From the NCBI GenBank assembly GCA_026936335.1, contig JAPMXV010000017.1, positions 124,001-188,000 on the forward strand: a stretch of 64,000 nucleotides of DNA, in the 5' to 3' direction. Made by a program: the position numbers and the translations under genes. Source of the DNA: Mantamonas sphyraenae STR306. Taxonomy: Eukaryota; Protista; CRuMs. Every line of letters starts with the position of its first letter. Within the stretch, counting starts at the first letter, position 1. The notes under the pieces were generated by a model, which had not been told where the DNA came from, did not search any database, and saw only the letters and a list, made by a program, of their open reading frames with translations. Below, piece after piece: positions 1-64,000 of this stretch.

Positions 1-3000
1 GAAATCAGCTTGTGGGCAATGTCTTGGATGGCAGAGGCTTCCTGAGAGCTGGAAATCGTAAAGTGCCGGGCGTGTGCCGACGTCTTGTGTTGCGACGCCT
101 GGTGCTCATCCATGGCCTCTGCAATCTCCACGGCAATGTCGGCAAACAACGGCGGCGTCTGCACAATCTCGTCCTTGATGTTTGCCAGCGCCGTGCCAAT
201 GGCCGTGGGCCTGAACAGCTGCGACGGATACGGACGGTCAAAGAACTTTTTGAACAGCTCGCTCAAGTACTGTCGCTCAGACCAGAAGCCCTGGAAGCGA
301 TGCAGGGCGGCCAGGCGACGACGGCTCTTGGCGTGTTGCATGTCGGCGTACACAATGTCCTTTGCCTCCAAAGGAAGAGAGGCGCAGGCCATCATGAAGA
401 GCACAGCTGCGTTGCGACGCACAGAGTGCAGCGAGTCATCAAGCATGTGCCATGCAATGGTGGCCACCTGGCGTGTGTTTTCCTCGGTCAGGCGCTGGGC
501 AATCGATGACAGCAAATCGATGCATGCGTTGCGCAGCCTGTGCTTCAGACGCAGGCGGAATTGAGACAGGTTCTCCGCACCCATGTGTTCTGCACGCCCC
601 TGCAACGAGCTACGATTGGCCAGGAAGCGCTTGAACGACGGAGTCGGACCCAGTTGCGACTCGGTGCGCGGCTTCAGATCCAGGCCCACCGAGATGTGCC
701 ACTGCTGCAGCGAGCGGTGGTGCTCTGCGTGTTCAAACACAGCCGAGCGTTTTGTGCGTCCTTCTTGCTGCCGTGCGCGTCGGATGCTGCGCACAGACAC
801 GTGCGTTTCTGGGTTGAACACGTCGTGAAACTCGTACACCGTCTTGAGGCCGTCGAATGCATTCTGGTCCGCTTCGGTGACCACAAAGCGGCGTGGCTTG
901 AACGCACGTGGCGCTTCCATGGATTCGCTGGAGGAGGCGGATGAAGAAGACGCGCCGCCGCCGCCGCCGCCGCCGCTGCTCGTGCTCGTCGTTTCACTTT
1001 GCGACGGCGTGGGCACAAGTGATGTGGGGACGGTGGAGTGCAGCCACTCGATGACTTTGGGTACCCACTTTGTGTAGGACGATGTGCGTCGCCTGCGCTT
1101 GGTTGGGAGGACGTTGAAGATTTCAGCGAGCAGAAATGCGAGCAGGACCTGCTTGGTGGGCGGCAGCTGGGCATCGTTGGGCAGGATGGAAAAGTACAGC
1201 ACGAGTGCAGATTCCCAATGCAGCAGCAGGGACTTGTCGCGGTCCGAGAGGTGGTTGTAGATTTGGCCGTCGATTTCGTGTACAATTTCGCCGCATTCAT
1301 GCAGAAGGGCGAGCTGGCCTAGAGTGCAGGTTCGTTTCAGGGAAGCAATGAGCACTTCGCGCGGGAGCACCTCCATGGGGGACATGTACTCGCAGAGGAA
1401 GCGGAACTGGTCCATGCCTGCAGAGACAATCTGCGGGTCGTCGCTCTTGACGGCAATGAGCAGGGGGGTGAAGAACGCGGTCTGGTGGCACTCTTTGGCA
1501 CGCGCGAGGAACTGTCGCATGGTGGAGGCCAGTTCTTTGGGGATGGTGACGGTTGTGAGGACACCAAGCCAGGCCTTGAACGCACGCGGCAAGCACAGGT
1601 CGCCCAGGTAGGGCTTGCTGAGCAGGGTGTTGAAGATGGGCAGATACTGGAGCACAGTGCTGGTGCGGCCTTTCATGAGCACGACGTTTGTAAATTCGTC
1701 CGGATGTGCGGCGACGAGGTCGTGCAGCAGCTCAAACGCAGTCGTGCTGATGGTTTCGTTGGACGATACGATGAGGTGGGTGACCAAATCGATCATTTGC
1801 TCACTGTACAGGCCCGATGGCACGCGCTCGGCGTGGATTTTGGAGCGCAGCAGCGTGAGAATGTTGCTGATCAGCTGTTCGCTGGCGGTGGTGTTCAGTA
1901 CAAAGCTCATGGCAGCCATGAAGAGTTCGGGGTCGCCAGGCACCCAAATGGTGTCCTGTGTGTAATCCATCTGCTGCTGGACATTGACCGCGGCTCGGCC
2001 CTGGTCGCGACTGACCTGAACGCGAGCGTTTGCACCCGTGCCCTCGTCATCCTCACTGTCGTCGTCGTCGGATGAGTCCAAAGCGGCATCTTCAGGAACA
2101 TACACAACCTCATCCTCGTCTTCAGCCTTGCTGACGGAGCGTTCCGAGTGGACGGCCGGCGAGTTGCTCTGCTCGTGCTCCAGCTCCGATTCGAGGTTCA
2201 TGATGCGCTCCCAGCGGGTCGTTAAATAGTTGACTCCCCAGGTGCGCGAGTGGACGTTGGGGTACTTGAGGTTACGGATGACGGCGTTGTACAGTGTGTC
2301 CCCCGTGATCTCTTCCAGGCGTTTGACAATTTTCTCGACGAGCGACTGGCGCTGGTCCTTGTGGCGCACGTCCTGTAGCACAGGGTGATCCGCAGACAGG
2401 GTGACCATGCCAAACGGGGTCGCAGAGGAGGAGGAGGACGAGCTTGCGGCGCTGCCCACACTGTCGCGTGAGCCGGTACCGCTCCCAGAGGCGGCAGCCA
2501 CGGCAGCGGCGGCAGCAGCCGAGGAAGAGGAGGAAGCACCGCCACTCTGCGTCTTTGTGAGCATGCTGGCGGCAGTCTTTGAGTTGTAGTTGAGCTTGGC
2601 CCATTTTGCGCCGTGGAGGAGGTCGATGGCAGAGAGGGCGTAGAGGAGGGAGTCCACAAAGGGAGTCACGTCCGAAGCGTCCAGGACCTCTGTGATTAGG
2701 GAGTAGATACATTCGAGGAGGATGTGTTGCGGAGCGAGGTAACGGCAGCGCACGCACGAGACCAGGGCGGTGACCAGATCAATGAGGTTGGTTTGTACAA
2801 AGTTGTAGAGGCGCGGCGAAACTACGGTGGCAACGTAGGACAACAGGTTGGCCGTGGCGACACATTCTTCGGCCGTGGCGTCGCGACGGAGGAGACTGGC
2901 CGTGCACTCGCGCACAAGATCGGCATACGAGGGCAGCACCAGGGTGGTGAGATGCTCCTTCTTTTCAAACATGTTGTACAGCTGCACACAGGACTCTGTT

Positions 3001-3767
3001 TGTACGCACATGTGTGCACGCAAGGGCAGCACGGAGGCCGAGAGAGGGGCAGAAGGGGCGGCATTGTCAGCACGTGAGCCGTCACTCGAAACGAGAGGGC
3101 GGCCCGTATCACGTCACACTGGAAGACAGGACACATGCAGAGTGACCAGGGCGAGGGTATGGTCACCATGGAAGGGCTGGGGAGGGACAGATGTGCATGC
3201 AGAGTGGAGTGTGGGAACGCAGAGGCAGGCGAGCAGTTGCTGCGAGGGTGGGAATCGTGCAAAAAGCGGCGCGGCCAACAAAGACCCTCGCACAGAGGGA
3301 AATGCGGGACGGGAAAGACACGTACTGAGATAGGTCTGGCCCGAGCGGCTGTTGAGTTGTTTGACAAGAGAGGCGACATCCTTGGTGAGCGACTGTAGCT
3401 CGCGCTGTTCCTTGTCGGACGACGCAACTTCCTGGACGACTTCAGCGATGGAATGTTTGGTGGCCTTGACACTCTGCAGCTGGGTGGCACCAAACCTGGT
3501 GGCGGTGCTCTTGGACCGGGGCGGAAGTGCAACCACATCTTTGGCGTTGTCTTTGACGTCCTTCCACAGTTGCTGGCCCTTGGTGGGGCCAGAAGTAGGC
3601 GAGGTTGACGGCGGGGCGGCAGCGGCTTCGTTCGCTGCCTCCATCTCCTCGCCAGACTCGCTCGAGTCACCCGGGCTGCTCTCCTCGGAGGCATGTGACT
3701 CGTGTTCCTCTTCGACCGCCATTGGTTCGGCGTCATCGAACTGCACGCGAGACATTTCCACGCTCAT
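1..3767 (-). CDS. Large HEAT/ARM-like helical protein, UNC-80/Dopey-like (3' end runs off window)
   Basis: Exon 1 3767-3326, GTACGT...CAG intron 3325-2996 (330 bp, phase-compatible), then an open frame to the window edge (absent from the ORF track, presumably because it has no stop). VATIAWHMLDDSLHSVRRNAAVLFMMACASLPLEAKDIVYADMQHAKSRRRLAALHRFQGFWSERQYL resembles a conserved UNC-80 block as recalled; family call tentative. Confidence 0.5.
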
Positions 3768-3913
3768 GCCTGTGGTGGAGGAGATTCCGTGGGTTGTTGT
3801 TTGCGCCCGCCAGCGCCGCACACACCACGGGAGTTGAGAATCGGGCATGGGGGCATGTGATGTCGATGAATGAAAATGTGCATTTGTGCTCCCCTGGCCA
3901 TCCTCTGGCCATC

Positions 3914-6900
3914 TTACCAGTCGCTGCCGTCTGAATCTGCGTCGTCGTCGTCGTCGCTGTCGTACTGCATGTCCTTGCGCATGGAACCAATGGCGTTGCG
4001 GAGGGCATTGAACCCGTCTCCTGCCTTTGCTTTTTGCGCTTCCGCCTCGATGGCTTCCCGGTCGACTTTCTTGAGGGCTGTGCCCGCGCGGATGGCCGAC
4101 ATGAGGTCCACTCGGCCGCCGCTGGTAACCTGTTTGGGCACTTTTGACGCCGTCGACTCACCCGAGGCGGGCTGGGAAGAGGATGTTGCACCTGCGGCCG
4201 AACTGGCACTGGCACTGGTCGGCATAGGCGCTGGCGGGGGTGGTGGGGGTGGCGGAGGCGCTGCGGATGACGAAGCCGCCACCGCATGAACACGGGAGGT
4301 GGCGTGCGTGCTGGGTTGCACAGAGGCACGCGTGGGACGTGAAAACCCCTTCTTGTCGACCTGAAGACTTGCGTTTGCGCGGTCGCCGCCGCGCTCGACA
4401 ATCATGGCCATGAGCTCTGCTTCGAGGCGCTGCGCGGTATCTGCGAGCTGCTCTGCGCGTGTGGCAAGCAGTTCCTGGATCCATTCGAGGTCTGCTGTGA
4501 TTTCGTCAATGACCATCTGTTCCTCCTCGCTGTTGAGAGGCTCCTGGCTGACGATGCCGAGGACGTTGTCCAGCAGCTCACTGAGCTCCATCACCTTGAG
4601 TTCCAGCTCCTCCTTGTTCAGGGACACCTCTGCAATCTCATCGTCCACCTCGGTGCGTGCACGCTGTGCCTTTTCCGCCATGATGCCGAGTTTGCGCTTC
4701 TCCTCGGCCGCAGCGGCTCCGGCAGCCTCTTCATCGGCCAGCTGCATCTTCATCTCGCCAATCTTGCTGGTGAGGATCTGTTTCTGGGTTTGCAGGTCGC
4801 TGAGACGCATGTCGTTGTGGAACTTTGTTTCTGTGTGTTGCTTGCGTGCGCGTTCGTAGTTGTCCGCCTTTTCGCTCTTGCGCTTCACCTTCTCCTTCAT
4901 GTCCTCAAGCTCTGCGGCCGCTCGTCCCAGCTCCGCTCGCTTGTGATCCAGCATGGTATCTGTGTTTGCCAGCTCGTGCTGAGCCGAGTCGATGTCCGCC
5001 TGCAGGGCGGCCACACGACGCTGCTGTTCTTGCAGCTGTGTGCGTTTGCGTTGGATCTCCTCACGCAGCGCCGCCGTACGTTTTGCCGTGTCTGCGCTTC
5101 CTCCAGCGGCATCGTCTGCACGCATGTCTTCCAGAAGTTCGGTGAGTTCCAACAGCTGTTCCTCGTGCGCAAGCTTGCTCTCCTCCAGTTCCAGTGCGAG
5201 CAGGTCAAGCTCGTCGTCCTTGACAGCCAGCTTCTCTTGTGTCTGTGTCTCGTGGACATCCACCTGCCGCTGCAGAGTCTCTGCCTCGTCACGCAGCCCC
5301 TGGATCTTGACTTCCATCGCTTCGTGCTGCGCATTGCCCTTGGCGGCCGCCTGTGACTGTTGCGAAGAGCTGCTGGCCAGCTGTTCCACCTGTGCCACGA
5401 TGGCGGCTGTGGCTTGATCCACCTGAGCGCTTGCCTGTACCTGCGCCTGCATCTGCGCCTCCAGCTGGGATTGTGTGGTGCGCAGAGTGGCCACCTGCGT
5501 CTCTTTGTCTGCCTTTGCCTGCTGCGCATCCTGAAGTCGTTTCTGCGCTGCTTCAATGCGGTCCAACAGAGCTCTCTTTCGCTGTGCGTCCATCGTCTGC
5601 ATCTTGGGTTTCACCACAGAAGCAGCTCGACCCCTGCGGACGCTTCGCACGCGGCCAGGCATCGACAACGAGCTGCCCGACCCACCCGCATTGGCTGCTG
5701 TCACAGACGGCACCTCGCGACGCTGGCTCAGCTTCGTTTGCACTCGAATAGACCGCGCACGACTGCGCATCATTCCAATCGAAGGCACCTCTTCCTCATC
5801 CGTCTTTGGCTTGGCCGGCTCTTGCGGCTTCTGTTGCAGCTTCTCTGGCGCTTCAGGCTCGGTCTGTGTCTTGGCCACGTCGTCGTTGGGCTTCGTGAGG
5901 GTGATTTCCACCGATTGTGGGCTGGGTGTGGATGACGAGGTAGATGAGGAGGATGAGGAGGAGGAGGAGGAAGAAGTGGGAAGCTCGACCAGCTTGGCGT
6001 TGTCGCTGGCAAACTGGAACATGGTGTTGCAATCGCCCGACGCAGTCGATCCTCCCAACAGGAACGCTCGCTTGCCAGCTTGCACATAAGAGGCGTCCCC
6101 TCGTTCCTCAGGCCACATAAAGCCGCCCTTTGTGCTGTTGCCGCCGTCGACGCGTCCGTCAACCTGCTTCCAGGCCATACTGTCCATATCCAACACCGCC
6201 ACTTGGTTGCACAGTCCATCGCTCGTGTATCCGCCAAAGAAAAACACAAAAGAGTCCTTGACGACGGAGCGGTGGCCCCAGCGGCCTGCGGGTGCGTTTC
6301 CGCTGACTTGTGGCGTTGTCCACTGCAGCGAATCGGTGTCAAACAGATGGAGGTCGTTCAAAGCTTCCCCAGATGCGTCTTGCCCCCCAAAGAGAACCAG
6401 TTGCGTGCCCATGGATGCTGTGCTGTGGCCAAAGCGTGGCGAAGGTGCGTTGTCCAAGCCCACCTGGGTCCACGAGTTGCGCTTGGTGTCCAGCACGTGC
6501 ATGTCGTTCAAGACTCCGTCTTCGTTCTTGCCGCCAAACTGCGTGGGGTGTCCGGGGAAACCGTGCAAGAAACTGTGTGAGCGACGAGAGGGTTCGTGGT
6601 GCGCTGGCGTGGCCGAAATTGCTTACCAGGCAGGCATACTGGTCATTGACCAGGTCGCAGGAGTGGAAATAGCGTCCTGTGGGCGGGCTGCCGGTGAGAC
6701 GTGGGCGCTGCCACACGAGTTTGGCCAAATCGAGCACGGCCACGTCTTGCTTGATGTCTCCGCTTTCGTCGACGCCAAAAAACACAAACCAGCGGCTGGG
6801 AGCCACCAGCACGGCTGCATGGCCAAACCGCGGCTCCGGGGGTGACCCTTTCACATCCGGAGCCATCCATGCCATCAATCCCGTGCACGAAAGCTGGTGG

Positions 6901-7040
6901 ACGTCGCTGTGTGCCACGCCGCCCACGTTGCCACCGTACACAAACATCTTGTTGTCAAAGAACACCGCCGTGTGTGCATGACATGCTGCGGGTCCCTTGC
7001 CCCGCACCTTGGTCAGTGTCCAGGGCGACTTTGTGGACAT
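3914..7040 (-). CDS. Kelch-repeat / coiled-coil / polyproline / WH2-central-acidic (VCA) protein
   Basis: join(7040-6627, 6538-3914), intron GTAAGC...CAG. Kelch repeats (PRFGHAAV, GRYFHSC, PRFGHSTA..LFGG, GRWGH..FFGG), long heptad region, PPPPPPPPP, WH2 GRVDLMSAIRAGTALKKV, C-terminus DSDDDDDADSDGSDW. Confidence 0.85.
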
Positions 7041-7119
7041 GGCTTGTTTGTGCGGGTGTGCGCGCACGCTGCAAACACAAAACCTCTTTGCCGTTCGTCT
7101 GCCCTTTGCGCTGGCAACC

Positions 7120-8304
7120 ATGTCAGCACGGGGCAAAGGTAAACGAAGCAAGGTGAAAAAGGCGGATGTGGCGGCGATGCTGGCGGCGACCAAGGCGCGG
7201 CAGGAGGCGCGGGAGCAGGCTAACTTGGGCCACTACGTCCAGTCCCTGCACAAAGAGCATCAAAAGGCCAGCAGCGAACGCGCCAAGGAGGCACATTCGA
7301 TGATTGTGGACCGCATGCGCGACCACTTGGCGGAACGCAAGGTGCGTGCATATGCGTGTGTCTGTGTGTGTGTGCGTGTGTGTGGCACACGGGGTGGCTG
7401 AGACGCGCTGAAAGCGAAAGAGGGATTGCATTTTTTGGCGCGCGGACTGCGACTGACCCTCTTTGCGCGCTTGGCGATGCATGCGTGCAGGTGCAAGAGC
7501 GAGAGATGCTGCAAGAGGAGGAGAAACTGATGCAGCGGTATGCAGAGGTCCAACGCGTGCTGCAGGTGGCCAAGGAAAAGGTGGAGGAGGCGCAGCCGTT
7601 GGAGAGCGAATCGCTTGCCTCGCGCGCCCCGTTCCGTTCGGGCGCCTCCAAAGAGCCCATCTTTGATCCCAAAATGCCGCACGACTTCCAACGCAGTGTG
7701 GAGTCGTCGGACACGGGCCGTGACGACGACGGGGCGGAGGAGTTTAGCGACTGGTGGCAAGAGCAAGACGAATCGTGGCTGGACGACGAGGAAGGAGTCG
7801 CAGACGAAGCGGACGGCCAGGAGAGTCAGCAGGAGGACGAACAAGTGGACGAGGAACTGGACGTTTGGTCACGTCTCAGTGGCGTCAAGACCACACATTC
7901 CATGCAGAGCAGCAAGGGCTCGCCGCGCAAGGAAGTGGTCGACGACGAACGCGTACGTCTGGCGCAAGAGGCAGCCAGGATCCGCATCCGAGAGCGCAAA
8001 GAAAAGGTGAGTGCGTGCAGTGTATGTTGCAAAGAGACGTGTGGCAACCCACGGTGCCATAAGGGGAAGGGGTGCATGCAGAGAGAGGGTGCGATGACGA
8101 CAACATCTTTTCACAGTTTGTCTGAGCGATCCCGCCTGCTTGCAGGTGGCCGCCATTGAAGAACCTATCACTACGTACGGTATCCGAGCACCCATGCATG
8201 CCTGTTTGCTGTGTGGGATGAGAGTGCGGTTTGAGGAGGCTGGGCGTCACTGACAAAACGCGTTTGTTTTGGGACAGCTCGCCGCACAGGAACAGTCGAG
8301 GTGA
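7120..8304 (+). CDS. Uncharacterised coiled-coil/acidic protein (multi-exon; 3' end uncertain)
   Basis: MSARGKGKRSKVKK start; GT-AG introns near 7342-7490 and 8007-8145 join coding-like exons; no family motif recognised. Confidence 0.45.
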
Positions 8305-8373
8305 CCATGGGTTGCTGTGTGTCTGTGCAGACGAATGGATGTTATCATTATTGTCATTAATTGCTCGCTTGCG

Positions 8374-11256
8374 TCACAGAGTCGACGCCACGAAACTCTC
8401 CATGCGACGGTCGACCTTGGCCTGCTCCTCTTCCACAGACGAGGCAATGGCTTCGACGTCGTCTTCACTCAGCGTGAGCTTGACACTGTCTCGTTTCCTT
8501 TCCATGAGGGCATTGAGGTTGCGAGCGCTGTCTTGGCTGTCGTCGGAGCTGCTCTTGCGCTTGTCGAGGCTGTTGATGCGCTTGGTCCGTCGTGTGCCTC
8601 GATTCTCCTGCTGCTTCAAGTGGCCAAATTGCGCGTTGAGGTGGCGCACAACACGGCCCGTAACGCCGAGCTCGGCGTGCTTCTTGTCCTTGGGTGCATC
8701 GGACACGCGCAGCTGCACACAGATCCCGTTGGCATAGCCACTGTTCTTGACCTGCTTCATGTCAATATCCGGTGTCAGGATGCTCTGCAGCTCGTCCAGC
8801 GTCAGGGTGAGCTGCAGGGCCGAGGTGCCTGCGGCCACAGCCTGACCCAGGGTCTCGCTGCCCTTGCGCTTGCTTGTGGCATTGGAAAAGCCACGCCAGC
8901 GCCTCTTGCTCGAGGATGTGCGCGGAGCCATTGCATCGCTGCTTCCAGAGTCGGATGATGCGCTGGGTGTTCTGCCCTTTCGCCTGATGAACGACGGCGA
9001 GGCAGAGCGTGTTTTGTCGCGGATGCGCTGCATCACGCTTGACGACCGCTTCTGTGTGTTCATGTCTCCGTCTCCACCTGCGTCCGACTCCATGGACCGA
9101 CGCGACTCTGCCGATGTGCGACCAGATGAGGAGGAGGAGGAGGAGGAGGAGGATGTGGTCGACGACGGCTGCTGTTGCTCTTCGGACAACAAGGATAGCT
9201 TGGTGTCCAGAGCCTGTGTGACCAAGTCGCTGTCAACAAAGTCTTGGAGCTCTTCCAGTGTGACGGCGACGTCTGTAATGGGCAGAATGGGCGTGTTGCT
9301 GTTGTTGTTGCTGCTGCTGCTGGCATCCATGCCTGTGGTTTCGTCCTCCTCAGCCAGGGTGGCGAGTTCGTTGTCGCTGTTGCTGTTGGTGATGGACAAG
9401 GTGCCGATTTGGAAGCCGTGTGTCTCGCCTGTGTTTGTGGTCTCGAACTGTTCGTTGAACGCACGCATTTGGCTGTTGTCCATGAGGTTGTAGATGCTCT
9501 TGGGTCGCCTGTTTGTCCAGTCTGCAATGCGTTTGACCTCGGATGTGTGCATGCTCTTGGGTGTACTTGCGCTGTCGCGTGCCACCTGTGCGTCGATCTC
9601 CATGTGCAAACCCACCATGTACAAGTCCTCTTGCACCTCCTGTAGACCGCGTGTCATCACTCGCAACCGTGACGTACACTCTGCCAACGCCATGTTGATT
9701 TCTGTCGACGACGGGTCGTCCAGATCGGTGACAAACACCCAGGGGCTGGTCATTGTCACTCCGTTGCTTCCCAGTTCCTCGTCGGTCCCTTCAGGGTCGC
9801 GCTCATTCGCATTGTTGTTGTTGTTCTGCGTTGTGGTCTGCCCCTTTCCACCATCACCACCACCACTGCTGCTGTTGTTGCTGCTGTCTCGTTTGCGAAA
9901 CAGCGACAAGGCGCGCGAGCGGCCCTGTGTTTGTTGTTGCGGTTGTGGTGCGGTTCGTGTGCCTTCGCTGGCGTTTGCTTTGTCTCCCAGCAATGCTTCC
10001 CACTTTTCCCGCTCTGCCTGTTCGCTGCCCAGCAGGCACTCGTGGATGTCTGCCAACACCGAGGTGATCTGCGAGCTGCGCTGTTGCAGCTGTTGCAACG
10101 TGTCACTTGCAGTGTCCAGCTTGTCCTGCAGCTTCTTGTCTTCCTGTGACATGGTCGACGACGACGATGGATATGTGGCACGCGTGTCGTCTTCGTAAAG
10201 GTCGTCCCATCCGTCCATGACTGCACCGGCGGGCGCTGCCGCGGCCTGGCTCTCTCCCGAGAGACTGGACATGGCAAAGAGTTCGTTGAGCACCTGACTG
10301 GTCAGCTTGTCTGCGTACGTTTGCACGAGGCGAGTAAGCTCGTCGGCGACGGCGGCAAAAAGGAGGTGGGAGCAGTCGAGGAGCCGCGCCGCCGAGCGCA
10401 TCCGTTGCACGAGCGTGCGCCTGCTTGTGTGCTCATCCATGGACAGAATGTCGATGATGAGAGTGCGCAAGGCCATGAAAACGCCCCTTGCGGGCGTGCC
10501 TGCGGTGGGCACAAACAACTCGATGACCAGCAGGGCCAACTCTTCGTTGGTGAGCTGGGATTCACGCACACGCTGACGAAAGGCACCGGGGGCAATGTCC
10601 AACACTTCCAATTGGTCAGTGGGCACCACAAACAACGATTGGATCTGACTCAGCTGCTGTGCAAACTGGTGGGCGACGGGGGATACGTTGGCGGCCTTGT
10701 GCTTGTCCGGCAGCGTCAACAGCGCCTTCATCGTCTGCTGGCTGATATGAGCCATGTTCACCGACGCCCGTGCGCCCCTCCGCTGCTCTTTCTGCTGCTG
10801 GAACAGCACTCGCTTGTCCAGGTTCACGCTACGCTCGCCCGTGGCTTGAATCACGTGTTGCATCTCCGCCAACCTTTGCTGCTGCGCTTTTTCTTCGCGC
10901 GACAGCACACGTGTGCCTCCTCCCTCTCCGCTACCGCTGCTCTCCCCCCAACTCTCCACTTGCACTTCCTGTACGCCCCGTTGCCTGCTTTGCTTCGGGC
11001 TGCCCATCCCCTGGAGCGTGGAAATCACGCTGGCCGAGAGGTTGCTCAGCGCCCGACCTCTCGATCTTCCGCGCCGGCTGCTGCGCGTCTCGCCTTCGCT
11101 CTGATCCTGTTCACCCGTCTCGGGCGAATCGGCGCGTTCGACGTGTCGTGTGCTCGACGGGCTGGCGCTGCGCAGCCTGTTGAGACGCTTGAGGGAGGAC
11201 GAACGTGCGCGACGTCGCGACGGCCGTTCCTCTTCGGTTGTGGTGCTTGCATCCAT
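8374..11256 (-). CDS. Uncharacterised ~960 aa helical/low-complexity protein
   Basis: Long ORF. Likely start is MDASTTTEEERP at 11256, because the upstream extension is antisense to the neighbouring gene. No family recognised. Confidence 0.65.
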   Translation of the reverse strand: MDASTTTEEERPSRRRARSSSLKRLNRLRSASPSSTRHVERADSPETGEQDQSEGETRSSRRGRSRGRALSNLSASVISTLQGMGSPKQSRQRGVQEVQVESWGESSGSGEGGGTRVLSREEKAQQQRLAEMQHVIQATGERSVNLDKRVLFQQQKEQRRGARASVNMAHISQQTMKALLTLPDKHKAANVSPVAHQFAQQLSQIQSLFVVPTDQLEVLDIAPGAFRQRVRESQLTNEELALLVIELFVPTAGTPARGVFMALRTLIIDILSMDEHTSRRTLVQRMRSAARLLDCSHLLFAAVADELTRLVQTYADKLTSQVLNELFAMSSLSGESQAAAAPAGAVMDGWDDLYEDDTRATYPSSSSTMSQEDKKLQDKLDTASDTLQQLQQRSSQITSVLADIHECLLGSEQAEREKWEALLGDKANASEGTRTAPQPQQQTQGRSRALSLFRKRDSSNNSSSGGGDGGKGQTTTQNNNNNANERDPEGTDEELGSNGVTMTSPWVFVTDLDDPSSTEINMALAECTSRLRVMTRGLQEVQEDLYMVGLHMEIDAQVARDSASTPKSMHTSEVKRIADWTNRRPKSIYNLMDNSQMRAFNEQFETTNTGETHGFQIGTLSITNSNSDNELATLAEEDETTGMDASSSSNNNSNTPILPITDVAVTLEELQDFVDSDLVTQALDTKLSLLSEEQQQPSSTTSSSSSSSSSSGRTSAESRRSMESDAGGDGDMNTQKRSSSVMQRIRDKTRSASPSFIRRKGRTPSASSDSGSSDAMAPRTSSSKRRWRGFSNATSKRKGSETLGQAVAAGTSALQLTLTLDELQSILTPDIDMKQVKNSGYANGICVQLRVSDAPKDKKHAELGVTGRVVRHLNAQFGHLKQQENRGTRRTKRINSLDKRKSSSDDSQDSARNLNALMERKRDSVKLTLSEDDVEAIASSVEEEQAKVDRRMESFVASTL

Positions 11257-11395
11257 GATGTTTGAACACGTGCAATGCCGGCCAGAGTTGTGTGTGCAAC
11301 GCCCCCAAAATAAGGATGCCTGTGGGGCTTTTTGGGTGTGGATTGGGAGTGACAGCGCGCAGCACGCGACTGCGGCATCAAGAGAAAACGCACAG

Positions 11396-13878
11396 ATGGA
11401 ACTGGAGGACGACGGGGGCACGGGCTCGGCTTCGGCCATGTCCATGTCCAGCGCGTCGGCATCATCGAGCATGTTTGAATCGTGGCGTAGCAACAGTAGC
11501 AACAGTAGCAACAGTAGCAACAGTAGCAACAGTAGCAACAGTAGCAACAGCAGCAGCAATGGCGGAGGAGGAGCGATCGAAGCACAGCAACGCACAGCCA
11601 AAGCGGTGGCGGAACTGCTGGAGCTGGTCGAAAGTGGCCAAGCGGCGGCGGTGCACCAATGGTGTTCATACAACAAGACTCTGGCCAAATCGCTGCCGTG
11701 GCAGTCCATGCGTGCAGCCAATGGGGACAACGTGATCCACGTGGCTGTTCGAACCCAGAACCCCGACTCTGTGGCCTTTCTGCTCAACTTCCTGGCCGAT
11801 TCCATCTGTAGGGCGCTTCTGGAGCAGGAAAACAATGGTGAGTGGGCGCTGGAGCACACTCGCTCATTCTCCTATGCCCTGTGGACAGCTGTGCGGCTGC
11901 TTTTTGCAAAGTTCATTCTGGCCGGATTCCTTGGCGTTTCCCGGACAACGCTAACGCCTCTCCTGTGCGGCCTTTCTGCCATGTACACGCACACACACAC
12001 ACACACAACCACGACACAGACGGCGACACACCCGTGGACATTGACACGAGTGCAGAGGTGGAAGCTGTGCTTGGCATCCATCTGCGTTTGCTGGACGACG
12101 AGTTCCACCAATTTGGCTCGGCGTCGGCCACCAGCGACTCGGAGAGCGAAAGCGTGAGGACAGGCGGCGACAGCGAACCCAGACAGCGATCCTCGTCCAA
12201 TGGATCCGTGCATGGCCACGACATCATCGAAGAGTACACGCCGGACCCGATGCAGCTGGAAGAGATGAACGGTGCTGACGTGGAGGTCGACGATGACAAT
12301 CTCAAGGCCGCGTTGGGCATTGACGTCAACAAACGTCGCAAGCAGGCCGCGAAGCGAGCCAAGCGAAAACTACGCAAGGCACGAATGCGCGAACTGGAAG
12401 CCGATGGCATGGTGCATGACGATTCCATTGAGGACGGGTTGCACCTGCTTCTCGGTCAGGATGGGGTCGGTGTGGGCAGCAGCAGTAGCTTCAGCCAGAG
12501 TGGGAGTGGGTCGCAACCGGACACACCCACCTATGGACGCAGTCCCACGGGCCAATCCAAGTCGCAACCGGTGCTGTTTGGCTCCTCCAGGCGGCATTTG
12601 GCGCCGAGCATCCCACGTGTGTTTCCCGAGGGCAACGCCAGCCGCTATGCGAGCGGGCCGTCGGGAGAGGAGGAAGATCACAGTGGCGACATACAGGGTG
12701 AACAACAGGACGAGAGAGGTGGAAGGGGAGGCCCCACAGCGGAGCCGGCCTCGATCCTGTCACGAGAACCCATACCGCAGGTGACGGTGATCCATGCCAG
12801 CAACAGCGGAGACGACGGCGACGTCGAAGTGGACGAGGATGAGAACGACGAAGGAGGCGCGGGTCATCATGTTGATCTGGATGAGTTGGATGCAGAGGAG
12901 GTGCATCAGGTGGAGGAGGAAGAAGTGGCAGCAGCTGCACCGCAGGCCGCACCCATCGAGGCAGAGGTGGTGCAACAGCCACATCAAGTTAATGTCGAGA
13001 ATGCACAGCCTCAGGTCGGCCAAGGTAGGGTGGCGGAGCAACAGGAAGAGGAGGAGGAGGAACAGGAGCATCCGCCAGAGTGCAAGATCTGCAAGGTGGG
13101 ACCTGAGGACGACGAGCAGTCGGGCGAACTGATCTCGCCGTGCCTTTGCGACGGCTCGATGGCATTTGTGCACCGCGAATGTCTGGATACGTGGACACGA
13201 CACCAGCAAGCGTTGGGAAGGGTTGCACTCAGGTGTGAGATTTGCCACGGCCTGTATGCACGCGAGAATGTGGTCATGTGGGACAAACTGCTTCCGGCGG
13301 TGCTGGAGAAGTATGGGTCACGCGAGGCTCTGCAACACTACGCCTTTGTGCTCACCCTGGTTGGCTCGTTCGACGCGTACGTCTCCGCCTGCCTCTATCT
13401 CTTCTTTGGTCCCACCTACTACCCATACGTGGATGGTTGGCTGGGTGCGCCGTCGCTCCTAACGGGACTCATCGTGCGCATCGGGCGTTTGGGCCTGTGT
13501 GCGGCCATGGCGTATCTGCTGCCCCCGAATCACCTGTCGCCCTTGTACAAACTGCGCATGGTCGGCATGCTGGTCGCTCTGGCGCTCGCCTCGGGCTACG
13601 TTGCAAAGGTGTTGATGTACATTCTGCTGCCCGTGCTCTTCTCGTCGGGATGGGTGGCATGGGAGTATGGCCTGGCACACTCTGTGCTTGGCCTCCTCAC
13701 TGTCGCCGCCGTCGTTCTCGCAGGCTCTGCCCTCTCGGGTGAGCTGCGCACGTATGTGACTGCTGCCTACCTGGGTGCCGTCCACCTGTATGTACACTGC
13801 CACCACCGCTTCATCGACTGGTGGCAACCGCGCATCATGGACAGCGTGGCCATCCAGCGCTACGCCAACCGATCGTGA
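11396..13878 (+). CDS. RING-CH (MARCH-type) membrane E3 ubiquitin ligase with N-terminal ankyrin-like repeat
   Basis: C4HC3 RING-CH CKIC...ISPCLCDGSMAFVHRECLDTW...CEICH (13081-13250) followed by several TM segments; ankyrin-like NGDNVIHVAVRTQNPDSVAFLL in exon 1; donor GTGAGT at 11838. Confidence 0.8.
11489..11557 (+). repeat. 9-bp tandem repeat (AGCAACAGT)n encoding SNS repeats
   Basis: About 7 copies visible directly. Confidence 0.9.
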
Positions 13879-13956
13879 CGCAACAACAACACAAATGGAA
13901 AAAATTGCAACTCTCAGTGGAAAACATGCGTGTTGACGATTGCCTCTGGCACGGAT

Positions 13957-15416
13957 TTACTCCTTGCTCTCGTCGCCGTCCTTCTTCTTGTTCGACTTTT
14001 TGACATCCTCGAGCATTTTGCTGAAACGCGGGTCGCTCTTGTCCACACCGGGCAACGAGCCCAGCATGTCTGCCATGAACTCCTCGTCGTCTTCGTCGTC
14101 TTCCTCCTCCTCTTCATCCTCGTCGTTGTTGCCGCTGTGTGAGTTGGACGCCCCGCCAGCAAGCGACATTTGCAACGCCCTCTGCATCGCCTCGTTCTCG
14201 TCATCTTCGTCGTCCTCTTCCTCGTCATCCTCCTCATCGTCGTCCTCAGCCGCGTTGCCACCCGATGTGCTTGTGGTTGTGGTTGTGGTGCTTTGGCCTG
14301 CATCTGCCTTGTCCTCCACATCCATTGTGTCGTTGTTGCTGCCCTCTGTGTCTGTGTTGTTGTTGCTGTTGCTGTTGTTGTTGTTGTTGGCCTCATCCAG
14401 AGATGCCTGGGTGGCCTCTGCCTCTGCGCGCTGTTGTGCCTCGCGGATGGACTCCTGCATGGCCGCGGCCATTTCCGGATCCAGGTTGGGGTTGAAGCCG
14501 CCAAACTCTTCAAACTGCATGCCTCCACCTGCGCCAGAGAGTCCCTCCACATCCATGCCACTGCCACCCATGTCACCTCCGCCTCCTCCGAGCCCGCCCA
14601 GGCCGCTGTCCACGTCGTAGAGCATGTTTGCGTTGCGGAGTGCGTCGCACACGTCCTTGTGCGCCTCCACACTCAGGAAGCGGGACGACTCGCCTGCCAC
14701 CTTGTTGACAAACTCCTGGAGCACCTCGTCGTTCTGTTCGTTCTCGCCCATGGAGATGACATCCACTGCCACGCCGGCCTTGCGCAGATCTGTCGCCAGC
14801 TTCTTCAGCGGCTTGGCCTCCACGTTCATCGGCGACCCGCAGAACAGGATCAGCCGCGAGTGCTGTGTCTTGTCCGACCGGTGCTTCAGTGCCAACTGAG
14901 AGGGTGTGTTTGCGCGTCCACGTGCATCGTCATTGTCAGTGCCGCTGCGACGCGCAGGAAACGCACATCGCGCGCAAAAGGGCGGAATGAATTCTGCCGC
15001 GGAGAGGGTTTTCCGCCTTCCGGCGCCCTACGCGAGCCTGTACAGAGCATAGGCACAACAAATCACACGACGACGCAACACAACAGGGCAAGGACATCAG
15101 ATGGACGTGACGCATGTCCCACAAAACCTACCGAAGCGATGCGTGCGGCCGAAATAAAGTCGCAGTCGCCATCGATCTCCACACCGTGCAGGCGCGCAAG
15201 CACCTTGCCGTCATCACGTGTTGGCGTCACCACCACTGTCGGCGAACGGCCGGCCATGGACAAGAGACCCACTTCGGTTTCTGGGTTGCCGTTGAGCTTG
15301 GCGGCTGTGATCATGTGCACGGCATCCACCTGTGCGTCGTGGCGAGTCGGGTAGAAGTCGCCGTTGCGCATGTACTCGCTGTTGTCGAGACAAATCATAA
15401 TACTCTCCTTCACCAT
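13957..15416 (-). CDS. PSMD4: 26S proteasome ubiquitin receptor Rpn10/S5a
   Basis: join(15416-15132, 14895-13957). vWA MICLDNSEYMRNGDF, LALKHR...FCGSP; UIM-like DPEMAAAMQESI and EAMQRALQMSL; LPGVD C-terminal motif. Confidence 0.95.
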
Positions 15417-15528
15417 GGTCGACGGTTGCGCTGCTTCCGGCGAGGGTGGGGGGGTCTGTTTTGGTGGCGGCAACGGCGCACCCACGGCGGCAAGTCGATC
15501 CCATTCTGATTCTCCACCACTGCACATC

Positions 15529-17696
15529 ATGAACGCTTCCACCGTGGACATTGACGCCATCTTTCGTGATCTGGGCGATCATATGCATTTGACGCGTGAC
15601 AAGGCTCAACGCAAGCTGGAACACTGCTTGATCATGGCTCGAGTGGCTCTCAAGCGCGAAGCGACGACCGAGGAGGATGTGGCCAAGCAGGAGCAGGCGG
15701 CAAAGGATGTGGCAACGATCCAGGAGGCGGTGCTGAGCATGCTGGCCAACAACGGCGAGTGGGAACAGCTGCAGAGCGGTTTCAATGCAGCCAAGGTGAG
15801 TGAAAGGGCGGAATCGGGTACCCAACCGTGTGCATTGCGGATTTGACTCACACGCGCCGTACGCACGCTACACAGGCCGTGGTGCCACTGACGGACAAGG
15901 AACGGGACATCGAATGGCTGGAGCGTGTTGTGGAGTACGTGGACGCGTATCTGGAGCATGAAGAGGTGCGTGTGCGCAACGCGTTGTGCGAGTGCCTGCT
16001 TGAGCTTGCGCGCACCCTGGGCGTGGACTTGCTGCACCAGATGCAAAGCCGCTTGTACGAGTCGATCGAAAGCAACATGGAGCGTGTGGCAGAGGTGACC
16101 GAGGAGGAGGATGTACAGAAATTGGAGGCGAACAAGGACGGGACGTTTGGCACCGACGGCCCGCTGAGCGGACGCGTGTCGCCGCGTGGTTTTGGTGTGG
16201 GCATGAGTGTGGGTGCTGGAACGAGCATGATGCACGATACCGAAGGCTGGAAGTGTTTGGAGACGTCGCTGAAGGCGCTGCAGTCGATCCTGCGCGGTCT
16301 GGACACAGAGGCACGGGGCGAGGTTGACGAACAGATGCTGGGACTGGTGGAGATCAGTGTACAGCACAGCAACCGTTTTGTACGCGAGATCGGCCACTTT
16401 ACGTGTGCGACGATTGCCCATGTGGTGGACAGCGACACAATGGAATCGTTGTGGAAGCTGCTGGCAGGGCTGATTGCAGACGGCCTGGCAGACAACTGGA
16501 GCCAGGTGCGCTTCAGTGCGTCTGTGGCTGTGCGTGAGCTGATGGCCAACCTGAGCGAGAGCGCAAAGGAGGCAGCGTACGAGTTGCTGTTGCCACGCAT
16601 GTGTCTCAATCGCTACTATGTGGCTGAAGGAGTGCGCGTGTACTCGCAGGACACGTGGAAGCGTGTGGTGGGCATGGAAGGACGCACTCTGGTGGCCAAG
16701 TACATCGACGCAACGGTGGCGTACTACGTGGAGAGTGCCAAGGCAGACAACCATGCCGTGCGCGAGGCAGCCTGCCACTGCATGGCCGAACTGGCCACCA
16801 AGATTGACGCCGATGCAGTGCGTGCACATGTGCCCACCATGCTCACTGCCCTGCTGGATTGCTTCCGCGATGCCAGCTGGCCTGTACGCGATGCAGCCTG
16901 CAACGCTACAGGCAGCTTTGTGGCCGCCTGCAAAGAGGAGTCGCGCGAGGTGCTGGACGAGCTCTACCACCTGTGGATTGCTCACCTCAGCGACAACATC
17001 TGGAGTGTGCGCGAGAACAGCGCCGTGTCCTTGGGCAAGGTGGTGCGTGCGTACGGCGATGAGGCCATGGAGCGCGTGGGTCCTGTGCTGGACGAACTCC
17101 TGCGTGCTGTGTACGACCAGCCCGAAGACAGCGTCAGCATGGCTGGGTTGGACAATGTGACGCAGTTTGGTGTGGCCGGCAGCTCCAAGGCCGCACGCGA
17201 CAACGACAAGGCGCTGCACTCGGACCAGCCCATGTTTTCCTGCGGCTCATTGGCACCTAAGCTGGCACGCGGCGCAGGCTGCATGGACCACGGTTTCACG
17301 CGCGAGAAGGAGCCCTGGGAGAGCACCGATGGAGCCGTGTATCTGCTGCGTGAGGTGGCAGCAAACGGGTATGCAGACGCCGCCATGGAGCACATCGACA
17401 CCCTGGCGGATATTGCTGACCTGGACATGCCTTTTGTGCACTACCCGTACCTGTTGGAAACCGTGTGGAAGCAGCTGCCCCTGCTGTGTGCCTCTCTGGG
17501 CGCTGAACGTACCCGTCTTGTCCTGCCCAAATTCGTCAAGGCCTACCAGCGTGCCGTCAACTGCGGCCACAACCTTGCCAGCAGTGCAGCGGAAGATGTG
17601 GTCACTGTGCTTGCCCGTGAGCTGCCCATGCTCTCCCAGAAAGAGATCAAGGAGCGATTGGGCCTGTCGCTGCGAAGCGTGTTTGACGCCGAGTGA
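15529..17696 (+). CDS. HEAT-repeat protein of unknown function
   Basis: join(15529-15795, 15876-17696). HEAT motifs DNWSQVRFSAS, DNHAVREAAC, DASWPVRDAAC, DNIWSVRENSA. Confidence 0.8.
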
Positions 17697-17738
17697 AATG
17701 AGAACGGTGAGACGTGAAAAATTTTGTACATAAAGAAG

Positions 17739-18464
17739 CTACGGGGCTACGTGAGCACGCAGTGCAAGATACTCGTGCAATGCATCCAAATGGAGTGAGC
17801 TTGGGGCGTTGGAACACCGCGAATGAGCGTCGAGTTTCTCGCGCACGACCGCGTCGGATGGACGCAGGCTGTGACGTTGCAAATGGGTGTACTGCAGTCG
17901 CATCGAGTCGCTGCGCACGTCGATGGGATGTTCTGAGGTGACGTTGGCTGCCAACGGTGCCAGCTGCAGAGCCGTTTCGGCGCAAAAGGTTTCGGCCGTT
18001 TGCCGCACGCGCTTCTTGCCCAGCTGCACAAAGTGGTGCACCCACGTGTTCTGCGTTGACGCAGAAGTGCCATGAGCGTGGCTGGCAGCCAGCACAGACA
18101 CCATGTGCACGCCGTTTGCAGCGTCAAAGTACTCGCGACCAAGATCTTTGCCTGGTTTGTTGCGGTGGGTGATCTCAAACGCCGCCACGTATGCCTCGGG
18201 CAAAGTTACATCGGCCACAGAGTGTTGTGATTGCTTGGAATCACCCTGCTGGTCCACCTGCTCTCGCATGCGCTCCAGATCGTCAGGATCAATCACCTGT
18301 TCTGGCTGCAGACCCATTTCCTGTGCCAGTTGGACAACCTCTGCATGCGGGTCAGAAGTTGGTGTATCCTCTGCACTGCTTCCGTCGTCGGACGCCGTTG
18401 CTTCCGCCAGAGAGGCCAGGAGGAGGAGGAGGAGGATGGAAAGGAGCAGCGGAAGGCGGGACAT
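17739..18464 (-). CDS. Secreted/lumenal protein of unknown function
   Basis: Signal peptide MSRLPLLLSILLLLLLASLAEATA; 241-aa ORF. Confidence 0.6.
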   Translation of the reverse strand: MSRLPLLLSILLLLLLASLAEATASDDGSSAEDTPTSDPHAEVVQLAQEMGLQPEQVIDPDDLERMREQVDQQGDSKQSQHSVADVTLPEAYVAAFEITHRNKPGKDLGREYFDAANGVHMVSVLAASHAHGTSASTQNTWVHHFVQLGKKRVRQTAETFCAETALQLAPLAANVTSEHPIDVRSDSMRLQYTHLQRHSLRPSDAVVREKLDAHSRCSNAPSSLHLDALHEYLALRAHVAP

Positions 18465-18540
18465 GGTGATTGTTCTGCGCAGACGTGCGCAGTGGAAACG
18501 CAGTTGTTGTGCACAAAGGGCAGTCGCGCGTGTACAGACC

Positions 18541-19209
18541 ATGTCCATCTCCATGCTCAAGGGCTACGGCTCGGAGGACTCGTCTGACTCGGAAGCAGAG
18601 CCTGACGGCGGGGAGCGCATGGACACCGAGGTGGCGTCTGAGCCACCAAAGGAGAATGGAGACACACAGGGCAAAGGAAACTCAGAAGACGAAGTGGAGG
18701 CGGCTATTGAGGAGCCAGGCGACGTGATTGCACACACAGAGACGCAGGAGGAGCAGGAAGAGACGGGAGAGGTGATTCCACCCGACGAGACACACGTGTC
18801 GACGCTGGACAAGACACTGGGTGACGAATTCGTGCCCAGCGCTCACCAACAGGAACTCATCGACCGATTCCTGCCACCTGCGCCGGAGGAGGAAGCTGCA
18901 CCGGCGTTGCAGGAGCGCATCGCAACGTTTCTGAGCAAGCCGCAGGATTTCAATGCCACACTCGAGCAGCGCAAGGACTTTCGCAACCCCGAGTTTGTGT
19001 CACAGCTCACACAAGCGGTGGAAGTGGACGAGCGGGCAAGCATGCTGAGCTGGGCCCCAAGTGCAGGGCGCTTCGGCAAGAGCGAGCTCTACACCTCCAT
19101 CCACGCCAAACAGAAACAGAGACAGCAAGAGAGAGCCAATGCGCAGAAGGGCAAGCCGAGGGAATTTGTTGCATCATCGTCATCCTCGTCGTCTGCCAAC
19201 AGGTATTAA
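18541..19209 (+). CDS. SAP30BP: SAP30-binding protein (HCNGP family)
   Basis: N-terminal YGSEDSSDSE; core LPPAP...LQERI...FNATLEQRKDFRNPEF...VEVDE. Confidence 0.85.
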   Translation: MSISMLKGYGSEDSSDSEAEPDGGERMDTEVASEPPKENGDTQGKGNSEDEVEAAIEEPGDVIAHTETQEEQEETGEVIPPDETHVSTLDKTLGDEFVPSAHQQELIDRFLPPAPEEEAAPALQERIATFLSKPQDFNATLEQRKDFRNPEFVSQLTQAVEVDERASMLSWAPSAGRFGKSELYTSIHAKQKQRQQERANAQKGKPREFVASSSSSSSANRY

Positions 19210-19215
19210 TATGAA

Positions 19216-21239
19216 TCACACGCGCACCCGAATGTTGCCCAGGCGCTCCGTCAGCTTCGGGTTCTCCTCGTAGTCGATGTTGAGAGCAACGAGAGAAGGC
19301 TTGTTGGTGGAGCTGTGGGTTGTGTATGTGTGTGTGTGTGTGCGGGAGGGGAGGGGTGGGGGTGGGGGTGTGTGAGTGCCGGCAACAGGAACGTCATCTC
19401 TTTGTCTCCCTACTCTGCCAACATACAATGCCTTCTCGAGCGTGTCGGCCAGGTCTGTGCTACGCTCGACCATGTATCCGTCCCAGCCAAAGGCGTCGGC
19501 AAACTTGAGAAAGTCCGGGTTGCCAAAGCCAAGGTTGGAATGCTTGCCCTTGAAGTGGTTCTGCTGCTTCCACTTGATCAGGTTGTAGCCCCCATCGACC
19601 CACACCATCACCACGATGTTGATGCCGTAGCGCACCGCGGTTTCCATGTCCTGCGAGTTCATGAGGAAGCCACCGTCACCGCAGATGGCCAGCACACGTC
19701 GCTCCGGATACAGCAGCTTGGCAGCCATGGCACCGGGCAGGGCAAAACCCATGGAGCAGAAGCCGTTGCTGATGAGGCAGGTGTTGGGCTCGTGGCATTG
19801 GTAGTAGCGAGCAATCCACATCTTGTGTGCGCCCACATCACTCAGCAGGATGTCTTCGGGGCCCATGACCTGACGAACGTCCCACAACACCTTTTGCGGC
19901 TTGATCACCGCCGTGTCGTCGTCTTTGTAGGTGGCAAAGTCGTCCAGGAGAGCCTGGCGCATCTCTGCAGCCAGGGAAAAGTCAAAGTCCAGCTCGCCAG
20001 CCTTGACCTTGGCCACACGCTCGTTCAGCTGCCACAGGCTGTGTGACAGGTCTCCCACAATCTCCAGCTCAACCTCGTAGTGGCGGTCGACCTCTGCGGC
20101 GAGAAAGTCGATGTGGATGATGCGCTTGTCGCAGTCGGGGTTCCAAAGGCGCGGATGGTACTCCACCAGGTCGTAGCCAATGGCCAGGATGCAATCACTT
20201 TCGTCCAGCACATAGTTGCTGTAGTCCTTCTGCTGGAGACCCACGGTGAAGAGGGCGTAGTCTGCGTCCATGTCCACACAGCCCTTGGCCATAAAGGTGT
20301 TGATCACGGGGATCCCTGTGGCCTCGCAGAAGAGACGCAGCTGTTTGGAAGCTCGCTTGCGCACACATCCGTTGCCAGCAAGGATGACGGGCTTCTTGCT
20401 GTTGCGCAGCAGCTCAAACGCCTGGTCGGCAATCTTGTCGTCGGCGCCCGGACGACGCACCTTTTTCGCAGACAAGGGCTTCTGGAACGCCGTTTCCATG
20501 CCAGCGATGTTTTCGCTGAGCTCGATGTGGCACGCACCTGGCTTTTCCGTGGTGGCAAGCTTGAACGCCTTGCGAACAATCTCGGGGATGTTCTTCGGGT
20601 GGCGCACCGGCTGGGCCCACTTTGTCACCGGGTCAAACATGGCTGTGAAGAGGGTTGATGGATGGATGCCTGTCAGTGACTGTACACATGAATGGTAGTG
20701 GCAGCGGCAGTGGAATTGTGCTCAATGGTGGCAACTCACACACAACATCCATGGCCTGATGCGACTCCTTGTGCAGACGCAACGTGTCTGCCTGGCCAGT
20801 CACCACAATCATGGGCGCGCGGTCCATGTTGCCGTCAGCCACGCCGGTGAGGAGGTTGGTTGCTCCGGGCCCCAGGGTGCTGGTGGCGTAGGGCGAACGA
20901 TATGTCAGCAGATTTTCGCACAAAGTCTCCGCTGAAAAGGCAACCTTGCCCAATTCCGGCTACAGGACAAAGTGCACACACTTACCCAAAGCACACGGCG
21001 CAGGTGCCAGTCAGACGTCCGTGCACATCAGCCATAAAGGCGGCCACCTGCTCATGGCGCACAATGATGGTCTTGATCTGCTCGCTTGACTCCACAGACA
21101 TGATGAAATCGGCGTTCTCCTCGCCTGGCAGACCAAAGACAAACTCCACGCCTTCGTTCTCCAGACATTTTACGAAAAGGTCGGATGCTTTGATTGTCTC
21201 TTCGACGTTGTCGTTGCTGCTGCTGCTGCTGCTGCTCAT
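19216..21239 (-). CDS. ThDP-dependent enzyme, acetolactate-synthase-like; resembles cyanobacterial 2-oxoglutarate decarboxylase (OgdA)
   Basis: join(21239-20986, 20879-20740, 20642-19427, 19312-19216), all GT-AG and phase-consistent. Motifs CLENEGVEFVFGLPGEEN, RHEQ, TLGPGATNL, SDVGAHKMW, NTCLISNGF, GDGGFLMN. Confidence 0.85.
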
Positions 21240-21302
21240 GGAGATGCTTTTTGCGTGGTGGCGTCGGCGCGGGCACACGAAAACACGCTTTTCCAGCCCA
21301 TC

Positions 21303-23095
21303 ATGAGCAAGACGGAACAAATCGAAAAGATCAACCTGGCAGAAACATACCCGTTGTACCTGGCCAACGAGGCACAGAGTCCCAACACCGACCTGGAAGT
21401 GGTGGACAAGTTCACGGGCAAGGTGCGTTCTTTTTCCTTGTCTTTTTCCGGCTTTGCTCAAAGCGGAAAAGCGCACCCGGGACGAATCCGCTTTCCTGCA
21501 GGCTTGCGTGCAGGTGGGCGTTTCCCACGCCTGTGCCGGGACCACCCATTTGCACATGCGTGTGCACTGCACTCTTGGATAGCCGGAACACTCCGCAGCT
21601 GACGCACAGAAACTCTCCGCTTCCCAGGTGGCCACCAAGGTGGCTGTGGCTGACGCCGACATGGTCAACGAAGCCATCGACGCAGCCGTGGCAGCGCAAA
21701 AAGAGATGGCCAAACTGCCATCCTACAAGCGCAAGGAGATCCTGCTCTCGGTGGTGGAGCAGCTGCGCGAACGCCACGAGGAGCTTTCGCAGGCCCTGTG
21801 CATCGAAGCAGGCAAGCCGATCAAGTGAGTGGTGGGCACGCGTGCATGATACATACACACACGCAGAGAGAGAGAGAGAGAGGGAGAGAGGGGTAGAGAG
21901 TGTTGACACCCAAGCCTTTGGACACAGGGACGCACGAGGAGAGGTGACGCGTGCCATCGACACGTTCACCATTGCGGCTGAGGAGGCAGTGCGCAACTAT
22001 GGCGAGTGGGCACCCATGGACATTTCCAGTCGTGCACATGGATTCCAGAGCATCACACGCCGCTTCCCGATCGGCCCTATTGGCATGATTTCGCCCTTCA
22101 ACTTTCCCATCAACCTTGCCGCACACAAGATTGCGCCTGCCATCGCCGCCGGTTCGTCGTTTGTGCTCAAGCCTGCGTCTCGCACGCCCATTGGCGCCCT
22201 TCTCATGGGCGAGATGCTGGCCAAGACGGATCTGCCCAAGGGGGCGTTCTCCATCCTGCCGTGCTCGCGAGAGGCCGGTGATCTGCTGACCACCGACGAG
22301 CGCATCGAAGTGTTGAGCTTCACCGGTTCGCCCGGAGTGGGATGGAGCATGAAGGAGCGTGCAGGCAAGAAAAAGGTGGTGCTGGAGCTTGGAGGCAACG
22401 CCGCGTGTGTGGTGGATGCAGACGCAGACATCGACGCTGCCGTCAAGCGCATCATGATTGGTGCATTCTACCAAAGTGGCCAGTCGTGCATTGGCGTGCA
22501 GCGCATCCTGGCCCACGTGGACATTTACGACGAACTCAAGGAGAAGCTGGCCGCGGCAGCCAGTGAGCTCAAGATGGGCGATCCTCGCGACCCGGAGACT
22601 TTCATTGGCCCCATGATTACAGAGAACGACGCCAAGCGCTGCGACGAGTGGGTGCAGGAGGCTGTCGAGCGTGGAGGCACCATCATTGCAGGCGGAAACC
22701 GCAAGGGTCAGTTCTACGAGGCCACCCTGGTGGACGTGGATGGCATCGACACCAAGGGTCTGCGTGTGGTTGACGACGAGGTGTTTGGTCCCGTGGCTGT
22801 GCTCACCAGCTTCAAGACCTTTGAACAGGCCGTGGAGCTGGTCAACGACAGTGTGTTTGGCCTCCAGGCTGGCGTGTTCACCAACAACCTGCAGAACGCC
22901 TTTTATGCCTTTGAAAACATGGTGGTGGGTGGCGTGGTCATTGGCGACGTGCCCAGCGTACGCGTCGACGCACAGGCGTACGGCGGCGTCAAAGACTCGG
23001 GTCTCGGCCGCGAGGGGATCCGATATGCCATGAAGGACTTTTCCGAGGAACGTGTGATGATGCTCAAGGGCATTGGCGGTGGTTCGTGGGCATGA
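21303..23095 (+). CDS. Aldehyde dehydrogenase, ALDH21-like (probable succinic semialdehyde dehydrogenase)
   Basis: join(21303-21422, 21628-21824, 21928-23095). YPLYLANEAQSPNTDLEV N-terminus, ISPFNFP, LKPASRTP, FTGSPGVGW, catalytic ELGGNA and GQSCIGVQR, YGGVKDSGLGREG. Confidence 0.9.
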
Positions 23096-23137
23096 ATGCA
23101 CATGACAAATGCAGTGAATGGAATGAAGAAGTCAGTT

Positions 23138-23764
23138 TTACTCAGCCTTGCGGCGCTTGGTCTCCTCGTCATCCTCCTGCCACTCCGACTTGTCCAGGTC
23201 GCCAATGTAGTAGTCGTGGACAATGTCAAAGGCCTTGCTCGGGTGTTGGTCGCCGTAGAAGCCCTGGGTGTTGTCCTTGCCCGGGTTGTTGAGGATGGCA
23301 TCTTCACCCACGTGATCATCCACGTACTCGGTGACGTCGTACACCTTGTTGTCAATGATCAGCCACAGGTCGTCGCGTTTGTTGTGCTTGGCCACCTCTG
23401 CGCGTGTGTAAGTCTGTGTGGAGCGTGTCAGTTCGCCTGCTCTTCGTGAACTTTCCACGTCCATGCGCTTTGCACACACACACGCACACACGGTGGGTCT
23501 CCCGATCGACCCACACCGCTTGCCTGTGCGCCAATGCACAGGTCCGTTTGTGTGCTCAACACAGGCATGGCCATGGGCTGCGAGTGCATGCCACCCTCCC
23601 TGGGCTCCACCCACCTTCTTCTCCTCCTTCTTCTTGCCGCCTTTTGTGCTCTTCTTGCTGGTGGCAGACCCGCTCAAGAAGAAGCGGATGGTGTACAGGA
23701 CCATGAGGGCCACCACCACGTAGGGAAGGATGTCTTGCGGCTGCAGTGCCTGCACGTCGGCCAT
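23138..23764 (-). CDS. Cytochrome b5-like heme-binding protein with N-terminal TM anchor
   Basis: EVAKHNKRDDLWLIIDNKVYDVTEYVDDHVG...QHP with both His ligands; N-terminal hydrophobic segment; probable intron near 23414-23614. Confidence 0.85.
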   Translation of the reverse strand: MADVQALQPQDILPYVVVALMVLYTIRFFLSGSATSKKSTKGGKKKEEKKVGGAQGGWHALAAHGHACVEHTNGPVHWRTGKRCGSIGRPTVCACVCAKRMDVESSRRAGELTRSTQTYTRAEVAKHNKRDDLWLIIDNKVYDVTEYVDDHVGEDAILNNPGKDNTQGFYGDQHPSKAFDIVHDYYIGDLDKSEWQEDDEETKRRKAE

Positions 23765-23840
23765 CGTGTCTGGTTGTTCGGGTTTTGCAGTGCTCAGGCC
23801 GCCGCGCGCAGCTCCAACAAAACCCACACACACACTCACA

Positions 23841-25089
23841 ATGTCGAGTACAATCAAGGAATAGTGCGTTGGTCCCCAGCCCACGAGGAAAATGCGCCTG
23901 CATTCCGTTTCCCTTTTGCAACACACGCCTTTCTGGGCCTGTGTTGTTTTGGGCCCGTGTGAAGCTGATCGCTAACACCAAAACACGTTCGGCTCTGCTT
24001 GTGCCTCCACACACGCCACAGTCGCGTTCTGATGCCCATGACCACGGAGGAGTACCACATCGGACAGCTGTACGCTGTGGCTCGCGCAAGCGCAGACGCC
24101 ACGGACGACAGCGAGGGTGTGGAGGTGCTGAAGAACGAGCCGTTCGAAGACGAGGCCCATGGAGGCAAGGGCCAGTACACCCACAAGATTTACCACCTGG
24201 GTTCCAAGATCCCGGGCTGGCTGGCCGCCCTCGCTCCGGCCGATGCTCTCAAGCTGGAAGAGGAGGCCTGGAACGCCTTCCCGTACTGCGAGACCGGTGC
24301 GTGTGCCCACACAGCGCCAAAGAGGGTCGGTGCGCAAGGACAACTCCGGACTCACTCCCGCTTCCTTTCCGTCCCACAGTCCAGCACCTTGTCTACCTTG
24401 GCGAGAAGTTTGAGGTGCGCATTGAGACCTGGCATTGCGACGACGACGGCACCCAGGAGAACGTGAGTTGCCCACCGGCACGCTGCACGGCCCCACTCAG
24501 GCCCACTTGATCCCAAATTGCTGCCACGCAAACTCCGTCGACGTCGCGCTGCCGCTCACACATGCATCCACACGTGTGCACCACACATCGTACGTGTGTG
24601 GCCATTCGCCGTGGCACACGCCGTTACACAACGCACAACCCACAGGTGCACAAGCTCGACGAGGACACGCTGAAGCAGCGCGAGGTGGTGAACATCGACA
24701 TCTCGGCAGAATACACCAACGAGTACAAGGAAGAGGAGGACCCGGCACTGTACCATTCGGAAAAGACAGGCCGTGGACCGCTGGAGGAGGGCTGGGAGAA
24801 GGAGGCCAAGCCGCTGATGTGCTGCTACAAGCTGGTGACCGCCCGCTTCCAATACTGGGGCTTCCAGACCAAGGTGGAAAACTTCATCCACGGCTTCACG
24901 CTGGACATGTTCACCAAGTTCCACCGCCAGTTGTTCTGCTGGCTGGACGAGTGGCACGGAATGACCATCGAGGACATCCGCGCCATGGAGGCCAAGGTCA
25001 AGGAAGAGCTTGCGGCCAAGCTCGGTGACAACGCCCAGGGAGAGAGCGCCATCGAGGACAAGAGCAGCAACAGCAGCAACAGCAAGTGA
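23841..25089 (+). CDS. Phosphatidylinositol transfer protein (START-like PITP)
   Basis: MSSTIKEY|RVLMPMTTEEYHIGQLY, GQYTHKIYHL, EEAWNAFPY, KTGRGPL, MCCYKLV, FHRQLFCWLDEWHGMTIEDIR; three introns. Confidence 0.95.
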
Positions 25090-25174
25090 TCAACCCATCA
25101 TCTCAAGGTGGTCCAGCAGCAAGGAGAGACACAGCACACGCAAATCAATCCCATCGCAGAGTCCGCTTCCAGCT

Positions 25175-26307
25175 TCATTCTTCCTCGTCACGGCTCACCA
25201 TCACGTTGCCCAAATCAATGAGAAACACCAACGTGCTGATCTTGTCGTGCACCGCAGTCACCATCGACGCGTCCACATGCAACGAAACCTTGTCCGGGTT
25301 GCTCTTGAGCTCGTCCAGCACCTCCTTGCTCACCAGCGCAAGCAGCTCCTCCGTCAGCTTCTCGATGCGAGCGGGCCTCTGCTCGCTGGGATTGCCCTTG
25401 AATACACTCACTTCCTCGTCGTCCAGGCCGCGCTGTTCAAACTGCAGCGCCTCCAGCGACCTTCGCACGTTTGCTTCCTCGTAGATCCCAAACATCTCGC
25501 TCACCGTCACCTCGCTGCCGTACTGAGTCAGCAGCGAGGGCAATTCCATGACCCCATCCTCGTACTCTTCGTCCGACTCGTCGTACACCACGCCGTCTCC
25601 CCCATACCCTCCCTCATTGGTCTCTACAGGAAAGTCAAACTCCTCGTCCGACTCTTCCTCCTCCTCACTCCCGCCTTCTTCCTCCTTGCCCACCTCCTCC
25701 GATCCCACTTCTTCCTCGTTTTCTTCCTCGGTGTCATTCATCCCCTGGCCCTGATCGTCCTCCTTGCCCTGTTCCGTCTCTCCAACGCCGCCAGCTGTGT
25801 CTGTGTCTTGAGCAACTCCTGCTCCAACTCTTCACATTCCTCTCCTGCACGATCCGCCTCATCCCTTTCCTGTTGCGGCCGCTCCTTTTGCGTCTCCGAG
25901 TCCTTGCGTGACTTTGACCGTGCCCTGGACCTGCGGATCTGCTTGATGTCAATCCCCGACACGCTCACCTCGCTATCCAGTGTCTTGCGCTGCTCCCGCA
26001 ACGCCTCCAGCTGTTGCGCCTGCCTACTTGCAATGTCATTTGCCTCTTTGCGTGCCAGCAGCGCCTGTCGTCGCTCCTCCCGCGATTGCCGTTGTGCCTC
26101 TCGCTCCGCTTCCAGCCTGGCTTTCTCCTCCCGCGCCTTGCGCAGCTTCTCCTGCAGCTGCTGCTCCTTCAGCTTCAGCGCTCGCTTTGGATCCCGAGGC
26201 GGTTGCTTGTGCACTTTGCGTCGCCGCATGGCTCCGGCTGACGGGCCCACGGCACGCCCTTCTTTGCTGCCGCCTCCGCCGCTGTTGCTGCTCTTCTTGC
26301 GCGGTGC

Positions 26308-26343
<36 letters not shown>

Positions 26344-27377
26344 TGCCTTTTCAGCAGAGGAGGAAGTGGACGATGACGATGACGACCCTGAGGACGACGC
26401 TGACGACGCCGACGGTTCGTTGCGCTCCAGGAATCGCTGGATGTGTTTCTTGATGAACCCCTTGGCCAGAATCGACTCGATGGACGGCCTCTGGTTGGGC
26501 GACTTGGCCAACATTGAGGCACACAGCAGACGCAGTTCCTTGGAGAAGCGTGACGGCAGCGACGGAGTCTTGCCGCTGATCACCTTTCGAGCCAGGCCGT
26601 CGATGCTCTTTGCGTTGAAGGCGTGCGAAAAGGTGCACATCTCGTACAAGATGCACCCCAAGCTCCAGATGTCGCTTGCAAACGAGTACGGCGAGTACTG
26701 CAGCACCTCGGGTGACATGTAGTACGGCGTCCCAATCATCGTCTGCGCAAGGTCTTCCTGGTTGTCCAGCAACTTGGCAATGCCAAAGTCGCCTAAGAGC
26801 AAACCGTTTCCGCAGCGACGGAATTGACTCGCGTTCGTGTCAGCGCGGTGCGCCTGCTCGTTTTGCCCATGGTCACTCCCTCCCATCCGATGTACCACTG
26901 CACATGGCCATGCCCACGTGGCAGCCTCCACTCACCTAGCTTGATGATTCGCTCTTTGTTTGTGAGAAAGATGTTCTGCGGCTTGAGATCGCGGTGCAGA
27001 ATGCAGCGTGTGTGCAGATACTTGAGAGCCAGTGCAATTTGGATAAACCAGTCCAGGACCTCGTCTTCTGTCAGTTCCTTGCCCTGGGCCTTGCGTGCCT
27101 TGAGCGACTCGTAGAGGTCGCCGCACTCGCAAAAGGCCATCACAAGGTGCAGCTGCTTGCGTTCCACAAACGACTCGCGGTACGAAACGATGTTGGGATG
27201 GTCCAAGCGAGACAGCAGCTTGATTTCCAAATCGGTGGCTTCCCTCTCCTTGGCAGGCAGATTGTGCAGGCTGATCTTCTTCACGCAGTACTGACGGTTG
27301 TCCGCAATCGAGCGCACCAGAAACACCTGGCCGTAGGAGCCCTCCCCAATCTTTTTGATGATGTTGTACGTGTCCAT
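25175..27377 (-). CDS. NIMA-related (NEK) Ser/Thr kinase with coiled coil; apparent frameshift near 25777-25782
   Basis: IGEGSYG, HPNIVSYRESF, WFIQIALALKYLH, HRDLKPQNIF, intron 26935-26793, DFGIAK, IGTPYYMSPE. The acidic tail continues in another frame. Confidence 0.9.
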
Positions 27378-27456
27378 GGCTGCGTTTGATGTCCCCCCTT
27401 CCAGTCACACACACGTGCGTTGGCGCATCCAGCGCAGAACCCACCCTCTCCTGGAC

Positions 27457-28014
27457 ATGAGCAGCACCACAAGCGGCAGCGACACAGAAGTGGTCGTCGA
27501 CGTGGAGAAACACGTGGAGGAGACAAAGGAGGACGACGACGACGACGACGAGGAAGAGGAAGAGGACGACGGGGACGACGACGACGAAGAGTTGCAGCTC
27601 GCTCTGCAGCTCAGTCTGGAAAAAGAGGTGCCCAAACTCGACAGCACATTTGTCGGTGCATGCAAGATGATCCTCGTGGCACGCAAGGATCTGAACATGG
27701 GCGCGGGAAAGCTGGCGGCGCAATGTTCGCACGCAGCCGTCGACCTGGTCGAGAAACTGCCCAATTGGGGCGCCCTTGGCAACCGTCTGAACCTGTTCTG
27801 GCGTGCCAACGGTGTGAAAAAGGTGGTCGTGCGTGTCGACTCCATGGACGAGTTTCGTGCAGTGCACAAGTCGGCCAAAGCACGCAATCTGCCCACGACG
27901 GTGATTCGCGACGCCGGCCGCACGCAAGTGGACCCCGGAACAACGACCGTGTTGGCCATCCTTGGCCCAGAGTGGATGATGGAAGATGTCACGGGACACC
28001 TGTCGCTGTATTGA
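27457..28014 (+). CDS. PTRH2: Peptidyl-tRNA hydrolase 2 with N-terminal UIM-like motif
   Basis: KMILVARKDLNMGAGKLAAQCSHA, KKVVV, IRDAGRTQV...TVLAI, VTGHLSLY. Confidence 0.9.
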   Translation: MSSTTSGSDTEVVVDVEKHVEETKEDDDDDDEEEEEDDGDDDDEELQLALQLSLEKEVPKLDSTFVGACKMILVARKDLNMGAGKLAAQCSHAAVDLVEKLPNWGALGNRLNLFWRANGVKKVVVRVDSMDEFRAVHKSAKARNLPTTVIRDAGRTQVDPGTTTVLAILGPEWMMEDVTGHLSLY

Positions 28015-28016
28015 AA

Positions 28017-29830
28017 TCATACGGTCTTGCGCACCCTCGCAAACTGGTCAAGGAGACCCTGAGTGGCCTCGTCGGACACCACCCACTTGGCCGCAGCGGC
28101 ATCGGTCTGCAGGAAGAACACGCCTGTGTCCGAGTCTGCGGTCAGATACGGGAAACGACGAGGACGCACCGAGCCGTCGATAAACTGGTGCTTCATCTTT
28201 TCGACAATGAGCTGCTTGCGGAAGAACGCGCTGTCCAGCAGCATTTTCCAGGCCACCATGTCGTTCCACGCCGGCAGAATGACAATAAACATGAGTGGCT
28301 GGTCGTTGCGCGACGCCTCTTCCAGCATGCTCTCCATGTGTTCGCAAGCACTCTGGGTCAGCTCCTCAATTGCCGGCGGATGCACCAGGCACGAGCCGCT
28401 GCTGGTGTGCCAGTCGTAGAAGGAGCCTTTGGAGCCAAAGTACACGTCGGTGTCCACAAACATGCTGCAGTAGTGTTCCAGCTGCACGTTGAACGGCGAC
28501 GCAAAGCACTCGGTGTCTGTGTCCCACGTCGCACGCAGGTATGCCATCACGTCGGGCGTGAGACACGTGTGGTAAATGTTGCCACCAAACGTGTGGTAGC
28601 GCATGGCCACACAAAACAAGCGCCTGTTGAACTCCTCCTCCGCATGGCCCTCGTTCTGGTACCGCCTCACAAGCGACGCGTGCGAATCCACACTCACCAC
28701 CACCGACGTGCCATCAAAGTCCACAGACAGTGCCGTCTCCTCCCCTTTTTCCGATTCCATCACTCGCACGGGCCGTTTGCTCCAGCAACGTCCTCCGGCG
28801 TCCTCCAGAATCGAGCAGTGCACCTCCTGCAACAGCTTCTCGCACAGCGTGCTCGCAGCCGTTTCAAACACCTCCTCCAGCTGCCGTGCAACCTCGTCCT
28901 GGTCCCTACATCGCCTTCCAATCTCCTTCTTCAGCGACACGTCGTTGTACGCCAGCTGCGGCAGGATGGGGTCTCCACCCACCTCAAAGAATTTCTGTAC
29001 AAACAGGAAGCGCTGCAGCGAGTTGCTGGGGTCCTTGGGCATGTAAAGGTCCTGACACACGCGTGTCAGCACACGCTGCAGCTGCCTCACCTGGTTTCGT
29101 CGCAGCACACCCATGTGCGGACAGTCCTCCACGTATTCGGCCGCCCCAGCAAGCTGTGCTCGCGCTTCCTCCTGCTGCAGCTGCCTCTCGCGCAGCAGGT
29201 TGACGTTTTGAAAGTACTGCAACGCCATGAGATCCCTGTCGCATGGATGCGTGACGAATGACATGGACAGGGAAACGGGGTGTGCCAGTGCCGTGCAGGG
29301 GGGGGGTGCCAGACGGTTCCGGCGTGTGTCAGCCATCCCTCTCCCACTCGCTCACGATCCAACGCGCCCCGGCGGCCCTCCAGGCCAATTGAGCGCCCCA
29401 CAACTCACTGTTTCTTGCTCAAGCCCGACGCATCAAAGGGAAGCACCGTCTTGCGCGCTGCACTGGGTCTTATCTCGATGCGTTCGTCGGAGCGAGAGGC
29501 GGCAGCAAAGGACGGGAAGGCCGCGGCCGAGACGGCGGACATGGCAGGCTGCGACGCATCGTCTGCCTCGCCGTCGTCCCGCTTGCGCTTGCGCGACGTG
29601 CCCTGTGGCGGCAGGTACTGGCTCTCACCCGTCTCTTCGTTGAAGAAGTATTGGTAGCCTGTGGAGGTGCTTTTGTGCACTGCCCACTTGGGAGGCAACA
29701 CCAGCGTCTCCACATACGGCAGCGTCTCCTCCTGTGCCTCCTGCTCCTTCTGCCCATCCGCAGCAGACCCTTCCGCCTCCATCGGTAGCTGCTCTCCGGA
29801 CGATGAGGACGACATGGCTGTCGATGACAT
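28017..29830 (-). CDS. PCIF1: PCIF1/CAPAM cap-adjacent adenosine methyltransferase homologue (WW domain + MTase fold)
   Basis: join(29830-29409, 29235-28017). WW LPPKWAVHKSTSTGYQYFFNEETGESQYLPP; ECFASPFN, YCSMFVDTDVYFGSKGSF, LMFIVILPAW, T.VFFLQ. Confidence 0.85.
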
Positions 29831-29919
29831 GACGTGGGGTGAGCTGGCGCCACTCGCGCGGCATCCTCTGCATGTGCTGTGTGTCTCAAGTTTGCACTTG
29901 CAATTCATTCATGGTTGCA

Positions 29920-32460
29920 TCACAGTTTGGCCAACAACACGCCACTGTGGTTGTGAACGCCAACGACGCGGCCGTCTCCGCGTGTGCCCGCGCCAACCTG
30001 CAGCTCGTGGTTGCACTTGCGCCGGTCCTGCTCGGCACAGCCCATCTCGCGCAGCTTGGCCACATGCTCGTCAATCTTGCGATACTGCCAGTGCATGCGA
30101 CTGTACAGGAACTGGCGCAAGTCGTACCGGTTGTCATCCGGCGAGTACGTTTCCATGTGCAGCGCTGGCGTCAACGTCGTCGTCTTGTGCCGGTTGATGG
30201 CATACATGCGGAAGAAGAACTTGACCTTGTTGGCCACCTCTTCGGCTGGCAACGATGACCAGATGGACAGCAGGCGCAGATACATCTCGTAGGGGCCACA
30301 GCGGGAAATCTTGCGCAGGCGCCCGTAGAACGACAGCTCCTCGTAGCTCATGCCCATGTCCTCCTCGTCTGTCTGTGTGTAGTTGCTGGTGATGGGCTCC
30401 AGTTCGGCGGTGGGCGGAGCGCCTGCAATTTCACTCAGTGTCGAGTAGCCCAGACGCAAACTGGCCCAGTGCAGAAAGCGTTTGAGATCCGTCTTGGAAA
30501 TCGACCCGATCGGGTTCAGATCGCCCGACGAGCAGTCATACTTGGTCATGTAGCCACGCAACGACTCGTCCACATTGGCACTGCTCAGCACCAGCAGACC
30601 TCCACGTTCGCCACGCGACCATTGCACCAGCTGGGCAAAGTAGTACGCAATCACCATCCTGCTGCGTGCTTGGATGTTCTGCAAGGCCAGGTTCTCCACC
30701 TCACTTCCCCCGTGCACCTTGAACTTGGGTTTCAGGCCAAAGTTGTCCGTAAACAGCTTCTCCAGTGCACCCGTCACCTCGTCGATGGTAACCTCCTTGT
30801 GGAAGGCGCCGATTTCCTTCGCCAGACGCTCGGCACGACCACGCGTGTCGTCGGAACTGTTGGTGGTGCCCATGTAGCATGTGACCAACACACTGTTGGC
30901 CATCTCTTCGGGTGCAGACGGCACACGGCCAACCACTCGCTCCACATCCTTGATCACCTCCTCGTTGCCGGCCTCCACCTGCTGCACCACAAGCTGACAC
31001 ATGGAGCCGACAATGGCCGCCACAGAGGCGCTGTCTGCACCGCCGCTCAGGGGCACAAAGAAGCCCGAAAGGCCCGAGCGACGCAAGTAATCCCACAGCC
31101 AGCAGGCTGGGCTGAGGGCAATCTCTTCCTCCGGGGTGTGGTAAAACACCTCGATAGGCTTGGTGGCCACCATGGTCATGGAAGAGCTCATGGGACAACA
31201 GGCACGAAAGTCCACCACCACGCTGGGGATGCGTTCGGCAATGGATGCCTGATGGGAGCGTGAAATGACGGCGGCTCGGTAGGACACAATCTCGTCCAGG
31301 TCGACCACGGCGTCAATGACCTCGACATCGCGCATGGAAAACTGTGAGGCCTGAGCAAGCAGGACGTCGTTGCTGGCAATCATGGCACAGCCGTCGTAGT
31401 AGAGACGGTCGCCGTCGCAACCCTGCTGGTTGGCGTACATGTACAAGCCGCCGCACTTGCGCACAGCACTCAGGATGAGGTTGACACGCGTGTCCAGCTT
31501 GCGCAGCTGGTGATGCGACCCACTTCCGTTGAGGATGATTTCCACGCCGTTGTTGGCCAGTTGGATGTGTGGGGAGTCGGGCGTGAACAGTTCTTCACAC
31601 AACTCTGTTCCCAGGCTCGTGTCACTCAGCTGCAGGTACGCCTCTCCAAATGGCACCGTCGACTGCCCTGTCAGTTCGGCAATCGCCTGCGGCAGCTGGT
31701 GCTGCTCCACCGTCCGCCGGTTGGGCCACGCCGTGAAATAGCGCTGCTCGCGGTAGTTGCCGTCGGACGCCAAGAAGATCTTGGGCCGGATCAACAGGAT
31801 CTTGCCATTCAGGCAAAACACACGGCAGTTGTAGCGCACCTGTGGGACACGGGCACACGCGTGGTCACAAACCACACCCATGGCAATGTACGTGTGAGCG
31901 TTACTGCGACCCGACGCCGCAAACGCGTCCTGTCGTCAAGTCTTCCTCGCTTCTTCTTGCCCGGGGACTCGGGGGGCTGTCCGCCCCTTGCCCACCACAA
32001 TGGTCACACATCACCACCCCCCACACGTCCCACTTACCGATCTGTGGATGACAGGCATGCCAATATCGCACACGATGTCGTTTGTGACGTCGCTGGCCAG
32101 CAACGTCGCAAGACTCTCCCATGAGTGCCGAACTGTGTCTCCCTCCAGAAACGCGTCCTGACACCCGTATCCACACCTGCCACGCACATGCACACACACA
32201 TCCGCCACACATCCCACAGTCACGTGCGTTGTCCATCCGCCCTCCTGTGTTAGCCCTGCCTTCCCCGCACGCACGGACCTCGTGTGCAATTCCTGGTTCC
32301 GATCACTCAACCCAACTCACAGCTCCAGTTCCGGCCCCAGACGCACGGTGCACCCACGATCCTTGGCTACCTGGATGCTTTTCATCGTCCGTTCCAGGTT
32401 GCCTTCAAAGTCCAGGCTCCACTGGTTCAGGTTGCATGTGGCAGTTTTGATCAAGCGCAT
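29920..32460 (-). CDS. NADSYN1: Glutamine-dependent NAD+ synthetase
   Basis: Exons ~32460-32321, 32176-32038, 31839-29920. [65 protein letters not shown]. Confidence 0.95.
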
Positions 32461-32472
32461 CGCTCCTTTGTA

Positions 32473-32498
32473 TTGTGGCGTTCCGCGCGCTGTGGTCA
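32473..32498 (+). repeat. Candidate left imperfect TIR
   Basis: TTGTGGCGTTCCGCGCGCTGTGGTCA after TA; partial match to the reverse complement of 41092-41117. Confidence 0.45.
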
Positions 32499-32514
32499 GC
32501 AACGCAAAACAAAA

Positions 32515-33534
32515 ATGACCGTCAAAACGAATGCAACGGGTGGGTCATACATCCACGGCAAAGCCTTTTCGGCGGACAAACGAGAATGCATTCTCTTTCA
32601 CTACCAATCCAGCTTGCGTCCTTCGTGCAGAGGCACAGCGGAGGCTCTCGGTGTGTCTCCTTCCGTCGTGTCCAAGATTGTACGTCAACACCGAGCCATG
32701 GGCCATGTACGCCCTCTTGTGGCCCAACCACCGTTCAGGCGTCTCCTGGATGCCAATGACGACCAATTCATTGCTGAACAGGTGGCCGATGATCCGCGAC
32801 TGTACCTGGACGAGTTGCAAGTAGCCGTTGCTCTTCATCGCAACAAGGTGGTATCTCTGTCCACAATTCGCCGTTCTTGTGCGCGCATGGGACTGACTCG
32901 CAAGAAGGTGAGTGCTATCGCCAAGCAACGGTTCAGGGAATCCACCGTGGCGCGCACACGCGAGTTTACTCGAGCAATGAGGATTCGCGGTGTGTTCCGA
33001 GCGCCGAACGTGGTCTTCTTGGACGAAACTGCAGTGAACAACAGAGTGTGCTACAGGAGATATGGTCGTGCGAAACGTGGGCAACCAGCGGTCGTTGTGG
33101 AGAACCATCCCAAGCAAAAGCGCATCAGCGTGCTGGCGGCCATCAGCACCGGTGGGCGCTCGCCACTGGTAGCGTACACAATGCGAGAGGGGTCATACAA
33201 CCGGCAGCTGTTTATGGAGTTCCTGGAGCAAGACCTCTTGCCCCGCATGCGAGATTGCCGCCAAACAGTTCTGGTCATGGACAACTGCTCCATCCACAAA
33301 GGCGATGCTGTACGCCAGCTGTGCACCTGGTATGGGGTGGATGTCGAGTTTCTCCCGCCTTGCACACCTACGCTCAACCCCATCGAGCTCATGTTTAGCA
33401 AGTTCAAGGCGGTCCTCCGCAGGGAATTTCATCGAGTGGACATTTGCACTTTCGCGGCGATCTGTACTGCATTGGGGCATGTTACGGCTGCTGATGTGAG
33501 GAACTGGGTCCATCACTGCGGGTACCGCATGTAG
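32515..33534 (+). CDS. IS630/Tc1-mariner transposase, DD34E, 339 aa, paired-like DNA-binding domain
   Basis: [29 protein letters not shown] (34 residues between D2 and E); [16 protein letters not shown]; LYLDELQ...VSLSTIRR...GLTRKK linker. Confidence 0.95.
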
Positions 33535-34850
33535 GATCGTGGAGCGTAGCCATTCAGGGCGCACGCTGGTGCTGAAAAACCCGTACTCCCATTGCCATCT
33601 TTGTGTCGGGGGGGCTCAAAGAGAAGCAGGGAGGGCTAAGTGGGGCACCTACAAGGCGTGGATAGTGCCCACCTCCCCTGGCAGCAGTCTCCTCAGTCAG
33701 GAGCGACCCCGTTGCAACCGGGCTTTGCGAACAGTACCATGCGCCCCGTGCATAAACAATCCATGGAACGCCTGCATACAGTCATCATGCCACATGGTCC
33801 TCTGGTTTTGGCTCCAACACCCGTGGGAGGAGCAGCATGCAGGTTGACGCCGTTGAGATGCACCCCTTGACACCCAGTACAATTATTGTGCACATGCGTC
33901 TCCCCTCAGCAGACCCATGTCCCAATATGTATCTACAAACACCATGAGACAGCGTGTGAAGCCCGATACCGTGGATTCACAACCTGATTTTCACGTAGCC
34001 TGACAAGGCGGTTCTTTGTGTCGTAGAGGACGGCCAAGGCCCCACGGCAAGGGGCGCTTCCTGCTGTAGTGTCTTGGTGTAGTCGCACAGCCTTTCCACT
34101 TGACTCTGTTTGGTTCCTGTGGACGTGTGCCACTTGCTGGTCACGCGACGGCAACGAAGCATCACTCTTTTGCCCGTGCGGTGCCCAGCGCTGCGTCTGC
34201 CGGTTTGGTGGGCAATCGGGCGTCGTACAGGGAGCATACTGAAAACGGGGACAGCACATCACACCCACATTTGCATGTAGAGGCGACGACGCAGCGCGAC
34301 GACGCGGCAACTTCTAGCCACTCATCAATTTTTCTTGGCGTTGTGGCCATGCCTCCTACCTTTCAACCCCTCCTCGGTGATCTATCTCCTGCTGGATTGA
34401 GTTTGCCAGGTACAAAACAGCCGAGACTCTATTGTGACGTGCAACGCCTGCGAAAGCAGCACCCCACCTTCCTCGCCCTCCTGGTCGTCCAGGTCCAGCT
34501 TCTGTTCCATCTGTTCCTCAACATCGTTACATGGGCCACTGTGCTCCTCAGCGACTGTGAACTGCAGGATCTCAACCCTCTGTGCCGGCAAACGGCCAAC
34601 GTGCGTTTCGATGTTCTCGTCGGCACGGCGTGCGCGGGGCCCTTCCAGAGCAGCAAGTGATGTGCGTAGGACTGTGTAGGATGGGGCTTGTGAACTGTGT
34701 GCAAGTGCTCGGGGGCGTCGGAGAGGGCAACAAGCTTTCTGCGGCATTTGACAGCGAGGCGCGAGGCTTGACGTTTGACAACTGACCTGCTCTGAAAAGC
34801 GGCGGCTGGCCCAAGTGCGCGGGTGGAGTCAATAGTTTCAAGAGTGTAGA

Positions 34851-37800
34851 ATGTCGATTCTGAAGTGTCAGCACCATAGCTGCAACAACGAGACAGTGCT
34901 CATGGTGTGCTGGGTAACGTCAGCCCCATCTCACGTGTCGCTGGTGTGTCCGACCTGTGTGGCCGACAACGAGTCGATTTCCCTGTACACACCACGAACA
35001 AGACTACCTGCAAATCTGGGCGAGCCCGAAGGTGACATGCAAGGGTACGCCAACGTCAACGGTGTCAACACCGCGAAGGTGGCATGCTGGGTGTCGTCCT
35101 ATTCAACTGCTGTGCGCGCCTCTCCACCTCTGCGAACGTCCATGTGCAAGTACCTTCTCGCATGGCTGGAGGCAACGACAGGCGGGAACGACCCGACCCA
35201 GTTGGGGCCTGAGCCTGGGGAGCAAGGTAAGCTCAAACCGCACTCAATCCCGCTGACCCGATTGCTCACCCGCCCCCTCTTCTTTGCGCCGGCACACACA
35301 GACCCCAGCGTCGTCAACACGGCCCTTCTGCGGCAGACCTGGTGCATGGCCATGTTCTGTGACGACGACATGTATGCCGTGGCCTGCAACGATCTCTTCC
35401 TTGCCGCTACAGCGCTCGCGGGGGGCGACGACCTGTGGGGTGACTCGGCAGATTTCCATCACCGCCTCGAGGTCGCATTCGACTCTGACTTCCCCATCCA
35501 GATGTTGCATGGTGGTACCCCCCCGCCAGCGGACGCCGCAGGGGTTGCAAAGCTTGCGGAGCGAGGAGCACTCCAGCAGCGTGTGGGCGAGGGCCTGCCG
35601 GAGCAAAACCAGCAAGTGCCCTTCGGGGTGCTCTGTTTCAAAGGGGCCCACTACACGGCATGGCTTCCACTGGCGGAAGGGAAATTCCGTGTGTACAATG
35701 ACCTTGCGCAGCAGCTGACTGACGAGGAGTGGCCCGCGCCTGAGCGTGCGCCCACGGGTTTCAGGCTGGTTTTCCTCAAGTCTCAACCGGAAAAGGAGTG
35801 GCGGTTGCCGTCTGCCATGGGCACCGTGGCTCTCGACAACAAATCAAACGTGTTCCGCAAGCCCATGGCCATCAAGGGCCCGCGAGTTGTGATGCAGAGC
35901 AAGGAGAGCTCCACCTCAGCTGCTGGGAGGCGTTTGTACGCGCATTCTGCACGGGCTCGTGGGACAACACCAGCGCCTCTGGGCAGGCCACCCTCGACTC
36001 GGGTGCAGGTTGCCGGGTCAACCGCATCTGTGCGTGGGCTCCGTTTCAACCGTGTGCCTGCCACGCAGACATCGGCAGCAGGGCAGCTGACACAGCTTCC
36101 GACTTCAAGCGGCGACAAGACGCCAGTGACCGCCAAGTATCTGGACGTGTTGAACGACAACTGGCAACCCCCACCTTTGGCTGACTCTGCTGTCAACGAG
36201 GGCGTGGAGGGTGGTGTGCAGCGTGGCGTCGCTGGGTCGGGGGGAACCCGCCTTGCCGCAGTGTACGTTGGCCTCAGCAGCCTCGCCGCTCGCTACTTGC
36301 ACCTCTCCGACCATACCATCACGCATCCCGCCACGTTCACCTCTGCCTGGCAATGGGTCACCACGATCCTCGACACTGTGTTGCCCAGATTGAGCAAGCT
36401 GTTTTCGACTCGCACGGTTGTGGTTGTGGACGACGTCGTGTCCACAGCCGCACTGTTTGCAGGTCGAGCCACGCCAGCCGAGCTGCAACGCTTCTACCAG
36501 CAACTGAGTGCAGCTGCGTCCCAGGACACCTTCTCCAACGCCAAGCAGCGAGCGTTCGCCGCTCGTGCCACTGTCACCACCCTGGCGCCAGTGATGCGCG
36601 ACTACCTTGCTGCCCATCAAGTGGCAACGATGTCACTGGACGAGTTCGTCACAAACCAGGCCGTCAGAAATAAGGCCGTCAGAAACCAGGCCGCCAAAAA
36701 CCAGGTCAAGGCCGAGGACGATGTCGTTCTGTGCCACCGCGAGGGGCGTCTCATGGCTGGCCTCGCACTCCATGGGTCAGCTCCGGGGCTGCGGGTTGTC
36801 AACATCTTCAACGCCCATGTGGTGGACACGAAGAAAGTGCACGCCAAAGCGACGTCATGGAAACTGATAACCTGGGCCAATGGAGTCAAGAAGAAGCCCA
36901 AAAAGGGGAAGACGACAAAGACCAAATCGCGAGGGAAAACATCGATCAAGAGTGACGACGAAAAGAAGGAAGAAGAGACTGAAGCGCTGAGGAAGCAGCT
37001 GCTCACGGTGGGTCTGGAGGAGACCGAACGTGACCATGGTCCCATGTCGGCCGTCGCCTTGGCGCAAGCAGTCTGCCAGCGACTTGGAGGAGTGCATGGT
37101 CTCGATCATCAACGCGCGCAGACCGTGATGGAGTCGTTCAGCAGACTGTGTACGCAGGCCAAGCCGAAACCGCGCTCAGTGGAGGAGTTGGCACAAGCAT
37201 TGGGCTTGACTGAGGTCAACATCACCTACAACCACAAGCCAGAGCTGAAGAACACCGATGACACCCGTATGCATATGGAGTACACGCTCGGGCGTGGCCA
37301 CAGTGCACGGGAAGGGACGCTGCACGTGCAGGAATTGCCATTCCATCTCGCACAGGGCATTCACAAGGATGTTGCGAAGGCCATGGTGGGCCAGGAGGAC
37401 GCCACGGAGCCGGACGAGGAGGACTGTGCGGTGCCCTACCTGCTGACGGCAACTGAAGCCGAAATCGCGCAGCTTGTGGAGGAGATTCCTGCTGGCTTTG
37501 ATGCATCTGTCTTCAAAAAGAACAAGGAGGAGTCACTCGGTTCCCGTGAGGCCGTTACAAGGTGGACATCTGTTCCACATGTGATCACAGCACGGCACGA
37601 GAAACAACTGGCAGTGCTCGTGCGGAAGGATGGCCAGGTGCTTCGCCCTCCTGCGACGCCATCATCAGCGACCCGTGCGGACCTATTCGAGGTGGCGCTC
37701 CAGACAGGGGCAACAACAGAGGGCGAGACATTGACGCCGCTCAAGGATGCTTTTTATGACAAGGATGACGTGAAGGGAAGCCAGCGGGGGCGACCCGTGT

Positions 37801-40800
37801 GGATTCCGCACGGTTTTGATTTCGCCACGCTGCTGCCTTCGGCCACGGCGATCAGGGAGCACGATTTTGTTGAGTACCAGAGCGATCTCAAGAAGAATCT
37901 GAAGCTGGAGGCGAACGTGCGTGGGCTGGGAAAGAGCGAGGCTGACGTTCTTGGAGCGTTGGCGGACTGTATGCTCGTGCAAACAGCCTTGCTTCGAGCA
38001 TGGTTCGTCGACCAGGTGATTCCAGAGGTGAAAAAGGACCCAACTGCATGGTTCACTGCGCCCCATGGACGCCAGCAATCGGTGGATGGCAGCGACGAGC
38101 AGGAGGAGGCGGAGCTGGATGAGGTGGAGCTGGATGAGGCGGAGCTGCCAACAGAGGATCAGACGATGATTGACGGGATGGTGGTCGACGGGATGGTGGA
38201 AGTTCACAGCCGCGTGAAGCCCTTCTACCTGCTCGAAGCGTCCACGGCTCTGCGCACAGTGGCGACGCACAACCTCAAGGTACTCAAGGAGAACGTGGAC
38301 ACCCCAGAGGAGCTCAAGTCTGTACGATTTACCAGGAACGGGATACAGAAGGCGGGCGATGGTCAACATGGTTTCGACTTTTCCTTCATGGTCACGCGTC
38401 TGAAGGTGGATCTTTCGGAGGCGCCCGTGTCGAGCATGGCCAATGACATCGCTCGTGCCTTCAATGGCAGCCTGCAGTCGGCCATCTCCTTGTGTGCCTA
38501 CCCGATGATCGTGGCGCTGATGAGGAACGGGGCGCCCAGCGAGCTGCCCATGTCCGCCATCGTGGCCAGCGTCGCCGCGCTCATGCGTACAAGCTATGCA
38601 AAGACCAAGAAGGCGTTCCAAACCCACCAGGTGTCGACAAAGGACACACGTGACTTTGTGTTCTCTCAGCCCATCCACAAGGCCACAAAGGCTGCTGCCG
38701 CGGCTGCTGCTCACTCTTCAGTGGAGGTCCAGGGGCCCTCCATGGATGTGCAGGAGTCCTCCATGGATGTGCTGCCCTCTGTGGATGTGGAGTCATCCAT
38801 GGATGTGCAGGAGTCCTCCGTGGATGTGCTGCCCTCTGTGGATGTGGAGTCATCCATGGATGTGCAGGAGTCCTCCGTGGATGTGCTGCCCTCTGTGGAT
38901 GTGGAGTCATCCATGGATGTGCAGGAGTCCTCCGTGGATGTGCTGCCCTCTGTGGATGTGGAGTCATCCATGGATGTGCAGGAGTCCTCCGTGGATGTGC
39001 TGCCCTCTGTGGATGCGCAGCGCTCACAAGGTGTATCTCCATGGGACCCGTACGAGGAAGTGTGCACAAGTCTCTCGGATCAACTCGGCAAGCACGTGCG
39101 TGGCAAACGGGACGCGTTGTCTGTGCTGTTGGATGTGATGCTCAAGCCCGACCTGAAGACCAATCTCAAAAGCACACAAGCAAAGCGCGCCATTGCATCG
39201 ACAGCAGCATCATTGGACTGTGTTGACGCGATGTTTCCCGGTCCGGTTGACATTGGCGGCCAGTTCGTCTTCGGCGCGTACTCCGTCAAGACGTACGCGT
39301 TTAAGATCTTTGTGAACACCATGGAAGCAAGGTGGAAAGCACATGGAACGCCGAACGGGAATGCCAACCCAGATGACCCCCCGGACGCCAACCCAGATGA
39401 CCCCCAAGACGCCAACCCGGACGCCAACCCGGACGCCAACCCGGACGCCAACCCGGACGCCAACCCAAACGACCCCCCAGACGCCAACCCGAACGCCAAG
39501 TCGGACGCCAACCCGGGTTGGTGGAATGCACTGAAAGAACGCGAGTGGGTTTTGACGGATGAGGCCATCCCGAGTCTCCCTAAATGGCTCAAGCAGGCAG
39601 TGTATCGGTGTCGGTATGCTCGTCGCATGCCAGAAAACAATGACGAGGATACTCAGCCAGTCCAACACTGGGCAGGAGAGCGGCCGCTGCAAACCGTGCC
39701 TCTGAAGTCAATACTCATGCTCACGCGCGGCGTTGGCACGAAAAACGCAAGGTGCCTGCTGAAGAACGTCAGCGCCAGCAGCATGCGCATGCTCTCTGGT
39801 GGAATCGCCGCTCAGGGGAAGTACAGGCGAGCCTTGGTGTTACAGCCACCAAGAGTTCACACTCTCCTGCCTTCACCGGCGAGCCTCGCAACATTGATCA
39901 GGCCAAGGATGGCTCATCTCCTGCCCCTTCTGCTGGACCCCAAGAAGAACGCGCTGATTGCCCTTGCCGTACTGAACCCAACGGGCATGCCAGACGCGCT
40001 GGTGGAAGCCGTCCAGCAGATCGCGCCTGGCTTTCCGGATTGCCCTGTTCCGAAGCGTGGCTTGGTCGAGCACGTCAAGGCCTTTGCCAAGAATGGATAC
40101 GCAGTCCTTGAGCATGCACGCAAGGTGCTGTGGATCAGCATTGACCCTGGTCGTGGACGCGACTGGGTCGAGGCGATCTTTGTGCGGGACGGCCAGCTGT
40201 ATGTGGCCACCTTGCCCCTGGACAGCCACGATGTGCAGGCACACAAGGCAGGGCAGGACCGAGTGCTGGCGTCGTACACGGACTTCAAGGAGGAGTACAA
40301 GCAACGTGTCTTCGGAAAAGATTTGCACAAGGATGCGAAGCACATGCGTGCGCAGTACGCAACGTTTCGCAAACGAAGGATGGCAGGCGTGCGTGAGATG
40401 ATCTCCGTGATCCACAAGTTCCGCGCACATCTGGGCCTGGAGCAGGTGATTGTGCTGCAGCCGACAAAGACGTTTGGCGGACGCGGGAAATCGCAGGAGA
40501 TGCGGGAGATGCTGGCCAACCACTTTGTGGTCATTGCAGCAGACGAGAGGTATACATCGCAGCAGTGCTTCTGTGGCAGCGCTGTCGACAACTTGGACGA
40601 CTTTGGCGCTGAGAAGTTTGGGCGATGGCGGACGTGCAGCAGCCACTGCCTGTCGGACATCGACTCCAACATGTTTGACGCCACCAAGCAGCTCAAACGC
40701 TTTGCACAACGGCACGCATGCAAAGAGATGGAGGGCGAGGGTGAGCACAACTTGCACCAGGCAGTTCAGAGAGACCGAGGCTCTGCACACTGCATCTTCT

Positions 40801-41012
40801 GGCGGCAGATGCTCTTCTTTGTCACAGGCGTCTGGATGGAGAAGCCAACAAAGAAAATCAAGGTGCAACGCAAGGCAGCAGACAAGGCAGGCGAGAGAAG
40901 CAAGAAGAGAAGAGATGAGGAAGTGGGGGAAGAAGAGGATTCGGGTGGGTCACAACCACAACAGCATGCTCCCAAGCGACAAAGGGTACAGCGACCAAGG
41001 ATAGGCAAATGA
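34851..41012 (+). CDS. Giant Fanzor (TnpB-like RNA-guided RuvC nuclease), 2053 aa, with N-terminal USP-like cysteine-protease domain
   Basis: RuvC-I WISIDPG (D1765); RuvC-II strand VIVLQP lacking E; alternative catalytic DERYTSQQCFC (E1899); zinc finger CFC...CSSHC; RuvC-III QRDRGSAHCI (D1975); basic NLS-like tail. Lies beside a Tc1/mariner transposase. Confidence 0.85.
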   Translation: MSILKCQHHSCNNETVLMVCWVTSAPSHVSLVCPTCVADNESISLYTPRTRLPANLGEPEGDMQGYANVNGVNTAKVACWVSSYSTAVRASPPLRTSMCKYLLAWLEATTGGNDPTQLGPEPGEQGKLKPHSIPLTRLLTRPLFFAPAHTDPSVVNTALLRQTWCMAMFCDDDMYAVACNDLFLAATALAGGDDLWGDSADFHHRLEVAFDSDFPIQMLHGGTPPPADAAGVAKLAERGALQQRVGEGLPEQNQQVPFGVLCFKGAHYTAWLPLAEGKFRVYNDLAQQLTDEEWPAPERAPTGFRLVFLKSQPEKEWRLPSAMGTVALDNKSNVFRKPMAIKGPRVVMQSKESSTSAAGRRLYAHSARARGTTPAPLGRPPSTRVQVAGSTASVRGLRFNRVPATQTSAAGQLTQLPTSSGDKTPVTAKYLDVLNDNWQPPPLADSAVNEGVEGGVQRGVAGSGGTRLAAVYVGLSSLAARYLHLSDHTITHPATFTSAWQWVTTILDTVLPRLSKLFSTRTVVVVDDVVSTAALFAGRATPAELQRFYQQLSAAASQDTFSNAKQRAFAARATVTTLAPVMRDYLAAHQVATMSLDEFVTNQAVRNKAVRNQAAKNQVKAEDDVVLCHREGRLMAGLALHGSAPGLRVVNIFNAHVVDTKKVHAKATSWKLITWANGVKKKPKKGKTTKTKSRGKTSIKSDDEKKEEETEALRKQLLTVGLEETERDHGPMSAVALAQAVCQRLGGVHGLDHQRAQTVMESFSRLCTQAKPKPRSVEELAQALGLTEVNITYNHKPELKNTDDTRMHMEYTLGRGHSAREGTLHVQELPFHLAQGIHKDVAKAMVGQEDATEPDEEDCAVPYLLTATEAEIAQLVEEIPAGFDASVFKKNKEESLGSREAVTRWTSVPHVITARHEKQLAVLVRKDGQVLRPPATPSSATRADLFEVALQTGATTEGETLTPLKDAFYDKDDVKGSQRGRPVWIPHGFDFATLLPSATAIREHDFVEYQSDLKKNLKLEANVRGLGKSEADVLGALADCMLVQTALLRAWFVDQVIPEVKKDPTAWFTAPHGRQQSVDGSDEQEEAELDEVELDEAELPTEDQTMIDGMVVDGMVEVHSRVKPFYLLEASTALRTVATHNLKVLKENVDTPEELKSVRFTRNGIQKAGDGQHGFDFSFMVTRLKVDLSEAPVSSMANDIARAFNGSLQSAISLCAYPMIVALMRNGAPSELPMSAIVASVAALMRTSYAKTKKAFQTHQVSTKDTRDFVFSQPIHKATKAAAAAAAHSSVEVQGPSMDVQESSMDVLPSVDVESSMDVQESSVDVLPSVDVESSMDVQESSVDVLPSVDVESSMDVQESSVDVLPSVDVESSMDVQESSVDVLPSVDAQRSQGVSPWDPYEEVCTSLSDQLGKHVRGKRDALSVLLDVMLKPDLKTNLKSTQAKRAIASTAASLDCVDAMFPGPVDIGGQFVFGAYSVKTYAFKIFVNTMEARWKAHGTPNGNANPDDPPDANPDDPQDANPDANPDANPDANPDANPNDPPDANPNAKSDANPGWWNALKEREWVLTDEAIPSLPKWLKQAVYRCRYARRMPENNDEDTQPVQHWAGERPLQTVPLKSILMLTRGVGTKNARCLLKNVSASSMRMLSGGIAAQGKYRRALVLQPPRVHTLLPSPASLATLIRPRMAHLLPLLLDPKKNALIALAVLNPTGMPDALVEAVQQIAPGFPDCPVPKRGLVEHVKAFAKNGYAVLEHARKVLWISIDPGRGRDWVEAIFVRDGQLYVATLPLDSHDVQAHKAGQDRVLASYTDFKEEYKQRVFGKDLHKDAKHMRAQYATFRKRRMAGVREMISVIHKFRAHLGLEQVIVLQPTKTFGGRGKSQEMREMLANHFVVIAADERYTSQQCFCGSAVDNLDDFGAEKFGRWRTCSSHCLSDIDSNMFDATKQLKRFAQRHACKEMEGEGEHNLHQAVQRDRGSAHCIFWRQMLFFVTGVWMEKPTKKIKVQRKAADKAGERSKKRRDEEVGEEEDSGGSQPQQHAPKRQRVQRPRIGK
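38739..39014 (+). repeat. 57-bp in-frame tandem repeat (~4.8 copies; SMDVQESSVDVLPSVDVES)
   Basis: Near-identical units with period 57 (e.g. 38794 and 38851), each built from 21+18+18-bp subrepeats. Confidence 0.95.
39360..39516 (+). repeat. 12-bp-based in-frame repeat encoding DANP/DDPP
   Basis: GACGCCAACCCG repeated; protein NANPDDPPDANPDDPQDANPDANPDANP... Confidence 0.95.
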
Positions 41013-41117
41013 TCGGCCTACAGATCCAAATCCACAGGCTTACCCATACTACCTTGTCGCACCATGTGGTGCATCGACTAGCCGAAGGCCATGTGCACAG
41101 CCATGTGGCCAATACAA
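41013..41117 (+). ncRNA. Candidate Fanzor omegaRNA scaffold
   Basis: Lies between the Fanzor stop and the inferred right end. Stems 41013-41020/41079-41085, 41059-41064/41067-41072 (extended by GTC/GAC) and 41087-41095/41102-41110. Confidence 0.55.
41092..41117 (-). repeat. Candidate right imperfect TIR
   Basis: Reverse complement TTGTATTGGCCACATGGCTGTGCACA; followed by TA at 41118-41119. Confidence 0.45.
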
Positions 41118-41129
41118 TATTGCTTCCAC

Positions 41130-42708
41130 TCACGCCACACACTCCTGCAACTTGCTGGCCGTCTTGACCAGCGTGCGGTACCGTTTGATGTACAGCTGGA
41201 TGCGTTTCATGGTGCGCTCGACCTTGCGAATGGTCTTGTCGTCGGCATGCTGAGCCACATCCTCGTGCAGCTTCTCCTCCCAGAGCTTCATCAGACGTGT
41301 GTGGTCGCTGCGCACACGTTCCACCTCCTTCTGTGCCATCTCCACCTCCTCGCGACTCTCGGCAGCCGTCTGCTCCGCCAACACGCGGCGATGCATCACG
41401 TCCGCTTCAATCAGCCCCAACGCCGCCTGCTGCTGCTCCAACCGCGCCTTCAGCGCCTCCTTCTCCTCCACCAGAGCGTCCAATTGCTCTCCCAGCGCCT
41501 CCACGTTGCGATTCACCTTTGCCACCGCTGCAGCCGACGCTGAGGATGACGAGGACGCACTCGCAATCTCCAACTGCGCCGCTTGTGCGTCCAGCTGTGC
41601 CGTGCGTGCCACCAGAGCGGCCTCTTGTGCCTGCGTCTCGCCGAGCTTCCCGTGCAGCTGCTGGTACTCGCGTGCAGTGGCCAGCGACTTCAGAAACGCC
41701 TCATCGTTTGCCGCATCCGACGTCGTCGTCGGCACCACCGCCTCCTTGCCCTGCAACTTGCGCAGCTCTGCTTCAATGTTCACCGTGCGCTCGTAGATGC
41801 GGTTCGGCACGGCGTCGGCCAGGAACTCGTCCAGCTTGCCCGATGCAATCGGCAGCTCGTCCTCGACCTCCTTGATCGGCTCATTCGACGCCTCTTCCAC
41901 CGCCTCTGCGACAACACTGGACTCTGGCTGTTGGTTGGTCCCCTCCTCTGCTTCTTCCACGCCAGGGATGTCTGCAAATGCAACCGCCTTGGTGGTGGCG
42001 ACGGTGGCGGTTTCCTCCTCTGCCTGTGCGTTGTTTGCAGCCAGTGCCGGGGTCGACATGATCTGCACCGCTGCGTTCTCCTCCACAGGCGAACGTGCAA
42101 GGCCGCCTCCACGTTTGAACGGATCCACGCCCATCGGCGTGACCGGCTGCTCCTGCGCAGGCGCGGCAGGCGCGGCAGAGACCGTTTCCACAGGAGTGCG
42201 TGCAAGCCCACCTCCGCGACTGAACGGATTGTTGTTGTTGGTGGTGGTGGTGGTGGTGGTGGTGGTGGCCGTGGTGTCCGCAACCGTTGCGGTCTCCACA
42301 CGCGGTTGCGTCTTGATCTGCTCCACCGGTGTGCGTGCAAGTCCGCCTCCACGCTGGAACGGGTTGCCGGCTCCACCAGCTCCCATCAGCTGCTCCTCCT
42401 CGGCTTCCTGAACCTCCACCTTGTCCTCTTTCTCCTCTGCAACTGCCACTGTCTCTTGGCGCGCTTGCACTTGCACGGGTGTCCTTGCCAATCCACCACC
42501 GCGCTGGAACGGATTGCCTCCTCCGCCCATCTCCACGCGTGCCTGTGTCTTGACTTGTTCCACTGGGGTGCGTGCAAGCCCACCGCCACGCTGGAACGGA
42601 TTGCCAGCTCCACCACCAGCTCCCATCAGCTCCTCGTCATCATCATCCTGCTGCGTTGCCATCCCGGTGCTGTTCGTCGTCGTCGTCGTCGAATCAGCAA
42701 CCGGGTCA

Positions 42709-42740
<32 letters not shown>

Positions 42741-43400
42741 CTGGACTCGGGCCTGCACAGGGGTGCGTGCAAGGCCGCCGCCGCCGCGCTTGAACGGATT
42801 TCCCTCGTTGCCTTGCACCAGCTCCACGTCCACGTCGTCCACCTCCTTGCGCGACAGTGCACTCTTCTGAGGGGTGCGTTTGATTTGACTGCGCGGCGCA
42901 AAAGGGTTTTCCTCGCCTTCCTTGAGCTCAACCACTCGGCGTGTGCTCTTGGCCTTGGGTGTCACAAATTGCTGCTGCTCCGCACCTCCGTTTGCGTTCT
43001 CTTTGCTCTCTTCCACCATACCATGCTTCTGGTGGCTGGCCAGTTGCCACAGCTTGTCACCATACTTCACCTCCAGCTTGTCCACAATGGCCTCCACGGC
43101 TTGGAACAGCTTGGCTTCCGGCGCCAGGCGCTGCGTTTTCTTCTTCATGTGACTCAGGTCCATGGCGTTGAATCCCTTGTTGATCAGCTTGCGTTCGCCA
43201 CCAATCTTCACTTCGGACGCGTCCCAGCCCATGTTCTTGTCAAACAGGCCAAACAACGTGGCGAAAAGGTGGTTCAAATCTTGACGGCTCAGCAACGACA
43301 CGTCGCTTCCGCCCGCCTGCAGCGCTCCCAGACGCCGCAGCTTCTTCTGCAGCTCCGCACTGCACATCTCTCGCTTCCTGCTACCGCTTACACTCGACAT
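41130..43400 (-). CDS. Disordered protein with repeated NPFxRGGGLARTP motif and C-terminal coiled coil
   Basis: Single ORF, likely start MSSVSGSRKRE; six close copies plus one degenerate copy of the motif; KEN box; TP/SP sites. Confidence 0.75.
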
Positions 43401-43511
43401 CGCTCGCTCTCCTGTGTTCTCAGTCCAATGGCGCGTGGTTGACGCTGACGTTTGAAAAATGGAACGGTGGAATTTTTTGGCGCGCACGGCGCAGCATCTG
43501 CCCGCATCCTC

Positions 43512-46500
43512 TCACAGCGCATAGCGCGCTCTCAGCCACGTCAACACCGATGACACACCAGCCGCCATGGCCGAGGCAGCCACACCAGACAGTGACTGTA
43601 CCAGGCCTTGGGTTAGTGGCACGCCGAGGATCTTGGGGGGATCGTGCACCAGGCCCAACAGCGTCATCAGGTTGTCAATCATCTCCAGTGACATCTCCAG
43701 ATTGGTCAGGTACTGGTCTGTGCGCTTCTTGTACATGCCCAGCTGCATGCACACCGACACGCGGTACTTTTCTTTGGCCAACACGGCCAGATGCTTGGTC
43801 TGCTGCTCGTTGATCTGGGCCCCAATGAAAATCACCGCCAGGGTGAGCGAGCCCAACACCATCACACTGTACACCAGCGAAATCAGGATCTCCATCTCCC
43901 GGGCAGTGCCCTCCAGAAACTCCATGATCATGAAAATGATCTGCAGCAGCGTGGCCACCAATGACACCGCCGTCACAACTTCCAGTCGCTTGATCAGCTC
44001 GGCACGGTACGATTGAATCACCCAACGGTAGTACAGCCACAGCCGCACGTTGCGTGGCGACTCGGTCAGGTCCAGAAAGCGGCCGTGTTCCGACGGCTGC
44101 GTCATCAGCGGAAAATCCTTCATCACCATCAGCCGTGCGTTGTACAGATGCACACCTTCGAGAAGCAGGTAGAGGAACATGCCACCAGACACCCAGCTCG
44201 TCAACATGGAACTGAGGACCACGACGTAGTGGTACCACGCGCCGGCCTCAAACACCTCGGTCCCAGAGATCTGCCAACGCAGCAGTGCGGGTCCCACGGC
44301 GTGTGGCAAACTCAACAATCCGGCCAGGGTCAGCCACTTCCACGTGCGCTCGGGCTTGATCTGGTCCATTTTGGTGCGGCGCTTTGTGTCGTTGCTGGGT
44401 TTCTGCCAATACGTCGGCTGGATGGCCAGATACATGCCACAGGTGAACGAGGCCGCCACGTACGTTGTGATGGGCAGCCAGATCTCCTCGGGCTGCGTGG
44501 TGACAAATGCACTGCGAAACGTGTACCAGAGAACAATCATCGCCACCAAGGGTGGCCACAGACACATCAGCGTGTACAACATGTGGCGCTTGGTCGTGTC
44601 GCTGGCAGCCGTCATCCTGTGCAGCGTCCTTCGCATGGACCAAAACCCGATGGGGGGCAGCAGCAGCGCAAACACAACTTGTTTCAGCACAGCCCACACC
44701 GTTTGCGTGGCCCTGTTGCCATGGCTGTGGAAGAACGTCGACTCAAAATGGTCCAACACACTGGCCATCTTCTCTTTGCCCGAACCCAGCTCTTTGGCCA
44801 CGCTGCCCACGTGTGTGAACCCGCGCTGGGTGCGATCTTCGTGCACGTGCTCCTTCAGATCGTGCCAATGCGACAACGCACGTTTGTTGTGCCGTTGCCT
44901 GACGCCCGATCCGCTGTCAACCGTCATCTCTTCTGCTGTTCCAGACACCGAAGCATTTGCCGCCACGGTTGTTCCGTCAGGATGACGCTCGTGATCTTGG
45001 TGATGTTCGTCCTCATCCTCCTCCTCCATCATGGCGGTGGTGTCGTACTCATGTTCGTCCATCTCACGTGCCATAGCCACCACGCCTGCACCGTGGTTGT
45101 CATGTCGCATCCGACCAGACATGTTGCCCTGGTCTGACGGGCTGCTTCCGTGACCCGTCACCGTCGTCCGCCGCCGCCGTCCTGTGACCAGGGTGTTTGC
45201 TGCACTCACACCTTCCAACATGCGCTGCAGTCGTCTGCAATCCATCTGCGCGTCTTCCAACGCCTTGCGTGTCTCGTCCAGCTCGTCCGCCAGGCTGTCC
45301 ACGCGTTCTCGCAGCGTCTCCTTTTGCGTCTGGTCTCGCATCAGCGCATACCGCACCGCCACCAAGTTGACCCCGTCTGCGTGTGACAGTTGCTGCAGCT
45401 GCTGCAGCTCCGGATGCACGCTCAACACACGCTCCTGCGTTTCGTAGACGAGTTCAAACGACCCACTGCTGTCGATGGTGCTCTCCCAGTCCAGCGTAAA
45501 CCCTGTGGCAGTGTTTCGCAGTGCAAACCGACGTGGCAGCGACACATCATGCTCCACACACAGGTCACGGATGACCTGACCCGAGCGACAGTGAGCACGC
45601 ACCGTGTGCTCCTCTTCGGCCGCTCCCTCAAAGGCACGCACCTCCGCCGCAAACCGGATGGTGATCTTGAAGCGCTCGCCCACGGCCACTTGTTCCCGGA
45701 TGTCCAAGATGGCGCTGATCTGGTCGTTGAGGCGGTCGTCGTTGATGAACTCGGCGTACGGTGACAACAGGTATGCCTCCAGGGCGTCCATGGGCTCCAC
45801 GTCCTGGTCTCCCAGGTCGTCGGGACTCTCTGCCAGGATGCGCTGCAGAACCTTGATGCTCATGTCCTGCATGTGTGCGTCCTCGTGGCCCACAAGGTCA
45901 AAGAGGAGCTCCAACGCACCGTGCTCCACCAGGGACAGTTTGCACAGCTGGATGCGTCCCAGGTGATACATTGTGCGCACACAGGCCTTTTGCACGTCCA
46001 GCAGCGTGGATTTGCCCCACGACACCACTGTGCGCACAAAGAGCGCGTCGTGCGCCTGAACCAGCGCAGTATGCACCTCTTTGTTCTCCACCAGTCTGAA
46101 GCACACGTCCACCACCACGGCCAGCAACTCTTCGTCCAGGTCGTCGCCTGTGTGCCACGTTCCCATTCGCAGAAGATTGTCAAACACGTCCGATTCCACC
46201 ATCAGCTCGTGGTTCTCGGCAAAGTGCACAAAACGTCGCAGATCAGCCACACACTTTGTTCGCAGATCCGTTCCCTGTGTTGGCCACACACACCGTGTGT
46301 CAATGGCCACCCCATTTCACATCCGTAGCCACTGGCTCCACCATGCCGCCACTCAAAACTCACCTCCCACGCGAGGCCTGACACGAGCAAGTGGAACCGC
46401 TCGTCCGTCAGCAGGTCCGCATCGTTCTCGATGTTGCCCAGCTGTTCATCTGCCACCACATTCAGCTCGTACATGCCATCTTGGTCGTCCACAAGTCGGG

Positions 46501-46561
46501 TCCCACTCCCTGACGATGTCAAACCACCGCCACCGGCTTCTGTTGAGGCCTGATTCCCCAT
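43512..46561 (-). CDS. PHTF-like multi-pass (7TM ion-channel-fold) protein with N-terminal ARM-like and coiled-coil regions
   Basis: MGNQAS start, intron near 46363-46277. C-terminal NVRLWLYYRWVIQ...IGAQINEQ...LAKEKYRV...DPPKILGVPLTQGLVQSL...SAMAAGVSSVL parallels the PHTF C-terminus as recalled. Confidence 0.65.
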
Positions 46562-46619
46562 GGAATTGAGTTGCGCGCAGTTGCGTGTTGTTTCATTTTT
46601 GTCTTTCTCCTCTTCCTCT

Positions 46620-48973
46620 TCATCCCTTTCGCTTGCTGCGCAACAAGCTGGCACTCAGATCCGATTGGCTGCGATCGCCCATCTTTAGCTTGCGCTCGGC
46701 AGACATGGTGCGGCGCTCGAGCTCCTTGACCTGCTTGGTGTCCAGCGGCTGGATGACGCCTTCGGTCTTGTTGAGCTTGGCACGCTCCTGTTCGGCCAGC
46801 TCGCGCAGTTCAAAGTAGTACTTGGCATAGAGGGACGAGGGTACGGTGAGGTGGTAGCGAGTCAGTTCGAGCATGAGCCGCTCGATGGCGTTGAGGTCGG
46901 CCAGCTTGACCAGCGGGAAGATCACCGTAAAGTCCGAATTCCACAGCGAGGCATCCTCCACGGTCTTGGATGCCAGCAGGGTGGCTCCAAGCAGCACACG
47001 GCGCCAGTTGATGGGCAGGATGCGCAGACCGCAGGCAAGCAGGCGCTCGACGTACACGAGCACAATCACGGCCACCTCGACCTCGAGTTGGGCCGCCTGG
47101 AACAGGGCGTTGATGAATTTGTACACATGCTCGGGGGTCGGCGTGGTGGTGCGTGTGAAACGCAGGATTGGGTGTTTGCGTTCGTCAAACAGCTCAAAGT
47201 CGGCCTCCTCTTCTTCGTCCTTCCACTCGCCCAGCTCGCACTCGGCCACGTGGAACGAAATGGCCGTACCCACCGTCAGCAACAGGGCCTCCCGGTCGGG
47301 ATTCTCAAGAGTGGAGCTGATAAACAGCGACGACGTGCTGTTGCTCTTGGTGCGTCGAAGGTCGCGCAGGTGCACAATGCGGCCCCCCTTGAGCTCGTTG
47401 CGCAGCGTCCGCTTCGGCGACGGTGAGTCTGTCGACTTGTACGATGGTGCCTTTTCCAGCAATGATCCTTCCTTTGCCTCATTGTCCTTGCTGCTGCTGG
47501 AGCTGCTGCTGGAGCTGCTGCTGCTGCTCGTCGTGGTGCTTGTGCTGCTCGAAGAGCTCGACGACGACGCGCCTGCTCCCTCCTCCTCCATCGCACTTGT
47601 GGCAATTTCAATGGCACTCTTGTCGATCGCCTCTGCTCCCAGCGACTTGCTCTTCATCACCTGTGGTCGATCGTTGTCGATGCTCAGGCTGTTGCTGCGG
47701 ATGCGCTCGGCCTGCAGTTTGCCGATTTAGGAAGGCGCCGCCGCAGCCGCGTTTTTGTCAGTGCCTTTTCCCGATTAGGCAGGTTGTGTGCTTGCGCCGT
47801 TGCCGTTTCCCTCTCACACACGTGCCACACTCCTCCATGCATGTGCATTCCACCCTGCCCAATTGCCGCTTCACCCATGCTCCCGTCTCCCTGTGCGGGC
47901 AAACCTGCCGCACACGCTTGCCCTCGAGACGCCTTCGAAGCGAACAAAAAGCATTGACACGTCGGGCCGCACGGCTCCAGGCCACCTCCACAGCTGCATG
48001 GGGACCCTTCCACAAGCATCCCCAAGCACCCTGCATCCGACCTGAACTGTTGGCCATGCGATGTGCCTTCTGCTTCCATGCAGTGCAGAGGCCGAAAGGT
48101 CCATTTTTGATGACCGTGGCCGTTGCGTGACCATTTTCATGCCTCTCTGCGTCATGCACACACATACACAGGCCATGGATTTTCTCACACGCATGCACAT
48201 GTGGTCAGGCACAGATGGGTGCCATTGGACAGCACGGTGCATCACCGTCTGGCGCAGATTGCAGGCCTGCCGTGCGGGCAGGGAGGATCATTTGCCAGGG
48301 TGGGTCACCGGGACCCCAGCAGACGCAACAGCCTTGCACGACCACACACACAAGGCCCTACAGGACCAAACAACACACGGGACACACACACGCGCATCCG
48401 AATGCACACAGCACGTTCTCCCTCGCCGTGGGCACTCACCTTGAAGATGGTTTCTTGCGGCAGCGGGGAACGTCGGCCCACAAACTTGTCGCCAAAGAAG
48501 CTGCGCTCGTCGCGCACGGAGGAGGAGCGACGCCTGCGACTGCCCTTGCTGCCACGCGAATCGTCGCTGCTGGTTTCGTCCTCGTCACTGCTGGAAAAGT
48601 CGGAGCGCGACTTGCGGTATTTCTTTTTACCCTTTTGGGAGGCGCCCTCCACGATTTTCGGCACCTGCAGCAGCGAGTCGCCATTGCGTGGGTTTGTACC
48701 GTGGATGGTGTTACGACGCGGAGGCGTGCTTTGCTGCACGCGAAACTTGGGTTTTGCTTTGCCCTTTTTGCCTTTGCTTTCGGCCTGTTCGGCCTCCACC
48801 GCGGCCAGGGCCGCCGCTGCAATGTCTGCCTGCGACTCTCCGCCACTCGACGTGCGCTGGCCACTCAGCCTTCGCAACAGGCCCTTCTTCTTCTTCTTTT
48901 TGTCGCCTGGTTGCAGGCTATCATCAAACTGCGAATCCTGCTCGCCGTCCGGCAGCGATTGTTCGTTGCCCAT
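46620..48973 (-). CDS. CCNY: Cyclin Y-like protein
   Basis: MGNEQS myristoylation-type start; exon to 48440, last exon 47711-46620 (extra internal exons possible). KSNSTSSLF, LFQAAQL...LVYVERLL, NWRRVLLGATLLASK, YAKYYFELR. Confidence 0.85.
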
Positions 48974-49068
48974 CCCTTTGCGAAGTTTTGCCCCAGGGTG
49001 CGCACCCGCATCCAGCCCCAGTTCCCCCTTGCCACCCATCTCACTCGCAATCCGGTGCGTCCCACACA

Positions 49069-49667
49069 ATGCTCCTTGCTGCTTGGACTGCGTCGGACGA
49101 CACAGTGAGTGCGGCAGACGTACGCATGGCCCTGCAGAAGCAGCTCGTGGTCCTCGGCGCAGAGTTTGCCTCCTCCTGGAATGTCCAGTGTTCCACCGTG
49201 TCTCTGCACAGCAGCAATGCCTTGCAGCGTGACGCAGCACCCGCCATGTATGCTGTCACCATGAGCGACCACGCAAACAAGTGCTACTACGTTGCAGAAG
49301 ACGTCGTGCTGGAGACCACCGACGCAAACCAGCAGCTGCTTCGCTTGTTTGCTCACTACAAGCCTGTCAAGCGCAGCAACAGTGCTGCGTCCATCAAAGG
49401 CGAGATTTACGTCATGGGCGACCTTGTGTTCAAGCTGGGCACGGTTCAGAACGACGTCTCCAAACCTTTGTACGTTGAGGTCGCCTACAGCCCCTATGGC
49501 GGCTCAGAGGACATCGATGACATGCTCAGCGACGTGTTGGACAGCATTGCTGCCGATGATGCCCTCAAGGGCTACTCCTACGACGTCGTTCAGCGTGAAG
49601 ACACCAACGAGAAGCGACACAGCAACAGCGACGCTGCCCTCCTCTACGTCCAGCTCCTCGCAGGCTG

Positions 49668-49668
<1 letters not shown>
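49069..49668 (+). CDS. MED20: Mediator subunit 20 (start uncertain)
   Basis: LGAEFASSWNVQC; IKGEIYVMGDLVFKLGTV...LYVEVAY; C-terminal Y.QL. Confidence 0.7.
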
Positions 49669-49704
<36 letters not shown>

Positions 49705-49851
49705 AACAAACACATGTCTGAACAAGAATCGCATGCGTCTGGACCCTGCAATCTGATCGTCTTGCCTCGTCTTGCACACAGCGCCGTCGCTGCCAATCAA
49801 AAGCCCGATTGCCCACCTTTCCACTCATTCTAATTTTACGGGCTCTCCACC

Positions 49852-52800
49852 ATGAGCAATTTTGATTCCAGTGGGCCTCATCTCGACGAGGAGTGGACCT
49901 ACGTCGCCGTGGATCTTGTGCGTTTTTCCGCTTTTTCCGCCCGGCGCCTTGGTTGGGCCCTTGCCACACGTGGAAACATGCACACACGCTGACACGACAC
50001 ACCCTCTCACCTGCATCCACACTTGTCCACACACGTACCCAGCCGTCCGCACGCGAAGAGGCGTTGGTGCTGCCTCGCATGCTAAGAGGCGAACGCATCT
50101 TTTGCAGAGTCGACGGCGTCCTCTACGAAAAGGCGCACCAGCAGGATGCCTACCGCACCGCTGGCGCCGGATCCTCCAACACAGGCGGCCTACTTAAGTA
50201 AGTGTGCCGTTGTTCCCGCGTGTATTGCGCCCTCCACACCCCGTTCTTGCCGCCACCAAAGAAAATCCTTCCACAACGCGAAATGGCCCGCAAACACGCC
50301 GCCTGCTCGATTCGCCCACGGGGAACACGCCCGCTCAGACAACTGACCCATGCATTTCATTTCTACACACACACACACGCACACACAGCTTCATGGTAAA
50401 CGGTTTCACGTCGTCATCGTCCTCGACACTGTCCGAGGGCTCGCAGGCGTCGCAAGACTCGGACGTGTCCATGATCAACGAAAACGAAGGCGCTTTGTTC
50501 TTCACCAACTTCCAGCTCATCTTTTCGCCGTACAAGGCGTCGCGGTCGCCTCTTACCATTCTGGACGCCGGCTGCGTGCGCCTTCCACTGTGTTCCGTGT
50601 TCCAGGTCACGTCACAGACAGCGTGCAACGACGACCCGCGCTTCCCGACGCCGGTGCTGCAGATCACGGGCAAGAATCTGCTCGTGCTGCGCTTTGCGTT
50701 TTCCACCACGTTTGCATTTCAGCAAGCGATGAAGTGGGCCACAGTCATGTCGTTTCCCGAGGTCACGGACATGTTTGCGTTTGCCCTGCGTGCAGACGAA
50801 CAGGAACTGCTCGCGGTGGGCAGCCACGGCAACGGCGCACTCGACACACGCGAGACACAAACCATCACCAGCAAGGGGGTCATTGTAAGTGGCGTGCTGG
50901 GTTCACCCTTCAAGTCGCCCAAGGGACCGCGCACATTTGCTTCGACAAAAACGCGCTGGAAGCTGGAGGGCGACGCCGATACCTCGCTGGAGGTCGCTGT
51001 GCGTACGCTGGGTGACACCGGCGATCTGGGGGACGGCCTGTCGGAAGACGACCAAGACGCGTTTGTGCCACAGATCCGCGTGTACGAGGACTGGCAAGGG
51101 ACCATGTCGCCGCACCTGAAACGCATGATGCATCTGGCAGACGACGTGGACGTGGAACACATCACTCTCAATCGCTTCCTGCGCGACGTGTACAATGGCA
51201 TCATGCCGCAAGAGGAGTCGAGCAGCAGCAACGGCGACGCAAGGTCGGCGGATAGCCAGGACGACGATCATCACAGCGACAACGACGACGTGGTGGCAGA
51301 GCAGGACACAGAATCGCTGGGTGCACTGGTGGACGACGATGACGACGGCAGGGAAAAGACAGCGCAGAATGACACCGAAGGGGGCGAGGAGACGGAGGAC
51401 GAAGGCATGACGACGCCGAGGACGGTGTCGACGCTGAAGCGGGTCAAGTCGTTTGTTGTGACGCAACCAGAGCAGCTGCAGTCGCTGGATTACAGCTGCG
51501 AAATCCCAGGGTGCAAGTTTGATTATGCAGAGACGAGCCGCGAGCGGTGGTACGACGCACGCAAGGAGTTTGACCGGCAGGGGGTCGGGGCAAGCAAGCT
51601 GTGGCGCTACACCGAGGCCAACGAAGAGTACCAGCTGTGTTCGACGTACCCACGTGTGCTGGTGGTGCCTTCCGCCATGTCGGACAAGGAGCTGATGCAG
51701 GTGGCGTCGTTCCGCACAAAGTCGCGGTTGCCCGTGCTCACATGGAGGCACATGGACTACGAAAACGTGGCGATGTTGCGCTCGTCACAGCCACGTGTGG
51801 GAGTGACCAACTCACGCAACGTGGTCGACGAGGCCCTGCTGGACATTGTGCAAAAGGCGCAGCCGAGCCAGGATCCGCTGTTGATCATCGATTGCAGGCC
51901 AAAGACCAACGCGGTAGCCAACTCGCTCGCCGGCGGAGGTTACGAGAGTTCGGTGTACGAGAACTGCACTGTGCAGTTTGCCAACATCGAAAACATCCAC
52001 GTGATGCGAGACTCGCTGAGCAAACTGATGGACTTGTGTGCGCTGGTGACACCGGGCCAGGGCCAATCGACGCTGACGTTTGGCGACAGCGGCTGGCTGA
52101 GCAAGGTGGAAAACACGGGGTGGCTGGAGCATGTGAGGTTGGTGCTGATGGTGTCGCTGGAGGTGGCGCGGGCGATGGAGCAGGACCACATCAGCGTGCT
52201 GGTCCATTGCAGCGACGGGTGGGACCGCACGGCGCAGGTGTGTGCCTTGGCTCAGATCATGCTGGATCCGTACTATCGCACCATCGAAGGGTTCGAGGTG
52301 CTCATCGAGAAGGACTGGTGTTCGTTTGGGCACAAGTTTGCGCAGCGGCTGGGCCACGGCGACAGCAAGTACTGGGACGACCAGCGCTCGCCTGTGTTCT
52401 TGCAGTTTCTGGACTGTGTCTACCAGTTGCTGGTGCAATTTCCGATGGCGTTTGAGTTCAACGAAAACCTGCTGATTGCGGTGGCAGACCACATGTACAC
52501 ATGCCAGTTTGGCACGTTTCTGTGCAACTGCGAACGGGAACGCGAGGAGTTGGAGGTGCGGGAACGGTGTGTGAGTGTGTGGACGTGTCTGAACCACTAC
52601 GCGCGGCAGCACGACGAGGTGCTGCTGGCCGAGGGGGGACGCATGTTTCTGTACACCAACCCGTTCTTTGTGGGTGTGGGCAGCAGTGTGCAAGGGTACG
52701 TGCCGTCCACGGTGGTCGAAGCCAACCAGGGTGCTCTGCTGAATGTGGACTGTTCCTCGGTGAGCATGCGGCTGTGGCGCTCGTACTACCTGCGCTGGCA

Positions 52801-53515
52801 CCACAGCAACGTGACGTACCACGGCCTGGTCAACGTGATCCCGCGAGAACCAAGTGCCGAGCCGGAACTGCTGTACCGCTCGCTCAAGGTGGAGCGAGAC
52901 GCGATGGCGCAAATGCTGGAGGAGCAACGGGAAGGAGCGGCGGCAATGCGTGAGGAGATGGAGCGGTTGCGCAAGCAGCTGGAAAAGGAGCGTGTGAACA
53001 AGCTGGAGGGCATTGTGCGTGGCGAGGTCCAGGATGAGGTGGATTCAAAGAGCATGGTGGGTGGCGACGGGGAATGCGAAGGTGACGGCGCGGAGGACTG
53101 TGAGGAGGAGGAACGCGAAGACGTGGGCGAGTACTATGCTTTTGACACACCCGAGGAGTGGGAACACTACAACCGGGAGCTGCTGGGAATGCCTCTGGCA
53201 CGGTTTGTGAGTGGGACGCGACACGTGGACGTGGAATGGGACTACCCGCCTCTGTGCAGGCCCATTCAGGAGCAGGTGAAGCTGAGGGACGGCGTGCGCA
53301 ACACGCATGGCACGCATGTTAGCCAACTGCCGAGCAAGAATGCAGCAGCTGGAGGCAGCAACAAGAATGCCAAGGGCACGCGCAAGGGACTGCAATTTGA
53401 CTTTAACGCAGTGGCCGAGCCTAACCAGGTGGAGGAGTTGGTGCAGAGCGTAGTTTATGGCCAGGAAGACTCGTTCTACGGGTCGTTGATGTTGGCAGAA
53501 AGCAGCGCGGAGTGA
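49852..53515 (+). CDS. Myotubularin-family phosphoinositide 3-phosphatase (active type)
   Basis: Exons from 49852, ~50043 and ~50389. NEEYQLCSTYP, FRTKSRLPVLTW, LRSSQP, catalytic VHCSDGWDRT, LDPYYRTIEGF, SPVFLQFLDCV, coiled coil. Confidence 0.95.
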
Positions 53516-54215
53516 GTTGGAGTGCTGGGTCTTTGATGGAATGGAAATGCCACAGCCATGCAGTGCGAGTCAGACGTAAAGGTAACCTCATCGCCATGAC
53601 GGCGGTCGGATATCTGAGCAACGGGAGTGGTTGGAAGCGGTGTCAGGAGGCGGCAAAAGACCCCAGAGGGTTTGATCACAGCGGCGCGGCTTTCCATGGC
53701 GCGTGAGGGCACCACCGCGGTCAACTTACCTAACTAGATTTCGAGCATCATTCTCCACTGCTGGGTTGTCGGGCAGGAAGAGGGAAGAGGGGAAGGGCAA
53801 AGGGCAAAAAGGCAGTGCTGGACGTGTGGAGTGTGTGTTGCGAATCGAAGAAAAGTGGCGCAGGTGCATTTTGGCGAACCAACCTGGAAAGGGGACAACG
53901 TGTGAGTGGACGCAGGAGGACACATGTGCAACCCAAAGCAATGGCCATGGTCGGGAATGAGGCTGGGAAGGCTCAGAGGAATTTGAAAAGAGGTTGATCG
54001 TCAGCGTGTCCGCCACAGAAGAGCTTGCGGGCTCGGACGGACGCGAATTCGGCAAGAACGCAGCCTCGAGTTTCTCATCATGGCCAAGAGGCTGGGGTGC
54101 GGTGGGGGGTGGGGGGGGGGGGGGGGTTTCATGCGAGTCTCACCTTCCAGCCTGAAAACAACTGCCTTGCACTGGGCCAGCGGACGCAGCGGCAAAGAAA
54201 ACCACCACTGTCCTC

Positions 54216-57200
54216 ATGTCGTCGTCATCATCATCGTCGTCGTCATCGCGGAGCGAAAATGGCTCAAAGGACGTTGTGGTGCCTGATGGGGTCAAAGAGG
54301 TACGCAGGGGAGGGTGGGGGACGAAGGGGAAGGAGGACGATGGGAGTGGCGAGACGCCAAAGCAGCACGGAACTGACCAATTGAGACGCACCATTGCGCG
54401 ACGGACACGCAGGGTGCCGAAGTATGGCATCCTCACGGGGAGGATGGATTTGAACTGGCGACCGTGACCGCCGTGGACGGGCAAACGGGCAAGGTGACGC
54501 TGGCGTTGCACTCTTCGAACGAGGTGAGTGAGAGTGACCGCGCGTACGCGGTGACACGGAACTGCACCGGCGTCGTCAGCAGACACAGACATGGCAAAAC
54601 GTGACACTGGGCATGATGAGGAGGGTGGTGTGTGTGAAAGGGTGCGCACTGCAACGCCAGTGCGGCCGAGGTTTCCACTACGAAAGGTGCGAAAAGCGTG
54701 CCCTCTCGCACACCTCGAAGCTGACTCGCGCGTTTTTGCACGTGCCTCCTGCCCACAGCAAGTAACCACAGACGTAGGCAGCGTGTCACCAGTCAATCCC
54801 AAGGAGCAAGAAGCGGTGCCAGACAACACTGAGCTCATGTTCCTGCACGAGGCCGGACTGTTGCACAACCTGCGTTGCCGCTACGACACAGACGACATCT
54901 ATGTACGTGGACCATGCGGGAGACCAGCGCTCGGAGGAACGGGAAAGGAGGGGTCACAGACCAAGGTGGAAGCGTGAGCGTGGACTCACCCCATGCTGAC
55001 ACCGTCCCATGCGTGTACAGACATACACAGCGTCGATTCTGATTGCCATCAACCCGTTCAAACGGCTGCCGCAGCTGTACACAGACGACATGTTGCTTTC
55101 CTACAAGAACAAGAGCATTGGACAACGCCCGCCACATGTGTTTGCCATTGCAGACACGGCGTACCGGCGCATGTGCACGTCGCACAGCAACCAGGCCATC
55201 ATTGTCAGCGGCGAGAGTGGCTCGGGCAAGACGGAAACATGCAAGCTCGTCATGCGTTTCCTCACCACAGCCTCCTCCACAGCCGCTGCTCTTAGCAGTG
55301 CCATGGCCTCGTCCGAGGCGGGGCTTGCTGCCTCGCCGTCGCTCCTCGAGCAGCAGATCCTCGAGTGCAACCCTATCCTGGAGGCGTTTGGCAACGCAAA
55401 GACCCTGCGCAACAACAACTCGTCGCGATTTGTAGGTGTCTCGGGGCGGTGGTGTGTGTGTGATGTGTGTAGGAGAGCGTGTGTTGCGCATTGAACTCAC
55501 AGCGGGGCCAACGACGACAGGGCAAGTACACAGAGATGCACTTTGACGAAAACAACCGCATTGTGGGCGCAAGTGTGCGCACGTATTTGCTGGAAAAGTC
55601 ACGCATTGTGTTTCAGACACCCGGGGAGCGTAACTACCACGTGTTCTACCAGCTGTGTGCCGGAGTGGAGGACGATCTTCGCACGGAGCTGTTTCTGGGG
55701 CCCGCCGACTCGTTCAACTATCTCAACCAAAGCGGATGCCTTGAAATCGACGGCGTCGACGACGTGGCCGATTTCAAGGAGCTGCGCCAGGCTCTGGACC
55801 TGATTGGCTTGAGCGACGTGTCGGTGGACATCTTCAAGGTGCTGGCAGGCATCCTGAACCTCGGCAACATCGACTTTCAGGACAACAGCAACGACGAAGC
55901 GCGTGTGGTGGACAGCACACAGCTGGCAAACACGGCCTTGCTCTTTGGTGTCACGGCAGAGGCGTTTGAGACGGCCTTGATCAAGCGGATGATCCGCTCG
56001 CCCGGAGGCGTGATTGAAAAGCCGCTGGGAGCCGTGGACGCGGCTTTCAACAGGGATGCGCTGGCCAAGGCCATGTACGGACGATTGTTTGACTTTCTGG
56101 TGTCCAGCATCAACGACATTCTGATCCCCGACGAAAAGCTTGCGCGCAACCACATCGGCGTGCTGGACATTTTCGGCTTTGAGTTTTTCGACGTCAACTC
56201 GTTTGAGCAGCTGTGCATCAACCACGCCAACGAGAAACTGCAGCAGCATTTCAACACACAGGTGCTGGATCAGGAGCAGGAGCTGTACCGCAAGGAAGCC
56301 ATCCGCTTCAACCCGATCGAGTTTGAGGACAACAGCGACACCATCGAGATCCTGGAGCGGCGACACGACGGCGTGTTTGCCATTTTGGACGAGCAATGCC
56401 GGTTGCCACGTGCAGACGCAGCCAGCTTTGGAACAAAGGTGCACGCTGTGCACGGCAAATCGCCCAAGAGCGACGCAAACAGCAAGCTGTACGAGCCACG
56501 CTGGCACAAAGACCGCGCAGCGCGGCGGCTGCGTGCAGAGGAGGGCTTTGTGGTGGAGCACTTTGCCGGCGCAGTGTGCTACTCCACGGAAGGGTTCCTG
56601 GAAAAGAACAACGACCAGCTGCTGGAGGATCTGGAAGAGTGCATGAAGGCGTCGTCGTGGTCGTTTATGGAACAGCTTGTGGAGAAGGAGCAGCAACAGG
56701 CCAACAAGCGCAACAGCGTGCGTATGAGCGGCAGCGGGATGGGCGGGTCCCGCGCAGGCGACGACCGTAAGCGCTTCAGCAGCGTGGCAAGCAAGTTCAA
56801 GACGCAGCTGGAGCTGCTCATGGCAGGACTGAGCATAACGACGTCACACTTTATTCGCTGCATCAAACCAAACAGCAACCAGTCGCCGGACGACTTTAGC
56901 GGACACGACATCAAGCACCAGCTGCGCTGCTCGGGCATGATGGAAACACTGCTGCTGATGCACGAGGGCTACCCAACACGCACTCCGTACCAATTTCTGT
57001 ACGAACGTTATCGTGACCTGATGCCTGCGTCCATCCAGGACCTGAAGCCGGCGGAGTTTTGCGAGGCGCTGTTGATGGCGCTGGACTTTCGCCGGGAAGA
57101 CTTTCAACTGGGCATCACGCGGCTGTTTTTTCCGCGCTGGCAAGATGGCTGTGCTGGATGAGCTGAGCGGGCCGGGGTACAAGGAGCTGGCTGCGGATAT

Positions 57201-60200
57201 TGCGGAAAAGGTGCGCGTGTGGCTGGTGCGCAAAAAGTTGCGACGTGCGGCGTGGGCGGTGTATGCATTTGTGGTGATTCGGGACTTGATGGCACAGCGG
57301 CGGCTGCACAAGGCGGCGTGTGACATCCAAGTGTGGGCGCGTGCGTGCTTGCGGCGCAAAATGCGTGCGCGTGTGCGCGCAAACGCTCCGGTGATCATCC
57401 AAAAGGTGGTGCGTGGCTTTCTGGCACGCAAGGCGTTTGCACCCAAGTTTGAGCAGCACAAGGAGGCGATGCGTGCGGAGAGGGAGCGCAAGGCGGAGTT
57501 GGAGCGGCAACGCAAGGAAGAAGAGCGCAAGGCCGCGGTGCGTGCCAAGCTCCTGGAGAAGCAACGCAAGAAGAAGGAGGAAGAGCGCAAGGCGGCGTTG
57601 GAGAAGCAGATTGCAGAGGAGAAGAAGAGGAGGTTGGAACAGCTGGAAGAGGAGCGCAAGGTGACACAGGCACGCATCGAGGAACTGGAGGGGTCGCAAA
57701 AGGAGCAACGAGGACGCATCGAGGAACTGGAGGAGCAGCTGCGCACGATGGAAAAGGAACACGAGGAGGCACGTGCCAAGTGGGAGGCGCAGCTGGCCAA
57801 AGAACGTGACGAGGCAGCGGCCGAGGTGAAAGAGGCGCGAGAGGAGCACGCACGAGAACGCAAGGCGCTGGAGGAAGAGCTTGCGCGTGTGAAGGAGGTT
57901 GAAATGGCGACCATGCGAGAGACCCATGCGCGGGAAAGGAAGGCACTGGAAGAGGAGCTGGCCGAGGTGAAGGAGGTGGAGATGCATGGGATGCGGGAAT
58001 CGCACGCAGAGGAGAAACGGGCGTTGGAGGAGGAGGTGCGTGCGGCGAAGCAAGAGGTGGAGGAGGCACAAAAGGCACACGAGGTGGCAATGGCGGGTCT
58101 GCGGAAGGAGTTTGAGGTGGAGCGGGAGGCGTGGGAAGAAGCCAAGGCGGAGGAAAGCGCGAGCCAAGGGAGGGCCATGCGAGAAACGGAAAGCCAACAT
58201 GCGATGGAAGTGAGCAAGCTGCAGGGGGAGGTGGCACGCGTGGAGGCAGAAAGGGACGGCAAGTCGGCGCAGCTGGAGGAAGTGACGGAGCGCCTGGAGG
58301 AGACGCGCAAGACACTGCAGCAGACGCAAGACAAGCACAAGGCGGCCGAGACGGAGTGGAGAGAGAAGGAGAGGGAGCTGGAAGAATCTGCGAGGAAGGC
58401 GAGCAGCGAAGCAACGCGGGTCGGGGCAGATCTGGAGACGAGGACAAAGGAACTGGCAGCGAGTGAAGGCAAGCTGGTGGAGGAGAAGAAGAAGCACGAA
58501 GAGACGCGTGCGGAGCTGGAGGGCCGTGTGGCGGAGCTGAGCGTGTCACTAAAGGCAACACAGGAGGAGCGGCGCCAGCTGGAGCTGAGCGTGGAGGCGA
58601 AGCAAAGCGAAATCGAATTGCTGGGAGCGTCGTCGGAGAATGACGTGAAGCGGGTGGAGGTTCAGCTGCAGAGCATGCGGGACAACGCAGAGACGCTGCG
58701 GAAGGAGCTGGCAACGAGCCAGGAGGAGCACAGGCGAGAGACATCTGAGCTGAACGAACGAGTGCGTGAGCTGAGCGTGCAGGTGAGGGGTCTGGAAGAG
58801 GAGAAGCGTGTGTTGGAAGAGGAGGCGGGCCGTGTGGCGAGCGAGCAGGAGGCAGCAGGAAAGGCAGCACGGGAGACGGAAGGTGTTCTGCGCGTGGAAA
58901 TGGAGGAGTTGCGTGGATCGGTGGCGTCGCTGGAGGCGCGGCTGGCAGAGAGCGAGCGAGCGTTGCGTGAGAGCCAGGACGCAGAGGGAGACGCACAGCG
59001 TGCGCTGAGGGAGCAGAAGCAGCGTGCGGAACTCGAGGTGCGCGAGGTGCGTGCGGAGCTGGAAATTGCAGAGGCGAGTCGAAAGGAGAAGGAGGTGGCT
59101 TTGGAGGAGCTGCGTGCGACGTACCAGAGCCAACGTGAGGAAAGCGAACAGGCACGAAGCGACATGCGTGGCGTGCGAAAAGAGATGGACGAAGCTGTGG
59201 CAGCGGCGCACAAGAACTTGGCCGAAGCAGAGGCGGAGAAGAGGAGCGCAGAGGCGGCGGCGAATGCGCTGCGTGTGGAGCTGCAGGCGGCACACGAGAG
59301 GAGCGAGGCGGAGCGGAAGAGGCTGGGAGGGCAGGTGACGCGGCAGCAGGAGGAATGGGACGCAGAGAGGCAGCTAAGCCAGGAGGAAAAGAGCAGGTTG
59401 CGCGATCAAATCAGCGAGCTGGAACTGAGTATTGCAGAAGGGGCGAGCGAGCGCAAGCGGCTTGAGTTGGAATTGGCTGGTGTGGACGGTCGCATGGAGG
59501 AGAAGGAGAAGGCGCATGCGTTTGTGGTTGCAGACCTGGAGCACAGGCTGGCGGAGGCGACGGAGGAGTTGAAGGAGATGGAAGCGTTGGAGAAGGAACG
59601 GGACGCGGTGCGTGCGCAGAGTGGGGTGTTGAGCGAAGAGGTGCGGAAACTGCTGCAGGTGGTGGAGACACAACAGGGGGAGATGAGTGCGTTGCAAGGG
59701 ACGATGGAACATCTGGAAGAGGAACTGGAGGGACACGTGGAAGAGAGCCGTGGGATGGCAGAGGTGCTGCGGCGACGGACACAGGAAGTGGTTGTGTGCA
59801 AGGCACAGATCGTGGGCAAGGATGGGGAGCTTCGACGGCTGCGTGCAATGGAAGGCGAGTACGAACACCTGAAGGAGAACCTGGAAACGATCAATGCAGA
59901 GGTGCAGCGTGAGGAGGCGGAGCTGCGTGAAGAGATCCAGGGACTGGTGGAGGTGCGTTCGAAATTGAAGGAGAGGATTGTGCAGATGAACGGGTACATC
60001 GAGGAGCAAGAAAAGACGATTGCGATGCAGGAGCGGATCCGGTACTCGCTGGACAAGCCGTTGGAGGACGGGGCACTGGTGGAGTTTGACGGGACAACGC
60101 AGATGCTGCTGAGCATGCGACACCAGCTGGAGGCGGAGTACATGGGCCTGGATGAAGGGGACACGGCAAACCAAAAGGCCAACCTGGAGGAGCAGATTGC

Positions 60201-60783
60201 GCTGTACAAAACACTGCTGTGGAGGCAGCTGAAGGCGCTGCGGACACAGGTGGTGGAGCAGGAGCGGCACAACCGAGAGGTGGGACGGAAGCTGGCGACG
60301 GAGATGCGGGACTCGAAAAAGACGTACGAGCACGACATCCAGGCGATGCGGAAGTGGGTGAGCAAGCTGGAGGCGGAGGCGGAAGGGATCAAAGATTTGC
60401 TGGAGCCCGAACGGAAGAAGCGGAAGGAGGAGGAGGAGCGAAGGAAGGGGCGGAAGAAGAAGAGTGTGTGGCGTGTGGTGAGCGGCGACCCCGTGGACGT
60501 AGCTGTGGGCGCGGTGCTGAACCAGCGCAACGGGACGGTGTTGGATTTGGACAAGCTGACGCGGGTCAGTGCAGGGATTTATGTGTACGATGGACGGCAG
60601 TTTGTGGTACGGCTGACGAATGGGCGGCCCATGGTGCGAGTAGGTGGCGGGTGGAACCACTTTGACGAGTATGCAGAGACGTTGAACTCGGGAGTGAATT
60701 CCGTGCAGCAGCGCACGCGCGAAAAGCTTGGCAAGAGGGTGATGGACCTTTTGGACGATGAGGAAGAAGAGGAAGAGGAGTGA
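54216..60783 (+). CDS. Myosin-VI-like heavy chain with SAH, long coiled coil and C-terminal GAS2/GAR domain; 1-bp frameshift at ~57126-57131
   Basis: Exons from 54216, ~54413, 54758, 55021 and 55521. [51 protein letters not shown] motifs, MVRVGGGW. Confidence 0.9.
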
Positions 60784-61065
60784 TGGGTCGATGGGTCAAT
60801 GGGTCAGGGGTGGAATGTACAGGGGGGTTGGAACTTCAACACGCCCGAGTTGCCCGTGACATGGTGTTGGAGTTGCAGCGGGAGCTGTGGGGTAAAGGTT
60901 GTGTTGTCGATTCTCGACAGGCTGTTGTTTGTGTTGTTTGTGTTGGACTGCATGATTTGGATGGCTGCTGGGAGGGTGTGTGGCGTTTGCGGGACTTGTT
61001 TGCAAGAGTGTGGGAGGAATGGATGAGCACCACCGATGAAACGCTTCTGCATTGGTCGTTGATGA

Positions 61066-61908
61066 TTACTGGAGCTGTCGGGAGCGAGCTTCTTCGAGGA
61101 TGGCCTCTTCTTCATCGTCCACGTCTTCGTCCACCAGGGATTGCTGAACTGCTTCTTGAACCTGGGCCTGGAGCGATGTCTGGCTCTGTTCAAGCAGAGC
61201 CTGGAGCATTGCAAGACGCATCGTCTGAGCTTGCATCGGCTGCTGCGTCTGCTGCTGCTGCTGCTGGCCTGTGCTGGCTGGTGCAGGGTCGGCGGAGAGG
61301 CTCAGCAGGCTCAGGCTCGACAGAGGGCTCATGGGCATCGCGTTGCCCGTGTTGGCATTGCTGGTGTTGTTGTTGGTGTTGTTGCTGTCCATTGTGTGCT
61401 CGAGATGGGTGATTGGAATGCAGTGACGAGCGCAGCAGCGGACTGCTTGGCAAACAAGTTCGCGACGAATTCCGTGTTGCATCCTGTCCCAGGAAAAGCC
61501 GCCCCTGGCGAAAAAAGGATTCAACAAGCACTGCACAGGCAAGTCTGGAAAACGATAAGTTCACTTTTATGCTCACAGCTCGTTCTGGCGGTCGCGCAAC
61601 TGCGCTTCCACTTGGTTCTGGAGGGTGAGGACCTGGGACGCCATCTGTTCTCGCAGCGCCTGCAGTTCGTTTGTTTGGCGTTCCATGGACGTGATTTGCT
61701 GGCTCATCGACTCCACGTCTCCACGTGCATCGTTTGCGCGGTTGACGTCGCTCTCGAGCTCGTCGCGGGCACCCTCTGTGTTTTCCAGATTCACGGACAG
61801 CTCCGCTGCACGGCTCTCCATCTCGGCCACGCGAGCATACATGGCAGCCATCTCCATTTCCAATGCCATCATTCGCTCCATTTCGGCAGCACGCTCTTCG
61901 TTGCTCAT
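61066..61908 (-). CDS. Uncharacterised coiled-coil protein (two exons)
   Basis: Heptad-rich exon 61908-61577 with donor GTGAGC; second coding-like exon ending at 61066. Confidence 0.55.
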
Positions 61909-61952
61909 CTCTCTGCGCTGCTGTTTGGATGGTTGGTGTGCCGCGTGTGGCG

Positions 61953-63797
61953 TCAGGTGCTGCCACCACCACCAAACATGTCTGCAATGGTGCGCTGGCG
62001 CTTCTTGGCCTTGCCACCCACGCCTTGAAGCCGTTCACGCTTGTGTCCGTGCTTGAGGTCCATGGCAAAGTGCCAGTCTGCGTGCTCCATGCGCCTGGAG
62101 ACCTCGACCCACCCACCGCACTTGACACACAATTCCTTGGCCTCTGCTTCTGGTGTGATGTTTCTTTGTGATTGTGTGTGCTTGTTCTTGTGTGACTGTG
62201 ATTGTGTGCTCGAGCTCCTGGACAGGTGTGGATGTGCATCGTCCTCATCCTGCGCACGCTCGCCATCTCCACGCCCATGCTCGTCATCATCCTCGTTCTC
62301 GTCTTGTTGGTACGGCACCCAATCGTCATCCTGGGTGTGCAAACCGTCCTCAGCGTCGTGCTCGCAACCTGAAGAGGCGTTGTGTGCGCCAAACATGGCG
62401 CTGATGTCTCCCATGCCCTGGGTGCTGGAAAAGTTGGTGGCGGTCAGTCCCAGCCAGTGGCAGGGATAGCGCACACGTTGGGGAAATGCCTGAAAGAGGG
62501 CGAGGCCAGCTTCTACCAGGCGTGCAGAGAGCTTGTCCTCGGGCGTGCTCATGCTGTACGATGGCATGGCCATGGATTTGTGGAGGGTGGCATAGCGTGT
62601 CCCTCCCGGCTTGGACACACCCAAGGTCAACGTGCGTGCGACGCGTCGTTTTGTGTTGAGCTCGTGCAACACGCGGTCGGCAATGTCTGCAGCTAGGGAC
62701 TCCATCCATGGCCTCACCCCGCTCAGTTGCCACACCTTTTCAAAGTTCTTTGCAGCCAGCATGGAACGCAACTCTTCACGCTCACGCACTGGTTCGTGAT
62801 CGATGCCATTGGCCACCCCAATGGCCCAGGAGGCTGCTTCGTGCGACAATGACCCGTCTCCCGATGTCAGTTCGTCCACAGACGCACGTGCCAGCTGGCC
62901 GGCTGTCTCGATGCCCAGGCGGGTCAAGCGTCGTCCCAATTTCCCACCTAAGTTGCGAATGTCGCCCAGCGGGGTTTGCTCCATGAGGGCAGGCAGGCAA
63001 CTGAGGGGTGCCAGAGTCATCTGGTTGGGCTTGTGCATGGAGGAGATGAGCTTGGCCACACTTTTGTTGTGTGCAATGCCTGCCTTCATGGTGTACCCAA
63101 GGGTGTCGTACACGTGAGCACGCACCTCCTGGGCCAGGCACATGCCCAGAAGCAACCGGTGATCAAGCTCGTTGCTGGCCGGCTTGAAGAACGGCGCGTC
63201 GGCATATGTCAACGCTTCCGGATCCACCACACTGCTGATGCCTGCGTCCTTGCCGTCGGTGCCCACCACGTGCCACTTGCTCACTGCCGCCGGACTGCCA
63301 ATCATGCGTTGGATGTACGCCTCGTCGCCTCGCTCAGCAACCAGCTTGTCCACAAAGGCAGTGGCGTCGATGAACACCTCGTCAATGCTGGCCTTTTCAA
63401 TAATAAGTTCGTATGCGCCAAACTGCTTGCGGATGGCTGCCATGATGCGTGCGCTCTCGCGACGGTAGCGTTCAAGCGACACCTTGCCGTTCCTCAACTC
63501 GACCTGGCACACTTGCAGGTCCGGCACCAGCTTCAGTGCCTCCTCCACATTGGTCATGCGCTTGATGCCGCGCTTTTTGGCTGGGTAATTAGCGGCAATA
63601 AGCGCATTCCACTGCGCAACACCAACGGGAACCTCGGCGGGAATCCCGCGGACAATCGCCTCCGCCTGCGCGTAAAAGGCGTCCAGGTCGACCATGATGA
63701 CCACTCGGTCTGGCGTCGATCCACTCCCCTGTACATCCGTCACACTTTCGTTGAGGAAGGGCATGTCGTCCTCCTCCTCGCCCTCCAGCCTGCTCAT
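61953..63797 (-). CDS. POLH: Y-family DNA polymerase eta
   Basis: VDLDAFYAQ, QWNALIAANYPAK, SLERYRRES, EKASIDE, AGIAHNK..AK, KPNQ, LGGKLG, UBZ CVKC...EHADWHFAMDL, NLS and PIP-like QRTIADMF. Confidence 0.93.
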   Translation of the reverse strand: MSRLEGEEEDDMPFLNESVTDVQGSGSTPDRVVIMVDLDAFYAQAEAIVRGIPAEVPVGVAQWNALIAANYPAKKRGIKRMTNVEEALKLVPDLQVCQVELRNGKVSLERYRRESARIMAAIRKQFGAYELIIEKASIDEVFIDATAFVDKLVAERGDEAYIQRMIGSPAAVSKWHVVGTDGKDAGISSVVDPEALTYADAPFFKPASNELDHRLLLGMCLAQEVRAHVYDTLGYTMKAGIAHNKSVAKLISSMHKPNQMTLAPLSCLPALMEQTPLGDIRNLGGKLGRRLTRLGIETAGQLARASVDELTSGDGSLSHEAASWAIGVANGIDHEPVREREELRSMLAAKNFEKVWQLSGVRPWMESLAADIADRVLHELNTKRRVARTLTLGVSKPGGTRYATLHKSMAMPSYSMSTPEDKLSARLVEAGLALFQAFPQRVRYPCHWLGLTATNFSSTQGMGDISAMFGAHNASSGCEHDAEDGLHTQDDDWVPYQQDENEDDDEHGRGDGERAQDEDDAHPHLSRSSSTQSQSHKNKHTQSQRNITPEAEAKELCVKCGGWVEVSRRMEHADWHFAMDLKHGHKRERLQGVGGKAKKRQRTIADMFGGGGST

Positions 63798-64000
63798 TCC
63801 TCGTTTCTGCTGCGGGTGTGCGCGCAAACACGGTCGACGGGTGAGGATGTGGTTGGTGATGTGTGGACAGAGAGGGAGTGGAAAGGTGCACGCACGTTGG
63901 GGGGCAAGTGGTCTTGTGTGTGTCTGTGCAGTGCGATGTCCGGGGCACCGCTTTCTTTTTGTGCAATCCATGTCATTGCGCACCAACAGTTTGGAATCAT

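Follow-up and report, generated by a model that had tools for sequence, protein, structure and literature searches.

Does the 8.6-kb block at 32471-41119 of the window (the whole stretch of 64,000 nucleotides of Mantamonas sphyraenae DNA analysed here) represent a mobile element, does its very long reading frame belong to that element, and what may the encoded protein do? An earlier note on this DNA had read the block as a transposon carrying a giant Fanzor; to our knowledge, Fanzors are the sole RNA-guided DNA nucleases of eukaryotes. We consider it likely that the block is an autonomous Tc1/mariner-IS630 transposon carrying, as cargo, a gene of two exons whose product, of ~2,028 aa, ends in a diverged Fanzor for which we propose a role in RNA-guided homing. 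The features on which this reading is built are collected in Table 1.

Table 1. Features of the element and its immediate flanks (window positions).
Feature	Position	Strand	Basis
Flank dinucleotide TG just outside left duplication	32469..32470	+	Conserved across insertions
Left target-site duplication TA	32471..32472	.	TA/TA in six copies
Element left end, begins TTGTGG	32473..32514	+	Sharp border common to 9 copies
Transposase gene, 339 aa, Tc1/mariner-IS630 type, DD34E	32515..33534	+	Pfam DDE_3 and triad
Spacer between transposase and giant gene	33535..34850	+	Lengths compared across copies
Giant gene exon 1, aa 1-125	34851..35226	+	Start codon and Cys residues conserved in three subfamilies
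Spliceosomal intron, 75 nt, GTAAGC...CTGAC...CACAG	35227..35301	+	In frame and stop-free in window copy
Giant gene exon 2 including stop codon	35302..41012	+	Open in other copies
Candidate papain/USP-like peptidase region, aa 152-350	35304..35900	+	His-box-like GxHYTAW...YND stretch
Conserved block of ~950 aa, aa 345-1290	35883..38720	+	53-63% aa identity between subfamilies
57-nt minisatellite, 4.9 copies, encoding a 19-aa Ser/Asp/Val-rich repeat	38739..39015	+	TRF, 99% matches
Fanzor-like core, aa ~1395-2000: presumed WED/REC part, RuvC, zinc finger	39033..40850	+	Motifs and weak profiles
12/24-nt repeats encoding (A/D)NPD units, within N-terminal part of Fanzor-like core	39363..39516	+	TRF
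RuvC-I motif DPG, D1765	40143..40151	+	Read from sequence
Relocated RuvC-II glutamate E1899, TS pair, four-Cys finger C1906-x-C1908 ... C1929-xxx-C1933	40545..40649	+	Sequence
RuvC-III aspartate candidates: D1936/D1938 after finger, or R1974-D1975 in RDxxSAxxI-like motif	40656..40775	+	Alignment versus rule
Basic NLS-like C-terminal tail	40860..41001	+	141-nt unit
3' non-coding right end, candidate guide-RNA scaffold and/or transposase-binding end	41013..41117	+	Conservation
Right target-site duplication TA	41118..41119	.	Flank comparison of copies

The block is a sharply bounded repeat of 8,649 bp, and exactly the borders given in the earlier note recur in other copies. At least ten copies, falling into three subfamilies, were found in the 25-Mb genome, most of them with a flanking 2-bp duplication that is usually TA (TA/TA in copies C17, C40, C41, C44, C52 and C58), in agreement with the TA reported on both sides of the block. 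The dinucleotide is TG/TG in C14 and TT/TT in C68, changed on both sides together, indicating that it is truly duplicated. The copies are 95-98% identical, with a dS of about 0.05, and the element is a recently active transposon of the Tc1/mariner-IS630 type, as had been supposed. It also looks autonomous, again as predicted, with the transposase and the giant gene both intact in at least five copies, and with intact target duplications.

The surrounding host DNA does contain introns, as was claimed, since NADSYN1 exon 1 terminates at a GTGAGT donor. Could the large frame then belong to the host, or could the block have arisen by segmental duplication instead of being a transposon with its cargo? 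The left flanks of C41 and of the window copy are about 100% identical over at least 8.5 kb, which would fit a duplication. However, every other copy lies between unrelated flanks, left and right, with identical borders and 2-bp duplications, the window's right flank is unique within the genome, and C52 and C71, which are transposase-deleted derivatives, retain the same element ends. Moreover, the transposase and the giant gene always lie together within shared ends at unrelated loci, indicating that the giant gene is cargo and contradicting the host-gene outcome that had been named as a refutation. We regard a host-gene or duplication origin as extremely improbable.

The transposase is intact and of DD34E type, as previously stated. 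It matches Pfam DDE_3 with an E-value of 2e-25 (89.8 bits; cut-off, 28.6), and 34 residues separate the last two members of its triad, D170, D256 and E291, which is the DD34E spacing. Weak Pfam matches to HTH_23, PAX, HTH_Tnp_Tc3_2 and HTH_32 (E 0.002-0.018, all under their cut-offs) were obtained at its N-terminus. Intact transposases were also found in C14, C40, C44, C57, C58 and C68, at 98.5-99.7% amino acid identity. The spacer that follows measures 1318-1320 nt in main-subfamily copies versus 790 nt in C57 and C68; an insertion confined to the main subfamily makes up its final ~580 nt (about 34268-34850), and only the first ~736 nt of the spacer can be aligned between subfamilies, at 79%. 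Spacer pieces within 34319-34841 also match sequences elsewhere, at unrelated loci of C16 and C8 (82-83%).

The giant open reading frame was confirmed at 34851-41012, where it encodes 2053 aa unspliced. The claim that the block is intronless proved wrong, as a 75-nt intron at 35227-35301 interrupts this frame, leaving about 2028 aa after splicing. Its donor (GTAAG), branch-like site (CTGAC) and acceptor (CACAG) are kept in all copies, and its interior is hypervariable between copies, with a variable length, indels that are not multiples of three and a reading frame that shifts across it in other copies. Exon 2 is open for 1746-2031 aa in C14, C40, C44, C52, C58, C68 and C71, and the gene is intact in 8 copies from three subfamilies. 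Purifying selection acts on the entire giant gene, with a dN/dS of 0.15-0.45 between subfamilies overall and values of 0.13-0.49 in each 200-codon block, at dS up to 1-2.6. The repeats within the gene are less stable: the 57-nt minisatellite is missing from the C68 and C52 subfamilies, the (A/D)NPD repeats differ between subfamilies, and the 141-nt tail unit is tandemly duplicated in frame, with extra units in C15, C40, C52, C68 and C71. Matches of the giant protein to circumsporozoite proteins were rejected as spurious, being produced by the (A/D)NPD repeats.

Judged by its sequence, the C-terminal ~600 aa of this protein appear to be a strongly diverged Fanzor-type RuvC nuclease domain with a putative fold of that kind. 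The Fanzor form of RuvC-I is DPG, and the alternative glutamate of Fanzors lies six residues upstream of the finger (PMC10711439). In the giant protein, DPG (D1765) is invariant, even in the degenerate C34 copy, and E1899 is followed by six residues and then C1906, a placement as in Fanzors. The Fanzor motif of Bao and Jurka, D-X(125,275)-[TS][TS]-XX-C4-X(5,50)-RD (PMC3627910), can be traced through D1765, 136 residues, T1902 S1903 Q Q, the cysteines C1906, C1908, C1929 and C1933, 40 residues, and R1974 D1975. For the RuvC-III aspartate, D1936/D1938 are aligned with the RD of TnpB-like proteins by hhalign and MAFFT, and R1974-D1975 fits the X(5,50)-RD rule of PMC3627910. The finger itself is atypical, with CxC and CxxxC lying 20 residues apart instead of CxxC...CxxC. 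The strict Fanzor pattern, two CxxC knuckles 12-18 residues apart and an Asp 4-8 residues after the second (PMC10711439), fails on the giant protein, although D1938 is 4 residues past the finger.

Profile and structure searches gave a less definite picture. Pfam TNB (PF07282, OrfB zinc ribbon) matched in three subfamilies with E-values of 0.023-0.036 (14.7-15.3 bits, below the curated cut-off of 26.3 bits). Neither PF01385 nor NCBIfam TnpB matched the giant protein, no TnpB, Cas12 or Fanzor chain was found in the PDB with a profile of the element's family, and phmmer against 1.84 billion proteins returned zero matches. An AlphaFold model of the C-terminus from a 5-sequence alignment had a pLDDT of 30 and was unusable. 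Given the atypical finger spacing, the lack of a library match and this failed model, the fold assignment is tentative. The RuvC and zinc-finger C-terminus of the earlier note thus holds for the RuvC motif, the relocated glutamate and the four cysteines, but not for a canonical finger, an above-threshold TNB match or a modelled structure.

It may be asked whether short motifs resemble those of TnpB and Fanzor by chance, the giant protein being an unrelated, lineage-specific accessory protein of the transposon. No database match reached its curated threshold, the hhalign match to TnpB-like proteins (74% probability, E 2.8e-5) covers only 52 columns, the same comparison with one giant paralogue gave just 9%, and the structure model failed. 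Nevertheless, four linked motifs are correctly ordered and spaced, and a relaxed form of the published pattern was matched by 0 of 20,000 shuffles. A language-model search independently returned TNB-domain clusters: PF07282/PF26935 occurred in 23 of the 30 nearest named clusters of the ESM Atlas, with 180 shared features and a score of 0.96, which about 1 in 100 shuffled proteins reached. Sequence links of the core within its own genome have E-values of about 1e-7, and the genome is full of giant frames with an above-cut-off TNB domain, some of them in a transposase-then-giant-gene layout. A chance resemblance is, in our judgement, very unlikely.

These other giant frames were found through 39 PF07282 matches in the genome, at least 29 of them above the cut-off and most of them inside open frames of 1,500-2,087 aa, giving dozens of giant TnpB-finger frames besides the one described here. 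Like the window element's gene, they end in the TNB domain, and at least five of them follow a DDE_3 gene of the same strand at a distance of 6-7 kb. Unlike the window element's family, they mostly pass the Pfam cut-off, and their N-terminal parts have no detectable similarity to those of the window family.

The first ~1,400 aa of the giant protein form an element-specific conserved extension, composed of a Cys4 knuckle, a possible USP/papain-like peptidase, the ~950-aa block and repeat linkers. Exon 1, whose product has no Pfam match, encodes four conserved cysteines in the pattern CxxxxC...CxxC as well as a segment similar to a USP Cys box. Q162, C165, H267 and D284 are invariant among subfamilies despite about 50% overall identity; H267 lies within an invariant GxH(Y/F)TAW, and the candidate cysteines are C165 and the invariant C79 in an ACWVS stretch. 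With an AlphaFold model of the candidate peptidase region (pTM 0.61, pLDDT 54), the best Foldseek match was the USP-like deubiquitinase TssM (E 0.03) and the best VIA match was Josephin-2 (Z 4.2), both non-significant. The best weak structural neighbours were papain-fold deubiquitinases and C39 peptidases, none of them significant, and the ESM Atlas comparison (0.84 by features, TM 0.38 by shape) was likewise non-significant. No peptidase-family match for the N-terminal part was found in Pfam or, by sequence, in the PDB. The extra enzymatic domains claimed before are suggested by invariant residues and by weak USP/papain structural neighbours, but by no significant match, and the region is at most a candidate USP/papain-like peptidase. 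Further downstream, aa 345-1290 contain many invariant blocks with lysine-rich and acidic low-complexity inserts, and gave no match in Pfam or to PDB profiles and no paralogue in the same genome outside the element's family.

Such an extension raises another explanation, in which the Fanzor-derived C-terminus no longer cuts DNA, or is not the main activity of the protein, and would instead be an RNA-guided or simple DNA-binding module delivering the N-terminal part, for example a ubiquitin-like-modifier peptidase. That 1,400 aa of extra sequence are conserved under purifying selection implies a function of their own, the four invariant residues and the papain-fold neighbours would suit such a peptidase, and the non-canonical finger spacing and ambiguous RuvC-III Asp would suit a domain that does not cut. 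Against this, DPG, the relocated Glu and the RD motif are identical in every intact copy, the peptidase families all remain below significance, and the TG bias of the left flank, described below, suits a nuclease with a target-adjacent motif (TAM). We consider a non-cutting C-terminus unlikely.

The inverted identity between the element ends extends over only 4-6 nt (TTGT, or TATTGT including the duplication); terminal inverted repeats reaching roughly 20 nt are absent, and the best local end alignment was equalled by 684 of 2,000 shuffles. On the left flank, position -1 is G in all 9 independent insertions and position -2 is T in 7 of the 9, and the right flank has no base bias matching this G/TG. 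SpuFz1 elements have a conserved CA upstream of the left repeat and the TAM CATA (PMC10432273). By analogy with this CA plus TA, the left TG plus TA would predict TGTA as the TAM of the present element. At the other end, the 107-nt 3' UTR has 3 variable columns among 10 copies of three subfamilies, a pairwise divergence of ~0.7% against a neighbouring dS of 0.02-0.07, so that its conservation exceeds that of the adjacent synonymous sites about fivefold, although the low divergence at both ends could stem from recombination among copies instead of selection. It includes a 9-bp hairpin at 41087-41110 and has no Rfam match. The structured 3' end described earlier is strongly conserved, but as a structure it is weak, since its folding barely beats that of shuffles (z-score about -1.9 to -2.0, -1.96 for the right end; 6-8 of 200 shuffles fold equally well).

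For the preferred reading, a transposon with a giant Fanzor as cargo, we infer nuclease activity, RNA guidance, the TAM, a homing role and any activity of the N-terminal part, and the complete OMEGA system of the earlier note is putative. The transposase would move the element by cut-and-paste, generating the 2-bp duplication that is usually TA. An RNA made from the conserved 3' end and extending into the flank on the right would direct the Fanzor domain to the vacated donor site beside TGTA, and cleavage there may lead to repair from a filled copy, by which the element would be retained or copied. Retention or copying through cleavage of the emptied site has been shown for bacterial TnpB (10.1101/2023.11.20.567912). 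The transposase targets a symmetric TA, from which the predicted TAM, TGTA, is distinct, so that the element would allow the homing model to be tested cleanly in a cut-and-paste transposon of a eukaryote.

The fusion of a putative Fanzor-type domain with a 1,400-aa extension has so far been seen only by computation. A mobile and selected Fanzor of ~2,000 aa would show that the scaffold can bear large extra modules in nature, and would be a natural case for module roles in chromatin access, modifier removal or repair-pathway choice. Such a family, lying below Pfam cut-offs and missed by phmmer, would also show that standard searches overlook whole Fanzor branches. More speculatively, giant Fanzors might be a separate, eukaryote-specific enlargement of TnpB, in which a large effector block is permanently joined to a RuvC core guided by RNA, with several families in one protist genome and some in autonomous Tc1/mariner elements. 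If this tentative view is true, the guide RNA would bring a second activity, beyond the DNA cut, to the transposon's target site, and the effector block would here possibly comprise a ubiquitin-like-modifier peptidase and ~950 aa of unknown fold.

Among known systems, SpuFz1/Spu-1 of Spizellomyces punctatus (Saito et al. 2023, PMC10432273) resembles the window element in being multi-copy, in having its nuclease gene adjoining a conserved right end, and in having two conserved nucleotides outside the left end next to TA (CA there, TG here, where the TAM is only predicted); both proteins combine a DPG RuvC-I with a relocated glutamate. SpuFz1 has 638 aa, and its element, which measures ~2.1 kb, has inverted repeats of 30 nt and lacks its own transposase (PMC10432273), whereas the window element, known here from sequence alone, encodes ~2,028 aa in 8.65 kb, has its own DD34E transposase and has ends sharing 4-6 nt. 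Autonomous Mariner-type Fanzor elements (PMC10530073) likewise combine a transposase with a Fanzor between flanking TA, and relatives among them share the 5' transposase part and differ downstream, the same mosaic pattern as in the window family. Published Fanzors are about 620 aa long on average, the largest having about 800 aa (PMC10530073, PMC10711439); the giant protein is 2.5-3 times larger, consistent with the earlier estimate of at least twice the usual size, carries the conserved 1,400-aa N-terminal extension and is missed by standard sequence models. Bacterial TnpB of IS200/IS605, as described in 10.1101/2023.11.20.567912, shares with the proposed system a right-end guide RNA reading into the flank, a TAM equal to the sequence left of the insertion, and a cleavage of the emptied site that favours retention of the element. 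Unlike the window system, bacterial TnpB has about 400-480 aa and usually the glutamate in its canonical position; its partner is a Y1 or serine transposase, and there is no target duplication. Cas12 effectors, finally, resemble the giant protein in that extensive additional regions enlarge a RuvC core derived from TnpB. In Cas12, these are REC and other insertions inside the core and are tied to CRISPR arrays, whereas the extra mass of the giant protein is a separate N-terminal block, joined through repeat linkers and carried by a eukaryotic transposon.

The block spanning window 32471-41119 is a mobile element, a recently active one of the Tc1/mariner type that carries a giant, diverged Fanzor-like cargo gene. 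An earlier note had described an intronless, probably autonomous IS630/Tc1-mariner element with a giant Fanzor and an apparently complete OMEGA system; its observations proved largely right, and its interpretation was right in outline, as to the recently active Tc1/mariner-type element and the giant Fanzor-like cargo. A BLAST search with window 32300-41300 against the whole assembly (25 Mb, 78 contigs, ~60% G+C), in which the window is C17:124001-188000, recovered full or near-full copies at 97-98% identity on contigs C41, C58, C40, C14 and C44. Further copies are composite (C57), truncated (C29), diverged (C68, C52 and C71) or degenerate (C34). The match borders were identical across all copies (window 32469-32471 and 41119), with conserved termini at the aligned junctions (left TTGTGG..., right ...CCAATACAA), and the flanks were unlike one another, C41 excepted. 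The borders proposed earlier are thus confirmed, the same border bases recurring in other copies between differing flanks, and a host-gene origin of the giant ORF was rejected on these copy junctions and flanks and on the right flank of the window. The flanking dinucleotides are TA/TA in C17 (the window copy), C40, C41, C44, C52 and C58, TG/TG in C14 and TT/TT in C68; as they match on both sides in each copy, they represent a true 2-bp target duplication, usually TA. No element-free site was found in the assembly. The inverted identity of the two ends is limited to TTGT, and long or bipartite inverted repeats were rejected, since 684 of 2,000 shuffles scored as well. Such near absence of an inverted repeat is atypical for the Tc1/mariner superfamily.

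In the window, the element has its left TA 10 nt upstream of the NADSYN1 start codon (exon 1 of NADSYN1 ends at a GTGAGT donor) and its right TA 10 nt beyond the stop of a 785-aa gene. With the element removed, only ~22 nt would separate the two genes, which is too short for a terminator plus a promoter. In the C41 copy, the left flank is the same for at least 8.5 kb at ~100% identity and includes NADSYN1, while the right flank is unrelated; the element itself matches the window copy at 100% over the transposase (first ~1.1 kb) and at 95-98% beyond. This shared flank suggests either that copies have recombined ectopically or that the assembly was joined at the repeat.

The transposase shows, besides its Pfam match, weak paired-like HTH matches and an acidic triad D170, D256 and E291 with DD34E spacing. 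A PDB sequence search with it gave no match. The gene is intact in six other copies (98.5-99.7% amino acid identity). The C41 copy carries it with a frameshift, and C52 and C71, both non-autonomous derivatives, have lost everything after residue 92.

Coordinates of the element, its parts and related loci (window positions unless a contig of assembly G000 is named)
Feature	Position	Details
NADSYN1 start codon	ATG at 32460	minus strand
Transposase gene	32515-33534	339 aa; Pfam DDE_3 E 2e-25
Segment 5' of giant-gene start codon	34268-34850	~580 nt; main subfamily only
Giant ORF (read-through)	34851-41012	2053 aa
Intron	35227-35301	75 nt; stop-free in window copy
Piece within giant ORF	36188-36243	56 nt
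Tail unit of giant gene	40860-41001	141 nt
Hairpin closing right end	41087-41110	9 bp
Stop codon of 785-aa gene	41130-41132	minus strand
Duplicated left flank	24000-32470 and C41:146512-154990
Stand-alone fragment array of tail unit	C15:335960-336343
DDE_3/giant TNB pair	C2:227k/233k (227110/233531)	same strand
DDE_3/giant TNB pair	C11:278k/271k (278184/271587)	same strand
DDE_3/giant TNB pair	C57:111k/105k	same strand
DDE_3/giant TNB pair	C44:318k/325k (318368/325419)	same strand
DDE_3/giant TNB pair	C10:88k/94k	same strand
L043, ordinary Fanzor	C44:207917-211102, with C44:207327-207743	634 aa
L046, Fanzor-like protein	C6:53252-56449	765 aa
L048/L006, giant Fanzor gene	C44:11700-17463	1,822 aa

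The giant ORF is present as reported, but the claim that the block is intronless is wrong. In most other copies the frame shifts near residue 136-150, where the copies share a GTAAGC donor, a CTGAC branch-like site and a CACAG acceptor, with a stretch between these sites that is free in length and sequence. These signals delimit an intron that, lacking a stop in the window copy, reads through there as an open frame, so that the product is ~2,028 aa; residue numbers here follow the read-through. Searches used the exons separately or the in-frame read-through reference. Exon 2 is open over 1,746-2,031 aa in seven further copies. Between three subfamilies, dN/dS is 0.13-0.49 in each 200-codon block (dS 0.6-2.6), indicating that the giant gene is protein-coding and constrained over its whole length. 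The N-terminal 1,300 aa share 47-63% identity among these subfamilies, which are near-identical to one another in the last ~400 codons (dS ~0.06) and at the transposase end. The elements are mosaics, with common ends around a divergent middle, a pattern also noted by Bao & Jurka for Mariner-Fanzor elements (PMC3627910).

Several local repeats were also observed. Parts of the segment 5' of the giant-gene start codon match unrelated C16 and C8 loci at 82-83%, pointing to a nested insertion or a captured fragment. A 57-nt minisatellite and NPDA repeats were confirmed and occur only in the main subfamily. The tail unit codes for a basic, NLS-like tail; C40, C52, C68 and C71 have one or two in-frame tandem duplications of it. 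The 56-nt piece matches ~25 loci at 86-88%, most of them 2.6-4.5 kb from contig ends, and therefore looks like a subtelomeric repeat.

Judged from its motifs and profile comparisons, the C-terminus of the giant protein is very probably a domain of Fanzor descent; its putative RNA-guided nuclease activity is less certain. The motif order is D1765-P-G, 136 residues, then T-S-x-x-Cys, with E1899 six residues before the first of four cysteines (C1906, C1908, C1929 and C1933), followed by R1974-D1975 in an RDxxSAxxI-like stretch. These residues conform to the Fanzor-defining motif under the rule of PMC3627910. Fanzors differ from ordinary TnpB in a DPG motif and a glutamate relocated to six residues ahead of the finger (PMC10711439; PMC10530073), and both marks are present here. 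A relaxed form of the published pattern matched the protein once (1765-1938) and none of 20,000 shuffles of it; the strict pattern does not match, the finger being CxC...CxxxC, 20 residues apart. For the RuvC-III aspartate there are two candidates, D1936/1938 by alignment and D1975 by motif. The Pfam Cas12f1-like_TNB matches were below cut-off (E 0.036, and 0.023-0.029 in two diverged subfamilies). Furthermore, hhalign of the family against TnpB-like proteins (from the same genome, plus two database TnpBs) gave 74% probability and E 2.8e-5 over the strand-Glu-finger-Asp segment, and the RuvC region matched a dozen other open frames of 1,680-1,760 aa in the same genome (E ~1e-7). In an ESM Atlas feature search (score 0.96, 180 shared features), PF07282 and/or PF26935 occurred in 23 of the 30 nearest named clusters, for the most part proteins from giant viruses and green algae.

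Other searches were negative. PF01385 had no match in the genome, nor NCBIfam for the giant protein, and PDB searches with the single sequence and the family profile gave only low-complexity or antibody-like chance matches; circumsporozoite-like matches were rejected as stemming from the NPDA repeats. No match to residues 1556-2053 was found by exhaustive phmmer against 1.84 billion proteins, and no relative by a full-length search for long relatives, by a search with the C-terminus of the giant paralogue L048 or by scans of viral and metagenome contigs; a mixed-alignment search returned only two bacterial TnpB-like proteins. AlphaFold, with an alignment of only five similar sequences, gave no usable model of the C-terminal 611 aa (pLDDT 30).

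The N-terminal extension comprises ~1,400 aa. Exon 1 holds a conserved CxxxxC...CxxC pattern and a stretch resembling the USP Cys box, and at the start of exon 2, Q162, C165, H267 (in GxHYTAW) and D284 are invariant at ~50% overall identity. A model of residues 152-350 (pTM 0.61, pLDDT 54) has a helical part followed by a sheet, and its best neighbours have papain folds: a TssM USP-like deubiquitinase, Josephin, C39 peptidases, USPL1 and several USPs, with weak scores (Foldseek E 0.03 or worse, VIA Z at most 4.2, Atlas TM at most 0.38). An Atlas feature search of this region scored 0.84, which we regard as a lead only, and no sequence method (Pfam, PDB) detected a peptidase family. Taken together, these features are suggestive of a USP/papain-like peptidase. 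The N-terminus and middle region had no match in the PDB, and residues 345-1290 had none anywhere searched, including the genome's other giant families.

PF07282 was found at 39 places in the assembly, at least 29 of them above cut-off, mostly within open frames of 1,483-2,087 aa and in a few cases in ordinary frames of 633-849 aa. Five giant TNB frames have a same-strand DDE_3 gene 6-7 kb upstream, indicating that the layout of a transposase plus a giant Fanzor is recurrent in this genome. The N-terminal parts of the other giant frames have no detectable similarity to that of the element described here. The ordinary Fanzor L043 matches the mimivirus Fanzor2 structure 9b0l (E 4e-12), and another DDE_3 transposase gene is located ~2 kb away on the same strand. 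At its end, the L046 protein has Ser/Glu/Asp-rich repeats that include SMD and LPVD pieces and are similar to the giant protein's 19-aa repeat. On C44, ~300 nt separate the copy of the element from the inferred 5' end of L048/L006, which is on the opposite strand.

Two features of the element ends bear on a guide system. Position -1 of the left TA is G in all nine independent insertions and position -2 is T in seven of them, with no comparable base bias in the right flank of the same insertions; such a one-sided preference is not expected from a symmetric transposase. SpuFz1 has a conserved CA upstream of its left repeat and a measured TAM of CATA (Saito et al., PMC10432273), and by analogy the TAM here is predicted to be TGTA. 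Among ten copies of three subfamilies, just three columns of the 107-nt non-coding right end vary (~0.7% pairwise divergence, versus dS 0.02-0.07 in the adjacent codons). This end is closed by a hairpin, folds marginally better than shuffles (z ~-1.9 to -2.0) and has no match in Rfam. We infer that a guide RNA may come from this end.

Fanzors have already been described within autonomous Mariner/Tc1 elements that have TA duplications (PMC3627910; PMC10530073), and the relocated glutamate, introns in Fanzor genes and a relation between TAM and insertion site are likewise known. Reported Fanzors have a mean size of 620 residues (PMC10530073) and reach ~800 (PMC10711439), and a text search found no paper using the term 'giant Fanzor' or 'large Fanzor'. 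New relative to these systems are the ~2,028-aa size, the conserved N-terminal block, an atypical finger, the almost complete lack of inverted repeats and how many such families occur in a single small genome.

Follow-up and report, generated by a model that had tools for sequence, protein, structure and literature searches.

Fanzor and TnpB proteins are small nucleases that cut DNA under the guidance of an RNA, and what they do for eukaryotic transposons has yet to be settled. Cysteine proteases are carried by other DNA transposons, such as the Ulp1/C48 enzymes of Mutator-like elements, with the catalytic order His-Asp-Cys, and the OTU enzymes of Helitrons; to our knowledge, none of these transposon-borne C48 or OTU proteases is fused to an RNA-guided nuclease. 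In canonical USPs, ubiquitin is held by the fingers subdomain, and the oxyanion Asn usually occupies position -5. The fingers subdomain is absent from TssM, and in USPL1 the nucleophile is followed by a Trp. In Jiang et al. 2023 (PMC10530073), an association with Tc1/mariner transposons is reported for Fanzor1c, and the only N-terminal feature described for Fanzor1 proteins is a disordered region that includes a nuclear localisation signal.

Here we describe a locus of the protist Mantamonas sphyraenae STR306, found in a window (the whole stretch of DNA that was analysed) of 64,000 nucleotides. With a probability of roughly 0.6, we read 32.3-41.1 kb of this window as a two-gene Tc1/mariner-type transposon, whose giant protein would combine a zinc ribbon, a compact and divergent USP-type (clan CA, C19-like) cysteine peptidase domain, and a TnpB/Fanzor-like RuvC nuclease (Table 1). 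The first-pass annotation of the locus had proposed a USP-type isopeptidase fused to a Fanzor, a fusion that it did not know as described, and a search of the literature likewise found no paper on it. As for the proposal itself, a USP-derived domain is the most likely assignment and a TnpB/Fanzor-like nuclease is encoded in the same gene, whereas direct sequence and fold searches do not put a name on the domain.

Table 1. Features of the proposed element, in positions of the window.
Feature	Position	Strand	Basis
Tc1/mariner (IS630-like) DDE_3 transposase gene, first in the element	32284..33534	+	Pfam DDE_3 E 2e-25; HTH/paired-like N-terminus
Giant ORF: zinc ribbon, USP-like domain, ~1300 aa unassigned, TnpB/Fanzor-like nuclease	34851..41012	+	2053 codons read through; ~2028 aa spliced
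Four-cysteine module C6-x4-C11 ... C33-x2-C36, putative zinc ribbon	34866..34958	+	4/4 Cys invariant in four lineages
Cys box G65-S83 GYANVNGVNTAKVACWVSS, proposed nucleophile C79, N73 at -6	35043..35099	+	Invariant VNGVN and ACWVS
Phase-1 intron of 75 nt, which keeps the frame and lacks stops in the window copy only	35227..35301	+	Comparison of copies; GT-AG signals
Part of the USP-like domain encoded by exon 2: a helical region followed by a beta region with His box and final strand	35302..35785	+	hhalign vs host USP profile
His box G259-L285 GVLCFKGAHYTAWLPLAEGKFRVYNDL, H267/N283/D284	35625-35705	+	H267, D284 invariant; 283 = N or D
Final strand FRLVFLK, residues 304-310	35760-35780	+	Translation
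TnpB/Fanzor-like RuvC and zinc-finger module	39918..40847	+	D1765 (SIDPG), E1899 (ADERYTS), C1906/C1908/C1929/C1933, D1975 (QRD) or D1936

The window family, which we call family A, has ten further copies in the genome, with the last 1.6 kb being 92-99% identical; these about 11 copies fall into four lineages, just 46-60% identical to one another. Family-A giant ORFs reside in a transposon, as judged by the transposase found upstream of most copies. In the window, the DDE_3 transposase lies 1.3 kb upstream of the giant ORF, and transposases 98-100% identical occupy the same place at nine family-A positions in all, the window included (the one at C41 is split), with short transposase fragments at C52 and C71. 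Other transposases, 45-48% identical, adjoin the giant ORFs of a sister family (family C, described below) and further giant ORFs. The zinc ribbon/USP-like part and the nuclease share one reading frame, which makes them a fusion in one gene.

As judged from its sequence, the C-terminus of the giant ORF is homologous to TnpB-type proteins and resembles TnpB and Cas12f. It displays the RuvC D-E-D triad with an inserted zinc finger (TNB), formed by SIDPG, ADERYTS, CxC...CxxxC and QRD, where the candidates for the RuvC-I Asp are D1765 or the N1709 position. The Pfam model Cas12f1-like_TNB reaches this region at E 0.0076, below its cut-off, and a BLASTP chain leads from the window to family B (1e-5), then to a giant ORF with TNB above the cut-off (1.7e-5), and finally to Fanzor-like ORFs of ordinary size; small Fanzor-like ORFs also align with the window C-terminus in hhalign (E 0.0014). 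The AF2 model of the C-terminal 310 aa has a pLDDT of 41, and Foldseek with this low-confidence model retrieves AsCas12f (E 4.2e-4, probability 1.00) and the Fanzor SpuFz (E 0.07), the top 16 being mostly type V nucleases (other Cas12 types) or RuvC, including phage RuvC. Word-indexed protein searches returned 0 matches for the window C-terminus, queried by itself or within the full-length protein, and for the C-terminus of family B; no outside alignment was possible, since the public protein sets that were searched contain none of these families.

The frame had been taken as continuous in the first-pass annotation, which overlooked an intron separating the Cys box from the His box of the giant ORF. 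Comparison of copies indicates that the 75-nt interval between them is an intron. The same interval in the ten other copies measures 74, 77, 77, 79, 79, 79, 92, 94, 96, and 102 nt, mostly not multiples of three, and reading through it results in a frameshift or stops; once the GT...AG stretch is removed, nine of these ten copies regain their frame, while the tenth, C57, carries a separate 1-nt insertion. Both position and phase are kept in divergent paralogues, and the signals comprise GTAAGC at the start, a branch-like CTGAC/CTCAC, a pyrimidine run, and CACAG at the end. The predicted junction of the giant gene would join exon 1, ending in ...GAGCAAG, to exon 2, beginning with ACCCCAGC. Thus, the 2053-aa frame is unbroken only because this intron happens to be in frame and stop-free here, and since the frame reads through it, the 25 intron-coded residues (126-150) are probably absent from the protein, so that H267 would become H242 once spliced. 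A consequence of this intron is that gene models of such elements cannot be taken from open frames. The exons were searched separately, and the read-through frame, including the 25 intron-coded residues, was used where a single chain was needed.

The zinc-ribbon cysteines, the Cys box, the His box and the terminal strand quoted at first pass were all found in place in the translation of 34851-35840 (+). Eight of these positions, namely C6, C11, C33, C36, N73, C79, H267, and D284, are invariant across the four family-A lineages. For the four-cysteine module, AF2 gives two beta-hairpins at low confidence, and as no Pfam model matches it, its binding of zinc is something we infer. Regarding the Cys box, hhalign of exon 1 against a profile of 19 host USPs lands C79 on the catalytic Cys (columns 2-31, E 0.07), a match that is not significant alone, since its score is equalled by 16 of 150 shuffles. 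Around the Cys, the sister families B and C have N(-6)...C-[YH]...T.AVR in common, and family A shares N(-6)...C-aromatic...T.AVR with them, its proposed oxyanion Asn lying at -6; the hhalign comparison of exon 1 of family A with B+C is not significant (E 0.3).

The second exon aligns more convincingly with the host USP profile, as H267/N283 fall on the His box (columns 292-317, E 0.02) with a score that 0 of 150 column shuffles reach, and the matches of both exons are collinear. Exon 2 of family A also matches the His box of families B+C (hhalign E 6.5e-4; reversed control 0.52). The USP feature of a His box GHY...W..[FY][ND]D, with its His and Asn/Asp, is seen by hhalign in the window family; the Asn/Asp lies 16-17 residues past H267, and roughly 20 more lead to the final hydrophobic strand, the same spacing as in host USP domains. 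The motifs of the USP-like domain are conserved under purifying selection, with a dN/dS of 0.19-0.24 between family-A subfamilies, whose synonymous sites are saturated, and of about 0.5 among recent copies. From their invariance in four lineages, and from a His box scoring above all 150 shuffles, the Cys/His motifs exceed chance.

The assignment of the domain to the USPs comes through two sister families of giant ORFs in the same genome, family B (L056 and L057) and family C (L058-L060 and L065), which share the C-terminal nuclease motifs of the window (BLASTP 4e-5). Against the profile of 19 host USPs, their N-terminal domain is matched by hhalign with a probability of 96.8 and an E of 2.2e-10, over 112 columns spanning the fingers and the His box, and Pfam UCH matches the His box of family B (E 5e-4 and 1.8e-3; 18-20 bits vs a cut-off of 23.9). 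By profile comparison, then, both sister families have significant USP-like domains, at the same N-terminal place as the domain of the window family. They have CY or CH at the nucleophile and canonical USP His boxes, and their fingers are recognizable as CPGC...CSKC in family B and as a looser FCSC...CSSGRC in family C, whereas the window family has no fingers subdomain (usually a CxxC...CxxC zinc ribbon) between thumb and His box. A profile of exon 2 built from A+B+C retrieves genuine host USP genes (E 4.5e-5 to 3.6e-3), which a family-A-only profile did not reach in the genome search. The window family stays below the Pfam gathering threshold for PF00443; searches of its domain (aa 1-330, each exon, and family profiles) against Pfam, NCBIfam and PDB sequences gave nothing relevant, with no UCH even at E 10, and phmmer with aa 1-330 against 1.84 billion representatives gave 0 matches. 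The language-model neighbours of the domain belong to UCH, CYLD, C28 and C98 clusters, all with scores below 0.9, and are a lead only. Transitively, via these sister families, a papain-fold peptidase domain derived from a USP, with Cys, His and Asn/Asp kept, is the most likely identity of the N-terminus.

Such a domain would run from the Cys box (C79) through a helical thumb to the His box (H267), the Asn/Asp and the final hydrophobic strand, and would still fold as the palm and thumb of a USP, devoid of the zinc-bearing fingers. It would bind ubiquitin or a ubiquitin-like modifier and cleave isopeptide bonds. The first-pass annotation had suggested that it might erase marks at the target, oppose SUMO-dependent silencing of transposons, or process its own polyprotein. 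In the mechanism that we prefer, the domain would act beside the nuclease, either by taking ubiquitin off the element's own proteins, which would in this way escape degradation, or by taking it off chromatin or repair factors at the site held by the nuclease. In its fullest form, which we advance tentatively and at less than even odds, this would be an active deubiquitinase built into an RNA-guided nuclease, where the guide RNA brings a ubiquitin/Ubl eraser to a chosen DNA site. There, the eraser would act on ubiquitinated histones, PCNA or repair factors and bias repair of the break towards copying of the element, or it would protect the nuclease and the transposase from degradation; no fewer than three divergent families would have retained the combination, which would pass between elements as a cassette. 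A ubiquitin internal to the giant ORFs was rejected as a candidate substrate of the protease, the sole long ORF with a ubiquitin domain being an alpha-2-macroglobulin-like gene and not a Fanzor.

It is unlikely, even though this alternative survives best, that the domain derives from a USP but is no longer an enzyme, acting as a ubiquitin/Ubl-binding or structural module that, for example, recruits the nuclease to ubiquitinated chromatin, with Cys, His and Asn retained for binding or by descent. This would agree with the loss of the fingers subdomain and with a sequence too divergent for any USP model. The co-fold of the domain with the genome's own ubiquitin, which speaks to binding at most and not to catalysis, scored 0.49 (the best of three controls, 0.01), a pass of the weak class, since 51 of 78 solved complexes and 2 of 108 mismatched pairs attain the mark, and scores of 0.60 or below account for only 5 of these 78 complexes and for every one of the 4 passing mismatches. 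At least 92% of the contacts agree between runs, and the partner pLDDT is at least 83; the pass may reflect memory of USP-ubiquitin complexes, and lends weak support to ubiquitin binding by the domain. However, the three catalytic positions and N73 are invariant across lineages with saturated synonymous sites, as well as in families B and C, whereas pseudo-enzymes usually lose at least one catalytic position; besides, active fingerless USP-like DUBs exist, as the titles of the TssM entries describe a DUB reacted with Ub-PA.

A self-processing protease appears improbable; like viral papain-like proteases, it would act in cis on the 2000-aa polyprotein and free a nuclease of normal size. The window protein does contain LxGG motifs, among them MLSGG at 1647-1651, about 400 aa from the C-terminus, where a cut would yield a TnpB-sized fragment, and its giant size with about 1300 unassigned residues would suit a polyprotein. 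However, the LSGG site is missing at the aligned place in family B and in L035, and USPs require a folded ubiquitin-like body, none of which was detected in the protein by Pfam searches.

Similarly poor odds are given to a domain unrelated to USPs, in which a different fold would carry Cys and His motifs resembling the USP boxes by chance or convergence. The lack of a direct database match would be expected in that case, as would a Cys-box alignment inside the shuffle range. The comparison with known structures foreseen at first pass gave a lead only: the AF2 model of aa 1-330, built from a shallow family alignment, failed (pLDDT 38), and Foldseek with it found nothing at E <= 0.001, but the top six rows were the USP-like DUB TssM (E ~0.1, TM ~0.2). 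MAFFT alignments mixing A/B/C exon fragments with the read-through sequence misplaced fragments, and were left out of folding. Against an unrelated fold stand the two separate exons, whose matches fall at opposite ends of the USP profile and in the correct order, the His box above every shuffle, the position shared with the significant USP-like domain of proteins with a homologous C-terminus, the retrieval of host USPs by the A+B+C profile, and the USP spacing from His to N/D and on to the final strand.

The least probable reading is the USPL1-type SUMO isopeptidase (peptidase C98) favoured at first over a ubiquitin protease, for which the CW at the nucleophile, the USPL1 structures at Foldseek ranks 22, 27 and 32, and one language-model neighbour cluster with 10% C98 members could be adduced, but which the data do not bear out, as PF15499 is silent on the protein and genome-wide (in control genomes too), the USPL1 rows come behind TssM with E 1.2-1.9 over 60-106 columns (1.2 at rank 22), the sister families combine CY/CH with canonical USP His boxes and match PF00443, and the ubiquitin co-fold passed weakly.

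The nuclease is here one part of a 2000-aa protein in which selection also maintains a protease-type domain, a pairing seen in three divergent families of the genome next to Tc1/mariner transposases. If the domain is an active deubiquitinase, RNA-guided DNA targeting would be tied to the ubiquitin system, which would suggest how such elements handle host degradation or the choice of repair at the cut. It would then represent a natural programmable DUB, could serve as a natural model for directing deubiquitination to a target, and would be an accessory activity new to the TnpB/Cas12 lineage. If the domain is inactive, the locus would still clearly exemplify how the TnpB lineage accretes domains, and would offer a fingerless minimal USP.

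Compared with known systems, the domain shares with USPs (MEROPS C19, PF00443) the succession of a putative Cys box, a His box, Asn/Asp and a final hydrophobic strand with USP-like spacing, the aromatic residue after the nucleophile, and a His box of the form GxHYTA...G.[FW]..[YF][ND]D. Contrary to USPs, the window family has no Pfam match and neither fingers nor an internal zinc ribbon, spans only 163 residues (spliced) from Cys to His, and carries its Asn at -6, while the domain is preceded by a separate zinc ribbon and belongs to a transposon nuclease. TssM of Burkholderia pseudomallei (PDB 8pz3, 8q00, 8ssi) is likewise a compact USP-like enzyme and heads the Foldseek list, which with a model of pLDDT 38 amounts to a lead rather than a match; it is, however, a bacterial secreted effector without a nuclease fusion. 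USPL1 (PDB 7p99, 7zju) is also a USP-fold enzyme of divergent sequence, whereas the window domain has no match to the C98 model and its structural rows with USPL1 are weak and short. The Ulp1/C48 and OTU proteases of transposons represent the same general arrangement, a Ubl/ubiquitin-type protease domain encoded by a transposon, but belong to other peptidase families. Finally, the locus agrees with Fanzor1/TnpB in Tc1/mariner transposons in its C-terminal RuvC with D...E...zinc finger...D, its adjoining Tc1/mariner transposase and its multiple copies. It differs from them in a sequence too divergent for Pfam thresholds or database matches, in a length of 2000 aa vs 400-900, and in the protease-like domain at its N-terminus.

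What we call here family A is the giant open reading frame of the window together with its further copies, about ten, in the same genome (25 Mb, 78 contigs, ~60% G+C), and families B and C are other giant-ORF families of this genome that have a C-terminal nuclease module in common with it. All three divergent families have a transposon gene that encodes, in a single frame, both a conserved USP-like Cys/His/Asn domain and a TnpB-like nuclease. The first-pass annotation had read the window gene as a Fanzor fused to a Zn-ribbon and a USP/USPL1-like isopeptidase domain, and every motif string it quoted was found at the residues it gave, within the first 311 codons of the ORF. It knew of no description of the fusion. 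In our full-text literature search, no account was found of a Fanzor fused to a ubiquitin-related or other protease domain. A Fanzor survey describes an association with Tc1/mariner and a disordered N-terminal region that carries a nuclear localisation signal; protease domains are not mentioned in it (PMC10530073). In the window, a DDE_3 Tc1/mariner transposase gene (Pfam) lies 1.3 kb upstream of the giant ORF; a 98-100% identical transposase precedes family-A copies at nine places in total, one of them split, and two further copies have short transposase fragments. The giant ORF also contains, at window 38739-39014 and 39340-39530, a 57-bp minisatellite (SSMDVQESSVDVLPSVDVE units) and a PDANPDAN repeat, the latter of which gives spurious PDB matches to the Plasmodium circumsporozoite NANP repeats.

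Features of the giant ORF (residues numbered in the read-through frame) and exon-wise profile comparisons
Feature or comparison	Position	Strand	Detail
Giant ORF	34851-41012	+	single 2053-codon open frame (translation)
Predicted intron	35227-35301	+	75 nt; GTAAGC ... CTGAC ... CTCAC ... CCCCCTCTTCTTT ... CACAG; flanked by GAGCAAG and ACCCCAGC (DNA alignment of copies)
Four-Cys set C6-x4-C11 ... C33-x2-C36	N-terminus of giant ORF	+	translation
Cys box GYANVNGVNTAKVACWVSS	G65-S83	+	with C79 (translation)
His box GVLCFKGAHYTAWLPLAEGKFRVYNDL	G259-L285	+	with H267, N283, D284 (translation)
Final strand FRLVFLK	residues 304-310	+	translation
B+C exon 2 vs USP profile	112 columns across fingers and His box		probability 96.8, E 2.2e-10; reversed control E 0.26 (hhalign)
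Family A exon 2 vs B+C	His box		E 6.5e-4; reversed control 0.52 (hhalign)
Family A exon 2 vs USP profile	USP columns 292-317		E 0.02; score reached by 0 of 150 column shuffles (hhalign)
Family A exon 1 vs USP profile			E 0.07; score reached by 16 of 150 shuffles (hhalign)

The predicted intron separates the Cys box from the His box. Most other copies have their first 140 residues in a different frame from the remainder, and the interval, stop-free and in frame in the window copy, measures 74, 77, 77, 79, 79, 79, 92, 94, 96 and 102 nt in the ten other copies. Length changes among close copies are all confined to it, and divergent paralogues (46-60% protein identity) keep its position and phase 1, with GTAAC or GTAAGT ... 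CTGAC ... CAG. Once GT...AG is removed, nine of these ten copies are back in frame; the tenth, the copy C57, carries a separate 1-nt insertion. This comparison of frames and introns among copies suggests that ORF residues 126-150 are most likely absent from the protein; the predicted splice junction is ...EPGEQ-D-PSVVN..., with H267 then numbered H242. The exons on either side were analysed separately, and single-chain analyses used the window read-through frame, including the 25 intron-coded residues. Families B and C have introns at other positions and in other phases than the single one of the window family, one lying just ~6 codons ahead of the catalytic Cys (L056:5523-6501 (-), and the loci L057 and L058) and a second one after ...QQSSTE.

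At the other end of the protein, Pfam Cas12f1-like_TNB matches aa 1893-1933 with E 0.0076, under cut-off; TNB matches number at least 39 in the genome, mostly in 1500-2000-aa open frames from several divergent families, and four in ordinary-size Fanzor-like ORFs (633-849 aa) with the motifs ADPGG ... ADEAWTTRTCSACG ... CGKCG ... RD. A BLASTP chain leads from the window to family B (1e-5), to a giant ORF with an above-cut-off TNB (1.7e-5) and to the small ORFs (0.005), with which the window family aligns directly at E 0.0014 (hhalign). The AlphaFold2 model of aa 1690-1999, poor at pLDDT 41, has the RuvC order beta1-3/helix/beta4/helix/beta5 from WISIDPG onward, and Foldseek returns for it AsCas12f (E 4.2e-4, probability 1.00), Cas12g, Cas12j and phage RuvC, with the SpuFz Fanzor lower. 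On these similarities and this model, the C-terminus of the giant protein is accepted as "Fanzor-like". Two candidate RuvC-I motifs lie 56 residues apart: LAVLNPTG (window 39975), which aligns with the ADPGG of the ordinary Fanzor-like ORFs with Asn in place of their Asp, and SIDPGRGRD (D1765; window 40143), which starts predicted beta1 and is shared with family B (VDWGVTRD). The TNB/Fanzor-like load is very large for a 25-Mb genome.

All subfamilies are 92-98% identical over the final 1.6 kb of the ORF and the 3' end (window 39433-41119; loci L025, L026, L027, L028), against only 63-72% in the first 4.5 kb. C57 combines a USP-like domain of the type of copy C68 with a window-type remainder, switching parent at ~35892, immediately behind the domain. 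Family-A elements are therefore mosaics, with modules swapped between elements. The terminal ~142 bp of the ORF (window 40860-41001) are repeated in tandem, once or twice more, in C52, C68, C71, C40 and C15.

Over ~290 codons, dN/dS between subfamilies is 0.19-0.24, at a dS of 1.4-2.1 where synonymous sites are saturated; among recent copies it is ~0.5, as expected when transposon copies decay after insertion. C6, C11, C33, C36, N73, C79, H267 and D284 are invariant, and position 283 has N or D, a choice also seen in true USPs. Conservation and dN/dS speak for a domain that works and, to a mild degree, for catalysis, the alternative to which is a pseudo-enzyme that would only bind. We infer that the domain would be an isopeptidase for ubiquitin or a Ubl modifier, acting where the nuclease is; our first choice would be that it removes ubiquitin from proteins of the element itself, or from chromatin and repair factors at the bound site. 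A self-processing protease finds its sole hint in LSGG at 1648-1651, which is not conserved outside family A.

A further alternative is a chance resemblance to USPs. No match to aa 1-330 or either exon was found in Pfam and NCBIfam up to E 10, and no relevant one in PDB sequence searches with protein and family profiles; phmmer against 1.84 billion representative proteins and word-indexed searches with C-terminal queries returned none. AlphaFold2, from a shallow family alignment, reached pLDDT 38, and Foldseek on this model gave no significant match; its rows 1-6 (TssM, a USP-like deubiquitinase, E ~0.1) and later ones (the papain-like DUBs ZUFSP, FMDV leader protease and USPL1) are leads only, as are the language-model neighbours with an assigned family (UCH, CYLD, C28, C70 and C98 clusters, all <0.9). 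The link passes instead through families B and C. A Pfam UCH scan of the genome found 30-odd host USP genes and a weak His-box match in a 1637-aa open frame, L056, which with its 63% identical copy L057 forms family B (UCH E 5e-4 and 1.8e-3). Family B has C-terminal motifs in common with the window (VVIAADERYTSQQC.CG / VVKDLDEYNTS..RCG and QRD..S...FW; BLASTP 4e-5), and its N-terminal region, spread over introns, has NVEGVLCYMTVAVRVL, a CPGC ... CSKC zinc ribbon and SGHYTALVRQHTGEWIQFNDEAV. The equivalents in family C (three copies, 1610-1685 aa, adjoined by a 46% identical transposase) are NPMALLCHATVAVRAL, FCSC ... CSSGRC and AGHYVLVLRVDDTHWRVFDDDRV, ahead of a C-terminus of family B type. 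The USP profile was built from 19 USP domains of the genome's own host genes. Against it, the family A exon 1 score is alone not significant and only its placement is telling: the best local alignment pairs GVNTAKVACWVSSYSTAVRASPPLR with the Cys box of USPs, GLxNxGNTC[FY]MNS......P.[FL]R, so that C79 falls on the nucleophile. Families A, B and C have in common Asn at -6, an aromatic residue or His following Cys, and T.AVR. The A+B+C exon 2 profile recovers true host USP genes (E 4.5e-5 to 3.6e-3), and a family-A-only profile recovers none in the genome. The USP-like reading is supported through families B and C and the His-box comparisons, and not by direct database matches of the window-family domain. 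A SUMO-specific USPL1-like enzyme, one option of the first-pass annotation, has no USPL1-specific support from Pfam, genome searches or Foldseek (USPL1 at rank 22).

ESMFold2 co-folding of aa 1-330 (read-through) with the genome's own ubiquitin (L062:1495-1722) scored 0.49, the best of 3 controls scoring 0.01, a pass of the weak class: of 78 solved complexes 51 reach the mark, as do 2 of 108 mismatched pairs, and at 0.60 or less it is reached by only 5 of the 78 and by all 4 passing mismatches. Runs agreed in at least 92% of contacts, with a partner pLDDT of at least 83. Memory of USP-ubiquitin complexes may be the source of this pass, so it would speak for likeness rather than binding. The genome has many polyubiquitin arrays, several on shared contigs (C78, C33, C40, C9), and its ubiquitin reads NISKEST, the usual form being NIQKEST. 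A 1964-aa alpha-2-macroglobulin-like ORF (L064:2074-7965 (-) = G000:C29:651573-657464; Pfam bMG10, MG2, A2M, bMG5) has a near-canonical ubiquitin domain directly before its A2M domain (PF00240 E 2e-25, aa 1121-1192), an architecture that is unusual and without relation to Fanzor.

The fingers subdomain of canonical USPs is missing from the window family. At the place of the CxxC...CxxC ribbon of family B, there is a short, acidic and helical segment in family A, and in family C a beta-rich sequence with a looser cluster of Cys; in family A, a four-Cys ribbon precedes the domain instead. With a Cys-to-His distance of 163 residues after splicing, the window-family domain is thus a minimal USP-like domain.
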